A stretch of DNA of 64,000 nt from Bdellovibrionales bacterium (GTDB taxonomy: Bacteria > Bdellovibrionota > Bdellovibrionia > Bdellovibrionales > UBA1609): contig OZ251448.1 in the NCBI GenBank assembly GCA_965242515.1, forward strand, positions 163,117 to 227,116, given 5' to 3'. The position numbers were made by a program, and so were the translations under genes. The notes beneath the pieces are model-generated. The model had not been told where the DNA came from. It did not search any database and saw only the letters and a list, made by a program, of their open reading frames with translations. This document shows, piece after piece, positions 1-64,000 of this stretch. How positions within the stretch are numbered: position 1 is the first letter of the stretch; each line of letters opens with the position of its first letter.

Positions 1-27
1 TTATATTTAGTTTTATTATGAGCTATT

Positions 28-276
28 ATGTTAGAAATTATGAGTAAATTTGCAAAAAATGCTAAAGATACAGGCAGTTCCATGGTGCAGATTGCTTTAT
101 TAACGGAGCGGATCAAATCTCTCACCCAGCATTTTCAAACTCACAAAAAGGATTTTCATTCACAAAGGGGTTTGATGAGGATGATTAGTCGCAGAAAAAA
201 GCTATTGAGTTACATAAAAAGAACCAAGCCTCATATATATCAAAAAACCATACAGGAGCTAAATTTAAGAAAGTAA
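28..276 (+). CDS. rpsO: 30S ribosomal protein S15
   Basis: S15 hallmarks are present (DTGS..VQIALLT.RI..LT.HF..HKKD.HS.RGL..M...R.KLL.Y). It sits in the classical position directly upstream of pnp. An in-frame stop at 19-21 limits the start to ATG 28 or ATG 40. Confidence 0.9.
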
Positions 277-394
277 TTATTTTTTTATTATTCAACCAAA
301 ACCATTATTAAAAATCTATTGTGTATTCTGTGGTAATTTTGACGAGTCTTTTTGACTATAGGGTATCAAGAGTTTTATAGAAAGGAAGTTTATT

Positions 395-2521
395 ATGTCT
401 TTATCACCTTATGTATCTTCTATTAAGTTAGAGGGTAAAACTATTCAGATTGAAACAGGGGCTTTGGCTCGTCAGTCAGATGCAGCGGTATTAGTTTCTT
501 GCGGTGACGATCAGGTGTTAGCCACAGTGGTATCGTCTAAGGAGAAATCTGATTTAGATTTTTTACCTTTAACGGTGGAGTGTCAAGATCGCTTATATGC
601 TATAGGTAAAATCCCTGGCAATTATTTTCGAAGAGAAGGTCGTCCTACGCATTCGTCTGTACTGTCGGGCAGAATGATTGACAGGCCACTTCGCCCTTGT
701 TTTCCGGAAGGTTATGCTCATGAGATACAGATAGTGGTAACGGTATTAAGCTCTAGTGGGGAGGTATCTTTAAATGCACTATCGTGTTTAGCAGCATCAT
801 CAGCTTTACATGTGAGTAACATTCCTTTTAATGGTCCGGTGGCGTCTGTACAGATAGCCAAAAAAGGTGATAAGTGGTTAGTCAACCCTGGCTCAAAGGA
901 TTTAGAAGCAGATGAGGGGGATACAGATGGTAGCGTTGGTGTTGATTTGAACATGGTTGTATCCGGTGGGCGGTTAGGTTTATTGATGGTAGAGGGTGAG
1001 TTAGGTGTTGTTTCAGAAAAAGTGGCTTTAGAGGCGTTGACACTAGCCCATAAACACATTCAGCCTTTATTAGACCTGCAAGATGATTTAAGAAAGAAGT
1101 CAGGCTCTACTCCTAAAAGAGAGTATGAGGCATTAGAGATTGATAAAGACTGGCGTCAGCAATTAGAAACTTTTTTAACCTCTAAAGTGCAAGCTTGTTT
1201 AGCGGTGAAAGATAAAGTCGGTCGGCAAAATGCTTTTTCTGACTTAAAGCAAAAAGCCGAGGAGCATTTTATAAAAGAAGAGGATGACACCAACACAGTG
1301 AGTTTAAAAAAGCGAGTGTTAGGCATGGTTTTTGATGAGTTAAAATACAACCAAGCAAGAAATGGTATTTTAAAAGGTTCACGCATCGATGGCAGAAAAA
1401 ACGATGAAGTACGCCCTATTACCTCAAAAGTAGGTTTATTAAAAAGAGTGCATGGCTCGTCTCTTTTTACCAGAGGAGAAACGCAAGTTTTAGGTGCTGT
1501 TACTTTAGGCACAGATGAAGACGGTCAACTTATAGAAGATATTAATGGTGTAGGGCAAAAAAAGTTTTTCTTGCATTATAACTTTCCTCCCTATTGTGTG
1601 GGTGAGGTAGGTCGTTTAGGGGGTCAAAGTCGCCGTGAGATAGGGCATGGTTTTTTAGCAGAGAAGGCATTAAAAGTAGTGTTACCTAAGGGTGATGTAT
1701 TTCCTTATTCTATTAGGCTCGCAAGTGAGGTATTGGAGTCTAATGGTTCGTCTTCTATGGGTACGGTATGTGCAGGGAGTATGGCATTATTAGATGCGGG
1801 GGTACCGCTTAAGTCAGGTGTTGCAGGTATTGCTATGGGGCTTATTCAAGAAGAGGGCAAAGTCGCTATTTTATCTGATATTTTAGGAGACGAAGATCAT
1901 TTAGGGGATATGGATTTTAAGGTAGCTGGCACGAGTGATGGTATTACAGCATTACAGATGGATATTAAGGCTAAGAGTGTTTCTTTTGAGGTTATAGAAA
2001 AAGCTTTAGCACAAGCAAAAGCGGGTCGGTTACATATTTTAAATGAGATGGAAAAAACCATTGCTAAGGGTCGTGAGAATTTATCAGCTTATGCCCCTCG
2101 TATAGAAGTTATGCATATTAAGAGAAAAAAAATCCGCGAAGTCATTGGTGCTAGTGGAAAGATGATCAATCGCATTATAGAAGAAACGGGTGCAAAAGTA
2201 TCCATCAATGACGACGGTAGAGTTTGTATTTCATCTAGCTCTATGGAGTCTACTAAAAAGGCTCAAAAAATGATTGAGGACATTGTGTCAGAGGCTGAAG
2301 AGGGCAAGGTGTATGAAGGTAAGGTCGTAAAAGTGGTTTTATTTGGAGCTTTTGTAGAGATATTACCAGGGGTTACAGGTTTATTACATATTTCAGAAAT
2401 AGCTAATGAGCGTGTGAATCAAGTAACAGACTATGTAAAAGAAGGCGACACCGTTAAAGTCAAGGTGGTAGAAATCACCAAAGACGACAAGATTCGCCTT
2501 AGTCGCAAGGTTTTATTGTAA
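395..2521 (+). CDS. pnp: polyribonucleotide nucleotidyltransferase (PNPase)
   Basis: 708 aa with two RNase PH-like halves (HGSSLFTRGETQ, NGSSSMGTVCAGS). A KH motif (GKMINRIIEETGA) and a C-terminal S1 domain (GKVVKVVLFGAFVEILPGVTGLLHISE) follow. Confidence 0.97.
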   Translation: MSLSPYVSSIKLEGKTIQIETGALARQSDAAVLVSCGDDQVLATVVSSKEKSDLDFLPLTVECQDRLYAIGKIPGNYFRREGRPTHSSVLSGRMIDRPLRPCFPEGYAHEIQIVVTVLSSSGEVSLNALSCLAASSALHVSNIPFNGPVASVQIAKKGDKWLVNPGSKDLEADEGDTDGSVGVDLNMVVSGGRLGLLMVEGELGVVSEKVALEALTLAHKHIQPLLDLQDDLRKKSGSTPKREYEALEIDKDWRQQLETFLTSKVQACLAVKDKVGRQNAFSDLKQKAEEHFIKEEDDTNTVSLKKRVLGMVFDELKYNQARNGILKGSRIDGRKNDEVRPITSKVGLLKRVHGSSLFTRGETQVLGAVTLGTDEDGQLIEDINGVGQKKFFLHYNFPPYCVGEVGRLGGQSRREIGHGFLAEKALKVVLPKGDVFPYSIRLASEVLESNGSSSMGTVCAGSMALLDAGVPLKSGVAGIAMGLIQEEGKVAILSDILGDEDHLGDMDFKVAGTSDGITALQMDIKAKSVSFEVIEKALAQAKAGRLHILNEMEKTIAKGRENLSAYAPRIEVMHIKRKKIREVIGASGKMINRIIEETGAKVSINDDGRVCISSSSMESTKKAQKMIEDIVSEAEEGKVYEGKVVKVVLFGAFVEILPGVTGLLHISEIANERVNQVTDYVKEGDTVKVKVVEITKDDKIRLSRKVLL

Positions 2522-2578
2522 AACAGCTTTTTAAAATCACTCAACATCACCCAAAATCACACCCAAAATCAATAAATG

Positions 2579-2599
2579 CCCTTGGTTTTTATACAAGGG
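2579..2599 (+). terminator. possible pnp terminator hairpin
   Basis: CCCTTG (2579-2584) pairs with CAAGGG (2594-2599) across a 9-nt loop, 58 nt after the pnp stop. The trailing T-run is weak, and the 3' arm overlaps the GGGTG of the palindromic box. Confidence 0.35.
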
Positions 2600-2613
2600 T
2601 GTAATTTTTACTT
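2597..2613. promoter_or_regulatory. GGG-TGTAAA-N-TTTACA-type palindromic box (putative operator/activator site)
   Basis: GGGTGTAATTTTTACTT; the core TGTAAT-T-TTTACT at 2600-2612 is centred 94 nt upstream of the ankyrin gene ATG (2700). It is one of seven similar boxes in the window. Confidence 0.4.
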
Positions 2614-2699
2614 AAAGCTAGGGCTTGGTATTGATGTTTCTTATAAAAATATCAATAATCATTCAATAACAATCAAAAGAAGATAATAAGGAGATAATC

Positions 2700-4055
2700 A
2701 TGAAATACATTTGCTTTGTTTTATTATTAGCGTGTCATTATATGGCAAGTGCGAGCCATGATGCAGATTTTTTATCAGCAGTTTATTGGAACAAGGTTGA
2801 AAAAGCCACTCAGTTTTTAAAAAATGGTGCTGTGGATGTTAATACAATAGATAAGTTTGGTGACACAGCTTTGCATAAGGCTGTTATGTATGGGTATAAG
2901 GACATGGTAGTGGAATTATTAAAATTCAAACCTGACACCAATCTTGTTAATTTAAAAGGTTATACCCCACTTTATATTGCGACTTTTGCTAACTATCCAA
3001 ATATTGCAGAGGAGTTACTTAAAAACAACGCAGATGTTAATATTATAATAGAAGATAAGGTAAGTGGCAGTAGTATTGAAACAGCACTGCATTATGCAGC
3101 AAGGCAGGGGCTTTTAAAAATTGCAAGTGTGTTATTAGAGTATGATGCCGATACGGAAGTTAAAGATGAGCATGGTAGAACGGCTTTACATCTTGCTACT
3201 GAGTATAGGCAAAAACAAACTGTTGCTTTATTGTTAGAGCATGGTGCAGATATTGAGGCTAAAACTTCTCAAAGTGTTCTCCCAGCTTATATGTCTGACA
3301 CTGTCGATAAGCATAAGATATTTAAGGGACTTGATAAACCTATTTTATTCACATCGCTTCATATTGCATCACGCGAAGGGTTTGTTGATATAGTGGATTT
3401 ATTATTAGAAAAAGGTGCTGACATAAATTCGCGAAATGTGTATGATTCTACTCCTTTACATTTAGCTTCCGAAGAGGGGCAAAAAGATGTTGTTCGTTTA
3501 TTGCTAGAGCGTGGTGCAGATACCACACTTAAAGACTCTGTGTATGGCAATTTAGCTTTGCATTTTGCTGCAAAATCTCATAGTGTCAGCACATTAGATT
3601 TATTATTAGAAAAAAGTACTGATATAAATATTAAAAATCAGGATGATGAGACATTACTTCATATTGCAACAGGGCATGGACATCGTGAAATTGTAACACA
3701 CTTGCTTAATAAAGGTGCGGATATAGAAGTTAAAGATGAGTATGGTAGAACGGCTTTACATCTTGCAACTTGGCATGGTTTTGCGGATATTGTTACTTTG
3801 TTATTAGAAAAAGGTGCTGATATCAATGCTCAAAATAATTTTGGTGATACACCGCTACATTTAGCTGTTTATTATGGTCGTAGTAAAGATATTATTATGC
3901 AACTTATAGAAAGTGGAGCTAATAAGGATATTGTTAATAATAAAGGTAAAACGGTTTTTTGTCAGATGCAGTATGAGTATAATAAGGTATTTATGAAGTT
4001 ATTAAAAGAAAAGCCCCCATTTTTAGCTTCTTTTTCTTTTGACAAATGTAACTAG
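2700..4055 (+). CDS. secreted ankyrin-repeat protein
   Basis: 451 aa with a signal peptide (MKYICFVLLLACHYMASA/SH). About 10 ANK repeats are visible (for example GRTALHLATEYRQKQTVALLLEHGADIEAK, STPLHLASEEGQKDVVRLLLERGADTTLKD). The protein ends ...FSFDKCN. Confidence 0.9.
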   Translation: MKYICFVLLLACHYMASASHDADFLSAVYWNKVEKATQFLKNGAVDVNTIDKFGDTALHKAVMYGYKDMVVELLKFKPDTNLVNLKGYTPLYIATFANYPNIAEELLKNNADVNIIIEDKVSGSSIETALHYAARQGLLKIASVLLEYDADTEVKDEHGRTALHLATEYRQKQTVALLLEHGADIEAKTSQSVLPAYMSDTVDKHKIFKGLDKPILFTSLHIASREGFVDIVDLLLEKGADINSRNVYDSTPLHLASEEGQKDVVRLLLERGADTTLKDSVYGNLALHFAAKSHSVSTLDLLLEKSTDINIKNQDDETLLHIATGHGHREIVTHLLNKGADIEVKDEYGRTALHLATWHGFADIVTLLLEKGADINAQNNFGDTPLHLAVYYGRSKDIIMQLIESGANKDIVNNKGKTVFCQMQYEYNKVFMKLLKEKPPFLASFSFDKCN

Positions 4056-4358
4056 TATTTTTTTTGCTACTTGTTTTGCGGGATAACTGCAACCCCCTTT
4101 TGGGGCTTGGACCCGAAAAATATCCCTCTCCCGCTCTTTAATTTAAAGTTGTATTTATTAGTCTATGGATTGGATGAGGTTGGGGCATGCTAGGATTACA
4201 TCAAATAAAACACGCCTTGCGTGTGAGCATGGTTTTTCCCCTTATATCAAAAGCGACCCGCTTTGTGGGCGTTTTGGTTTTCTTACTATTTAAATAGTTA
4301 CATTTGCTATTGAGAGGCATTGATTGGATGAAAGTAGAGCATGCAGGTAGGTAATGGA
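4056..4358. repeat. composite of dispersed intergenic repeat modules (B half-copy 4106-4148, linker modules, A-type ends 4225-4287)
   Basis: 4106-4148 (CTTGGACCCGAAAAATATCCCTCTCCCGCTCTTTAATTTAAAG) matches 51675-51717 with 1 mismatch. The linker GTATTTATTAGTCTATGGATTGGATGAGG recurs in reverse orientation at 12715-12750 and 55530-55570. GAGCATGGTTTTTCCCC is an A-module end. Confidence 0.7.
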
Positions 4359-5090
4359 TTAAAAAACTTGGGTAAAAAATTGTAGCATATCTTGGTAGGA
4401 TTTTTTATCAGCACTTTCGTTATAGGAGATGGGGATATTGAATTTTTGTCCTTTTTCGGTAGCTTGTGGATTAGTCCAGCCGTGTTGGGCGTTGGGGTAA
4501 GAGATAAAACGGTAGTTTATTTGGGCATCGTTCATACTTTGTTTAAAGTTTTGCACAGACTGATTAGTGACCATAGTGTCTGCTTCTCCGTGGCACACTA
4601 GTACTTTAGCTGTGATATTGCTTGCTTTGTGGATAGAGTCTAACAGGTCTAATTTACCGTGGAAGCTCACCACACCTTTTACATCTGCTCCCATACGGGC
4701 AAGATGTAGGGATAAAGCCCCTCCTAAGCAATAGCCAATAGAGGCAGTTTTGCTATCATCCACTTGTTTAAGTGATTTTAAATAAAGCCAGTGATTTTTT
4801 AATCTTTTTGAGGTGGTTTCCATATCGGAAAAAAGCTTGGTCATTTTTTCTGTAGCATCTTTAGCGGTAGGGGCGACATAGCCATCTCCGTATATATCTA
4901 AGGCTAAGGCACAGTAGCCATCTTTAGCTAACCTGCGAGCCCTGTTGCGTGTAACTTCTGTAAGCCCCCAAAATTCAGGAATCACCAAAGTCCCTGGCAC
5001 AGGGTGTGTGACATCGGGGGTAGCTAAATAAGACTTTGATACATGATTTGTTTGTTTGATAGATAGTTCTTCTGTATGAATAGAGTTCAT
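4359..5090 (-). CDS. dienelactone hydrolase family protein
   Basis: Alpha/beta hydrolase with the DLH-type nucleophile motif IGYCLGGAL, plus downstream HGE.D and QHGW segments. The start is moved to ATG 5090, which has an AAGGAGAG Shine-Dalgarno just upstream; the track ORF extends to 5126. Confidence 0.8.
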   Translation of the reverse strand: MNSIHTEELSIKQTNHVSKSYLATPDVTHPVPGTLVIPEFWGLTEVTRNRARRLAKDGYCALALDIYGDGYVAPTAKDATEKMTKLFSDMETTSKRLKNHWLYLKSLKQVDDSKTASIGYCLGGALSLHLARMGADVKGVVSFHGKLDLLDSIHKASNITAKVLVCHGEADTMVTNQSVQNFKQSMNDAQINYRFISYPNAQHGWTNPQATEKGQKFNIPISYNESADKKSYQDMLQFFTQVF

Positions 5091-5202
5091 AATATCTCTC
5101 CTTTTGTTATACTTTTTTTGTAACACAGCTCAATTAAAACATACTAACAGTTTTTTTATAAATCAGCAAGTTTAAATCATCCAGGTTAATAAAACTCAAA
5201 AG

Positions 5203-5643
5203 TTATCCTTCTTTGGGGGAGTAGTGGGTGAAGGCTTGGGCATAGTATCTAATTTGTTTTAGTATGTGCAACAGACCGCTTGCTCTAGTGGGGGTAAGGT
5301 GGTTTTGCAGGTCTAGGGTTTTAAGGAAGGAGGGTAGTGGGTCTTTTAATATATCGTCAGGTACTCTGTTGGAGTAGTATTTTACTAAGAGTCTTACAAG
5401 CCCTTTAGTGATGAGGGCATCGCTATCAGATTGAAGCACTATTTTTTTATTTTGCAGTTGGGCGTAAAGCCATACTTGAGATTGACATCCTTTGACCAAC
5501 CAGTCTGGTGTTTTGTACTGGGTGGCTAGAGGGGGAGAGGCTTTGCCGATATTGATAATTTTTTTGTACCGCTCTTGCCAAGAAGTAGTGTGAGCGAATT
5601 CTTGAATAACCTCTTGATTTCTTTTTTGTGTTATGCTTTCCAT
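5203..5643 (-). CDS. sufE: SufE-like sulfur acceptor protein
   Basis: 146 aa with the conserved SufE core ...LVKGCQSQVWLYAQ... and TPTRASGLLHILKQIR. Confidence 0.85.
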   Translation of the reverse strand: MESITQKRNQEVIQEFAHTTSWQERYKKIINIGKASPPLATQYKTPDWLVKGCQSQVWLYAQLQNKKIVLQSDSDALITKGLVRLLVKYYSNRVPDDILKDPLPSFLKTLDLQNHLTPTRASGLLHILKQIRYYAQAFTHYSPKEG

Positions 5644-5700
5644 TTTTTAAGCCTATTTTATAAATTTGAGATAATATTAGAAAAAAATCAACATAGAAAT

Positions 5701-5730
5701 TTGACAAACCTCTTTATTTGTAGTTAAGGT
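5701..5730 (+). promoter_or_regulatory. candidate sigma70-type promoter for rpsL operon
   Basis: A perfect TTGACA (5701-5706) is followed by an 18-nt spacer and TAAGGT (5725-5730), about 70 nt upstream of the rpsL ATG. This is sequence match only. Confidence 0.3.
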
Positions 5731-5800
5731 TCTGGTATTGTATTAAACTTAATTGTTTGATTTAACATTTATAAAAAGTAAAAAAAGGTGAATAAGTAGT

Positions 5801-6181
5801 ATGCCCACATTAAATCAGTTGATTGCAAAGGGTAGAAAAAAGCAAAAAAACCGCACGCAATCGCCGGCTCTTATGGCTTGTCCGCAACGGCGGGGTGTAT
5901 GTACTCGTGTATTTACTAGGTCGCCTAAAAAGCCCAATTCTGCCATTCGGAAGGTAGCTCGTGTAAGGCTTTCTAACGGGTTTGAGGTTAATGCTTACAT
6001 CCCTGGTGAGGGGCACAATCTGCAAGAGCATTCTGTGGTATTGGTGCGTGGTGGGCGTGTGCAGGATTTACCTGGTGTGAAGTACCACATTATTCGTGGG
6101 CATTTAGACACTCAAGGTGTAAAGGATAAGAAGAGGGCTCGTTCTAGGTACGGTACGAAAAAAGCCAAACAACAAAAATAG
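5801..6181 (+). CDS. rpsL: 30S ribosomal protein S12
   Basis: PTLNQLI..GR; [58 protein letters not shown]. Confidence 0.98.
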
Positions 6182-6185
6182 TAAT

Positions 6186-6662
6186 ATGTCACGTAGAAGT
6201 CGCAAAATTCGTCCTAAAAATGTTAAGCCAGACCCTGTGCATTCTGACGAGGTGGTGAGTTATTTTATTAACAAAGTCATGTGGGATGGGAAAAAGGAGA
6301 TGGCTCGTCGTATTGTGTATCAAGCTTTAGATAAAGTGGCTAAGAAGTATCCTAATGAGGATGCGGTGGGGGTATTTAAAAAAGCGATTGACAATTGCAA
6401 GCCTTCCTTAGAGGTACGATCTAGGCGGGTAGGGGGTGCTACTTATCAGGTGCCGGTGGATGTGCGTCCTGTAAGGCGTTCTACCTTAGCGGTGCGGTGG
6501 TTGATTACAAATGCACGATCTAGGCGAGAGAAAACAATGTCTTCTCGTTTAGCGGCAGAGCTTTTAGATGCTTTTAACCACAAGGGCAATTCTATTAAGA
6601 AAAAAGAGGACATGCATCGTATGGCTGAATCTAACAGAGCTTTTTCTCATTACAATTGGTAG
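6186..6662 (+). CDS. rpsG: 30S ribosomal protein S7
   Basis: 158 aa; ...[25 protein letters not shown]... and a C-terminal NRAF.HY.W. It lies 4 nt after rpsL. Confidence 0.97.
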
Positions 6663-6698
6663 AGAGTTATCATTGGGTAATTTTTAAGGGCCTTTTCG

Positions 6699-8780
6699 GT
6701 GTCCACATTACATATTCGCACAAAGCAAGACTTAGTACAAACCCGCAATATTGGCATTATTGCTCATATTGATGCAGGCAAAACCACTTTAACAGAGAGG
6801 GTGTTATTTTACACAGGGCTCAGTCGCAAAATGGGGGAGGTGCATGAGGGTAGTGCGGTTATGGACTGGATGAAGCAAGAGCAAGAAAGAGGCATTACCA
6901 TTACCTCTGCTACGACGACTTGTTTTTGGAACGGGCATCGTATTAATATTATAGACACCCCGGGGCATGTGGACTTTACGATAGAGGTGGAGCGATCGCT
7001 AAGGGTATTAGATGGGGCGATTGTGGTGTTTGACGGTGTCAGCGGTGTGGAATCTCAAAGTGAAACAGTGTGGAGGCAAGCTGACAAATATCAAGTTCCG
7101 CGTATAGCTTTTATCAATAAAATGGATCGTGTAGGGGCTGACTATGAGGCAAGCATACAATCTATGAAAGATAGGCTCCATGCTACCCCTTTGCCCTTAC
7201 AAATACCTTTAGGGAGTGCGGAATCTTTTGAAGGGGTGATTGATTTAGTAGAGCAAAAGGCTTTTGTGTGGAATCAGGATACACTGGGAGAAAATTTTTC
7301 TACCCTCCCTGTGCCGGATGCCTACAAAACTCGTGTGCAGAATATGCGAGAAGCTATCATAGAACAATTAGCAGAATGGGATAACCATATTATGCAAAAA
7401 TATGTATCTGAAGAAACTATTTTAACAGAGCATTTAAAAAAAGCTTTAAGAACAGCTACTTTAAATTTAAAAATCACTCCTGTATTTTGTGGCTCGGCTT
7501 TTAAGAACAAAGGTGTGCAACAGGTGTTAAGTTCTGTGGTGGATTATTTACCTAGCCCTTTAGACAGACCTCCTATAGAGGGCAAAGCTTCTAACCATAA
7601 AATAAAACATTGTGAGGTGGACTTTAAAACTCCTCCTGTGGCTTTAGCCTTTAAGCTTATGGAAGACCCTTTTGCTGGTTATTTAACTTACTTGCGGGTG
7701 TATTCAGGCACTTTAAAAGCTGGTTGTCAGTTATGGAATATGAGGGAACAAAAAAAAGAGCGTATTTTGCAATTAGTCAAAATCCATTCTAAAACTAGGC
7801 AAAATGTAGAGTGTTTAAAAGCAGGAGACATTGGTGCGGTGTTAGGTTTGAAATACACTAAAACAGGGGATACTTTGTGTGACAAAGCTTTTTCTATCAC
7901 TTTAGAATCTATTGTTTTCCCAGAGCCTGTAATTTCTATGGTAGTTGAGGCTAAATCTTCTGTGGACCATAAAAAAATGTTACAAGCCCTTAAGGCCTTG
8001 CAAAGGGAAGACCCCACTTGTTTTGTATCTTCCGATACAGAAACGGGGCAGACTTTGCTTATGGGTATGGGGGAGTTGCATTTAGAGGTGATGATTCACC
8101 GTTTAAGGGACGAGCATCAGGTGCGTGTGAATACGGGACCTCCACGGGTATCGTTTCGCGAAACTATCTCTCAAACCGCACAAGCAGAAGCTGTGTTTGA
8201 CAAAGAAATTAGTGGGCAAGCACAGATGGCACGGGTGGTGTTAAAGGTAGAGCCAACGGATATATTAAAGAATGTGGAGTTTAGTTGCTGTGTAGAAGAA
8301 GCTTATGAGCCCTGGGTGTCAGCGGTGAAGGAGGGGGTGTGTTCGGCGATGTATGTAGGACCACTCGCGGGGTACCGGTTATTAGGGGTGAAGGTTTCTT
8401 TATTAGCTGTGGAGTTAAAAAGTGAAGCACCTCAATTATCAGCTTTAAACACAGTAGCAGTACTTGCTTTTAGAAAAGCGGTAGAAAAGGCTAAAGCCCA
8501 ACTTTTGGAGCCACTATTTGACTTAGAGGTTATTACTCCAGAAGAATTTTTAGGGGATGTCACTCGTGACTTAAATGCAAGGAGAGGTAAGATATTAGGG
8601 GTTGAAACAAAAGATCACTTACAGGTGGTGAAAGCTCAGGCACCTCTTATGGCTTTATTTGGTTACGCTACACAGTTAAGGTCTTTTAGCCAAGGCAGGG
8701 CTGACTTTACGATGCGTATGAAAGAGTATGCTCCCACTCCTCTTAAAATCACGGAATTAGTGCTATCTGGCAGGTATTAA
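6699..8780 (+). CDS. fusA: elongation factor G (divergent)
   Basis: GTG start. GTPase motifs [17 protein letters not shown] and NKMDR are present, together with EF-G domains II-V (GELHLEV, YATQLRS.SQGRA). It occupies the str-operon position after rpsG. Confidence 0.93.
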
Positions 8781-8809
8781 AATGGGTATTAAAGTGAGGA
8801 TAGATTAAA

Positions 8810-10117
8810 ATGAATATTACAGTTAAAAAATTTGGTGGCACTTCTGTGGGTTCCATTGAGCGTATTTTTACAGTGGCAGAGCGTATTGTGAAAGATAAAG
8901 CAAGGGGGGAGTTACCAGTGGTGGTGGTATCTGCTATGTCGGGGGAAACAGATAGATTGGTGCGTTTGGCACGAGGGCTTGCTCCTTTCAGTAAGGGTTC
9001 TGCGTATGATATGTTGTTAGCAGCGGGGGAGCAAATTAGTGTAGCCCTTTTGGCATTGGCGTTGGAAAAGTATAAGTTAAAGGTGGTGCCTTTACTTGCA
9101 CATCAGGTGGGTATTTATACGGATTCTTTGTTTTCTAAGGCTCGCATTCAAAAAATCAACACAGGTCCTATTTTAAAGTGTTTGAAAGAAGGGTATGTGC
9201 CATTGATAGCCGGCTTTCAAGGGGTAACAAAGCACAATAAAATCACCACTTTAGGGCGAGGGGGGAGTGATACGACGGCTGTGGGGGTAGCCGTGGCATT
9301 GCAGCAAAACACTTGCGAGATTTTTACGGATGTTTCTAAAGTATATACAGCGGATCCTCGGTTGATTAAATCTTGTAAAATTGCTAAACTTAGTTTTGAG
9401 GAAATGATGGAGATGTCTTCTCTAGGTAGCCGTGTGTTGCATCACCGAGCCGTAGAGATGGCTGCTAAATATAATGTGCGTCTTCATGTACGCTCCTCTT
9501 ATGAAACCACTGAAGGCACTTGGATTGTACCAAAGGAGGAACTAATGGAAACCCCGCTTGTATCGGCTGTAACCCATGATTTACAGACAGTGTTAATTAA
9601 AATGGTATCTGTGCCGAAGGGGGTGCAGTTTATTAGCCAGTTGTTTGACAAATTGGCACAAAAAGCCATATCTGTTGATGTTATTTCGCAAAGCGATCAA
9701 GAAAAGAGCCAAAGGTTAGCGTTTTCTATCTCTTCTGAAGATTTGAAAGAAACAACGGACATTCTTCACAAAGTGATAGATAAAAAAAATGTTTTTGTGA
9801 AAGAAGATGTGGCTAAAGTATCTATTGTAGGGGTGGGGATGGCTCATCATCCAGGTGTGGCTAGCAGGTTTTTTAAAGTGCTTAATCAAAAAGGGTTGCA
9901 TTTGCACTTAGTAACCACTTCAGAAATTAAAGTCAGTGCTATTATTGATAGAGCTTATTTAAAACAAGTAGTACAGGCTTTGCATACGGAGTTTCAGTTA
10001 AAAGGTAGTAGTACTGATGATTCTGATGTGAAATCAGAAAACAAAAGTGCCACTCCATCTTCTGCTTCGTCGGCAGATGAGCCTTCTTCTTCAGGTGGAG
10101 TGCCTCGTGCCTTTTGA
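8810..10117 (+). CDS. lysC: aspartate kinase
   Basis: KFGGTSVGS, VVVVSAMSGETD and GRGGSDTTAV motifs, followed by two ACT-like segments. There is a low-complexity Ser/Asp-rich C-terminal tail. Confidence 0.92.
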   Translation: MNITVKKFGGTSVGSIERIFTVAERIVKDKARGELPVVVVSAMSGETDRLVRLARGLAPFSKGSAYDMLLAAGEQISVALLALALEKYKLKVVPLLAHQVGIYTDSLFSKARIQKINTGPILKCLKEGYVPLIAGFQGVTKHNKITTLGRGGSDTTAVGVAVALQQNTCEIFTDVSKVYTADPRLIKSCKIAKLSFEEMMEMSSLGSRVLHHRAVEMAAKYNVRLHVRSSYETTEGTWIVPKEELMETPLVSAVTHDLQTVLIKMVSVPKGVQFISQLFDKLAQKAISVDVISQSDQEKSQRLAFSISSEDLKETTDILHKVIDKKNVFVKEDVAKVSIVGVGMAHHPGVASRFFKVLNQKGLHLHLVTTSEIKVSAIIDRAYLKQVVQALHTEFQLKGSSTDDSDVKSENKSATPSSASSADEPSSSGGVPRAF

Positions 10118-11300
10118 GTATCAGGGTGGAAAGCTTTGCGTTGTTCACAAAGCGGATAGAGTGTCGTTACTTTCTTTAGCACAAAAGATCCATCGCCCGG
10201 TTTATGTGTATGATTTAAATGGTATTTTAGATAGGTTAGTTTTTTTTAAAAAATGTGTGGCTCCTGCTCGTGTGTATTATGCTATGAAGGCTAATGCTCA
10301 TCCTGCTATATTAAAAGCTCTTTATGCACAAAACATAGGGGTTGATGTGGTGTCAGGAGGGGAGATAGCATTGGCACGGAAGATGGGGTTTTCAGACATT
10401 GTGTTTTCCGGTGTGGGTAAAACAACACAAGATATTACATTAGCTTTAAAAGAAAACATCTCACAATTTAATGTAGAAAGTGTGTCAGAATTAAAGCGGA
10501 TTGCTTATTTAGCGAAACAAACAGGCAAGCAAGCGAGGGTTGCTTTTCGCATCAATCCTAATATTAATGTTCACACACATCCTTATATTACCACGGGTTT
10601 GAAAGAAAATAAATTTGGTTTAGAAGAAGAGCATTTACCTGTTTTAAGAGATATATTGTTAAAGCACACCTCTTATGTTTCTCTATGTGGTTTGGCTTTG
10701 CATATTGGCTCTCAAGCTCAGGATTTAGAGCCTCTTAAAGTTAGTATTCAAAAAGTCAAATACTTATACCAAGAGTTACAAAAAGATTTTAATTTACAAA
10801 CTTTTGATGTGGGTGGGGGTTTGGGTATTGACTATAAAAAAAGTTTTGACATTGCATCAGACAATAAAATAATTAAAGAGTATGGTCAGTATTTACAACA
10901 AATAGCTTGTGATTTTAAGGGGCAGGTGTTGACAGAGCCGGGGCGGATTATTGTGGGGCGTTTTGGTTGTCTCATTGGGCAGGTGCAGTATATTAAGTAC
11001 AATGCTAGAAAAAACTTTGTTATTTTAAACACGGGCACACATCATCTTATGCGACCTTGTTTGTATCAGGCTTATCATCATATTGTGCCTTTATTGGAAA
11101 GTGATACAACAAAAGGTGAGGGCAAGGTGTATGATGTTGTGGGTCCTATATGTGAATCGTCTGATGTGTTAGGTAGGGATCGTGTGTTTTACAATTTAAA
11201 AGAAGGGGATTTTATGGCTGTGTTGGATGCTGGGGCTTATGGGAGGGTTATGGCTTGCACTTATAATGCCCACCCTTTGCCTGAAGAGCTTGTGATTTAA
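10107..11300 (+). CDS. lysA: diaminopimelate decarboxylase
   Basis: YAMKAN, HIGSQ, DVGGGLGI, EPGR and CES.D motifs. The homologous N-terminus begins at ..FEYQGGKL. GTG 10107 is preceded by GGTGGAG and overlaps the lysC end by 11 nt; the track ORF opens at 10047. Confidence 0.88.
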   Translation: MPFEYQGGKLCVVHKADRVSLLSLAQKIHRPVYVYDLNGILDRLVFFKKCVAPARVYYAMKANAHPAILKALYAQNIGVDVVSGGEIALARKMGFSDIVFSGVGKTTQDITLALKENISQFNVESVSELKRIAYLAKQTGKQARVAFRINPNINVHTHPYITTGLKENKFGLEEEHLPVLRDILLKHTSYVSLCGLALHIGSQAQDLEPLKVSIQKVKYLYQELQKDFNLQTFDVGGGLGIDYKKSFDIASDNKIIKEYGQYLQQIACDFKGQVLTEPGRIIVGRFGCLIGQVQYIKYNARKNFVILNTGTHHLMRPCLYQAYHHIVPLLESDTTKGEGKVYDVVGPICESSDVLGRDRVFYNLKEGDFMAVLDAGAYGRVMACTYNAHPLPEELVI

Positions 11301-11374
11301 CTTGTTGTGTGCCACATCTCACCTGCTTACAATTTAACATTTATAAAGCCAAAGTGGCAATTTTTTTGTGCCAC

Positions 11375-11435
11375 ACTTCGCTTGGACCCAAAAAAATTGC
11401 CTTTACCTCCATAAGTTAAAACATTATTTATTAGG
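11375..11435. repeat. B-module dispersed repeat (variant)
   Basis: CTTCGCTTGGACCCAAAAAAATTGCCTTTACCTCCATAAGTTAAAAC resembles 15450-15510 and the right half of 55990-56040. It is preceded by the small hairpin GTGGCA..TGCCAC (11355-11375). Confidence 0.6.
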
Positions 11436-11491
11436 GAGGACACTTCTGATGTTACTGGCTTGTATGCCCTACCACACTATCTATATTTAAC

Positions 11492-12583
11492 TTATCCGCA
11501 CCATTGGTGTAATAAGGAAGATTTTGATTTAATAAGCTCCATAATATCATTAACAATATTTTTGTTCACTACAATCTCTGTATGTCTCGTATTATACACA
11601 TGTGTCGTATCGAGTACTTCATTATAGAAATACTCCGTTTGTCCAGTGTAATAATAACTATCATCATACATGTCATAATTTTCATTTTTTATCACCTTGT
11701 GGTAATTCTTATATCCAGCTGAGCAATACGCGGTCCATCTATCATTATCCTCTATATCCACATCTGCCCCTCTTGCATTAACTAACTTTATAACAATTTC
11801 TTTATAACCACTGCCAGCCGCTAAGTGTAAAGGCGTTCTACCATCTTTATTTTGTGCATTTACATTAGCTCCTTTATGAATAAGCATCATACTGGTATCC
11901 ACATAACCATACTCAGCCGCTAAGTGTAAAGGCGTTTTACCATTGTTATCTTTAGCGTTTATATATGCCCTATAGTTTATAAGCATGACTACTGCTTCTG
12001 TTTGTCCATATTCAGAAGCTAAATGTAAAGCTGTTTTGCCTTGTTTGTTGGTAACATTTACTTCAGTGCCTCTTTCAATAAGTTCTTTAACAATTTTGGC
12101 ATGCCCATTTTTTGCAGCATAGTGTACAGCTGTTTGATCATAATTGTCTACAGCATGCATATCAGCATTTTGATAAATAAGTTCTTTAACAATTTTCATG
12201 TAACCATGTTGAGCTGCTAAATGTAAAGGGGTTCTGCCTGCATGGTTTTTTGCATGCACATTAACACTAGCTACTCGTAATACTGTTAAGCCCCAGTTGC
12301 TATCCTCATGTACCATAGCTTTAAAAAATAGTGGTGTGCTATTTTCTTTTCTAAGTGTTCTAAGTGCAACCTCCTCAACATTATCAGCATCAACAGCCCC
12401 AACCAGTACTGCTAGATCTTTCAGTGTCGGCTCTATACTGTCATATGTCGGTTCTGAGTCTGAGTCTATATCTGCTAATACTTCTGCTTCTGATGGTCCT
12501 GCTAATGGTGCTAGTTCTGCTGGTTGTATTTGTGCATAAGCAATAAAGCTTAAACAGCTTAATAAAATAACTATGTGTTTCAT
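11492..12583 (-). CDS. secreted ankyrin-repeat protein
   Basis: 363 aa with a signal peptide (MKHIVILLSCLSFIAYA/QI). Five to six ANK repeats are visible (GRTPLHLAAQHGYMKIVKELIYQNADMHAVD, GKTALHLASEYGQTEAVVMLINYRAYINAKD ...). The protein ends ...LLHQWCG. Confidence 0.9.
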   Translation of the reverse strand: MKHIVILLSCLSFIAYAQIQPAELAPLAGPSEAEVLADIDSDSEPTYDSIEPTLKDLAVLVGAVDADNVEEVALRTLRKENSTPLFFKAMVHEDSNWGLTVLRVASVNVHAKNHAGRTPLHLAAQHGYMKIVKELIYQNADMHAVDNYDQTAVHYAAKNGHAKIVKELIERGTEVNVTNKQGKTALHLASEYGQTEAVVMLINYRAYINAKDNNGKTPLHLAAEYGYVDTSMMLIHKGANVNAQNKDGRTPLHLAAGSGYKEIVIKLVNARGADVDIEDNDRWTAYCSAGYKNYHKVIKNENYDMYDDSYYYTGQTEYFYNEVLDTTHVYNTRHTEIVVNKNIVNDIMELIKSKSSLLHQWCG

Positions 12584-12670
12584 AATAAAATCTCCTTTTT
12601 TATAAAGTTTTTGCCAATTTATTAAGAAATTTATTATAAATAGTAATAATTGTATATAAAAAAACTTTTA

Positions 12671-12687
12671 GGGTGTAAAATATACAC
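12671..12687. promoter_or_regulatory. GGG-TGTAAA-N-TTTACA-type palindromic box
   Basis: GGGTGTAAAATATACAC; the core TGTAAA-A-TATACA at 12674-12686 is centred 97 nt upstream of the minus-strand ANK gene start (12583). AGGGTGT..ACACCCT also forms a longer inverted repeat around it. Confidence 0.35.
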
Positions 12688-12699
12688 ACATTGTGTGTT

Positions 12700-12778
12700 T
12701 TTGCAACACCCTACCTTTATCCAAATCCATAGACTAAATAAATATAACTTTAGAGGGGAAAAACCTCACTCCAGAGCT
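12700..12778. repeat. linker module + solo A-module end
   Basis: CCTACCTTTATCCAAATCCATAGACTAAATAAATA (linker) is followed by AGAGGGGAAAAACCTCACTCCAGAGCT at 12752-12778. That second part matches the terminal inverted repeat of the 60130-60288 and 55696-55810 elements. Confidence 0.65.
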
Positions 12779-12795
12779 CATAATGATATTAAATA

Positions 12796-12828
12796 TAAAA
12801 AAAAAGAAGGCTTTAAAAAAAACCTTCT
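12796..12828 (-). terminator. rho-independent terminator after gene 12868..13746
   Basis: AGAAGG (12805-12810) pairs with CCTTCT (12823-12828), with further inner pairing. On the minus strand the hairpin is followed by a U9 run (complement of A-run 12797-12805), 40 nt past the stop codon. Confidence 0.6.
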
Positions 12829-12867
12829 TTCTTTAACTTAACTGTTTAAAAGTTATAGTATGTGTTG

Positions 12868-13746
12868 TTATTGAGAACTACCATATCGTCGTTTTAATCT
12901 AGCAGAGAATAAGTCATCTTCATTCCCTTTATAAGGGTTGCTGAAATGGTCATAAGGTGCAGGCGTAACTTTTTCAGCATCTTTTCTTGCATCTGCTTGT
13001 TTAGTTTTAGGGAATGCCGAAGGTGCCAAGTTGCAAGACTCCCAACTGCGATACTTGCAAAATAACTCCCATCCCACAAGATGCATTTCACCTACCATGG
13101 CGTCAAATTGTGCAGTACCTACATTGTCTAATATCTTTGCAACATTTCTTTCATCAGGGTTATCTGCTAAATATTTTACTAATTTACGAATCACATAGCC
13201 ATTAAAGTTATCTTCTGGTTTCAAACTGTTGGGATTATGTGTTTGTTGAATACGCTCAAGAGCATTCAAAGCATCTCTTCGTACGTAGTAATCAAGCTTT
13301 TTATTTGTTGCCATATAAGCTAACCTTTCGTGTATGATATGGTCTTTAGGTTGCCTAGATCCTAAAAGCTTTATCATATCTCTTACATGGTATTCATCAG
13401 TCTCGTAAGGTAAAACCTCTTCCGATAATGTACGCATAACTTGAGAGTCATCCACTGTACTATATCTTAAAGTGTCTAATGCATGGCTACGCTCCCGGTT
13501 GCTACTATCATATTTTAAAGTATGAAAAATACTTTGCACTTGCTCTGAGTTAAGATCCTTATTATATTTATATTTTTTAGATCCTTTTAGCTCTGTCCAA
13601 TCAGTGTATCTGTCTTGAACTTTTCTCTTTCCTTTTCTGCATGACCAGAAATTAAGCTTGCATCCTGTACTTCTAATATCTGTAGCAAAAGCCATAGATG
13701 GTACAATAAGCCCCATACTGATTAAATAGATGATAAGATGTTTCAT
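12868..13746 (-). CDS. secreted HEAT-like repeat protein (hypothetical)
   Basis: 292 aa with a signal peptide (MKHLIIYLISMGLIVPSMAFA/TD). CKLNFWSC follows directly after the predicted cleavage site. Helical-repeat segments resemble HEAT/PBS-lyase repeats (YYVRRDALNALERIQ, RERSHALDTLRY). Confidence 0.6.
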   Translation of the reverse strand: MKHLIIYLISMGLIVPSMAFATDIRSTGCKLNFWSCRKGKRKVQDRYTDWTELKGSKKYKYNKDLNSEQVQSIFHTLKYDSSNRERSHALDTLRYSTVDDSQVMRTLSEEVLPYETDEYHVRDMIKLLGSRQPKDHIIHERLAYMATNKKLDYYVRRDALNALERIQQTHNPNSLKPEDNFNGYVIRKLVKYLADNPDERNVAKILDNVGTAQFDAMVGEMHLVGWELFCKYRSWESCNLAPSAFPKTKQADARKDAEKVTPAPYDHFSNPYKGNEDDLFSARLKRRYGSSQ

Positions 13747-13837
13747 TTTACTGCCTCCTTATAAAAAGATTTAAGTTAATGTTTAATTTTTAAAAATATT
13801 AGCACTTTTTTACTATAAATCAAAATATTTTTTATTT

Positions 13838-13855
13838 GGGTGTGTAAAATTTGCA
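13838..13855. promoter_or_regulatory. GGG-TGTAAA-N-TTTACA-type palindromic box
   Basis: GGGTGTGTAAAATTTGCA; the core TGTAAA-A-TTTGCA at 13843-13855 is centred 103 nt upstream of the minus-strand start at 13746. Confidence 0.35.
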
Positions 13856-13871
13856 CTAGTTATGTAAATTA

Positions 13872-15146
13872 TTAACACCATTTAAATAATTTTTTACAGT
13901 TTTGATAAGATTCTTCTAATTCTTGCTCATGCTGATGTATTTTTGTTAAAGTGGTGTTGATGTGTTGTAAAATAATAGGGTTTTTTTCTACTTCTTGTTG
14001 TTCTACTAGTAGTGCGTAAATATCTTGTGTGTAAAAATGCTGATAAGAGGATTGTATGTTGTTAATAGCTATGGCTACCTCTAAGCGTACATCTGGATTA
14101 GGGTCATTTAACTTATTGGTTAATGCTGTAAGAATGTGAGGGTTATTTGGCTTAATCATTCCTAAAGCCCAGGCACATCGAGCCTGTTTTTTCTTGTAAG
14201 GAGCATTATTTAAACATTCTGTTAATTTTGCATTAGTTAAAGGTGCATCAATACGACCAAAACCTAATAAATCAATAGTAATGCTTTGTACGTGAGCTTT
14301 TTGGTGTGATATAAGATCCGCTAACATGTTAATAATAACAGGATGATAGGTACGTATTTTTTGTAAAGCTATCATTACAGCATGTTGTATGTGTGGATCA
14401 TCTAAATACTTTGTGAGTTTTACCAAAATGTCTAAATTGTCTGGTTTAATAACCCCTAAAGCCCAGGCTGCATTAGTTCGTACATGTTTTTTTTTATGAT
14501 TTAAAGCATTAACTACTATTTGATGTACCTTTAAATTTTTAGGTTGTAATTTCCCTAAAGTCCAAGCCCCTAGCCAACTAATATGCTTGTTTTTGTTAGA
14601 TATGTATTTAGCTAATGTGGTATGTACGGTTAAATTGCTTGATTGCGTTACCGCTAAAGCCTCTGCCATTGTTGCTCTGACATGCCAGTTAGGAGATGTC
14701 ATATTTTTTACTAATGTTAAATGAATGGCATGTTCTTTGGGTTTAATAACTTTTAATACCCATGCACAGTGCATCCTGGCATAATGCTTTTTGTAAGATA
14801 AACATTGGTGTAATTTTTTAATAACAGATTTGTCTGTAGGGTGGATGGTTTTTAATGCTTCAGTAGCGACATTCCTTGCAGGTAAATAAGAATCATTTAA
14901 CACAGTTATTAAACTTAATTGCACTTTCACATCATTAGGGTAGGTTTTAGCTAAATCATTGACTGCCGATATACGCTTTTTTAATTGCCGAGATGATAAC
15001 TGCTTTATTAATTGCTTTTTAGATTTGGTAGTTACTGGCTTTTCTGAAGAAAAACCTTGAGCAGTACTCATTTTTTTTGCTTGTACAATATTATGATGTA
15101 ATATAATTACAAACAATAATAAAATAATTTTAATTATGGCTTTCAT
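13872..15146 (-). CDS. secreted HEAT-repeat protein
   Basis: 424 aa with a signal peptide (MKAIIKIILLLFVIILHHNIVQA/KK). About 9 repeats have the pattern ..HVR..AAWALG.IKP.N (KKKHVRTNAAWALGVIKPDN, KKKQARCAWALGMIKPNN, DPNPDVRLEVAIAINNIQ). The protein ends ...QNCKKLFKWC. Confidence 0.85.
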   Translation of the reverse strand: MKAIIKIILLLFVIILHHNIVQAKKMSTAQGFSSEKPVTTKSKKQLIKQLSSRQLKKRISAVNDLAKTYPNDVKVQLSLITVLNDSYLPARNVATEALKTIHPTDKSVIKKLHQCLSYKKHYARMHCAWVLKVIKPKEHAIHLTLVKNMTSPNWHVRATMAEALAVTQSSNLTVHTTLAKYISNKNKHISWLGAWTLGKLQPKNLKVHQIVVNALNHKKKHVRTNAAWALGVIKPDNLDILVKLTKYLDDPHIQHAVMIALQKIRTYHPVIINMLADLISHQKAHVQSITIDLLGFGRIDAPLTNAKLTECLNNAPYKKKQARCAWALGMIKPNNPHILTALTNKLNDPNPDVRLEVAIAINNIQSSYQHFYTQDIYALLVEQQEVEKNPIILQHINTTLTKIHQHEQELEESYQNCKKLFKWC

Positions 15147-15255
15147 ATTTTTGTAAAATTTTATTTTTATTGGTTTTAGTAATGCTTACTTCTTATTCTT
15201 AATAAGACTTTAATATTACATTTTAAATAAAAATCAATAAGTTATTATTTAATGA

Positions 15256-15272
15256 TGTAAATTTTACACCCC
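15256..15272. promoter_or_regulatory. GGG-TGTAAA-N-TTTACA palindromic box (perfect arms)
   Basis: The minus strand reads GGGGGGTGTAAAATTTACAT. The core at 15256-15268 is a perfect 6-1-6 palindrome, centred 116 nt upstream of the start at 15146. Confidence 0.45.
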
Positions 15273-15429
15273 CCAACCATTTTTGTACCAAATTTTATCA
15301 TATTCCATCCCTGTAGATACTTTTAAATACATCCAAGGTAGGTGTGTTATTTTGATGTTCCTGCTTGCACCTTCTACATCATTGCCGATCAATATCACTT
15401 AATAATAAATATCACTGTTTAATTATAAA

Positions 15430-15510
15430 GAGGGAAAGGGTGATTTTTTAAGGGTCCAAGCGAAGCGTCCCTATAAAAAATTTACCCTTTCCCTCCATAA
15501 GCTAATAAAC
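15430..15510. repeat. B-module palindromic repeat (full copy)
   Basis: GAGGGAAAGGGT (15430-15441) and ACCCTTTCCCTC (15484-15495) are inverted repeats flanking AAGGGTCCAAGCGAAGCG. That inner sequence is the reverse complement of the CGCTTGGACCC core seen at 4106, 11380 and 51675. Confidence 0.7.
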
Positions 15511-15535
15511 AACATAATATTTCATTGTACTTGTG

Positions 15536-16627
15536 TTATTTAGCACTTTGATAAACACTGATAGAGCCTGAGTGACTTTTTAAAGACACATGCCCTTTGT
15601 ATTTTGCCAAAGTGCTTTTTAGGCGACCTTGTGAGCGGTCCACTCCCCCTGTTTTTATGCGGTTAAAGTAATGAGGGGTGTGGATTTTACCTTCCCAGCT
15701 TTCTGCCGTCACCCATGCTTGAGAATAAGGTATATCTAAAGAAATACGCCCTGTTTGTGTTTCTATATTAACTTTTTTAGGATACACTCCCCCTGTTATG
15801 TGTGCCGCCTTTGTTTTGCCAGAGATAGAGCCAATAAAAGGTTTAAGTCGTAAAAAACCTTGGTTGATATAAAATTGTAGCTTTCCGGTAAAGTGTTTAA
15901 TTGTGTCGTGAGCTTTAAAAGTGTTTAAAAAAATCTCTCCCCTAGAATTTTCAATATGTGTTTGACCTTTAAAATGATGGACCTTAATAGTACCTTTACA
16001 GGATTGGACATTGAGTTGAATGTTTTCGCCTTGTACTGTCAGTAGCCCTTGGTGTGATTCAATATGCACTTTGCCTGTTGCTTGAAACACCTGCACCTTG
16101 CCTTGTGTGTTAGATATGTTGACATCTCCTTTACCCGGGACAGACACAAGTAAATTGGTTGGTTTTAAACCTTGCACTGTGATGTTCCCGTTAAATGCTA
16201 AGATGTGTAGAGGTAAAGGGGGTACGGATAAAGTAATAGCTGTGGATTTTTTATTGTTCGGATGGGGAGAGGGAAATTTTTTATCGGATAAAATAAATAC
16301 ATTGTTTTTTGTGCTTTGTTTTAAAGAGCTAAACCATGTTTTTTGTTCGTTTAGAACTAACATTTTTATATCTGTTGTAGGTTGAGATTTTTTTTTTACA
16401 AGTTTTATTTTTAAGGGTTGCACTTTTAACTGTGCGTTGTGTAGTTGGATGCGGATGGAATGAATGCTTTTAGAAAGAGGGTAAGTAACACTATTTTGTG
16501 CAATTTTCCCTTCAGCTGATAGAGAAAAACAAAAAAGTATGAAGAAAAAAAAACTGCCTTTTTTACTCCTTGTTATTTTCACCCTCGCTATTTCCCCTTT
16601 TGCTATTTTCACCCTTGCTATTTTCAT
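15536..16627 (-). CDS. DUF4097/toastrack-like beta-helix protein, N-terminally anchored
   Basis: 363 aa with a hydrophobic N-terminal segment (GSFFFFILFCFSLSA). The C-terminal two-thirds consist of repetitive short beta-strand units (GDVNISNTQGKVQVFQATGKVHIESHQGLLTVQGENIQL...SHSGSISVY), typical of DUF4097 putative adhesin/LiaF-like domains. The family call is from memory of the pattern. Confidence 0.55.
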   Translation of the reverse strand: MKIARVKIAKGEIARVKITRSKKGSFFFFILFCFSLSAEGKIAQNSVTYPLSKSIHSIRIQLHNAQLKVQPLKIKLVKKKSQPTTDIKMLVLNEQKTWFSSLKQSTKNNVFILSDKKFPSPHPNNKKSTAITLSVPPLPLHILAFNGNITVQGLKPTNLLVSVPGKGDVNISNTQGKVQVFQATGKVHIESHQGLLTVQGENIQLNVQSCKGTIKVHHFKGQTHIENSRGEIFLNTFKAHDTIKHFTGKLQFYINQGFLRLKPFIGSISGKTKAAHITGGVYPKKVNIETQTGRISLDIPYSQAWVTAESWEGKIHTPHYFNRIKTGGVDRSQGRLKSTLAKYKGHVSLKSHSGSISVYQSAK

Positions 16628-16796
16628 CCTTACTTGCTTCCCACTGTGATTGCCCTCGTTATTACTGCTACCTATACCTTTGTTACTTTTTGTGTTGATG
16701 ATAAGAGAAAGACCCTTGTTCGTCCTACTCTGTCCTGCTCGTCTTTTTGCTCGTACCCCGTTCGCCCTATTTTGCCTTGTTCACCCTCTATTCGTT

Positions 16797-17279
16797 CTAC
16801 TTGCCTTGGGCTTTGCGTCTTTCTACTTCAACAAATACTTTTGAGTAGATATTTTGGTACATTTGAGGGTTGACAATTTCTTGCCCTTTTGTGCTACCTG
16901 TGTTATAAGATTGTACTTGTTGGATAATAATACGGGATTCCACATAGTTTTTTCTAATAGCTTCTAAATTAACAGAGATACTGTATTTTGTATCTGTTTG
17001 GTACATTTTTGCTCCACTGAGGATGGCCATTGTTGTCATACCAGCACCTACGGGTTTAGATGTTTGTGCTACAATAAGCCCACCACTCATATCTTGGTTG
17101 TTGATGATATAACCTTCATCTTGTAGTACTGTTTTAAAAGCTCTAAAAACATGGTTATAGCTGGCGTTAAAATGCTTTACTTGCATCGACCTTCGTTGTT
17201 GAGGTGATAATTGTGTGGTTACACAAGCTGTGGTAGTGATAAAAAATGTTGTTATAAAAAATAGTGAATATTGTCGCAT
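16797..17279 (-). CDS. putative lipoprotein (hypothetical)
   Basis: 160 aa with a signal peptide ending ITTTAC (lipobox-like Cys). I recognise no family. Confidence 0.5.
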   Translation of the reverse strand: MRQYSLFFITTFFITTTACVTTQLSPQQRRSMQVKHFNASYNHVFRAFKTVLQDEGYIINNQDMSGGLIVAQTSKPVGAGMTTMAILSGAKMYQTDTKYSISVNLEAIRKNYVESRIIIQQVQSYNTGSTKGQEIVNPQMYQNIYSKVFVEVERRKAQGK

Positions 17280-17309
17280 TTTATTCCTTTCATTATTTTA
17301 TGTATGTTT

Positions 17310-17750
17310 TTAAAATTGAGCACTTACCACAGAATAGTCTAACACAATGTCTTGGTCGTTAAATACAATAATAAGATCAAATGTTGAGGAAGTTGCAGAA
17401 GAAAAAGCCTGCGAGCCACCGAATAAAATAAGCCCCCCACCTGCACGGCTTGCTTCTGTTTTAAAAGACTGCTTGCTGTAAGTCCATATTTCTCTACCTT
17501 GCTTGTTTTTAGTGATGATATTAGGCGAACCTAGTAATTGTACGATTTCAGCTTGAGAAGTAACCCCTTTTTGTATCTCTGTTTTGATAATACCTACGGT
17601 GAGGTTGGATTTTTGAGGTGTTTCTTCTAATGTGGTGCAAGATACTGCACATAAAATAGCCCACCCGCTTAAAAATAAAGCTTTAGCGAACATTGGTAAA
17701 AATGGGGTTTGAAGCTTGTTTGTGGCATTTATGGCATTTATGGCATTCAT
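17310..17750 (-). CDS. SmpA/OmlA (BamE-like) domain lipoprotein
   Basis: Contains ...LSGWAILCAVSC (lipobox), then GIIKTEIQKGVTSQAEIVQLLGSPN...GREIWTY, a BamE-like fold signature. The true start is probably ATG 17693 (MFAKALFL...), in which case the 9-nt repeats at 17715-17745 would be 5' UTR. Confidence 0.6.
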   Translation of the reverse strand: MNAINAINATNKLQTPFLPMFAKALFLSGWAILCAVSCTTLEETPQKSNLTVGIIKTEIQKGVTSQAEIVQLLGSPNIITKNKQGREIWTYSKQSFKTEASRAGGGLILFGGSQAFSSATSSTFDLIIVFNDQDIVLDYSVVSAQF

Positions 17751-17929
17751 GGGGTTATTATGATCAAGGGTTTATGGTTTTGTCAAGGGTGATCAAGGGT
17801 GAATAGTAAAAAAAAGTAAAATATTGCCACAAAGTGTTATGATTTTTTTTAGGCTTGCTTTTTGATGAGGATAGTTTATAAAGTATGTTTTTTTGCGAAA
17901 TTGTAAATTTTTTAAAGGAGGTTATCGTT

Positions 17930-18754
17930 ATGCCGTGTGTAATTTTTAGTAGTTTTTTATTAGTATTTTCTGGTTGTGTAACTACTACAACGGGTGTGGG
18001 TGTTGAAGGGGAAGTGGCAGTAAATTTAACAGATCAGTTAAGAAATATGTCTCATTCAGGAAGGGGTGGTCGTATAAGTAAAAAGCAGGTGAATATGACG
18101 TTCTCAGGCTTTGGGGTGAAAAAGTTTTCGCGGGGTTTAAGTGGGAAAGTGACTACTGATACGAATACTACTAATTTATCGGAATTATCTTTAGAACAAA
18201 AAATGAGTGATTTACGATTAAAGGTGTCAAACTCAGTAGAGCATTCTAATCGTTTAATACTTAAGAAAGAAGAGATTACCAATAAGTGGCGGAAGTTAGC
18301 AATAGAGTTAAGTAAATTACGAAAACAAAGGTTATTAGTGATAGATGAAAATAAATTTTTAGATCACTTAGATATGCTATTAGGGGAAAAGCAACTACTT
18401 ATTCTGCAGGAGCAAGCTAGTTTAGAAGAGCAAAAACTGGAATTACAGGCTAAAGTGATGGAAACTATATCAAAATTAAGTGCAGTTAATAGTCAGTTGC
18501 AGGCAGGTTCGAGTGATTTTAAAAAAGACGATGGAAGTATCCAAAAAAAATCTCCAAAGTATTTAGATAACGATTTACAAATAAGAGAGTATTTTAAACT
18601 TATATCTGATATTACTGTATTAGCTACTGCTTTTTCTAATGTGTTAGAAAGATATAATAATTTATCTCAAGAGAACAATGTTATTTTAGAGCAGTGGGTA
18701 CAAACAGTAGAATCTGTTATAAAAAAAGCTCATATTAGAAACAGCCAGCTTTAG
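17930..18754 (+). CDS. coiled-coil lipoprotein (hypothetical)
   Basis: The start is set at ATG 17930, with AAGGAGG 8 nt upstream. The signal/lipobox is MPCVIFSSFLLVFSGC. The remainder is heptad-rich (LRKQRLLVIDENKFLDHLDMLLGEKQLLILQEQASLEEQKLELQAK). Confidence 0.6.
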   Translation: MPCVIFSSFLLVFSGCVTTTTGVGVEGEVAVNLTDQLRNMSHSGRGGRISKKQVNMTFSGFGVKKFSRGLSGKVTTDTNTTNLSELSLEQKMSDLRLKVSNSVEHSNRLILKKEEITNKWRKLAIELSKLRKQRLLVIDENKFLDHLDMLLGEKQLLILQEQASLEEQKLELQAKVMETISKLSAVNSQLQAGSSDFKKDDGSIQKKSPKYLDNDLQIREYFKLISDITVLATAFSNVLERYNNLSQENNVILEQWVQTVESVIKKAHIRNSQL

Positions 18755-18842
18755 CCTTAAAAAAGTAGTATTGTAGAAAAAGGCTTTATTTTTTTAAAAA
18801 AAACCTTGACATATTGTATCAACATGTTACTAATAATGTATT

Positions 18843-19226
18843 ATGTATAAAAAAGAAGTATGGTCTGCGGTTACTTTTTTAGCTTTTTACACTAGTTTAG
18901 TTTTTGCCGTTTTTGCTTGGATGTTAGGTGCTAAAATTGACCCTTTAGCACAGAACATAAACCGTATGGATCAGCGTATAGGTCGTGTAGAGCAACGGAT
19001 GGATAGTTTAGAGCAAAGGATAAACCTTGTAGAACAACGCATAGACCGTATGGAGGTAGAACAACAAAACTTTAAAGAAAGGATGACTCGCTTAGAATCT
19101 AACATGGTTCGTATGGAAGCTAAATTAGATAGAATTTTAATAGCCCAGAATGCCACCCGTAAAAAAAAGGGTAAAAAAGGGGCTAAGCTTAAGCTTTATA
19201 AGAGAAAAACCGCTAACATCAAATAA
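18843..19226 (+). CDS. membrane-anchored coiled-coil protein with 11-residue repeats
   Basis: 127 aa with one N-terminal TM helix (AVTFLAFYTSLVFAVFAWMLGA). It is followed by INRMDQRIGRVEQRMDSLEQRINLVEQRIDRME repeats and a Lys-rich tail. Confidence 0.55.
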   Translation: MYKKEVWSAVTFLAFYTSLVFAVFAWMLGAKIDPLAQNINRMDQRIGRVEQRMDSLEQRINLVEQRIDRMEVEQQNFKERMTRLESNMVRMEAKLDRILIAQNATRKKKGKKGAKLKLYKRKTANIK

Positions 19227-19346
19227 TTTGTTACTTTTAGATTTGTCACAACTTACTTAAAAGTGGCATGAGGTTTTTAAAAAAACCTTTAACACTGCCT
19301 TTATTTTTAAGCAATACAGGGTTTTAGCAATATGGAGCAAAATAAG

Positions 19347-19423
19347 TGGAGCGGGTAATGGGATTCGAACCCACGACCTCAACCTTGGCAAGGTTGCACT
19401 CTAGCCAACTGAGCTACACCCGC
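19347..19423 (-). tRNA. tRNA-Gly (GCC)
   Basis: The reverse complement is GCGGGTGTAGCTCAGTTGGCTAGAGTGCAACCTTGCCAAGGTTGAGGTCGTGGGTTCGAATCCCATTACCCGCTCCA. It folds as a cloverleaf with anticodon loop TTGCCAA and an encoded CCA. Confidence 0.93.
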
Positions 19424-19601
19424 AATGCATAAAGTACATTGTAGCACTTAAAATAGCATGGTTTAAGATAACATGATGCAAAAAACAGTGCAATAAAAAC
19501 ATCCATTCAGCACCATGAGGGGAGGGGCTTTTTTTAAAAGTTTTATGAGCAATCAACACTTGACTTAAATTTTTAAAAAACAGACACTAGAGCTTAGTAT
19601 T

Positions 19602-20597
19602 ATGCAGGTTCAAATTAAAGAATTTACAGGTCCTTTAGACCTGTTACTAAAGCTTATCCGTAGAGAAGAAATGGATATCTTAGACATAGATATTCACAAA
19701 ATCACTCATCAGTATTTAAGTTTTATAGAACAACATTCTATACCTGAATTAGATAGTGCGGGTCAATTTATTAGCTTGGCTGCGACTTTAATCTATATTA
19801 AGTCTAAAAATTTGGTAGCAACGGTCACGGAACTTAGCTCTGAAGAGCAAACCCCTTTAGAAGATACAACTATTGAAGAAGCTGACCCACAAAAAATGTT
19901 GGTTCAAAAACTACTCCGTTTGCAAAAAATCCAACATATATCTAAGCGTCTCAACCATTACGCACTTTTAGGAAGAGATGTGTGGAATAGAAACACCCTC
20001 GTCCCTCAAAATAACACTTACTTTTTGCAAAATACTAACACCATCTCAAACCACAAGGCGGGGTTAATACACGACAATAGTCTTGCAGAAAGTAGCTCTA
20101 CAGAAAATAACTCTGCAGAAAATAATAAAGACAGCTCCTCTTCTCACACTTCCCCCTCTCATTATAAAGAAAGCATTAAGCCACAAGCCTTGCTTAATTT
20201 ATTAAAAGCTTATTATCACACTACCCAGAAAAATCTTAAAAATCATATCCTACCCAGTCCGCAAGCACAGCCTTTTTTGTCGGACTGCATTACCACTTTA
20301 CATCCTCATTTATCTTTAGGGTCTGTATTGTCTTTCAGTGCTTTAGCTGGTATTATTGGGGGGCGTGGTTTTATGCAAGCCATTGTGCTTTTTTTATCTT
20401 TGTTAGAGTTAACACGTTTGGGGGTGGTTAGTTTGCATCAAGAAAAGGATTTTTCAAATATAATGATTTCTGTAGTAAAGCCAGTTAAAGATTTGGACTT
20501 TCGTTTTATGCGAGCAGAGGCATCATTTACACAAAAGCCAGTAGAGCCTATAGCTCACATTAAGCAAGATCGGGGAGGTACTCATGTTAGCACATAA
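19602..20597 (+). CDS. scpA: segregation and condensation protein A
   Basis: The N-terminus EFTGPLDLLLKLIRREEMDILDIDIHKITHQYL and the C-terminal winged-helix part (FLSLLELTRLGVVSLHQE) match ScpA. There is a low-complexity insertion (NSLAESSSTENNSAENNKDSSSSH). The gene overlaps scpB by 14 nt. Confidence 0.88.
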   Translation: MQVQIKEFTGPLDLLLKLIRREEMDILDIDIHKITHQYLSFIEQHSIPELDSAGQFISLAATLIYIKSKNLVATVTELSSEEQTPLEDTTIEEADPQKMLVQKLLRLQKIQHISKRLNHYALLGRDVWNRNTLVPQNNTYFLQNTNTISNHKAGLIHDNSLAESSSTENNSAENNKDSSSSHTSPSHYKESIKPQALLNLLKAYYHTTQKNLKNHILPSPQAQPFLSDCITTLHPHLSLGSVLSFSALAGIIGGRGFMQAIVLFLSLLELTRLGVVSLHQEKDFSNIMISVVKPVKDLDFRFMRAEASFTQKPVEPIAHIKQDRGGTHVST

Positions 20598-21300
20598 TGA
20601 TTTGATGTCTATTATAGAGAGTGTGTTATTTGCGGTGCAAAGACCTTTGTCGCTTAGGGATTTTTCTCGTCTTTTTTATGGAGAAAAGGTGAGTGTCAAA
20701 GATATTCAAAAAGCTTTAGGGGATTTAACTAAGAGATATGAGCTTCATAGTAGTGGTATTATTTTGCAAGAGGTTGCAGGGGCTTGGCAAATCAGAACTA
20801 AAGAGGAGAACAAACACTACATTCGGCGGTTAGTAAAGGGGCGGGGTTTTTATTTATCCAACCCAGCTATGGAGGTATTATCTATTGTAGCCTATCGTCA
20901 GCCTGTTTCTAAAATGAGCATTGACAATGTCAGAGGTGTGGAGTCGGGTCATTTATTAAGAACCTTAATCGAAAAAGACTTAGTGTGTTTTGGTCCTAAA
21001 AGTGATTTACCCGGAAAACCTGCTACCTACAAAACCACTGCACGATTTTTAGAAGTTTTTGGCTTAAAAAGTTTAAAAGAACTTCCCTCTTCTGATGATA
21101 TTGCAGACTTAATGCCTTCGGCAGATACGGATCTTGCATTAAACAACGACGAGGCATTAACATCTTCTTTACAGGTTGCAAAAAATTGGAGTGATCTAGA
21201 ATCGCAAAAAAGAGTGATTGACAAAGAGTGGCAAACTGTTTCTGAAAAAATACAATCAGTACCTACCACCACTCCTGTTATTAAAGAGCTAAATAAATGA
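20584..21300 (+). CDS. scpB: segregation and condensation protein B
   Basis: IIESVLFAVQRPLSL..., then GGAWQIRTK and YLSNPAMEVLSIVAYRQPVSKMSIDNVRGV (tandem winged-helix ScpB pattern). Confidence 0.88.
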   Translation: MLAHNDLMSIIESVLFAVQRPLSLRDFSRLFYGEKVSVKDIQKALGDLTKRYELHSSGIILQEVAGAWQIRTKEENKHYIRRLVKGRGFYLSNPAMEVLSIVAYRQPVSKMSIDNVRGVESGHLLRTLIEKDLVCFGPKSDLPGKPATYKTTARFLEVFGLKSLKELPSSDDIADLMPSADTDLALNNDEALTSSLQVAKNWSDLESQKRVIDKEWQTVSEKIQSVPTTTPVIKELNK

Positions 21301-22112
21301 AAAAAAAGAAAAAAAACATTATTAAAGACAACACTTTCATTCTGCCTTTTATAAAGGTATTGGTGTCGGTTTTTATTATGTATCATTTGTTAATGGTATT
21401 TTTTACACCACCCAGGCATTCTGTGGTGTATGATTTTTTTAAGCCTTATTTTCACTCTTACGCTCATTCTTTATCAATGGATAATTACCACATGCCTTAT
21501 ATGTTAGACCCTTTAGGCGACCATGACAACGACAATTCTTTTTTATCACATTATAGTTTTTACTTTCAATATAAAGTGATAAAAACCACCCCCCCTAAAA
21601 AAAGAAGAAAAACTAAAAGACGCAAAAGAAGTGTCAAAAAAAACTTTGCAGAGGTTTACCGTTGGCCTCCCACACGAAAGGAATCTAGAAGGGTGTTTTT
21701 TAACCACAATCGTTTAATGGTACACAGTCAGTTTTTTATTAATATGGTGGTAAGGGAAAGGTCGATTAGGCGGTATTTTTTACCTTATTTGTGTCGCTTG
21801 CATCCTTTAGCAAAGCGTATTTCTTTAAAAGTGGTTTTAGAAAAGCAGGAAAGAGTGTATAAGCCTCGCAGACTTATTCGTCGTCGGTATAAAAAATCGC
21901 CGGTACTGATGGTTTCCAGTCGTTGCTGGAGAGGCAAAACAGAGCGGGTTTTAAGTAGTGTAGGTTTAAGTAACGAGGTAGGGTTAGAAGATAGCCAACT
22001 GATAAAATCTCATCAATTAATAGAATCTCATTTAATAGAAGGGACAATGATAAAAACTAAAGAAACAGATAGTGAAACATATATAGAAAGCGATTTAGAA
22101 AATGAATTATAA
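21297..22112 (+). CDS. hypothetical basic membrane protein
   Basis: 271 aa. The ATGA overlap with the scpB stop suggests translational coupling. It has one N-terminal TM helix (FIKVLVSVFIMYHLLMVFF) and very basic stretches (KKRRKTKRRKRSVKK). I recognise no family. Confidence 0.5.
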   Translation: MKKKKKNIIKDNTFILPFIKVLVSVFIMYHLLMVFFTPPRHSVVYDFFKPYFHSYAHSLSMDNYHMPYMLDPLGDHDNDNSFLSHYSFYFQYKVIKTTPPKKRRKTKRRKRSVKKNFAEVYRWPPTRKESRRVFFNHNRLMVHSQFFINMVVRERSIRRYFLPYLCRLHPLAKRISLKVVLEKQERVYKPRRLIRRRYKKSPVLMVSSRCWRGKTERVLSSVGLSNEVGLEDSQLIKSHQLIESHLIEGTMIKTKETDSETYIESDLENEL

Positions 22113-22165
22113 AATAAATAATAAGGTGATTGATAAAATAAAGCAACAGCTAAGGGGATAAACGG

Positions 22166-23101
22166 ATGAAATTTTTAATAACCAGTGTGCGTAATTTAGT
22201 AAATATATGGAATCAGTTTTGGTTTAAACCATCTGACGCTTTCCCTTTAAGTTGTTTTAGGTCTTTTGTGTGCTTTTGTTTGTTTGTTTTTTATTCTATT
22301 CGGTTTTTTGACATTCGGATATTTTTTTACGAAACAGGTTTAATGACAGCACCTTTTGCTAAAATATTGCATGTGATGGAAAGTCGTTATGTGTTAAACT
22401 TTATATTATCTTCGGATGGTTTGCTTTATGCGTGTTATTTAGTATTTTTATTAGCGTTGTTGTTATTAGCTTTAGGTATAGGGGGACGTGTATTAGCTTT
22501 GGTGGCATTTATATTACACTTAGTGTTTTTACAAAGAAACCCCAGTATTGTTTATATCACTGACACAGTAGCAACATTTTGGTTGTTTTATTTAGTGCTA
22601 GCTAGTGGTAAACAAGAGATGAGGTGGGTAGATTTTTTTATAAGTTCTCGCAAGCGAGGTTTGGTGTCAGATAGGCGTCCTGCAGGGTCGTGGTGGAATA
22701 CGGTATCTATGCGATTGATACAAGTGCAACTTTGTGTGTTTTATTTTTTTTCAGGTTTAAGGAAGTTAGAAGGCAGTCGATCTTGGCAAGATGGTACGGC
22801 TTTAGTGGATGTATCGTTTTTTTATGATATGGCTATAGTGGATCCCACTTTTTGGTTACATATACCTATTATATCAGGCTTGCTTACTTGTTTTATTATT
22901 GCTTTTGAGTGGTATTTTCCTGTATTAATATGGCATGGTAAATTAAGAGGTGTGGTTATGGTGTTGGGTGTGTTGTTTCATTTATTATTGGCGTTTGGTT
23001 TAGGGCTTTATTTTTTATCGTTACTTATGTTATGTGCTTATGTGGTGTTTATCCCTCCTGCGATTTTAAGGCAGTTTTTTATCCGTTTTCAAAAAAAGTA
23101 A
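22166..23101 (+). CDS. HTTM (vitamin-K-carboxylase-like) domain membrane protein
   Basis: 311 aa and polytopic. The N-terminus FWFKPSDAFPLSCFRSF... and LGIGGRVLALVAFILHLVFLQRN match the HTTM domain pattern. Confidence 0.6.
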   Translation: MKFLITSVRNLVNIWNQFWFKPSDAFPLSCFRSFVCFCLFVFYSIRFFDIRIFFYETGLMTAPFAKILHVMESRYVLNFILSSDGLLYACYLVFLLALLLLALGIGGRVLALVAFILHLVFLQRNPSIVYITDTVATFWLFYLVLASGKQEMRWVDFFISSRKRGLVSDRRPAGSWWNTVSMRLIQVQLCVFYFFSGLRKLEGSRSWQDGTALVDVSFFYDMAIVDPTFWLHIPIISGLLTCFIIAFEWYFPVLIWHGKLRGVVMVLGVLFHLLLAFGLGLYFLSLLMLCAYVVFIPPAILRQFFIRFQKK

Positions 23102-23227
23102 AGTGATGGCTTTTTTAATGGCAGATTTTAATAGCATATTTTATATGGTATATTTTTAGTGCATAATAGTAAGATTTTGTATATGGTAGCAAGTTGTGTA
23201 TAATAGCGAGAGGGGGGTTATTTATGG

Positions 23228-23303
23228 GGGGATGTAGCTCAGTTGGTAGAGCATTTGATTTGCATTCAAGAGGTCGCAGGTTCGAATCCTGTCATCTCCA
23301 CCA
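23228..23303 (+). tRNA. tRNA-Ala (TGC)
   Basis: GGGGATGTAGCTCAGTTGGTAGAGCATTTGATTTGCATTCAAGAGGTCGCAGGTTCGAATCCTGTCATCTCCACCA. It has a G3:U70 identity pair and anticodon TGC. A TATAAT at 23199-23204 lies upstream. Confidence 0.93.
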
Positions 23304-23375
23304 CCATTATTTTTTATCTCATAAATTGTTTATCCCATAAATCAATAGCTTAAAACATTCTAAGAAGTAAAAAAA

Positions 23376-23449
23376 TGGAGGTGGTGGCCGGAATTGAACC
23401 GACGTAAACGGATTTGCAGTCCGCCACCTAACCACTCGGCCACACCACC
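23376..23449 (-). tRNA. tRNA-Cys (GCA)
   Basis: The reverse complement is GGTGGTGTGGCCGAGTGGTTAGGTGGCGGACTGCAAATCCGTTTACGTCGGTTCAATTCCGGCCACCACCTCCA. It has anticodon arm GCGGA-CTGCAAA-TCCGT and a U73 discriminator. Confidence 0.92.
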
Positions 23450-23495
23450 TTTATAGATTCCATCATTATAACATATTTTTCTCAACTCATGTGGA

Positions 23496-23984
23496 TTACA
23501 TGATGTCTTTTGAAGATAGCTCTTTTGGGAAAAAGGGGAAAAAAACCTCACACATATATCCGTGTTTTCTGTAAAATGCAAGGGATTCTTTTAAACTATC
23601 CATTTTTTCCTGATCTTTATTGCTTCTACAAAAACTGCTTGTGTGATAAGCAATACTGAATATACGACCATTAACAACTAACGCACACTTAAGAGGTTTT
23701 TTAGGCTGTTTGTTTGCTGAATACTGAAACTCGTAAAGGGTGATAAATTTCATGTTGGTATTCTTATTAGGATGCTCGCAGGTGTAGATGAGCCTTGTTT
23801 CTTCCACAATGTCTGGCATATTCTCTGCCATATCTATAGTGCTTTCTAACCGGCACGAATGGTAATCTGTAAAATCCGGATCACACACTTTAGTCTCCGT
23901 GGTACTACTTTCACTAACTAAAATGGGACGGGCATAACTAAGAAATCCCACCGCATTTAAAATAATAAATAAAATAATCTTCAT
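23496..23984 (-). CDS. secreted Cys-rich hypothetical protein
   Basis: 162 aa with a signal peptide (MKIILFIILNAVGFLSYA/RP) and 7 Cys in the mature part. I recognise no family. Confidence 0.5.
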   Translation of the reverse strand: MKIILFIILNAVGFLSYARPILVSESSTTETKVCDPDFTDYHSCRLESTIDMAENMPDIVEETRLIYTCEHPNKNTNMKFITLYEFQYSANKQPKKPLKCALVVNGRIFSIAYHTSSFCRSNKDQEKMDSLKESLAFYRKHGYMCEVFFPFFPKELSSKDIM

Positions 23985-24028
23985 TTTTTTATGCTCCTTT
24001 AAAATGGTTTATTTAATGTTAAATTAAC

Positions 24029-25063
24029 TTATTTCCCGTATACTTTGTTGTTGTTTGTATTATTATAAAAAGAACGGTTATTGTAAGGTAGAGTTTTGTA
24101 TTTTGTACGTAAATTAAAAGCAGGGTCGTGGCTAATGTCCACTATTGTTTGTAGTTTATCTCTATGTTGGCGACAGTGTTCAGCTCTTTCATCGTCATTT
24201 ATACGGTTGAGTAAGCATTGTTTCATATTTTCTATCCGTTTTGTTTCTATAGGTATGATAGTTTCTGCAAGGTTAAGACCTGTATCACATACAGCTTGTT
24301 GGTAATTGTAGACATAAGTTTTGTGTTCTCCCCATATATTAATAGGAGGGAGTGTTTTACAAATGCGTGCTGTGTGTAGCATTTTATGCAGTAAAGGTAA
24401 AGTTTGATTTTGCGAATGGACATTATTTTTAACTACTTTATACAAAGTATTGCCATAAGCTATGTAATACATACTAATGAGATTTTCGATACTTTGGACA
24501 CTAATGTAATAGTTTTGTTCATAAATATAATTTGAAGTATTGGGATAGTTAGAAGATACCATAAGCTCTAATAGTTTTTCAAAATGCTGTATAGCAAGAC
24601 CTAGGCTTACGGGATCATCTGTTACATAATGATTTTTAAAAGTATATTTTGTTTTATAACCATGTGCCATTAGGAACACAGCTGGTATATGATCCTTTTC
24701 AACAGCTGATTTAATGTAGTTTAACCCTTCTTCCAACTGACCATGGCAAATAGTAGCTTGCCCTAAGTCTAATAGTACTTGGGGTAGCTCCGGGTACAAT
24801 CTATGGTAGTTTTTCAAATAATGATACTGATCGGTATCCATATATAGATAACAGTCCAACATTTCATAACGGGTCCGGGTATTTAGTGGGTTGTCAGAAC
24901 TAATGTCTATTTCAGGTTGGATGCGGGGTTTAGGAGTGGTAGTGTGTGTGCCAGCTTTTACCACTGTGGGCAATAGGCTATAACCTACACTCCCTATAAG
25001 TAAAAAGGCTTCTAATAAGCACCAGCTTAATAAAAATGTAACAGAAAAAGGTTTATGAGGCAT
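24029..25063 (-). CDS. hypothetical exported/membrane-anchored helical protein
   Basis: 344 aa with an N-terminal hydrophobic segment (FSVTFLLSWCLLEAFLLIGSVG). One segment is weakly TPR/Sel1-like (LDLGQATICHGQLEEGLNYIKSAVEKDHIPAVFLMAHGY). Confidence 0.45.
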   Translation of the reverse strand: MPHKPFSVTFLLSWCLLEAFLLIGSVGYSLLPTVVKAGTHTTTPKPRIQPEIDISSDNPLNTRTRYEMLDCYLYMDTDQYHYLKNYHRLYPELPQVLLDLGQATICHGQLEEGLNYIKSAVEKDHIPAVFLMAHGYKTKYTFKNHYVTDDPVSLGLAIQHFEKLLELMVSSNYPNTSNYIYEQNYYISVQSIENLISMYYIAYGNTLYKVVKNNVHSQNQTLPLLHKMLHTARICKTLPPINIWGEHKTYVYNYQQAVCDTGLNLAETIIPIETKRIENMKQCLLNRINDDERAEHCRQHRDKLQTIVDISHDPAFNLRTKYKTLPYNNRSFYNNTNNNKVYGK

Positions 25064-25229
25064 TTTTTACAATCTCCTTATTGTTAAAGTTGCATAAAAT
25101 ATACCTTAATAGTAAAAAATTTGCTATATTTTACAGTATATGATGTAAAGTTTATCTTAACTGTTTATTTTTTTTACACTATGTGAGAATCTAGACTTAA
25201 TGCGAGAAACAAGGCTTGCCAAACTAGTT

Positions 25230-26819
25230 TTAGATAGATGTGGGTAAGCAGGAGTGTAGACATTCTTGGTTTTTCAGGTGGATTTCTTTATCTCTGCAAG
25301 CAGGGTCACCGGTAAGGTGTCTTAAAATTTTTATCTGCGGGCTATATGGAGGCTGATTCATACCAAATTGTTTATAACATAAATTCGTTGCTACTTGTTG
25401 CATGCCTTGCCCTAAAGGGCTGTGGGCATCAAAAGCTTGTGCAAAATGCATGCGATTGATACCTATGTCATTGTGTGCACTACTTTGTATAATAGAAAAG
25501 TTAAATTTTGTAGGATCTATTTTATGCCCATGGCATTCATTAAAATGATGAATGGTAGACAAATTAAAAGGGTCTGATCCTACTTTTTCTACAATAGCGA
25601 TATGCTCGTGAGAGGCAATAATATCGCCTGATTTTAAAGGGTTAGTTAAAGATAATGTTTGTGTACGCAAGCAAGATAAATTGTACTCGTTTGCTTTTTT
25701 AAACATAGCCACATTGATACCTTTTATATGAATAGGGCGAATAGAAACATTTTTTTTAAGCTTCAAACCTGAAGTAGCTAAAGCTGTTGCCACAAAACCA
25801 GAGCAATCTATCCCTAAATCCAAAGACCCCGAGCCGGCATTTTTAAATAAATTGATGGACTTACCACTAATAGCAGGTTTGCCACCAAAATCGTAAATTA
25901 AGGGGCTGGCATAGATATTAAAGCACGCCATAGAATTAGGAGTTATTTTTTGACTAATATAATAATGTGATTGGTTGAGGGCAGGTAGGTTCACAATGTT
26001 TCGTCTCCAACCACCTAGAGGGTGTTGGCTTAGTATTTGCACTCCTTTTGTGGGGTGGTGAGTGGGCATGTGATCTATATTCAATACAGAGCAACTTTGG
26101 TAAGCCGTAGCCATGACTTTAAAAGCCCCATACACCACAGGATGATAGTGTTGTTGAAAGTGGTCGAAAAAAGGAATACCCCAAGTGTTTTTAAAAGGTG
26201 TTAGTTTTTTAGCATTTTTTGCCATGTTTTGTGTTGTGTTCCGGTCACTCAAAATTTTTGGTTCAGAAGGGCTTAAACAATTTTGATTGAGCTTTTTTGC
26301 ATAGTGGTTAAGTTTTGTAAAAGTGTGTTGCAATTTGGTGATAAAAGCTTTGTGTTCATGGTGGATTACTCCATGCTCTAATTGCACTAAAATTTCTGTC
26401 GCTGTGTTTTTTTTCTTTTTTTGCATAAACTCCGTAATATGGGCATAAATTTCTACAAACCGCATAGCAAATTGTTTGATGATGTCTTGAGAAATGTTGG
26501 GTCTTGCAATTTGTGCTTGCACTTGTTGCATGATTTTTTCTTTCACCACATAGTAGGGGGGAGGTTTGCCTTTTTCTATAGAAACAATTTTGTAAATGTA
26601 ACTCCAAACATGGTAAGAAAAATCCTCACAAGCTGTGTGTTCTAATAAATTGTGGAAAACCACCTCTTCAGAAAAATCTTCAGAGTTTTTTAAAGGGTCA
26701 TAAGCTAGCTCATCATTAAAAAGAGCAGGGTTGTTGCAAGAGACGAACCACAACACCATACCCATAGATAAAATTCCTATAAAAAACCAGTATTTAGTCT
26801 GTATTATATATTTATTCAT
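25230..26819 (-). CDS. lipoprotein with C-terminal NlpC/P60 (C40 peptidase)-like domain
   Basis: 529 aa with the signal/lipobox MGMVLWFVSC. The C-terminal half has GIDCSGFVATAL (catalytic Cys context) and GDIIASHEHIAIVEKVG (His context). The N-terminal 300 aa match nothing I recognise. Confidence 0.6.
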   Translation of the reverse strand: MNKYIIQTKYWFFIGILSMGMVLWFVSCNNPALFNDELAYDPLKNSEDFSEEVVFHNLLEHTACEDFSYHVWSYIYKIVSIEKGKPPPYYVVKEKIMQQVQAQIARPNISQDIIKQFAMRFVEIYAHITEFMQKKKKNTATEILVQLEHGVIHHEHKAFITKLQHTFTKLNHYAKKLNQNCLSPSEPKILSDRNTTQNMAKNAKKLTPFKNTWGIPFFDHFQQHYHPVVYGAFKVMATAYQSCSVLNIDHMPTHHPTKGVQILSQHPLGGWRRNIVNLPALNQSHYYISQKITPNSMACFNIYASPLIYDFGGKPAISGKSINLFKNAGSGSLDLGIDCSGFVATALATSGLKLKKNVSIRPIHIKGINVAMFKKANEYNLSCLRTQTLSLTNPLKSGDIIASHEHIAIVEKVGSDPFNLSTIHHFNECHGHKIDPTKFNFSIIQSSAHNDIGINRMHFAQAFDAHSPLGQGMQQVATNLCYKQFGMNQPPYSPQIKILRHLTGDPACRDKEIHLKNQECLHSCLPTSI

Positions 26820-26908
26820 CGCTGATTATTTTATCGGTGATTCTGAAGGCAGATTATAGTTTTTTTTCATTGACCATCGTTTTGCTTTATCGTTATAACC
26901 TTGTAGCT

Positions 26909-29230
26909 ATGACACCTATGATGAAGCAGTATTGGCACATTAAATCTTCACACCGGGATAAAATTTTGTTTTTCCGTATGGGAGATTTTTACGAAATGTT
27001 TGATAAAGATGCGGAAATTGCTGCCCCTATTTTAAATATCGTTCTTACTTGTAGAAACAAAAAATCACAAAAAGCGGTAAAAATGTGTGGCTTGCCCTAC
27101 CATAGTATAGCTGGACCTATAAGTAAGTTATTGCAAGCAGGGTTAAAAGTGGCAATATGTGACCAAATAGGGTCTGTGACCCTTTCTAAAGCTCCTATGG
27201 AGCGTAAAGTTACTCGCGTGCTGACCCCTGGTATGGTGTACGACCCAGAAAGTTTAGATAGTTTAAAGGCACATTACTTGTGTGCTTTTGATAAGCAGTA
27301 TGTTTCGTTTGCGGATATTTCTACAGGGGAAGCATTTTTTTATCCTCTATCAGATACAAAAAAGCAACAACAAATTATCCACTTATTGCATCCTGCAGAA
27401 TTGGTATTAAGTAGTGTGCAGAAAGAACAATCTTTTAACCGCAAGGCGGAGTGTCGTGTGCCTATCAGTGTACACGATAGTGTCAATCTACAGCATACAA
27501 CTGCTTGTGTGAAAACAGACACCCCTTTAAGTGCTAAACGGATACTATCTTATGTGGGTTTAAGTCAGGGTCAGAAAGTAGCACAGCTTATTCGCCCTTT
27601 TCAAAAAAAAGTTTTAGAAAAAACTTTAATCTTTTCTCCTCAAACTTTAGAGCATTTAGAGATTTTTAAAAACCACAAGGGTTTGGCAAAAGATACTTTA
27701 TTTTTTACCATTAATCGCACACAAACTCCCTGTGGTGCAAGAATGTTACGCTCGCGGTTAAGTCAGCCTTCTACAAATAAAGCAGAGATAGAACATAGAT
27801 GGCACCAAGTACAACAATGGATAAAACACGAAAGAGAGCTTAAGCAAATTCGCACCTTGCTTTTTAAAGTAGGGGATATAGAAAGACGTTTAGGTAAGAT
27901 CTCTCACAACCAATTTTTAGCTCAAGATTTATTATTACTTGCTGAATCGTTAAAAGCTGGGTGTGAAGTTATTTCTTTATATGCAAAAACTTTTGGTAAA
28001 ACCACTGAGGATCATACTGTAGCTTACAATTTAGCTCATCGTATAGCTTCCACTATTCGTTCAGATGTGCCAATAGCTAGTCCACTTTCTGGTGGGTCGT
28101 TTATTAAAGAAGGTGTATCGGTTGCATTGGATGATCTTATTCAAGAAGTTCATCGTCAGCACACTCTTTTGCGTCAGTTAGAAAGTCAGGAGCAACAAGA
28201 AACAGGTATTTCTTCTTTAAAAATTAGGTACAATAATGTTTTTGGCTATTACATTGAAGTCACTAAAGTGCATGTTAAAAAAGTTCCTGACCGCTACATT
28301 CGAAAACAAACCTTAACACAAGCAGAGCGGTACACCACAGAGAAATTACAAGTTATTGAAGGGCAGGTGCTGTCAGCTGGAGCTCGGTTGAAAGAAATGG
28401 AAAAACACATTTTAGAAAAGCTATGTGAGGATATATTGCAACACTTACCCGATTTATTTTATTTGTGTCAGGTTGTATGCGAGATAGATGTATCCACAGC
28501 TTGTGCATGGCTTGCTATTGAAAAGTCTTATGTAAAACCAGAATTTTCAAAAGATAATACATTACTATTAGTGAACAATCGTCACCCTGTGGTTGAGAGA
28601 AAACAAGCCACCCCTTTTGTACCCAATACCATACAATTAAATAAGGGTGAGTGTTTGCTTTTGACGGGTCCTAATATGGCAGGTAAAAGTACCCTTATGC
28701 GTCAGGTGGCGTTAAGTGTTGTGATGGCACAAGCGGGGTGTTTTGTGCCAGCACAAAAAGCATGTCTACCTATTTTTACTCAGTTATTTACACGGATTGG
28801 AGCTTACGATTCTTTATCTCTTGGGCTTTCTACTTTTATGGTAGAAATGAAAGAATCAGCACACATTTTACAACATGCTGATGAACACTCTTTAGTACTG
28901 CTAGATGAAATAGGTAGAGGGACTTCGACTTATGATGGGATGAGTTTAGCCCAAGCCATATTAGAGCATTTAGTGACAGAAAAAAAATGCCTTACTTTTT
29001 TTGCCACTCATTATAGGGAATTGACCGTAATGTCTAACGAACTGTCGGCTGTGCGTAATGCTTATTTAAGTGTGAAAGAAAGTAAAGGGAGTGTGGATTT
29101 TCTTTATACTTTAACAGCAGGGGTAGGGCAAGGTTCTTATGGGGTGCATGTGGCAGCAAAAGCTGGTGTGCCAACTGCTGTGGTCAAAAGGGCAGAGGAA
29201 TTATTAGCTCAAAGAGAAACTTCAGGATGA
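26909..29230 (+). CDS. mutS: DNA mismatch repair protein MutS
   Basis: The start is set at MTPMMKQYWHIKS (canonical MutS N-terminus); the track ORF opens at GTG 26837. FFRMGDFYEMF, Walker A GPNMAGKST, STFMVEM and DEIGRGTSTYDG are present. Confidence 0.95.
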   Translation: MTPMMKQYWHIKSSHRDKILFFRMGDFYEMFDKDAEIAAPILNIVLTCRNKKSQKAVKMCGLPYHSIAGPISKLLQAGLKVAICDQIGSVTLSKAPMERKVTRVLTPGMVYDPESLDSLKAHYLCAFDKQYVSFADISTGEAFFYPLSDTKKQQQIIHLLHPAELVLSSVQKEQSFNRKAECRVPISVHDSVNLQHTTACVKTDTPLSAKRILSYVGLSQGQKVAQLIRPFQKKVLEKTLIFSPQTLEHLEIFKNHKGLAKDTLFFTINRTQTPCGARMLRSRLSQPSTNKAEIEHRWHQVQQWIKHERELKQIRTLLFKVGDIERRLGKISHNQFLAQDLLLLAESLKAGCEVISLYAKTFGKTTEDHTVAYNLAHRIASTIRSDVPIASPLSGGSFIKEGVSVALDDLIQEVHRQHTLLRQLESQEQQETGISSLKIRYNNVFGYYIEVTKVHVKKVPDRYIRKQTLTQAERYTTEKLQVIEGQVLSAGARLKEMEKHILEKLCEDILQHLPDLFYLCQVVCEIDVSTACAWLAIEKSYVKPEFSKDNTLLLVNNRHPVVERKQATPFVPNTIQLNKGECLLLTGPNMAGKSTLMRQVALSVVMAQAGCFVPAQKACLPIFTQLFTRIGAYDSLSLGLSTFMVEMKESAHILQHADEHSLVLLDEIGRGTSTYDGMSLAQAILEHLVTEKKCLTFFATHYRELTVMSNELSAVRNAYLSVKESKGSVDFLYTLTAGVGQGSYGVHVAAKAGVPTAVVKRAEELLAQRETSG

Positions 29231-30618
29231 GATTTTTTCTTCATAAAGAGCAACAAGCATCCTAACACCACTAATATTGAGCCTATGTATTTCCATACTC
29301 GCCCGGGATCTTTGTTAATAGCTAAGATAGAAGCTTGTGGCAAACCATGGCTATCTTCTTCAAAACCTGATTGATAAATGGTGTAGCCTGATTGTTTTAA
29401 AGGTTCATTCATAGAGATGGTGTGTGTTTTACTCTGTTGGTTTTTATCGTGTTGGTTTTTATCACTATTGTTTGTAATCACCACCGTGCTTTCATAAGAA
29501 AGTGCTTTTTGACTAGCAGGGTATTTTTTAATTTTAAATTCTTTTAACTGAATATTGAAGCCCAGCTTTTTTTTATCGTTGACATAAGCTACGATAAAAA
29601 CTTTATCTTTTTCAAAAAAATATAAGTGAGAGTTAAGCCCCATCCACGAGCTTTGGTTTTTAAAGTTTATTTGGATGGCAGAAGTGGTGTTTTCGCTCAC
29701 ACGCTTTTGTGGGGTAAAAACCATATCCGGCACAGCCTTTGGCAAGTAAGATAGAACACGAAATTGTAAATCCATCCAACCTGTAGCCAGTACAGAACCC
29801 ACCTTTAACCTACCAGTGGTGGGTTTATCTGACAAAGAATGATGAAGCTTATAATGTAAATACCGGTTATCAAAAGGTGCCATAATTAAAGCATGGGTTT
29901 TTTTTAAAACTTTGTGGTTTTTTAAATCTTTTGTTAAAACCATATATGCCGGACCAAAAACCTTCTTACTTTCTACCTGACTTAGGGGTTTAAAAAGCCA
30001 AGATACAATGTGAGCATTAACCCCTTCTATTTGAAAGCGTACGGCAACACCTCCCCCTTTGCCCTGGGCTTTTTTGTAATGTTCGCGAGTTGTGGCAAAA
30101 GGATAGTAACCTGTTACTTTTAAAATAGATGAACCTAAAGGTATTTTATAAGGCTTATGGAGTGAGGGAGGGTGGCTAAAAAACTTTGCTTTTTTGCGAT
30201 AAAGGGTGGTGAGATTTTGTCCGTTAAAAGAAGAGTACACGGCTAAGTGCACTTCGGAGGTAGTGATGGTGCTTGCACTTTCTCCTAAGGCTATGCGTAC
30301 ATTGCCATCGATGCCGTAATATCTAGTGAGCAAAGCCCCTGTGCATACGAGCAAAATCCCCACATGGGCTGTTAAAAAAGCAATATGTTTTTTACGCCAA
30401 GGTAATCTATCGATCATCACAGCTACAATATTCAAGGCTAAAAGAAATAGCAGGCACACCATCCAAACCGATTGGTAAATAACCTCTTGTGCAATATCTC
30501 TGCCATAAAAGGATTCGTAAAAAGTACCTACAGCAAGTAATATAATGAGTGTGGATAAAATACACACAGCTAAAGTGAGGGAGCAAAAAAACCGATAAAT
30601 GTAAATAATAAATGTCAA
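29209..30618 (-). CDS. cytochrome c biogenesis protein ResB/Ccs1 family
   Basis: 469 aa with N-terminal TM helices and the ResB-like start (LAVCILSTLIILLAVGTFYES..., DRLPWRKKHI). A large periplasmic loop and a C-terminal TM helix follow. The 3' end overlaps the mutS 3' end convergently by 22 nt. No ccsA/resC gene is adjacent. Confidence 0.75.
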   Translation of the reverse strand: MTFIIYIYRFFCSLTLAVCILSTLIILLAVGTFYESFYGRDIAQEVIYQSVWMVCLLFLLALNIVAVMIDRLPWRKKHIAFLTAHVGILLVCTGALLTRYYGIDGNVRIALGESASTITTSEVHLAVYSSFNGQNLTTLYRKKAKFFSHPPSLHKPYKIPLGSSILKVTGYYPFATTREHYKKAQGKGGGVAVRFQIEGVNAHIVSWLFKPLSQVESKKVFGPAYMVLTKDLKNHKVLKKTHALIMAPFDNRYLHYKLHHSLSDKPTTGRLKVGSVLATGWMDLQFRVLSYLPKAVPDMVFTPQKRVSENTTSAIQINFKNQSSWMGLNSHLYFFEKDKVFIVAYVNDKKKLGFNIQLKEFKIKKYPASQKALSYESTVVITNNSDKNQHDKNQQSKTHTISMNEPLKQSGYTIYQSGFEEDSHGLPQASILAINKDPGRVWKYIGSILVVLGCLLLFMKKKSHPEVSL

Positions 30619-30630
30619 CTTCTTATTCTG

Positions 30631-30993
30631 CTAGAACTTTACTTTAGAGCGACACCAGATTTTTGTACTCTTGGGGGTGTAAATGCCCAGTGTGAAAAGG
30701 GCAAACAATAAGTTTTCTACTAACCAGACTTTTTTTGTTTTTACCACCACCCCATCCATACAAGCTTTTTGTAAATCGGCTTTATCTAATTTAATTAAGC
30801 CCAGTAAGAGATAATGACCGTGGTGGGTGAACGAAGTTGTAAGCCCTAACTTTTGATGTTTGAGTTGTGGGGGGGGGGGTAAGGATGGGGTGGTAGCACA
30901 AGATAGTGGTAGACAGCACAAAAAAAGGATGTTGCAACACCAAAAAAGTATGTTGCAGAATTTGTTTGTTTTCATTATTATTTTGAGATACAT
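30631..30993 (-). CDS. Bor-family outer-membrane lipoprotein
   Basis: Lipobox LPLSC, then ...THHGHYLLLGLIKLDKADLQKACMDGVVVKTK...FTLGIYTPKSTKIWC. This parallels the lambda Bor pattern (HHFFVSGIGQ...ICGG...GIYTP...VYC). The probable start is ATG 30975. It contains a C11 tract. Confidence 0.7.
   Translation of the reverse strand: MYLKIIMKTNKFCNILFWCCNILFLCCLPLSCATTPSLPPPPQLKHQKLGLTTSFTHHGHYLLLGLIKLDKADLQKACMDGVVVKTKKVWLVENLLFALFTLGIYTPKSTKIWCRSKVKF
30869..30879 (-). repeat. homopolymeric C11 (G11 on + strand) inside Bor-like lipoprotein ORF
   Basis: Counted directly: tgagttgtGGGGGGGGGGGtaagg. On the coding strand it reads TTA CCC CCC CCC CCA CAA (L-PPPP-Q). Confidence 0.95.
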
Positions 30994-31007
30994 CTTTAAA
31001 ACAAGAG

Positions 31008-32390
31008 GTGCAAGTGTTGAGTTTAGAAAATTTGCAAAAAAGTGTTTATATTTCTACTTACGGTTGCCAGATGAATGTGCATGATACAGAAAGAATGTAC
31101 AGTTTACTGGAACAATTGAATTATGCTCCAGCGGTGGATGCAAGCCAGGCAGAGCTTATCATTATCAACTCTTGCTCCGTTCGCGAAAAACCTGTGCATA
31201 AGGTTCTCTCTGAAATAGGACGCTACCGCCCGCTAAAAGAAAAAAAACCTCATTTAAAAATTGGAGTGGCAGGCTGTGTGGCTCAACAAGAAAAGCAAAA
31301 GCTTTTTAAAACCACCCCCTTATTGGATTTTGTGTTCGGGCCAGACGCCATTGATGACCTGCCTCATATTGTGGCTCGTTTAGAGCAAGGGGAAAAGCAA
31401 TTTAATCAAACAAAATTCACCCATTCGAAGCCTTATCATATACAAACTTTAATCAGAAACCCTGGGGTGTCGGCATTTGTCAATATTATGAAGGGTTGTG
31501 ATAATTTTTGCACCTTTTGTGTGGTGCCTTTTACAAGAGGGCGAGAAAGAAGCCGTGATTTGCAAAGTATTTGTGAAGATGTGAGTAAGCTTACCCGTAG
31601 GGGTGTTTGTGAAGTTACTTTGTTAGGGCAAAATGTGAACTCTTATCGCTCGCAAGGGGGTGCGGATTTTGGTCAGCTACTGGTTGCCTTGTGCGAAAAG
31701 ACCTCTATTCAGCGTATCCGTTTTACCTCTCCTCACCCTAAAGATTTTAACGAAGAGTTGATTGATATTATGCAAACACATAGAGATAAAATTATGACGG
31801 CAGTGCATTTACCCGCTCAATCGGGCAACACCCGTATTTTAAAGGATATGAATAGAGGCTATACCAGAACACAATATATAGAAAAAGCTCATAGTATTTT
31901 ACAGGGTTTTAAAGGTTCGGTGCTTTCTACAGATATGATTGTGGGCTTTCCGTCAGAAACGCAAAAAGAGTTTGAAGACACATTAAGCCTGTTAGATGAA
32001 GTGCCTTTTGAACACCTCTACTCTTTTAAATACTCCCCAAGGCCCTTTACAAAAGCCGCTCTGTTTAAAAACCAAATCCCAGAGCCAGAAAAAGCCCGCC
32101 GCTTAAAAATATTAAATAAAAAACACAATAAACTTGCTTTTTTGCGATCTAAGTGGTATAAAGATAAAACTGTGGACATATTAGTAGAAAATAAAGACAC
32201 AAAAACACAACATATTGTAGGGCGATCGGCACAAAATAAGTTGGTGTATTTTCCGGGTTCTCACACATTATTTAACGCTTTAAAAGGTAAAATAGTGCCT
32301 GTAAAAATCACTAAAGCTTACCCTTTAACTTTATATGGTACTGTACATAAAGAAGGTGTAACGGCAAATGCAACAGGAGGGCTTGCATAG
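31008..32390 (+). CDS. miaB: tRNA-2-methylthio-N6-dimethylallyladenosine synthase
   Basis: The UPF0004 N-domain (YISTYGCQMNVHDTE), the radical-SAM CDNFCTFCVVP motif and a C-terminal TRAM domain are present. The start is GTG 31008, or the nearby GTG 31014 or TTG 31017. Confidence 0.93.
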   Translation: MQVLSLENLQKSVYISTYGCQMNVHDTERMYSLLEQLNYAPAVDASQAELIIINSCSVREKPVHKVLSEIGRYRPLKEKKPHLKIGVAGCVAQQEKQKLFKTTPLLDFVFGPDAIDDLPHIVARLEQGEKQFNQTKFTHSKPYHIQTLIRNPGVSAFVNIMKGCDNFCTFCVVPFTRGRERSRDLQSICEDVSKLTRRGVCEVTLLGQNVNSYRSQGGADFGQLLVALCEKTSIQRIRFTSPHPKDFNEELIDIMQTHRDKIMTAVHLPAQSGNTRILKDMNRGYTRTQYIEKAHSILQGFKGSVLSTDMIVGFPSETQKEFEDTLSLLDEVPFEHLYSFKYSPRPFTKAALFKNQIPEPEKARRLKILNKKHNKLAFLRSKWYKDKTVDILVENKDTKTQHIVGRSAQNKLVYFPGSHTLFNALKGKIVPVKITKAYPLTLYGTVHKEGVTANATGGLA

Positions 32391-33145
32391 TGGGCAGACC
32401 CATTGATGAGCTAACCCCTAAAGAGCTGGCTCAATTAAAAATTTTTATAGAAACATATTTGCGAAAAGCTTTAAAAGATGTGTCTTTTAGTGCAAAAGAT
32501 AGTACAAAAGATAGTACAGCAGATAGTGCTTCTGCAAGTTTGCTTAAAGCAAAAAATACCCTACAGTTACCTGACAATACCTCCATAGACAATCCCTCCA
32601 TAACAGACAGCTTGCGTAAGCATACTAAGCAACCGCATTCTATGATGAGCAAAGTTTTGAGAAAAAAAATGGAACAAGAAGCTGAAAAACAAAAACAAGC
32701 TACATGGTTAGAGGTTATCCCTCATGGTTTAGTAGGTGGTATGATCCCTAATATATGCATTATGGTGTTTAGAGAAAAAACAAGTTCTAATAGTTTTGCG
32801 GTACCTATGTCTTCAGTGCAAGCAAAAATTATTATCAATCAAGGCTCAAAAAAAGGTGATCCTTTTCGTTTTATTAAAGAACTATTACGAGCGTTAAATT
32901 TACGAATTAATGAGTGTTATTTGCAACAAGAAAAAAAGCAAATTCTTGCTAGAGTGGTTATTAAAGATAGTAACGATTCGGTTGTGCAATCACTCCAATT
33001 ACCTGCCGGGGATATTATCCCATGTGCTATGTATATTGGTTGTAGTTTTTACTGCACAAAACAATTTATAAAAGCTATGTTGGATCAAGAAATAGATGTG
33101 CGTTTATCAGATTTACCTTCTAAAAAACCTCTCTATTTAAATTAA
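32390..33145 (+). CDS. bifunctional-nuclease (DUF151/BFN)-like domain protein
   Basis: GTG start abutting the miaB stop. The C-terminal ~130 aa (ICIMVFREK..FAVPMSSVQAKIII...DPFRFIKELLRALNLRINECYL...ARVVIKD...LPAGDIIPCAMYIGCSFYC) fit the BFN-domain pattern. The N-terminal half is low complexity (KDSTKDSTADSA repeats). Confidence 0.45.
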   Translation: MGRPIDELTPKELAQLKIFIETYLRKALKDVSFSAKDSTKDSTADSASASLLKAKNTLQLPDNTSIDNPSITDSLRKHTKQPHSMMSKVLRKKMEQEAEKQKQATWLEVIPHGLVGGMIPNICIMVFREKTSSNSFAVPMSSVQAKIIINQGSKKGDPFRFIKELLRALNLRINECYLQQEKKQILARVVIKDSNDSVVQSLQLPAGDIIPCAMYIGCSFYCTKQFIKAMLDQEIDVRLSDLPSKKPLYLN

Positions 33146-33163
33146 TTTTTTTTTTTTTAAATA

Positions 33164-34678
33164 ATGAAAGATGGGCAAACAAAAATGCGAAAAGCAAAAG
33201 CTGGCGTGCTAGAGCTTTTACAAGAAAAAGGTCTTACTTTTGATGATGTGTTGATACTGCCTGCTTATTCTGAAGTGCTACCCTCTCAAGTGTCAACAAA
33301 AGTATCTTTAACCAATAACTTAGTGCTTAACACACCTATTTTGTCAGCGGCTATGGACACGGTGACAGAGCATAAAATGGCTCAAGTGATGGCACAAGTT
33401 GGTGGTTTGGGGATTATTCACAAAAATATGAGCATTAAAAGTCAATGCTATGAAGTTCAAAAGGTTAAAAAATACGAAAGTGGGATGATTTTAGACCCTA
33501 TTACCTTAGAGCCTGACACCCCTGTGTACTCAGCCGTTGAATTGATGAAACAACATTTTATTAGCGGAGTGCCTATTACTAAAAATGGGAAGTTAGAGGG
33601 TATTTTAACCCACAGAGACTTACGCTTTGAAACAAATATGAACCAACCCGTATCGGCTATTATGACTGCACGAGATAAACTTGTGACCGCTAAAGAGGGT
33701 GTGAGTTTAACATCTGCCAAGCAGATTTTACACAAATACCGTATTGAGAAATTACCTGTAGTGGATAGCCAAGGCTCTTTAAAAGGTCTTATTACCATTA
33801 AGGATATTGAAAAATCCACGGCCTTTCCCCATGCGACAAAAGATGCTTTTGGACGCTTATTTGTAGGTGCAGCTGTCGGAGTGCAAGAAAAAGACAAACC
33901 AAGAGTGCATCAGCTAGTAAGTGCTCAAGTGGATTTATTGTGTGTAGATACAGCTCACGGGCATTCTAAGGGGGTGTTAGATAGGGTGGCTTTTATAAAG
34001 GCGACATACCCTAATGTGATTATTATGGCTGGTAATGTGGCAACAGCTGAAGGGGCTTTGGCACTGGCAAGGGCAGGGGCTGATATTATTAAGGTGGGAA
34101 TGGGCTCTGGTAGTATTTGTACTACGAGGGTGGTATCAGGGGTGGGAGTACCCCAAGTAAGTGCTATTTTACATTGCTTGCAAGCTTTGGAAAAAAACAA
34201 ACTCTCTCAAACTATAGTGGCTGATGGGGGGTTAAGGCATTCTGGCGATATAGCCAAAGCCATTGCCTTAGGAGCTAGTGCTGTTATGGTGGGTAATATG
34301 TTGGCTGGCTCGGAAGAAAGCCCCGGAGAAACCATACTCTACCGTGGGCGGACCTATAAAGCCTATAGAGGTATGGGAAGCCTCGGAGCTATGAAAAAAG
34401 GCTCTAAAGACAGATACCGCCAAGAAGGAGTTTTTTTCACCGATAAAATGGTGCCAGAAGGTGTGGAAGGTCGTGTGCCTTATAGAGGGCAGGTTAATAA
34501 AATTTTGCATCAAATGTTGGGCGGACTCAAAGCCGGTATGGGCTATATAGGTGCAAAAAATATTAGTGATTTTCAAGAGAAAGCACAATTTATTAAAGTA
34601 AGTTCTAGGAGTTATTTGGAATCGCACATCCATGGTATTAGCATTACGAAGGAAGCTCCTAATTACCGCTTAGAGTAA
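33164..34678 (+). CDS. guaB: IMP dehydrogenase
   Basis: [10 protein letters not shown], a tandem CBS insert, catalytic [22 protein letters not shown] and GSLGAM. Confidence 0.97.
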
Positions 34679-34693
34679 AACTTTCTTTTTTTT

Positions 34694-34935
34694 AGGTGAA
34701 CAAACTTAAAGCTCAAAAGCTTATACCTGCGGTTTGTTACTTGCTTTGCGGGGAAAAACCGAGCTTAAAATCTTAGGACTCCGCGTTTTGCTACAAAGCG
34801 TTAAGCCTTGTGGGCTTACCGCATTGTATCAAAGCCGATACTGGTTTTGAGCATGGTTTTTTCACTTACATTAACAGAAAGTATTTATTATAGGTAGTAA
34901 TAGAAAAGAGAATGGTTGGTTGGCACTGCCGTAAA
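34694..34935. repeat. composite repeat: truncated + full A-module hairpin element and L2 linker
   Basis: A truncated copy lies at 34694-34747. The full copy at 34748-34867 runs from GGGGAAAAACCGAGCTTAAAA... to ...TTTTGAGCATGGTTTTTTCAC, with inverted ends. The L2 linker at 34884-34933 (..AGAGAATGGTTGGTTGGCACTGCC) matches the reverse complement of 60041-60092. Confidence 0.7.
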
Positions 34936-34970
34936 AATCACTTTAGAGCAATAAATAACCCCCCCTTTGG

Positions 34971-34987
34971 GGGTGTAAATATTACAT
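34971..34987. promoter_or_regulatory. GGG-TGTAAA-N-TTTACA-type palindromic box
   Basis: GGGTGTAAATATTACAT; the core TGTAAA-T-ATTACA at 34974-34986 is centred 153 nt upstream of ATG 35133. Confidence 0.4.
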
Positions 34988-35132
34988 GGAGGCAGGGTTA
35001 TGTATTGCTTTTTAAGCTGATTTTGAATAAATATTTTTAAAAAAGTTTAAAAACCTTTTAAAAATTTTAAGAATAATAAGAAATTATTATTTTTAAAGTG
35101 GATAATTAAGGTAGAATAATAAGGAGATTAGA

Positions 35133-37676
35133 ATGAAATATTTACATTTAATATACTTAACATTGTTACTGTGGGGAGCTGGTATTTGTGTAGCAACAGC
35201 ACAGCCAAAAGCTACAACTGGTGAAAACAAACCACCAGAGCTTACTAATGCACAAAAGATTGAAAGGGCAAAAAAAGCAAAAGAGCAAGAAGGTTTGAAC
35301 ACATTAGCTACTGAGGTAGTTGATGAGGATGTTAAGCGAGATGCTGAAATACTTTCTGAAAAGGCTAAAGAGCTCTCACAAGAGGCTGAGCAAACGGAAC
35401 AAGCAAAAGATGATCTTACTAAAAAGGCTAAAGAGCTCTCACAAGAGGCTGAGCAAACGGAACAAGCAAAAGATGATCTTACTAAAAAGGCTAAAGAGCT
35501 CTCACAAGAGGCTGAGCAAACGGAACAAGTAAAAGACGATCTTACTAAAAAGGCTAAAGAGCTCTCACAAGAGGCTGAGCAAACGGAACAAGTAAAAGAC
35601 GATCTTACTAAAAAGACTAAAGAACTCTCACAGGGTACCAGAGATCTTTCTGAAGCAACACAAAAAATTTTAAAAGATGCAGAAGCCAAAGGAATGCCTC
35701 TTGATGAAAATATCAAAAAAGTTTTAGAGCAAGCAAAGGAGGTATCTAAGAAGGCAAAGGAGGTATCAGACACAGCTGATGATGCTGCTCAAAGTGTCAG
35801 TGAGGCATCTAGGAAGGTGAAGGAGGCATCAGACACAGCTGATGATGCTGCTCAAAGTGTCAGTGAGGCATCTAGGAAGGCGAAGGAGGCATCAGACACA
35901 GCTGATGATGCTGCTCAAAGTGTCAGTGAGGCATCTAATAAGGCAAAGGAGGTATCAGACACAGCTGATGATGCTGCTAAAGAAGCAGGAGAGCTTTCTA
36001 AACAAGCAGGAGAGCTTTCTGAACAAGCTGATGATGTATCTGAAAAAGTACAAGAAGATTCTACTTCACTAGACGAAACTCTTTCTGCATCATCTACTGA
36101 AGGTTTAAAAAAAATCTATCTTCGTAAAGAATGGGAAAAAAGAATTACTGCACTTAAACATGACTTAAAACTATTGAAAGAAAGGTTAGATACCATTTCC
36201 CCAGAGGTATTAGCAAATCCATTTAATGCTCTTTATTCTGAAAAAATAGATGTACAAATGGATGCATTAGCTGTGATTGTTTATTCTGACAAACAAGATC
36301 CTAGTTGGCATGTGCAATTAGCAGAATTTATTGAATCCTTGTCAGGAGATTCAAGCTCTGAGGGGCTTATAATACGCAATTTAGCTATTTTAGCTTTAAC
36401 TTGGTTTAAAACTCCTAACCCGGACATTCAACATGTATTAATAGATGTTATTTTAGAATATAAAGATGAAAATGAATATACAAAAAAAGTCACTGTTGAG
36501 ATTCCTAAAAGTGCTGCTTTTGCTTTAGGTTTTTCCCCCGTGCATGACGAGCAGGTAATAAATCAGCTAATAAAAATAGCTTTACAAAACCCTAATGCTT
36601 CTGTTCGTAGTTCTGCTATGTCTAGTTTAAGGTTTTTAGATGTAGATGATCCTAAATATTACAAAAAGTTAGAAAAGGGATTATCAGATCCGTTTGATTT
36701 AGTAAATACTTACACTGTCCAGCTTTTAGCTGGCGTATATGTGAATACAAAAGATGAGTGGGTGTTTCAGAAAATAATAAAAGCTCTTTCTAGCACAACA
36801 GTAAGTGTCAGAAAAATGGCTCTTAAAGCCCTTATTAAAATAAATTACATTATTCCTAATTTTGATGTTAAAAAAATTACACCCTATATTATAGATAGTT
36901 TAGAAGATTCTGACACAGGTATTAAATCTATTGCTATGTCTGCTGTTTCAAAACTACAATTAAATGATCTAAAAACCATTCGTACTGTGATGAAAGAGCT
37001 ACTTCAAACCACCAATGCAACACAAAATAAAGTATTATTTATTACCAGTTTAGGTGATTTACAAGTTAAAAGTAATTGGATTAATAATAACCTACTTACT
37101 TTTTTAGAAGATGCATCAGCTGAAATACGCATGGCGACAGTCAAAACATATAAAAAAATTAAACCAAAATCTTCTAAAATTCATATTAAATTAATTGATA
37201 GGCTATTGGATGCTGATCCAAAAATACAATGGGCAACTATTTGGGCTATTGACAGTATTCGCCCTACAAGTAACAAGTTTTATAATAAATTAGCTGATAA
37301 ATTATCTCAATTAGACCCATATATTCGGGTAGCTACTTTACAGTTTTTACAAAGAAGTAAGGTGAAAAATACAAAAATTACGACAGCTTTATCTCAATTA
37401 GTATCTAACAAAGAAGATCAACAACAAAACCCTGATGAAATAAGATTAGAAGCCCTTAAGGCTTTAAAGAATATGGACTGGTATAAAAGTACAAGTGAAG
37501 AAGTAGCAACAGAAGAACAAAAAAAAGATATAAAAAACGAATTAGTTAAAGCATTAGAAGACTCCAACCCAGAAGTAAGAAAAGCCGCAGCCAGTGCTTT
37601 AAACGAAGCAGGCGTATTGAGCCTTGAGCTTTTGAAATATAATGCATTATGTATTCTAGCTAATAAATGGTGTTAA
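35133..37676 (+). CDS. large secreted protein: coiled-coil 21-aa tandem repeats + C-terminal HEAT repeats
   Basis: 847 aa with a signal peptide (MKYLHLIYLTLLLWGAGICVATA/QP). There are two arrays of 21-aa repeats. The C-terminal ~500 aa contain HEAT-like units (DPKIQWATIWAIDSIRP, DPYIRVATLQFLQRS, DSNPEVRKAAASALNEAG). The protein ends ...NALCILANKWC. Confidence 0.85.
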   Translation: MKYLHLIYLTLLLWGAGICVATAQPKATTGENKPPELTNAQKIERAKKAKEQEGLNTLATEVVDEDVKRDAEILSEKAKELSQEAEQTEQAKDDLTKKAKELSQEAEQTEQAKDDLTKKAKELSQEAEQTEQVKDDLTKKAKELSQEAEQTEQVKDDLTKKTKELSQGTRDLSEATQKILKDAEAKGMPLDENIKKVLEQAKEVSKKAKEVSDTADDAAQSVSEASRKVKEASDTADDAAQSVSEASRKAKEASDTADDAAQSVSEASNKAKEVSDTADDAAKEAGELSKQAGELSEQADDVSEKVQEDSTSLDETLSASSTEGLKKIYLRKEWEKRITALKHDLKLLKERLDTISPEVLANPFNALYSEKIDVQMDALAVIVYSDKQDPSWHVQLAEFIESLSGDSSSEGLIIRNLAILALTWFKTPNPDIQHVLIDVILEYKDENEYTKKVTVEIPKSAAFALGFSPVHDEQVINQLIKIALQNPNASVRSSAMSSLRFLDVDDPKYYKKLEKGLSDPFDLVNTYTVQLLAGVYVNTKDEWVFQKIIKALSSTTVSVRKMALKALIKINYIIPNFDVKKITPYIIDSLEDSDTGIKSIAMSAVSKLQLNDLKTIRTVMKELLQTTNATQNKVLFITSLGDLQVKSNWINNNLLTFLEDASAEIRMATVKTYKKIKPKSSKIHIKLIDRLLDADPKIQWATIWAIDSIRPTSNKFYNKLADKLSQLDPYIRVATLQFLQRSKVKNTKITTALSQLVSNKEDQQQNPDEIRLEALKALKNMDWYKSTSEEVATEEQKKDIKNELVKALEDSNPEVRKAAASALNEAGVLSLELLKYNALCILANKWC
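35355..35640 (+). repeat. in-frame 63-nt tandem repeat array 1 (about 4.4 units)
   Basis: The GCTAAAGAGCTCTCACAAGAGGCTGAGCAAACGGAACAAG.AAAAGA.GATCTTACTAAAAAG unit starts at 35364, 35427, 35490 and 35553, with a degenerate copy at 35616. It encodes KAKELSQEAEQTEQ(A/V)KDDLTK. Confidence 0.95.
35733..35990 (+). repeat. in-frame 63-nt tandem repeat array 2 (about 4 units)
   Basis: TCAGACACAGCTGATGATGCTGCT... recurs at 35766, 35829, 35892 and 35955 and encodes SDTADDAAQSVSEASRK.KEA. It is followed by a 21-nt duplication (GGAGAGCTTTCT.AACAAGC x2) near 35988-36030. Confidence 0.95.
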
Positions 37677-37719
37677 ATATATTAATAAATTTAAAATGTT
37701 TAAAAAGGAGGCTATAAAA

Positions 37720-38679
37720 ATGTATTTTTTACAAGTATTTTTTACGAGTATTTTTTTCTTAGCAGTTTTATTTGGTCCATCAATAGGGCTTAGTTCTACA
37801 ACTACAACACAACAAGGAATGGCACGCCCTATTCTTTTAGATGAATTACAAAGCTTTGATATAGATGTAAGAAAAAGTGCCATTCGCTCTTTTCCCCTAT
37901 CTAAATTAAACAATAAAGAATATATAACCTTACTTGCTCAAATTTTATTAGAAGATAATGTTGCTGAAGTGCGTCAAGAAATGGCACTTTACCTTTTAAA
38001 TAACATAAACGAGCTAGCTATTACAGAAGAGTTATCTTCTATAATAGCTCAATCAGCCACTCGTAATACGGATAAAAAAACAAAAGAATTATCTTTAAAA
38101 CTAACAAAAGGACTAGGACAACCAAAGCTTGTTAATGAGTTATATAGTTCTGATGTAGATGTAAGAAAAAAAACTATTCGCTCTTTCCCTATATCTAAAT
38201 TAAAAGAAAAAAAATATGTAGACATATTAGCTCAGATTTTAACAGAAGATAGTGTTACTCCACTGCGTCGAGAAGTGGCACTTTACCTTTTAGCTCACAT
38301 CAACAAATTACCGAGTACAAATATTATACACACACTATCTACGCAAGCCATTCGCGATGCGGATAGTAGTGTAAGATCACTTGCTGTACAAGGGATAGCC
38401 TCTTTTCGCCCTAAGACTCAAAAGTTACAAAGCATGCAAACAAGTGCTTTATTAGAGGCTTTATCTGATAAGAATGAAGGGGTGCGTCTTCAAGCTATTT
38501 TAGGTTTAGGGCAAAATGCTCATGTTGCACAAAATGTCTCAGTTCGCCATAATTTACTTAACACAGCTCGTTATGATATAGATCCAAAAATAAGAGAACA
38601 GGCTGATACAGTTTTGATACAGCTTACTGGTGGCTCTTCTGTAAGACCCCTTTGTGAAAGGGTGTTTTCTCTTAAATAA
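37720..38679 (+). CDS. secreted HEAT-repeat protein with internal duplication
   Basis: The start is set at the second ATG (track frame 37696 + 24), preceded by AAGGAGG. The signal peptide is MYFLQVFFTSIFFLAVLFGPSIGLSS. There is a duplicated ~95-aa module (LDELQSFDIDVRKSAIRSFPLSKLNNKEYITLLAQILLED.. versus VNELYSSDVDVRKKTIRSFPISKLKEKKYVDILAQILTED..). The protein ends ...RPLCERVFSLK. Confidence 0.8.
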   Translation: MYFLQVFFTSIFFLAVLFGPSIGLSSTTTTQQGMARPILLDELQSFDIDVRKSAIRSFPLSKLNNKEYITLLAQILLEDNVAEVRQEMALYLLNNINELAITEELSSIIAQSATRNTDKKTKELSLKLTKGLGQPKLVNELYSSDVDVRKKTIRSFPISKLKEKKYVDILAQILTEDSVTPLRREVALYLLAHINKLPSTNIIHTLSTQAIRDADSSVRSLAVQGIASFRPKTQKLQSMQTSALLEALSDKNEGVRLQAILGLGQNAHVAQNVSVRHNLLNTARYDIDPKIREQADTVLIQLTGGSSVRPLCERVFSLK

Positions 38680-38751
38680 AAAAATATTTTTTTGTAGTTA
38701 TAAGAAAATTTACTTGGTTTAGGTGTTGTACTATAGTAAAGTAAGGGGGAT

Positions 38752-39279
38752 ATGATTTTTAAAACAATATTTACTCTATTTAAACTGGTATTTAAGCTAA
38801 TTTTATTGAAGGTAAAAAGGCTTTGTGCTTTGTTGCATGGTGCTTTGCCAAGCCGTGTCAAAAAAGTTAATGGTATGACTTTTGTAGAGATTTTGGTTGT
38901 TTTAACAATTATTGCAGGTATTGCTTCTTTAGGTATTACGAAGTATATGGCACAGTTAGATAAAGCTAAGGTGAAGCAGGCGAAGATTTTAATCACTCGT
39001 ATTGCCGAGGCTTTTGAGACTTTTTACATGGATTGTTCTTATTATCCTTCTACAGATGAAGGGTTATCGGCTTTAGTGCTAGCTCCGGAGCGTTGTGGTG
39101 AGGCATGGGGCCCGGAGCCTTATTTAAAAAACGGCAAAATCCCCAAAGACCCTTGGAAAAACGACTTTATCTACCGTTACGACACGACTACAGGTCGTTT
39201 TGAGATCCTGAGTTTAGGCAAAGGAGGGGTAGAAGGTGGTAAGGGTGTGTCGGCTGATATTTCTTCGCAAGAGATATAA
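38752..39279 (+). CDS. gspG: type II secretion major pseudopilin GspG
   Basis: Prepilin motif ..KKVNG/MTFVEILVVLTIIAGIASLG with Glu at +5. GspG-specific core YYPSTDEGLSALV...PYLKNGKIPKDPWKNDFIYRYD..GRFEILSLGKGGVEGG. The ATG at 38752 (GGGGGA Shine-Dalgarno upstream) gives a 41-aa leader; internal TTG starts at 38830, 38833 or 38845 would give 10-15 aa. Confidence 0.9.
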   Translation: MIFKTIFTLFKLVFKLILLKVKRLCALLHGALPSRVKKVNGMTFVEILVVLTIIAGIASLGITKYMAQLDKAKVKQAKILITRIAEAFETFYMDCSYYPSTDEGLSALVLAPERCGEAWGPEPYLKNGKIPKDPWKNDFIYRYDTTTGRFEILSLGKGGVEGGKGVSADISSQEI

Positions 39280-40021
39280 TAATATCTCCACCTGTTTTTC
39301 TCAAAGGTGGTGTTTTTTTTCTAATAGATTTATTAAGAACAACAAAGCTATGACCTTGTTAGAAATAGTGGTTGTTATGACCTTACTGGCTGGTTTTTTT
39401 ATTGTAGGTGTGCCTCTTATTAAAAAACGAGACAATGCGGTTAAACAAATGTTAAGGCGTATAACAGCCATTAATCGGCAGTTAGACAGTCAGGCTCGGC
39501 TGAAAGGAGTAACTTACAGGTTGGTATTTTCTATAGATTCTAAGGATAGTTCTTGGTGGGTAGAAAAAAAACAGACGCCCCAGCTTAAAAAAAAAATCTC
39601 TTCAGAAAATAATAACACCAGCGATAATACAAGTGATAATACCAGCGATAACACAAGTCCCACAGATGATGTATCAGATACATCTGATAGTCGCCATTTA
39701 GATCGGTTAGCAAGCTCTTCTGCTATGGATCAAGTTCGGCAAGAGTTATTGGAAGGTAACCTTAAAGCTCGCATCTTTAAAAAAGACACAAGCATTTTAA
39801 AAAAAGCACAAACTTTACCTTTGGGCTTGGTTTTTGAAAGTGTATCTTTCAATAAAGGCAAAGATGTTGTTTCTCAGGGTTTAAGTTATATTTATTATAC
39901 TCCGGGTGGGCAGTTTAATAAAGTTTTGTTAAAAATAAAGGGGCGGAGCAGGTATTGGTCGTTATTATTTAATCGTTTAAACGGGGAGTTAGATATATTT
40001 CAGGAGAACAAACAATGGTAA
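39236..40021 (+). CDS. gspH: type II secretion minor pseudopilin, GspH-like
   Basis: Prepilin-like N-terminus ..KNNKA/MTLLEIVVVMTLLAGFFIVGVP with Glu at +5, in the position after gspG. An in-frame insert NNNTSDNTSDNTSDNTS comes from 12-nt repeats. The start is uncertain: ATG 39236 overlaps gspG by 44 nt, and ATG 39350 is the Met of MTLLE. Confidence 0.65.
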   Translation: MVRVCRLIFLRKRYNNISTCFSQRWCFFSNRFIKNNKAMTLLEIVVVMTLLAGFFIVGVPLIKKRDNAVKQMLRRITAINRQLDSQARLKGVTYRLVFSIDSKDSSWWVEKKQTPQLKKKISSENNNTSDNTSDNTSDNTSPTDDVSDTSDSRHLDRLASSSAMDQVRQELLEGNLKARIFKKDTSILKKAQTLPLGLVFESVSFNKGKDVVSQGLSYIYYTPGGQFNKVLLKIKGRSRYWSLLFNRLNGELDIFQENKQW

Positions 40022-40035
40022 CCATTAAATTAATT

Positions 40036-40108
40036 TTTTTACTATCATCATTTCTGCGTCAGTCGTCATTCCTGCGTCAGTCGTCATTCCTGCGTAGGCA
40101 GGAATCCA
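40036..40108. repeat. C-module repeat: 18-nt direct repeats + ATTCCTGC-GTAG-GCAGGAAT hairpin
   Basis: TCATTTCTGCGTCAGTC GTCATTCCTGCGTCAGTC GTCATTCCTGCGTAGGCAGGAATCCAG. A related double, inverted copy lies at 55835-55950. Confidence 0.8.
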
Positions 40109-40125
40109 GTAAGTGCAACTTTTTA

Positions 40126-40234
40126 AGTGAGAAAACCAAGTCAAAATCTTTGGACTGCGGTTTACCGCAAAGTGAAAGCCCAAGGCTACTACTTTGCGTT
40201 AAATCCGAACTCGTTTTGAATTGGTTTTCTCACT
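40126..40234. repeat. A-module palindromic (MITE/REP-like) element
   Basis: Terminal inverted repeats AGTGAGAAAACC (40126-40137) and GGTTTTCTCACT (40223-40234). The interior is nearly identical to that of 43386-43498 (..TTTGGACTGCGGTTTACCGCAAAGTG...GGCTACTACTTTGCGTTAAATCCGAACTCGTTTTGA..). Confidence 0.85.
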
Positions 40235-40332
40235 ATTTAAAGAGTTACATTTTTTTAGTAAAATTAATTAGTATAACATGAAACATACAATGATAAATAA
40301 AATTTACACTGGTTTATTACATGTTCTTTTTT

Positions 40333-40454
40333 GTAGAGAGAAAAACCATGCTCAAAACGAGTTCGGATTTGAACACAATGCGGAAAGCTCTAGGAGCTTT
40401 ACGCGTTGTGGCAAAACGCATGTCCGAGCTTTTGAGCTCGGTTTTTCCCTCTAC
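40333..40454. repeat. A-module palindromic element (opposite orientation)
   Basis: GTAGAGAGAAAAACC (40333-40347) and GGTTTTTCCCTCTAC (40440-40454). The interior reads CATGCTCAAAACGAGTTCGGATTTGAACACAATGCGGAAAGC...GAGCTTTTGAGCTCG. Confidence 0.85.
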
Positions 40455-40574
40455 AATGTTAGAGCAATAGATAAACATACAACCCTTGCCTATAACAAAA
40501 TTATCAGTGATTAATATTAGACAGAGCATATATTAAGTAATAATTTATGTTAAAAACAAAATAAAGGAAAGTGT

Positions 40575-41081
40575 ATGATGAAAGGTTTTACTTTGATTGA
40601 AATGATAGTGGCTTTAATGATCCTATCTAGCTCTGTTATACTACTTTCTCGCATGAAGTCAGGCAATAAAAACCGAATCGATAAATCCTATCACTATCAC
40701 AAAGCTGTGTTACTGCTAGAGCAAAAAATAACAGAGTTGGAGTTAGAATGGAGTAGTCAGAGTTTCGACTCTATTCCAACAGAACAAAAAGGGCAATTTA
40801 CAACGCAAAAGGATTTTTCATGGAGTGTGAAAACAAAACCTCTATCTATGCCTTCTGCGGAGGATATGTTTAAATCCTTAGGTGCTGATAGTGATATTGT
40901 GCTTTATATAATACGTACCACTTCAGAGTTTTTAACATCTTCTATTAAAGAGGTGAAAGTCACCGTGCATTATAATAAACATAAAAAGAAAAGCTCTTAC
41001 TCTCTTAGCACCTACATTGTGGACTACAGTAAAAATATACCATTTGCACAACTGCTTTTACAATTACAAAACAGCAATTAA
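40575..41081 (+). CDS. gspI: type II secretion minor pseudopilin GspI
   Basis: Canonical short leader and cleavage site MMKG/FTLIEMIVALMILSSS. It is 168 aa and sits in the position between the H-like and J-like genes. Confidence 0.75.
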   Translation: MMKGFTLIEMIVALMILSSSVILLSRMKSGNKNRIDKSYHYHKAVLLLEQKITELELEWSSQSFDSIPTEQKGQFTTQKDFSWSVKTKPLSMPSAEDMFKSLGADSDIVLYIIRTTSEFLTSSIKEVKVTVHYNKHKKKSSYSLSTYIVDYSKNIPFAQLLLQLQNSN

Positions 41082-41107
41082 TATATAGATTATATAATAG
41101 GTTATTT

Positions 41108-42019
41108 ATGAGGTTACAAAAGTATTGTTATTTTTTTAAAGGCAAGGTTATTTGTCAGATTATTTGCCAGATTATTTGTCAGGCTATTAGTAAGGTTTTT
41201 TTTAAAAGTACTTACAAGTCAAAAGCTTTTACTTTATTAGAAGTGATGATAGCTATGACTTTATTTTCTGTTATGGCGTTATTTTTAATGCGTATTACGG
41301 ATTCAGGGGTTAGGTATCAAAAAATTATTACAAAAAATGTTAAAAACATCCGAAGTATCAGGTCAGTATGGCAAGTTTTGAGACAAGATTTTTATAATGT
41401 TTTTTTAGTAAAAAATAAACATGTTTTACTCCATAGTGAGCTTATGAGATTAGCTCCAGATCGTAAAAACAATAACCTTTCACGAAGAGGAGTTCCCTCT
41501 CCTGAAGGTTTAGATGATTATGGGCGAAGTCGCAATGTTCCTAAAGAATCATCACCTAGACCTCCTACAAAACCTCCTTTAGTGGGGCAATTTAAAGGCA
41601 CTGATGAGCAGGTATATTTTACCACTTTATCTCATGGACACACGAGTGTTTTATCACCTCAAAGTGATAGTACTTTGGTGTTTTATTATTTAAAAGCTTG
41701 CCCTCATAAAGACACCAACAAAGCCCAGCGTTGTTTATGGCGAAAAAGTTTTTTGGATATAACTGCTGACCCTGAAAAGGCTGAAAATGGAACAGAGTTT
41801 TTGTTGTTAGAAAATGTTAACAAAATTAAGTTAGCCTACTTTAATATTTTAGATAACGAGTGGAAAAACCAGTGGCCCATGGGGGTGCAATCCAGTAACT
41901 TGTTACCTGTTGCGGTAAAAATTGTATTAGTTTTTCAAAACAAAAAAAAACAGATTGTTACTAAGCAGTTAATACTACCTATTCATAGGAACTACATTGC
42001 TTTACGGATGTTGAGGTAA
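41108..42019 (+). CDS. gspJ: type II secretion minor pseudopilin GspJ
   Basis: Prepilin motif ..YKSKA/FTLLEVMIAMTLFSVMALFL with Glu at +5, about 260 aa mature size, in the J position. The 40-aa N-terminal extension contains ICQIICQIICQA from 12-nt repeats, and there is no alternative ATG/GTG/TTG closer to the motif. Confidence 0.7.
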   Translation: MRLQKYCYFFKGKVICQIICQIICQAISKVFFKSTYKSKAFTLLEVMIAMTLFSVMALFLMRITDSGVRYQKIITKNVKNIRSIRSVWQVLRQDFYNVFLVKNKHVLLHSELMRLAPDRKNNNLSRRGVPSPEGLDDYGRSRNVPKESSPRPPTKPPLVGQFKGTDEQVYFTTLSHGHTSVLSPQSDSTLVFYYLKACPHKDTNKAQRCLWRKSFLDITADPEKAENGTEFLLLENVNKIKLAYFNILDNEWKNQWPMGVQSSNLLPVAVKIVLVFQNKKKQIVTKQLILPIHRNYIALRMLR

Positions 42020-42059
42020 AAATTACATGTTTAAAAGTTGTATTATAAACAATAGATAT

Positions 42060-43307
42060 ATGAAAAACCAAAAAGGGATGGCTATTATTATGGTACTCTC
42101 TACTTTGTTGTTTGTGTTTTTACTGATTCAAGAAACTGTGTTTGAAACACGAGTAGAACATGCTGTATCCAGTAAAGAGCTCCACGATTTACAAGCTTAC
42201 TATATGGCTAAAGCAGGTATGGAACTTAGTTTGTTAAGAATTCGAACTTACAACACACTAGCTGAAAAAATAACAGGTATGAAAGAGGCATTATTTATGC
42301 GACCTTATTTAGACTTAATGTGGCGACTTCCCTTTGGCTGGCCCCCTTTGTTAGTACCACTAGAGGAGGAGCAGGCAGAAGATGACTCACATTCAAGCAC
42401 AAAGCAAAAATCCCTTTTTAACAAGGGTGGCTATACCACTTTTTTACAAACCACAGGTGGGCGTATTGATGTCAATAATTTAAGCTCCCCTATCCCTCAA
42501 TTAAAAAAGTGGACTTATTTTATACTGTTTGCGTTAATTAAAAAATTACAAGATGAAAATAACACCCTTAAGGCTTTAACGGATTCAGATATTTCTAAAT
42601 TGTTAAATAATATCAGCGATTGGATAGATTTAGACTCGATGCAACAAACGGAAGCTGGTATTAGCACTTTGCCAGAAAACATTTTGTACGAGTTACCCAC
42701 TCGCCCCCTCAACCGCAAGCTGATTAACATGCAAGAGTTGTTACCTGTTAAAGGTATGACACATCAACTCTACCAAGCCCTAAAGCCTTTTATCACAGTT
42801 TTTGGAGAAAACACACTCAACCTGAATACTCTACCAGCACTGCTGATGCAAAGCTTGCACCCTGATTTAAATGCTCAAGTTACTCAAAGTATTACCGATA
42901 AAACGCATAAAATACTTAACCCCCTCATGCTGAATTGGGCTTTATTTACGCAAAGCATAAAAGCAGAAGGCTTAGGTCATATTGTGGAAGACTGGCAAAA
43001 CAACCCTCGCTTCATATTTGAAGCCACTGGAGATGATGGTAAAGTTGGGACTATGAAAAATTTTGTACATTTTAACTCACCGTATAATTTTAAAATTGTA
43101 AGTATCGGTCGTGCTGGTGGGAGTCAGAAAACGATTACGGCTATATATATAGACTGGAAGGGTTTATTTAAGCACACTCAAAAGCTATCAAATATATTGA
43201 GTAAAAGTAGCAGTAGCAAAAGGGGCAAGGGCAGGGGTAGTAACTTCAGTTCTCCTCCCTTAGAGTTAAATAATCCTTCAATAATTTACTGGAAAGTTAG
43301 CTCTTAA
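42060..43307 (+). CDS. gspK: type II secretion minor pseudopilin GspK
   Basis: The start is set at MKNQKG/MAIIMVLSTLLFVFLL. GspK-like features are present: no Glu at +5, GRIDVNNLS and NTLNLNTLPALLMQSL (NxNTA-type helix-hairpin motifs). Mature size is about 410 aa. Confidence 0.75.
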   Translation: MKNQKGMAIIMVLSTLLFVFLLIQETVFETRVEHAVSSKELHDLQAYYMAKAGMELSLLRIRTYNTLAEKITGMKEALFMRPYLDLMWRLPFGWPPLLVPLEEEQAEDDSHSSTKQKSLFNKGGYTTFLQTTGGRIDVNNLSSPIPQLKKWTYFILFALIKKLQDENNTLKALTDSDISKLLNNISDWIDLDSMQQTEAGISTLPENILYELPTRPLNRKLINMQELLPVKGMTHQLYQALKPFITVFGENTLNLNTLPALLMQSLHPDLNAQVTQSITDKTHKILNPLMLNWALFTQSIKAEGLGHIVEDWQNNPRFIFEATGDDGKVGTMKNFVHFNSPYNFKIVSIGRAGGSQKTITAIYIDWKGLFKHTQKLSNILSKSSSSKRGKGRGSNFSSPPLELNNPSIIYWKVSS

Positions 43308-43385
43308 GAGGGTAGTCTAGAGAGCAATAGGTGAAAATTTTAGAGGTACAGGTGAAAAAACTTAAAATTCAAAAGCTTTTTTCGC

Positions 43386-43498
43386 AGAGGGGAAAACCGA
43401 GCTCAAAAGCTTTGGACTGCGGTTTACCGCAAAGTGTTAGCCAAAGGCTACTACTTTGCGTTAAATCCGAACTCGTTTTGAGCATGGTTTTCCCCTCT
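43386..43498. repeat. A-module palindromic element
   Basis: AGAGGGGAAAACC (43386-43398) and GGTTTTCCCCTCT (43486-43498). It lies in the gspK-gspL spacer and is the source of the spurious ORF 43331..43573. Confidence 0.85.
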
Positions 43499-51843: not shown

Positions 51844-53808
51844 ATGAAAAAATTACTAGCTATTTTACTTAGTGTGGGTTTTGTTAAAGCATCATTCGCT
51901 ATAGATTCTACCGGAGTGTCGTCTGCTGGTTTTACTGGAACAACATTTAGTGCGGATGCTAATATGAGTAATTCTGTTTCAGAAATAAAACCAGAAAAAG
52001 ATAAGCATTTTAATATACCTTCGTGGTTAGAGGAACATCAAATATCTCGTGATTATCAAGAAGCTTATTTTATTGGTAGGCAATTAACATATTTATATGT
52101 TTTAGATGTGATAGGTCGTGATGAAGTAAATTCTACTCAAGCTAAAGAGATATTTTTAATGATTAAGCAAGCACTATATAGTCCAAGTGCGTTGATACAA
52201 TTAGAAGCTTTATATATTTTAAAACATTGGACTTTCCCTGCAAAAATGTTTTATAAAAAAATTGCACAGCTTGCTGTATTTAGTAAAAATAGTTTAGTGG
52301 CTAATGAAGCTCTTTGGCTTTTAGAAGAACATGCTACTTCAGTAACTTTTCCATTCCATGTACAACAGATATTAGTGTTAGCTTTAAAAAGCAACTTTGT
52401 AGGTTATCGGAAAAGAGTATTTAACATTTTATCTAGTCAGAAGAAGATAGATCCTTCAGTTAAATCTAAACTACATGTAGCTGTAGAAAAAGAAAATTAT
52501 CTAAAACAAGTTATAGAATTAAAACCAGAGGTTATGCAGTCTTTAAAATCTGACTTGTTAGAAGAATCTCCATCATTTGTAAAGCACGCTATGGCACAAT
52601 TATCCAACATTGATCGGAGTAACACACAAGTATCTCAATTTTTAGCTAGTTTATTAACTAAAGAGTTATCTAGTTTTCAATTTGCAAAACTTATTGAAGT
52701 CATTGAGGCTTTAAGAATATTTAATGCAGATACGGTTCCTCCTATTTTACATTTTATGAGATATAAATCTATGAATAAACTTTGGCAGATTTTAAGAATG
52801 CTTGAAAAAACCCCCATGTCATGGCACGCACAAATATTTCATAATATAAAAAACATTGTACTTTATTTTGATACAAGGCATCAAAACTTAGCTTATTATG
52901 TATTACAAAAAATATTATGGTACAATCCTCAAGTGCGAAAACATATTAGAACTATTTTTTATTCTAATGACCCCACACATGTTGATTTAAGAAATTTGTT
53001 ATTTCATTCTGCTTCTCGTTACAGGGTGGCTGGGTTGTATCTTTTAAGTGAGTTACATTCTGTATCTTATGATGCAATTAAAGAGTACTTATTAGATTCT
53101 TTATTTGATAAATTTCCGTTTAAAAATTTTATGTCTTTATTAGCTATAGAGCAGTTATCATTTATCAATGAAGATATTAATGTACAAAAGTTACTTATAA
53201 AAAAGCTTTACGATAATGATTCTAGTGTGTTTGTGCGATCATTTATTATCCGTTCGTTACGAAACAAGAAATTTACTGATTTATCTATATTACGCAATAT
53301 GTTGCATTTCGCTTTGTTTGATTCTTCTCAAGCCGTGCGAACACATGCTATTTATATACTGGGAGACATGCAACATTCAGAACATTTATTAGAATTTCGC
53401 CATACAGTAGTTGATGTATTAACTAGTCTACTTAAAAATCCTGTTCTGGGTATAATAGGATCTACTAAGCCAGATTTAAAAATAAATGATATATTTTCAT
53501 CTAGAAATGATACACAAAATACCACGGGTACAAATAAAGTATTATTTATTATTGAGTGGAAGGCTATTATATCAGCTCTGGGTGAGTTAAATGTACAAAA
53601 ACCTAAAGTATGGAAAGCATTAGCAAAGTTTTTAAATACTTCTAATGTAACACATCAAAAAACGGTACTTGATACATTAAAAAAATTACAACCTACGGAT
53701 CCTGAAATTATAAAAACAATGCAAACTATAGAAGGTAAAAAAACATTAAACACAACATCAACAGATAATGTATCAAATATTGATTCTTGTAGAACAGCTT
53801 TTAACTAA
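51844..53808 (+). CDS. secreted HEAT-like repeat protein, tandem paralogue 3
   Basis: The start is set at ATG 51844 (MKKLLAILLSVGFVKASFA/ID); the track ORF opens at TTG 51775. It contains PSWLEEH and is colinear with paralogues 1 and 2 throughout. It ends ...IDSCRTAFN. Confidence 0.8.
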   Translation: MKKLLAILLSVGFVKASFAIDSTGVSSAGFTGTTFSADANMSNSVSEIKPEKDKHFNIPSWLEEHQISRDYQEAYFIGRQLTYLYVLDVIGRDEVNSTQAKEIFLMIKQALYSPSALIQLEALYILKHWTFPAKMFYKKIAQLAVFSKNSLVANEALWLLEEHATSVTFPFHVQQILVLALKSNFVGYRKRVFNILSSQKKIDPSVKSKLHVAVEKENYLKQVIELKPEVMQSLKSDLLEESPSFVKHAMAQLSNIDRSNTQVSQFLASLLTKELSSFQFAKLIEVIEALRIFNADTVPPILHFMRYKSMNKLWQILRMLEKTPMSWHAQIFHNIKNIVLYFDTRHQNLAYYVLQKILWYNPQVRKHIRTIFYSNDPTHVDLRNLLFHSASRYRVAGLYLLSELHSVSYDAIKEYLLDSLFDKFPFKNFMSLLAIEQLSFINEDINVQKLLIKKLYDNDSSVFVRSFIIRSLRNKKFTDLSILRNMLHFALFDSSQAVRTHAIYILGDMQHSEHLLEFRHTVVDVLTSLLKNPVLGIIGSTKPDLKINDIFSSRNDTQNTTGTNKVLFIIEWKAIISALGELNVQKPKVWKALAKFLNTSNVTHQKTVLDTLKKLQPTDPEIIKTMQTIEGKKTLNTTSTDNVSNIDSCRTAFN

Positions 53809-55442
53809 CAAAGCGTTGCGATTTTTTTGTCATCGAAGGGGTATTTTTTATCACCTATTATTTGGTATGTTTCATGCCCTTTACCAGCGATAAGTATAAT
53901 ATCTTTTGGTTGAGCAAGTTTTAAGGCAAATTGTATGGCTTTTTTTCTATCTGGTTCTATAATGAATTTGCTTTTATCTTTTACTTCTTTTAAAGAGTCG
54001 TTAATAATAGATAGAGGATTTTCGTGGCGTGGGTTATCAGAGGTTAGTATGACTTTGTCTGATAGAAGCTGTGCTACTTGAGCCATTTTTGTTCTTTTAT
54101 CTTTATCCCTTTCTCCGCCACAGCCAAATACACAAAATAACTGTCCCTTGTTTTTATGTTGTTTTAAAAATTTAAGGGCTACTTGTAAAGCACCCGGTGT
54201 GTGAGCATAGTCTATAAAAACCTTTGGTTTTTTTACCTTATTGTTAGTTGTTTTTTGTGCTTTTGAGGGTGATGCTGAGTGTTCATTATAAGGGAGTGTA
54301 TGAGGAGAGAGGGGAGTAAGAGCTTCCATTCTGCCTTTTACACCTGTAAAGAAGGGTAGTATTGCCACTATATCGTCCATAGCAAAGCCTGCAGAGTGTA
54401 CACAACAAATAGCTGCAACAATATTAGAAACATTATATTTACCCATAAGTGGCGTGAAGATTTTTATTTTTCGACCTTTAACAAGTAGTTCAAATGCTGA
54501 GCCAGATAAATCGCTGGATAATATTTTCCACTGAAATTGACTACTACTTTCCCCATAAGAAATATAAGGAGTATTGATTTTTCTAGTTAAAGCTACTCCA
54601 TAAGAATCATCAAAATTACAAACAGATAAAAAGTGATCTGTTTTATTTTGCCCTATTTTATTTTGCTTCATGTTGATAAATAATTTTTGTTTTGCTTGAA
54701 AATAGTTTGACATGTTTTTATGGTAATCTAAATGGTCTTGTGTCAGGTTGGTGAACACCCCTAAATTAAAATCCACACCCCCTGTTCTTTGTTGATCTAA
54801 GCCAATACTGGATACTTCCATAACAATAGCTTGTGCTGATTGTTGATAAAAATAATTTAACAAAGCATAAAGCTCTGTTGCACTAGGGGTTGTTAGGGTA
54901 TTACTACTTTTTATAATCACATTGTTTGTCAGTTGTTTTGTTGTTTTGTTATTTATTTTTTCTGCTGATAATACATCAGAATCCTTATTAAAAAGGTGAG
55001 GTTGTATGAGGCGGTTATGAATAGTGCCTATAAGCCCTACCTTCCAACCTAAAGCAGATAGTAAAAAAGCTACAATATGAGATACGGTTGTTTTACCATT
55101 AGTACCCGTAACACCCACACAAAACATTTTTTGACTTGGAAAATTATAAAACTTATTTAGCAATAAAGATAAAGTTTTTCTAGTATCGGGAGTAACATAC
55201 ACTAAGCCTTTGAATTTTATATCTTTTATTGTATGTAGTGCTTTTTTGTTTTCTACTACTAAAACAGATGCCCCTTTGTTAATGGCTTCTTTTAAGTACA
55301 AATGACCGTTAGTTTTATGCCCCTTTAATGCAACAAACACACAACCATCTATAACTTTACGAGAATCAGTTACAATTTTTTTATTTAGTGCTTTTTTATT
55401 TATTGCTCTGAAGATACTGTTACGGCAATGTCCCTCAATCAT
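53805..55442 (-). CDS. murE: UDP-N-acetylmuramoyl-L-alanyl-D-glutamate--2,6-diaminopimelate ligase
   Basis: GVTGTNGKTT P-loop, DYAHTPGAL and the DAP-specificity motif DNPR (LTSDNPRHENP). Two low-complexity insertions are present. It is not embedded in a dcw cluster here. There is a 4-nt convergent overlap with paralogue 3. Confidence 0.92.
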   Translation of the reverse strand: MIEGHCRNSIFRAINKKALNKKIVTDSRKVIDGCVFVALKGHKTNGHLYLKEAINKGASVLVVENKKALHTIKDIKFKGLVYVTPDTRKTLSLLLNKFYNFPSQKMFCVGVTGTNGKTTVSHIVAFLLSALGWKVGLIGTIHNRLIQPHLFNKDSDVLSAEKINNKTTKQLTNNVIIKSSNTLTTPSATELYALLNYFYQQSAQAIVMEVSSIGLDQQRTGGVDFNLGVFTNLTQDHLDYHKNMSNYFQAKQKLFINMKQNKIGQNKTDHFLSVCNFDDSYGVALTRKINTPYISYGESSSQFQWKILSSDLSGSAFELLVKGRKIKIFTPLMGKYNVSNIVAAICCVHSAGFAMDDIVAILPFFTGVKGRMEALTPLSPHTLPYNEHSASPSKAQKTTNNKVKKPKVFIDYAHTPGALQVALKFLKQHKNKGQLFCVFGCGGERDKDKRTKMAQVAQLLSDKVILTSDNPRHENPLSIINDSLKEVKDKSKFIIEPDRKKAIQFALKLAQPKDIILIAGKGHETYQIIGDKKYPFDDKKIATLC

Positions 55443-55481
55443 TTTCTAGATTAGAACACTTTTTAGTGAGAAAAGCAATTT

Positions 55482-55511
55482 AAAAACTCCTCCCCAGAGG
55501 GAGGTTTTTTT
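55482..55511. terminator. orphan bidirectional intrinsic-terminator-like hairpin
   Basis: AAAAA-CT-CCTCCC-CAGA-GGGAGG-TTTTTTT: a 6-bp GC stem (55489-55494 / 55499-55504) flanked by A5 and T7. It lies 40-70 nt upstream of the murE start codon, with no obvious gene to terminate. Confidence 0.4.
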
Positions 55512-55519
55512 GATGTTCT

Positions 55520-55695
55520 CCTTGCACTTCCTACCTTCGTCCAATCCATAAACTTAATAAATGTACACTTTAGAGGGGAAAAAAAGATGTACTATTAAAT
55601 AGAAAGCAGGAGGGGGACATTTTCGCCTTCAAGGGGGTGCTTTTGATACAATCCTAGCACGCCATACCTTCATCCTGTCTATATACACTATTGCT
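55520..55695. repeat. linker-type repeat modules
   Basis: CTACCTTCGTCCAATCCATAAACTTAATAAATGTACACTTTAGAGGGGAAAAA resembles 12715-12765. GATACAATCCTAGCACGCCATACCTTCATCC resembles the reverse complement of 4165-4200. Confidence 0.6.
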
Positions 55696-55810
55696 AGGTG
55701 AGAAAACCTCACTCCAGAGTTCAAACATGCAGTTTGTCACAACGCGTTAAGCTTTCAGCTTACCACATTGTATCAAATCCGAACTCGTTTTGAGCATGGT
55801 TTTCTCACCT
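55696..55810. repeat. A-module palindromic element
   Basis: AGGTGAGAAAACC (55696-55708) and GGTTTTCTCACCT (55798-55810). The interior arms are of the TCACTCCAGAG... and ...CGAACTCGTTTTGAGCAT types. Confidence 0.85.
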
Positions 55811-55834
55811 CTAAAATGAAAATTTTTTTTCATT

Positions 55835-55950
55835 AGCTGTCATTGCTACTTAGCTGTCATTCCCGTGCAGACGGGAATCCAGGATTGTACGCGTGAAAAG
55901 TACATTCTGGATTCCTGCCTCCGCAGGAATGACGGCTGACGCAAGAATGT
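55835..55950. repeat. C-module double copy arranged as a ~115-nt palindrome
   Basis: GCTGTCATTCCCGTGCAGACGGGAATCCAGG ... CTGGATTCCTGCCTCCGCAGGAATGACGGC. It contains two 8-bp-stem hairpins in inverted orientation. Confidence 0.8.
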
Positions 55951-55951
55951 C

Positions 55952-56030
55952 ACTTTAAATTAAAGAGCAGGAGGGGATGTTCGTAAGAGTCCAAGCGAAG
56001 TGTGTCTTTAAGGACCTATCCCTCCCAACC
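55952..56030. repeat. B-module palindromic repeat (full copy)
   Basis: ACTTTAAATTAAAGAGCAGGAGGGGATGTTCGTAAGAGTCCAAGCGAAG...GGACCTATCCCTCCCAACC. The left half is the reverse complement of the 4106-4148 type. Confidence 0.75.
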
Positions 56031-56133
56031 TGTAAATAATAAGAACTAATGTATTGTGGTGGCAAACCGTGTAAGGCATAAGATTTTTTAAAAAAACTTG
56101 ACTATTTTAAGTTTTAAGCATATTCTTATTGAT

Positions 56134-56478
56134 ATGATGCGTTATAAAGTTTTATACTTTCTCACCATAGCTGTTTTTTTAAGCACTATGCTACCTGCTT
56201 CTAGCAAGCAAGCTGTTAATACTAAACAGACACAAGCTTTAAAAAACCCCTCAAAAAAAACTTCAAAAAAGCCTACTTCAAAAAAGCCCATTTTACCTAT
56301 TAAAAGAAAAGTATCTTCTTTAACTGATATTTTGCAAGATTCCACTAAAGAAGAAGAATCCTCTCAAAAAGAATGGGTCAAAAGGCATTCTGAAAAAGAC
56401 AAAAATAGAAAACCCCAGTCTTTAAACTATAAGGGCATGCATATTCGTTGGGTGAGAGATGAAGAAGCTACAAAATAA
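56134..56478 (+). CDS. small secreted basic protein (hypothetical)
   Basis: The start is set at ATG 56134 (MMRYKVLYFLTIAVFLSTMLPASS signal peptide); the track ORF opens at TTG 56098. The mature part is Lys/Ser/Pro-rich. Confidence 0.45.
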   Translation: MMRYKVLYFLTIAVFLSTMLPASSKQAVNTKQTQALKNPSKKTSKKPTSKKPILPIKRKVSSLTDILQDSTKEEESSQKEWVKRHSEKDKNRKPQSLNYKGMHIRWVRDEEATK

Positions 56479-56493
56479 TATTGTTAATAAGCT

Positions 56494-56985
56494 ATGAGTT
56501 CTCAACCTTTACCACCAGCATCTGCATTGGCATCTACATCAGCTGTGCCAGTTAAAATTAAAACCCTTTCGCATTTTTGTGGTGACCTACCAGCTTACGA
56601 AAGTTTGCATGCCAGTGGAGCTGACATACGGGCTGTGTTAAGTAAAGAGATTGTGCTTAGCTCTTTAGAAAGAGCTTTAATCCCTACGGGTTTAATTTTT
56701 GAAATACCCAAAGGGTTTGAAATACAAGTTCGCCCTCGTAGCGGTTTAGCTGTAAAAAAAGGGCTGACATTAATTAATTCCCCCGGCACCATTGATGCTG
56801 ATTACAGAGGTGAGCTAAAAATTATCGTCATTAATTTATCTAAAGAAGATATCATTATTCAACACGGGCAACGGATAGCTCAAATTGTACTCTGCCCCAT
56901 AGTGCAAGCAAAATGGGAGCGTGCTGTAAAACTTAATCAAACAGCTAGAGGAAAAGGGGGTTTCGGCTCTACAGGTGTGTCTTAA
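56494..56985 (+). CDS. dut: dUTP diphosphatase
   Basis: ASGADIRA, RPRSGLA.K, GTIDADYRGE and C-terminal RG.GGFGSTG motifs. Confidence 0.95.
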   Translation: MSSQPLPPASALASTSAVPVKIKTLSHFCGDLPAYESLHASGADIRAVLSKEIVLSSLERALIPTGLIFEIPKGFEIQVRPRSGLAVKKGLTLINSPGTIDADYRGELKIIVINLSKEDIIIQHGQRIAQIVLCPIVQAKWERAVKLNQTARGKGGFGSTGVS

Positions 56986-57027
56986 AGTGATACTTATTAA
57001 ATGATATATCTTTTAATGTATGGGTTG

Positions 57028-64000: not shown

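Follow-up and report, generated by a model that had tools for sequence, protein, structure and literature searches.

We know of no linear signal for the substrates of the type II secretion system (T2SS), and these proteins are therefore hard to predict. Substrates can be encoded beside the T2SS genes themselves, as is pulA with pulC-O in Klebsiella and sslE/yghJ with gsp in E. coli, so that linkage of a substrate gene to a T2SS as such is not unprecedented; in these loci the gene for a Sec-exported protein stands in or beside the T2SS operon and is inherited together with it, and the products are enzymes and N-terminal lipoproteins. Regarding C-terminal signatures, MYXO-CTERM tags, which have an invariant Cys, feed a T2SS route together with myxosortase (PMC11980579; 10.1101/2023.06.07.544157), and GlyGly-CTERM has been found on surface-retained T2SS substrates (PMC12889589). 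Both MYXO-CTERM/myxosortase and GlyGly-CTERM/rhombosortase hand proteins to the T2SS for surface display.

In Bdellovibrionales the usual gene order is gspE-F-G-H-I-J-K-L-M-N. The 64,000-nt stretch of DNA analysed here (the window), from a small Bdellovibrionales genome (1.76 Mb contig), contains the distal half of a T2SS as eight plus-strand genes at 38752-47474, which resemble the Bdellovibrionales/Leptospira-type T2SS in G-N content and order, a PilM-like GspL and a Leptospira-type GspN, but are severed from gspE-F, have repeat elements in the H-I and K-L spacers and are accompanied by two additional HEAT genes on the 5' side and three on the 3' side (Table 1). As in the pulA and sslE/yghJ loci, genes for exported proteins, here predicted to use Sec, stand beside a T2SS operon; their products, in contrast, are non-enzymatic alpha-solenoids that carry a Cys tail at the C-terminus and belong to a large, dispersed family.

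Table 1. Features of the gspG-N region and further signal-peptide repeat proteins in the window
Feature	Position	Strand	Evidence and remarks
ANK protein, unlinked	2700-4055	+	signal peptide; ends ..FDKCN
ANK protein, unlinked	11492-12583	-	signal peptide; ends ..HQWCG
HEAT protein, unlinked	13872-15146	-	signal peptide; tail ..NCKKLFKWC; HEAT_2/HEAT above gathering score
Repeat copy, about 125 nt (MITE/REP-like)	34783-34958	.	between guaB and first HEAT gene
HEAT847	35133-37676	+	847 aa, signal-peptide HEAT protein; HEAT_2 5e-23
HEAT327	37696-38679	+	327 aa; HEAT_2 3e-18
gspG, major pseudopilin	38752-39279	+	TIGR01710 113.8 bits (cut-off 88.85); PF08334 8e-31
gspH-like minor pseudopilin	39236-40021	+	N_methyl prepilin motif; weak gspH/ComGD matches
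Two inverted repeat copies (about 125 nt) and a short GC-rich repeat	40067-40452	.	gspH-gspI spacer
gspI-like minor pseudopilin	40575-41081	+	N_methyl 4e-5; XpsI 7e-7 and gspI 3e-5, both under cut-off
gspJ, minor pseudopilin	41108-42019	+	PF11612 (T2SSJ) 5e-8; TIGR01711 1.5e-7
gspK, minor pseudopilin	42027-43307	+	T2SSK_1st 2e-9; NF037980 1e-19
Repeat copy, about 125 nt	43363-43521	.	gspK-gspL spacer
gspL-type platform gene	43632-45608	+	PilM_2 6e-10; T2SSL 2.5e-3
gspM-position gene, bitopic product	45658-46467	+	position and topology only
gspN, Leptospira-type	46467-47474	+	TIGR04411 1.6e-11, 44.3 bits (just under cut-off of 50)
HP1	47620-49566	+	signal peptide, all-alpha solenoid; 46-49% identical to HP2/HP3; tail ..DTCKGVFR
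HP2	49619-51553	+	HEAT_2 1.5e-8; alignment; corrected start (about 49619); tail ..TACQKAFH
HP3	51844-53808	+	HEAT_2 4e-8; corrected start (about 51844); tail ..DSCRTAFN

The gspG-N cluster and its separation from gspE-gspF

Judged by profile matches and gene order, the eight genes are the unbroken distal part of a Bdellovibrionales-type T2SS cluster, gspG-N, and encode pseudopilins and a probable L/M/N platform. The sequence-only reading, in which eight co-directional gspG-N genes had been proposed, is borne out by a GspG above its equivalog cut-off and by matches of J, K and N to T2SS models, M being positional. GspG is 82% identical to its orthologue in the related locus L003 and 78% identical to that of L087, and its mature form begins near 38872 (G↓MTFVEIL). 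The prepilin N-termini with Glu+5 past the cleavage site that had been described for G, H, I and J can be read in the sequences (G↓MTFVE, A↓MTLLE, G↓FTLIE and A↓FTLLE, respectively), and GspK (G↓MAIIM) lacks Glu+5, as expected of GspK; PF21687 was carried by 32 of 32 GspK homologues. The GspH-like protein has a low-complexity insert (NTSDNTSD...), and its orthologues sit between G and I throughout the Bdellovibrionales loci compared. The GspL-type protein is built of a PilM-type, actin-like domain in the cytoplasm, a TM segment and a periplasmic part, ends in a Lys-rich tail, and is 50-58% identical to the orthologues of L003 and L004, to which GspN is 53% identical. The gene in the M position is kept between L and N in relatives; its product had no Pfam, NCBIfam or PDB-sequence match, and Pfam searches with eight orthologues and a profile search against PDB sequences gave nothing informative. 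A single-sequence AlphaFold model of this protein, of low confidence, combines a helix at the N-terminus with a long helix and a small alpha/beta part.

A type IV pilus or competence system might be suspected from the L-position protein, which scores higher with PilM_2 than with T2SSL, and from the weak ComG matches of H and I, but this is contradicted by the GspG, GspJ, GspK and GspN matches, by the T2SSE/T2SSF pair directly upstream in relatives, and by the absence of PilN/O/P/Q and of a PilA-type pilin. In the HMM comparison G-N come out as T2SS, relatives have the same genes behind gspE-gspF, and on these comparisons the pilus or competence assignment has next to no probability and is effectively refuted.

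Regarding the remaining T2SS genes, gspD, gspE, gspF and gspO are absent from the window, as had been claimed: tblastn with the GspE and GspF of relatives found no homologue in it, and neither a secretin nor an ATPase or peptidase A24 turned up among its further large ORFs in Pfam scans. Each of the G-N genes is represented by an orthologue in B. bacteriovorus and in about 85 further loci, and in about 55 related loci gspE-gspF lies directly upstream of gspG, so that the detachment of G-N from E-F within this window, also noted previously, is a lineage-specific break. In L087 the order is F-HEAT-HEAT608-HEAT274-G-H, with I-J-K displaced elsewhere, while in the window E-F is displaced. The window order diverges from the gspF-HEAT-gspG order of L087 just upstream of the HEAT pair, where the first mobile-repeat copy stands; because the departure is upstream of the HEAT genes, HEAT847-HEAT327-gspG-N is left as a single co-directional block adjoining guaB. 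The insert in the gspH-gspI spacer also contains a terminator-like hairpin (40424-40441). No Rfam family matched the intergenic repeats, the Rfam matches of the window being three tRNAs only.

HEAT genes on either side of gspG-N

HEAT847 comprises a signal peptide, two arrays of 63-nt (21-aa) tandem repeats (35289-36053) forming a coiled-coil-like region, and a HEAT solenoid, and ends in ..LCILANKWC. Its treatment as a lipoprotein (..GAGIC) was rejected, the lipobox being non-canonical and the L087 orthologue having no Cys there. HEAT327 begins with a hydrophobic signal or anchor, contains HEAT repeats and has its one Cys in the tail (..SSVRPLCERVFSLK). L087 has orthologues of both, arranged in like order between gspF and gspG and immediately upstream of the latter: HEAT608 (18022-19848, minus strand), which holds the place of HEAT847, lacks the tandem repeats and ends in ..VCAMYAEWC (33% identity over 494-517 aa, E 3e-72), and HEAT274 (17214-18038, minus strand), the orthologue of HEAT327, with the tail ..SSVRPLCERIFY (31% identity, E about 2e-17 to 3e-16). 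L003 has one HEAT gene directly upstream of gspG, HEAT453 (6027-7388; HEAT_2 5e-22; tail ..TCKKVFSS), the positional counterpart of HEAT327, and no remnant of a second HEAT gene was found between gspF and HEAT453. HEAT genes are missing from the neighbourhood of gsp in about 85 other Bdellovibrionales loci. Searches of 82 gsp loci with the window HEAT/ANK proteins (tblastn, phmmer) gave no HEAT match except in L003, and a word-index homologue search with HEAT327 returned only proteins of the same genome; the reading of this 82-locus search as showing no synteny was overturned by L087, which was found through single look-ups of GspK homologues.

By these comparisons, a small subclade of relatives with reduced genomes has HEAT genes in the interval from gspF to gspG. 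The linkage of gsp and HEAT genes was seen in three genomes only, which are mutually the nearest relatives here; as a caution on regarding the pair as cargo, linkage in three such genomes is explicable by shared ancestry alone. A promoter-like site (38709-38737) and a weak hairpin (38648-38662) separate HEAT327 and gspG, so that co-transcription of the two is only putative; the promoter scan as a whole was without enrichment (73 sites, 72.5 expected).

The three downstream genes encode paralogues. HP1 falls under the Pfam HEAT cut-off; its model has about 33 helices in an all-alpha solenoid (pLDDT 64 overall, 80-90 in the N-terminal half), with PP2A A subunit, karyopherins and beta-catenin as the top Foldseek matches, and its tail falls on a low-confidence stretch beyond the solenoid. 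HP3 is convergent with murE (53805-55442, minus strand). An exhaustive profile search of 1.84 billion representatives found four clear homologues of the family outside this genome (P0036-P0039) and one weaker, tagged HEAT match (P0049); a word-index search with HP2 returned only proteins of the same genome, and a metagenome scan with the paralogue alignment found nothing. A wider alignment of the family contained no conserved stretch suitable for such a scan. The relatives outside the genome lie in arrays away from gsp, near pheS, ftsI or nusA. The three genes are members of a dispersed family that evolves fast, amplified in tandem at this site.

The proposed bracketing of gspG-N by HEAT genes therefore holds in part: the upstream pair is syntenic, and for the three genes downstream relatives show no linkage to gsp. 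As the downstream family is unlinked and about 85 gsp loci have no HEAT gene, the bracketing is largely the outcome of rearrangements in a genome rich in repeats.

Regarding a role of HEAT847 and/or HEAT327 within the secretion machine, they could be accessory parts restricted to the subclade and act, for instance, as a pilotin, as a substrate-docking scaffold or as a connector in the manner of GspC. Among the pilotins of type IV pilus secretins there are alpha-solenoids (TPR), none of the loci showed a gspC, the hydrophobic N-terminus of HEAT327 could be an uncleaved anchor, and the gene position, immediately upstream of gspG in all three genomes and with gspF on the far side in L087, would suit such a part. 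The two proteins, however, evolve fast (31-33% identity to L087 where GspG has 78%), the variable repeat region of HEAT847 is missing from its orthologue, the same G-N genes occur in the roughly 85 loci that lack the HEAT pair, about 55 of them with E-F directly upstream, and the tail described below is also found on many unlinked paralogous and non-homologous proteins, which is unexpected for a machine subunit. An accessory role, which had been the alternative offered earlier, is improbable, and a core machine part is likewise unlikely, since in most relatives the same T2SS operates in the absence of these genes.

A Cys-containing tail on signal-peptide HEAT and ANK proteins

Elsewhere in the window three further repeat proteins were confirmed, one HEAT and two ANK (Table 1), instead of the four first counted. 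Together with the five flanking proteins, for which HEAT repeats and Sec signal peptides had been predicted and the repeats are upheld (four by HEAT_2, HP1 by paralogy and model), they form a class of eight among about 50 window genes; HEAT847, HEAT327, HP2, HP3 and the unlinked HEAT protein all exceed the Pfam HEAT_2/HEAT gathering score. The N-termini of all eight have a positive n-region, a hydrophobic core (12-aa Kyte-Doolittle mean 2.2-3.5) and AxA-like sites, and are signal-peptide-like as judged by eye and hydropathy only. Sec-type signal peptides are likewise predicted on family members of two related genomes, and relatives have arrays of genes of this class at several places.

All eight proteins have a Cys in the last 8-9 residues. 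A Cys within the last 8 residues occurs in 8/8 of the repeat proteins and 4/42 of the other ORFs (Fisher p = 9e-7; p = 2e-5 with paralogues counted once). The HEAT proteins and their relatives in two other genomes have in common a tail of the form [S/T]-C-[K/Q]-[K/N]-x-F, or more widely [S/T]-C-[K/Q/E/R]-[K/N/R/G]-x-F followed by 0-4 residues, in which C and F are invariant in 8 family members at 21-49% identity; the two window ANK proteins have a terminal Cys without the C-x-x-x-F core. Across three genomes the pattern matches 20 of 206 ORFs, all 20 being signal-peptide HEAT/ANK proteins, and most tagged genes are unlinked to gsp. The Cys, usually the sole one of the mature protein, lies at -1 to -9 from the C-terminus, followed by 0-8 mostly polar or basic residues. 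No curated model matches the tail, including the NCBIfam CTERM models.

Like MYXO-CTERM and GlyGly-CTERM, which mark Sec-exported proteins, the tail is a short C-terminal signature on many proteins of one lineage, here with predicted Sec signal peptides, and has an invariant residue, the Cys, near the C-terminus; those tags, in contrast, are tripartite (motif, TM helix, Arg-rich cluster), and neither a TM helix nor an Arg-rich cluster follows the motif here. CaaX or C(x)3X boxes on bacterial effectors such as Legionella AnkB also place a Cys near the C-terminus of eukaryote-like repeat proteins. The tagged ANK/HEAT proteins might accordingly be effectors for a eukaryotic host, prenylated or palmitoylated at the tail Cys by host enzymes, and the eukaryote-like repeat types, the small genome, the basic residues beside the Cys and the few tails that end exactly in C-x-x-x-F would agree with this. 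The variable distance from Cys to end, however, does not fit CaaX geometry, in which the Cys is exactly four residues from the C-terminus with aliphatic a1/a2; here K/Q/E and then K/N follow the Cys, basic or polar residues occupy the 'a' positions, and predicted Sec signal peptides are present. Further, a eukaryotic host of the organism is hypothetical, as is T2SS delivery into host cytosol for this group, and we regard host-lipidated effectors as very improbable.

The presence of the Cys tag on both linked and unlinked HEAT proteins fits a common export or sorting class, and favours cargo over an accessory part. More specifically, the tail may be a new, TM-less sorting or attachment tag for T2SS-dependent secretion or covalent surface display of a lineage-specific class of Sec-exported HEAT (perhaps ANK) proteins in reduced-genome Bdellovibrionales, with founders inside the gsp operon between gspF and gspG; this is a tentative proposal, which we consider rather unlikely.

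Possible export and roles of the repeat proteins

The explanation preferred overall, to which we would assign about an even chance, is a T2SS distal block with co-inherited, tagged HEAT cargo of one export class. The alpha-solenoid HEAT/ANK proteins would be transported by Sec, fold in the periplasm and, most likely, cross the outer membrane via this T2SS; the tail Cys would probably serve covalent handling, for instance in an intermolecular disulfide, in tethering or in lipidation, and not folding, and the two HEAT genes embedded in the operon would code for cargo rather than machine parts, being inherited, and possibly expressed, together with the pseudopilin genes. T2SS secretion of the HEAT/ANK proteins is plausible as a hypothesis.

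Alternatively, the HEAT/ANK proteins could reside in the periplasm or envelope as inhibitors, immunity proteins or scaffolds functionally untied to the T2SS, their adjacency to gsp reflecting inherited order and rearrangement. Bd3460 of Bdellovibrio is a periplasmic ankyrin self-protection protein, Sec-exported as is predicted for the proteins described here. RARP-1 of Rickettsia is reported to be a Sec-exported periplasmic ANK protein (10.1101/2022.02.23.481736). The size of the class in the window, the arrays at several places in relatives, the downstream family without gsp linkage elsewhere and the many gsp loci without a HEAT gene all fit such residents, but the two HEAT orthologues kept their place and orientation upstream of gspG while I-J-K (L087) or E-F (window) moved, and a conserved unpaired Cys is unusual for plain residents of an oxidising periplasm. 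To our knowledge, neither a C-terminal Cys tail nor T2SS linkage has been reported for Bd3460 or RARP-1. Residence in the envelope is thus somewhat unlikely, though well short of negligible.

If the cargo explanation is true, a tag on a whole class of exported scaffolds, two of them encoded in the gsp operon, would be a rare sequence handle on T2SS cargo choice or on surface tethering, and would extend the increasing number of C-terminal sorting signals with a Cys by a minimal, TM-less one. The locus also bears on the question how reduced-genome relatives of Bdellovibrio, with neither a T3SS nor a T4SS, use eukaryote-like repeat proteins (ANK/HEAT). Should the linkage prove merely historical, this would still be a clear case of fragmentation of a T2SS operon by mobile repeats and transposases in shrinking genomes; the small genomes of relatives have their breaks elsewhere, and transposase or integrase genes stand at some of the joints.

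The gspG-N block and its separation from gspE-F

The window, with a G+C content of about 35%, carries 13 co-directional plus-strand genes between guaB and the convergent murE, the central eight of which constitute the type II secretion (T2SS) set. Their assignment as gspG-N, proposed in the sequence-only reading, was upheld by profile searches, with GspG scoring above the equivalog cut-off and GspJ, GspK and GspN matching T2SS-specific models; the Glu+5 residue read in the prepilin N-termini is present in GspG, GspH, GspI and GspJ and absent from GspK. The M-position protein gave no match by sequence or profile, and its single-sequence structure model was poor. The reported lack of other core components was likewise reproduced, as no GspE or GspF homologues were detected in the window by tblastn, nor any secretin, ATPase or prepilin peptidase by Pfam scans of its remaining large ORFs. 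The window carries an intact G-N block separated from E-F, and this block belongs as an ordinary member to the Bdellovibrionales / Leptospira-type T2SS.

Features of the window and of loci in related genomes (window coordinates unless a locus is named)
Feature	Position	Strand	Remarks
guaB	33164-34678		Upstream bound of 13-gene run
HEAT847	35133-37676	+	Directly upstream of gspG with HEAT327
Tandem arrays in HEAT847	35289-36053		N-terminal half
226-aa ORF	35093-35773	-	Shadow of HEAT847 tandem repeats
HEAT327	37696-38679	+	
GspG	38752-39279	+	TIGR01710 (NCBIfam equivalog) 113.8 bits, cut-off 88.85; PF08334 8e-31
Mature GspG	38872-39279	+	
GspH	39236-40021	+	Prepilin methylation motif; weak gspH match
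GspI		+	Prepilin methylation motif; weak gspI match
GspJ		+	PF11612 5e-8
GspK		+	T2SSK_1st 2e-9; NF037980 1e-19
GspL (L position)	43632-45608	+	PilM-type actin-like domain 6e-10; weak T2SSL match
GspM (M position)		+	Called from position, topology and conservation only
GspN		+	TIGR04411 (Leptospira type) 1.6e-11
HP1	47620-49566	+	
HP2	49619-51553	+	
HP3	51844-53808	+	
murE	53805-55442	-	Convergent; downstream bound of 13-gene run
~125-nt repeats	34783-34958; 40067-40452; 43363-43521; 55695-55810; 60130-60300		
~45-55-nt repeats	4105-4149; 11380-11424; 15445-15500; 51670-51724; 55946-56000		
344-aa protein	24029-25063	-	Unknown function
Bor-family lipoprotein	30631-30993	-	
278-aa protein, L003 genome	L084 15906-16742	-	
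Bor lipoprotein, L003 genome	L084 21518-21832	-	
Transposase_31 genes	L087 7321-8355; 11727-12722		Rpn-type
Phage-integrase fragments	L088 7264-8432		
Non-HEAT tagged protein	L022 11659-12786		
Thiol-redox genes, L003 genome	L086 9225-9830; L083 2427-4823; L084 2471-2935		

Regarding individual proteins, mature GspG has two cysteines (..YMDCSYYP..APERCGEAWG..) that are also kept in the comparison genome L087, and a Cys pair is present in GspJ; classical GspG relies on a Ca2+ site and not on a disulfide. GspH contains a low-complexity insert (NNTSDNTSDNTSDNTS), and the C-terminus of GspL is extended by a long Lys-rich tail which its close orthologues lack. Short repeats of at least two families, each containing internal hairpins, are spread in either orientation through intergenic regions of the window, among them the spacers of the gsp cluster and that between HP2 and HP3; copies of the ~125-nt family lie just 5' of HEAT847, in the gspH-gspI spacer (two, inverted) and in the gspK-gspL spacer. 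These elements look like MITE/REP elements and had no match in Rfam.

The nearest GspK homologues share only 37-40% identity with that of the window and come from 'Bdellovibrionales bacterium' MAGs with chromosomes of 1.3-2.3 Mb, the window's contig being 1.76 Mb; one close GspK relative (39% identical) is from a sponge metagenome contig (L092), a hint, and no more, at the habitats of the clade. The 82 loci surrounding GspK homologues keep the gene order G-H-I-J-K-L-(M)-N, out to B. bacteriovorus, and about 55 of them have gspE-gspF immediately 5' of gspG. Because relatives keep this arrangement, the detachment of gspE-F in the window is a derived, lineage-specific break. Other break points were found, with clusters beginning at gspI (L008, L009, L013, L088 and L091), at gspJ (L004) or at gspK (L007). 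Transposase_31 genes lie on both sides of the displaced gspI-J-K block of L087, and phage-integrase fragments lie at the joint before gspI in L088; such genes have probably driven the break-up of the T2SS operon in this clade.

HEAT genes upstream and downstream of the block

All five HEAT proteins flanking the block have signal-peptide-like N-termini, as first described, whereas the four further ANK/HEAT genes reported elsewhere in the window were reduced to three signal-peptide proteins, two ANK and one HEAT. HEAT847 (847 aa) and HEAT327 (327 aa), encoded directly upstream of gspG, are clear HEAT_2 proteins. The tandem paralogues downstream of gspN, HP1-HP3, are mutually 46-49% identical and two of the three passed HEAT_2; the model of HP1 is a solenoid of about 33 helices with the PP2A A subunit, karyopherins and beta-catenin as best PDB neighbours. 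In the N-terminal half of HEAT847, 63-nt (21-aa) units are repeated in tandem about five times in two adjacent arrays, the units being acidic/lysine-rich and coiled-coil-like; its L087 orthologue lacks these and has a Lys/Ala/Gln-rich stretch instead.

Searched against the 82 gsp loci, the window's HEAT proteins gave no tblastn match, and phmmer recovered only the HEAT gene of L003. The GspG of L003 shares 82% identity with that of the window, and the gene immediately 5' of it encodes a signal-peptide HEAT protein (HEAT_2 5e-22) that aligns with HEAT327 through their common tail (..TCKKVFSS and ..LCERVFSLK). L087, with a GspG of 78% identity, is arranged gspF, HEAT, HEAT608, HEAT274, gspG, gspH. 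HEAT608 and HEAT847 form one orthologous pair, 33% identical over ~500 aa (E 3e-72) and ending ..VCAMYAEWC and ..LCILANKWC; HEAT274 and HEAT327 form the other, 31% identical (E 3e-16) and ending ..SSVRPLCERIFY and ..SSVRPLCERVFSLK. The window departs from this order upstream of its two HEAT genes. Two HEAT genes are co-inherited with gspG in three related genomes, and the upstream pair is a conserved part of this subclade's gsp neighbourhood, placed between gspF and gspG. No HEAT gene was found upstream of gspG at any other locus, including L089 with an equally similar GspK.

The proposed synteny with gsp genes thus holds for the upstream pair and fails for HP1-HP3, homologues of which are unlinked to gsp elsewhere: about 21 kb and 420 kb away in the L003 genome, which has a further HEAT-gene array elsewhere, and in a four-gene array beside nusA, about 250 kb away, in the L087 genome. 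Outside the window's own genome, only four clear homologues of the HP family (P0036-P0039) and a weaker tagged HEAT match (P0049) emerged when 1.84 billion representatives were searched exhaustively with a profile. The exported alpha-solenoids form a dispersed, tagged family. A Bor lipoprotein and a protein of 344 or 278 aa are encoded within about 25 kb of an HP-family gene in the window and the L003 genome alike, in shuffled gene order; these shared neighbours suggest a loosely conserved wider neighbourhood rather than operon membership.

A C-terminal cysteine tail

A Cys within the last eight residues is present in all eight signal-peptide ANK/HEAT proteins as against 4 of the 42 other window ORFs (Fisher p = 9e-7; 2e-5 with paralogues taken once). 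The tail of the HEAT proteins has the form [S/T/A/L]-C-[K/Q/E/R/S]-[K/N/R/G/T]-x-F plus 0-4 further residues, with one subtype ending ..WC. All family members retrieved from the two other genomes carry it (SSCKKTFEK, NSCQKIF, GSCKKAFKPRA, GSCKNTFKTPA, ETCKKVF, RSCKNVF and ISCEKIFNS, among others); its Cys and Phe are invariant in the family alignment at 21-49% identity. The pattern matches 20 of 206 ORFs at the relevant loci, all 20 being signal-peptide HEAT/ANK proteins, and a stricter version matched 8 of 1285 ORFs (window and L001-L083), seven of them HEAT. The two ANK proteins have only the terminal Cys in common (..DKCN and ..QWCG). The tag may extend beyond the HEAT family, since locus L022, from a more distantly related Bdellovibrionota MAG, encodes about 2.4 kb 3' of gspN a protein that has a signal peptide, in which no HEAT repeats were detected, and whose end (..TCENIFL) fits the motif.

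Regarding known signals, none of the NCBIfam sorting-signal models matches the tail. The nearest conceptual precedent is MYXO-CTERM with myxosortase, in which Cys-containing C-terminal sorting signals feed a T2SS route (PMC11980579; 10.1101/2023.06.07.544157), and a related one is GlyGly-CTERM, on surface-retained T2SS substrates (PMC12889589). The HEAT tail may work comparably, by analogy, but belongs to neither the CTERM nor the CaaX families, because it lacks the transmembrane helix and Arg cluster of the tripartite CTERM architecture and fails CaaX geometry.

Predicted fate of the tagged proteins

In most tagged proteins the tail Cys is the sole Cys of the mature chain, and in the HP1 model the tail is a low-confidence segment after the solenoid. 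Being conserved, unpaired and on a flexible tail, this Cys would serve covalent chemistry (tethering, lipid attachment or an intermolecular disulfide) and not folding, and the tag would mark one handling class. The T2SS would carry folded periplasmic tagged proteins over the outer membrane; T2SS-dependent secretion or surface display is, tentatively, their most likely predicted fate, because this is the obvious route for such proteins and two members are embedded in the operon. Substrate genes joined to T2SS operons are known (pulA and sslE); we know of no enzyme-less HEAT scaffolds at such a position. A substantial, though less probable, alternative is that the tagged proteins are envelope residents whose linkage to gsp is purely historical. 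The HEAT proteins could also be accessory components of the T2SS, a weak reading given the roughly 85 related loci without HEAT genes, the rapid evolution of these genes (31-33% identity, compared with 78% for GspG) and a tag held in common with many unlinked proteins. The original observation was confirmed, and its interpretation was supported in part, the T2SS portion being ordinary. To our knowledge, neither the conserved F-HEAT-G arrangement nor the shared Cys tail has been described, and both merit follow-up.

In the L003 genome, tagged HEAT genes have thiol-redox genes (Redoxin/AhpC-TSA and a DsbH-like thioredoxin) within 1-8 kb; this proximity may be chance, and would be relevant if the lone tail Cys is redox-handled.
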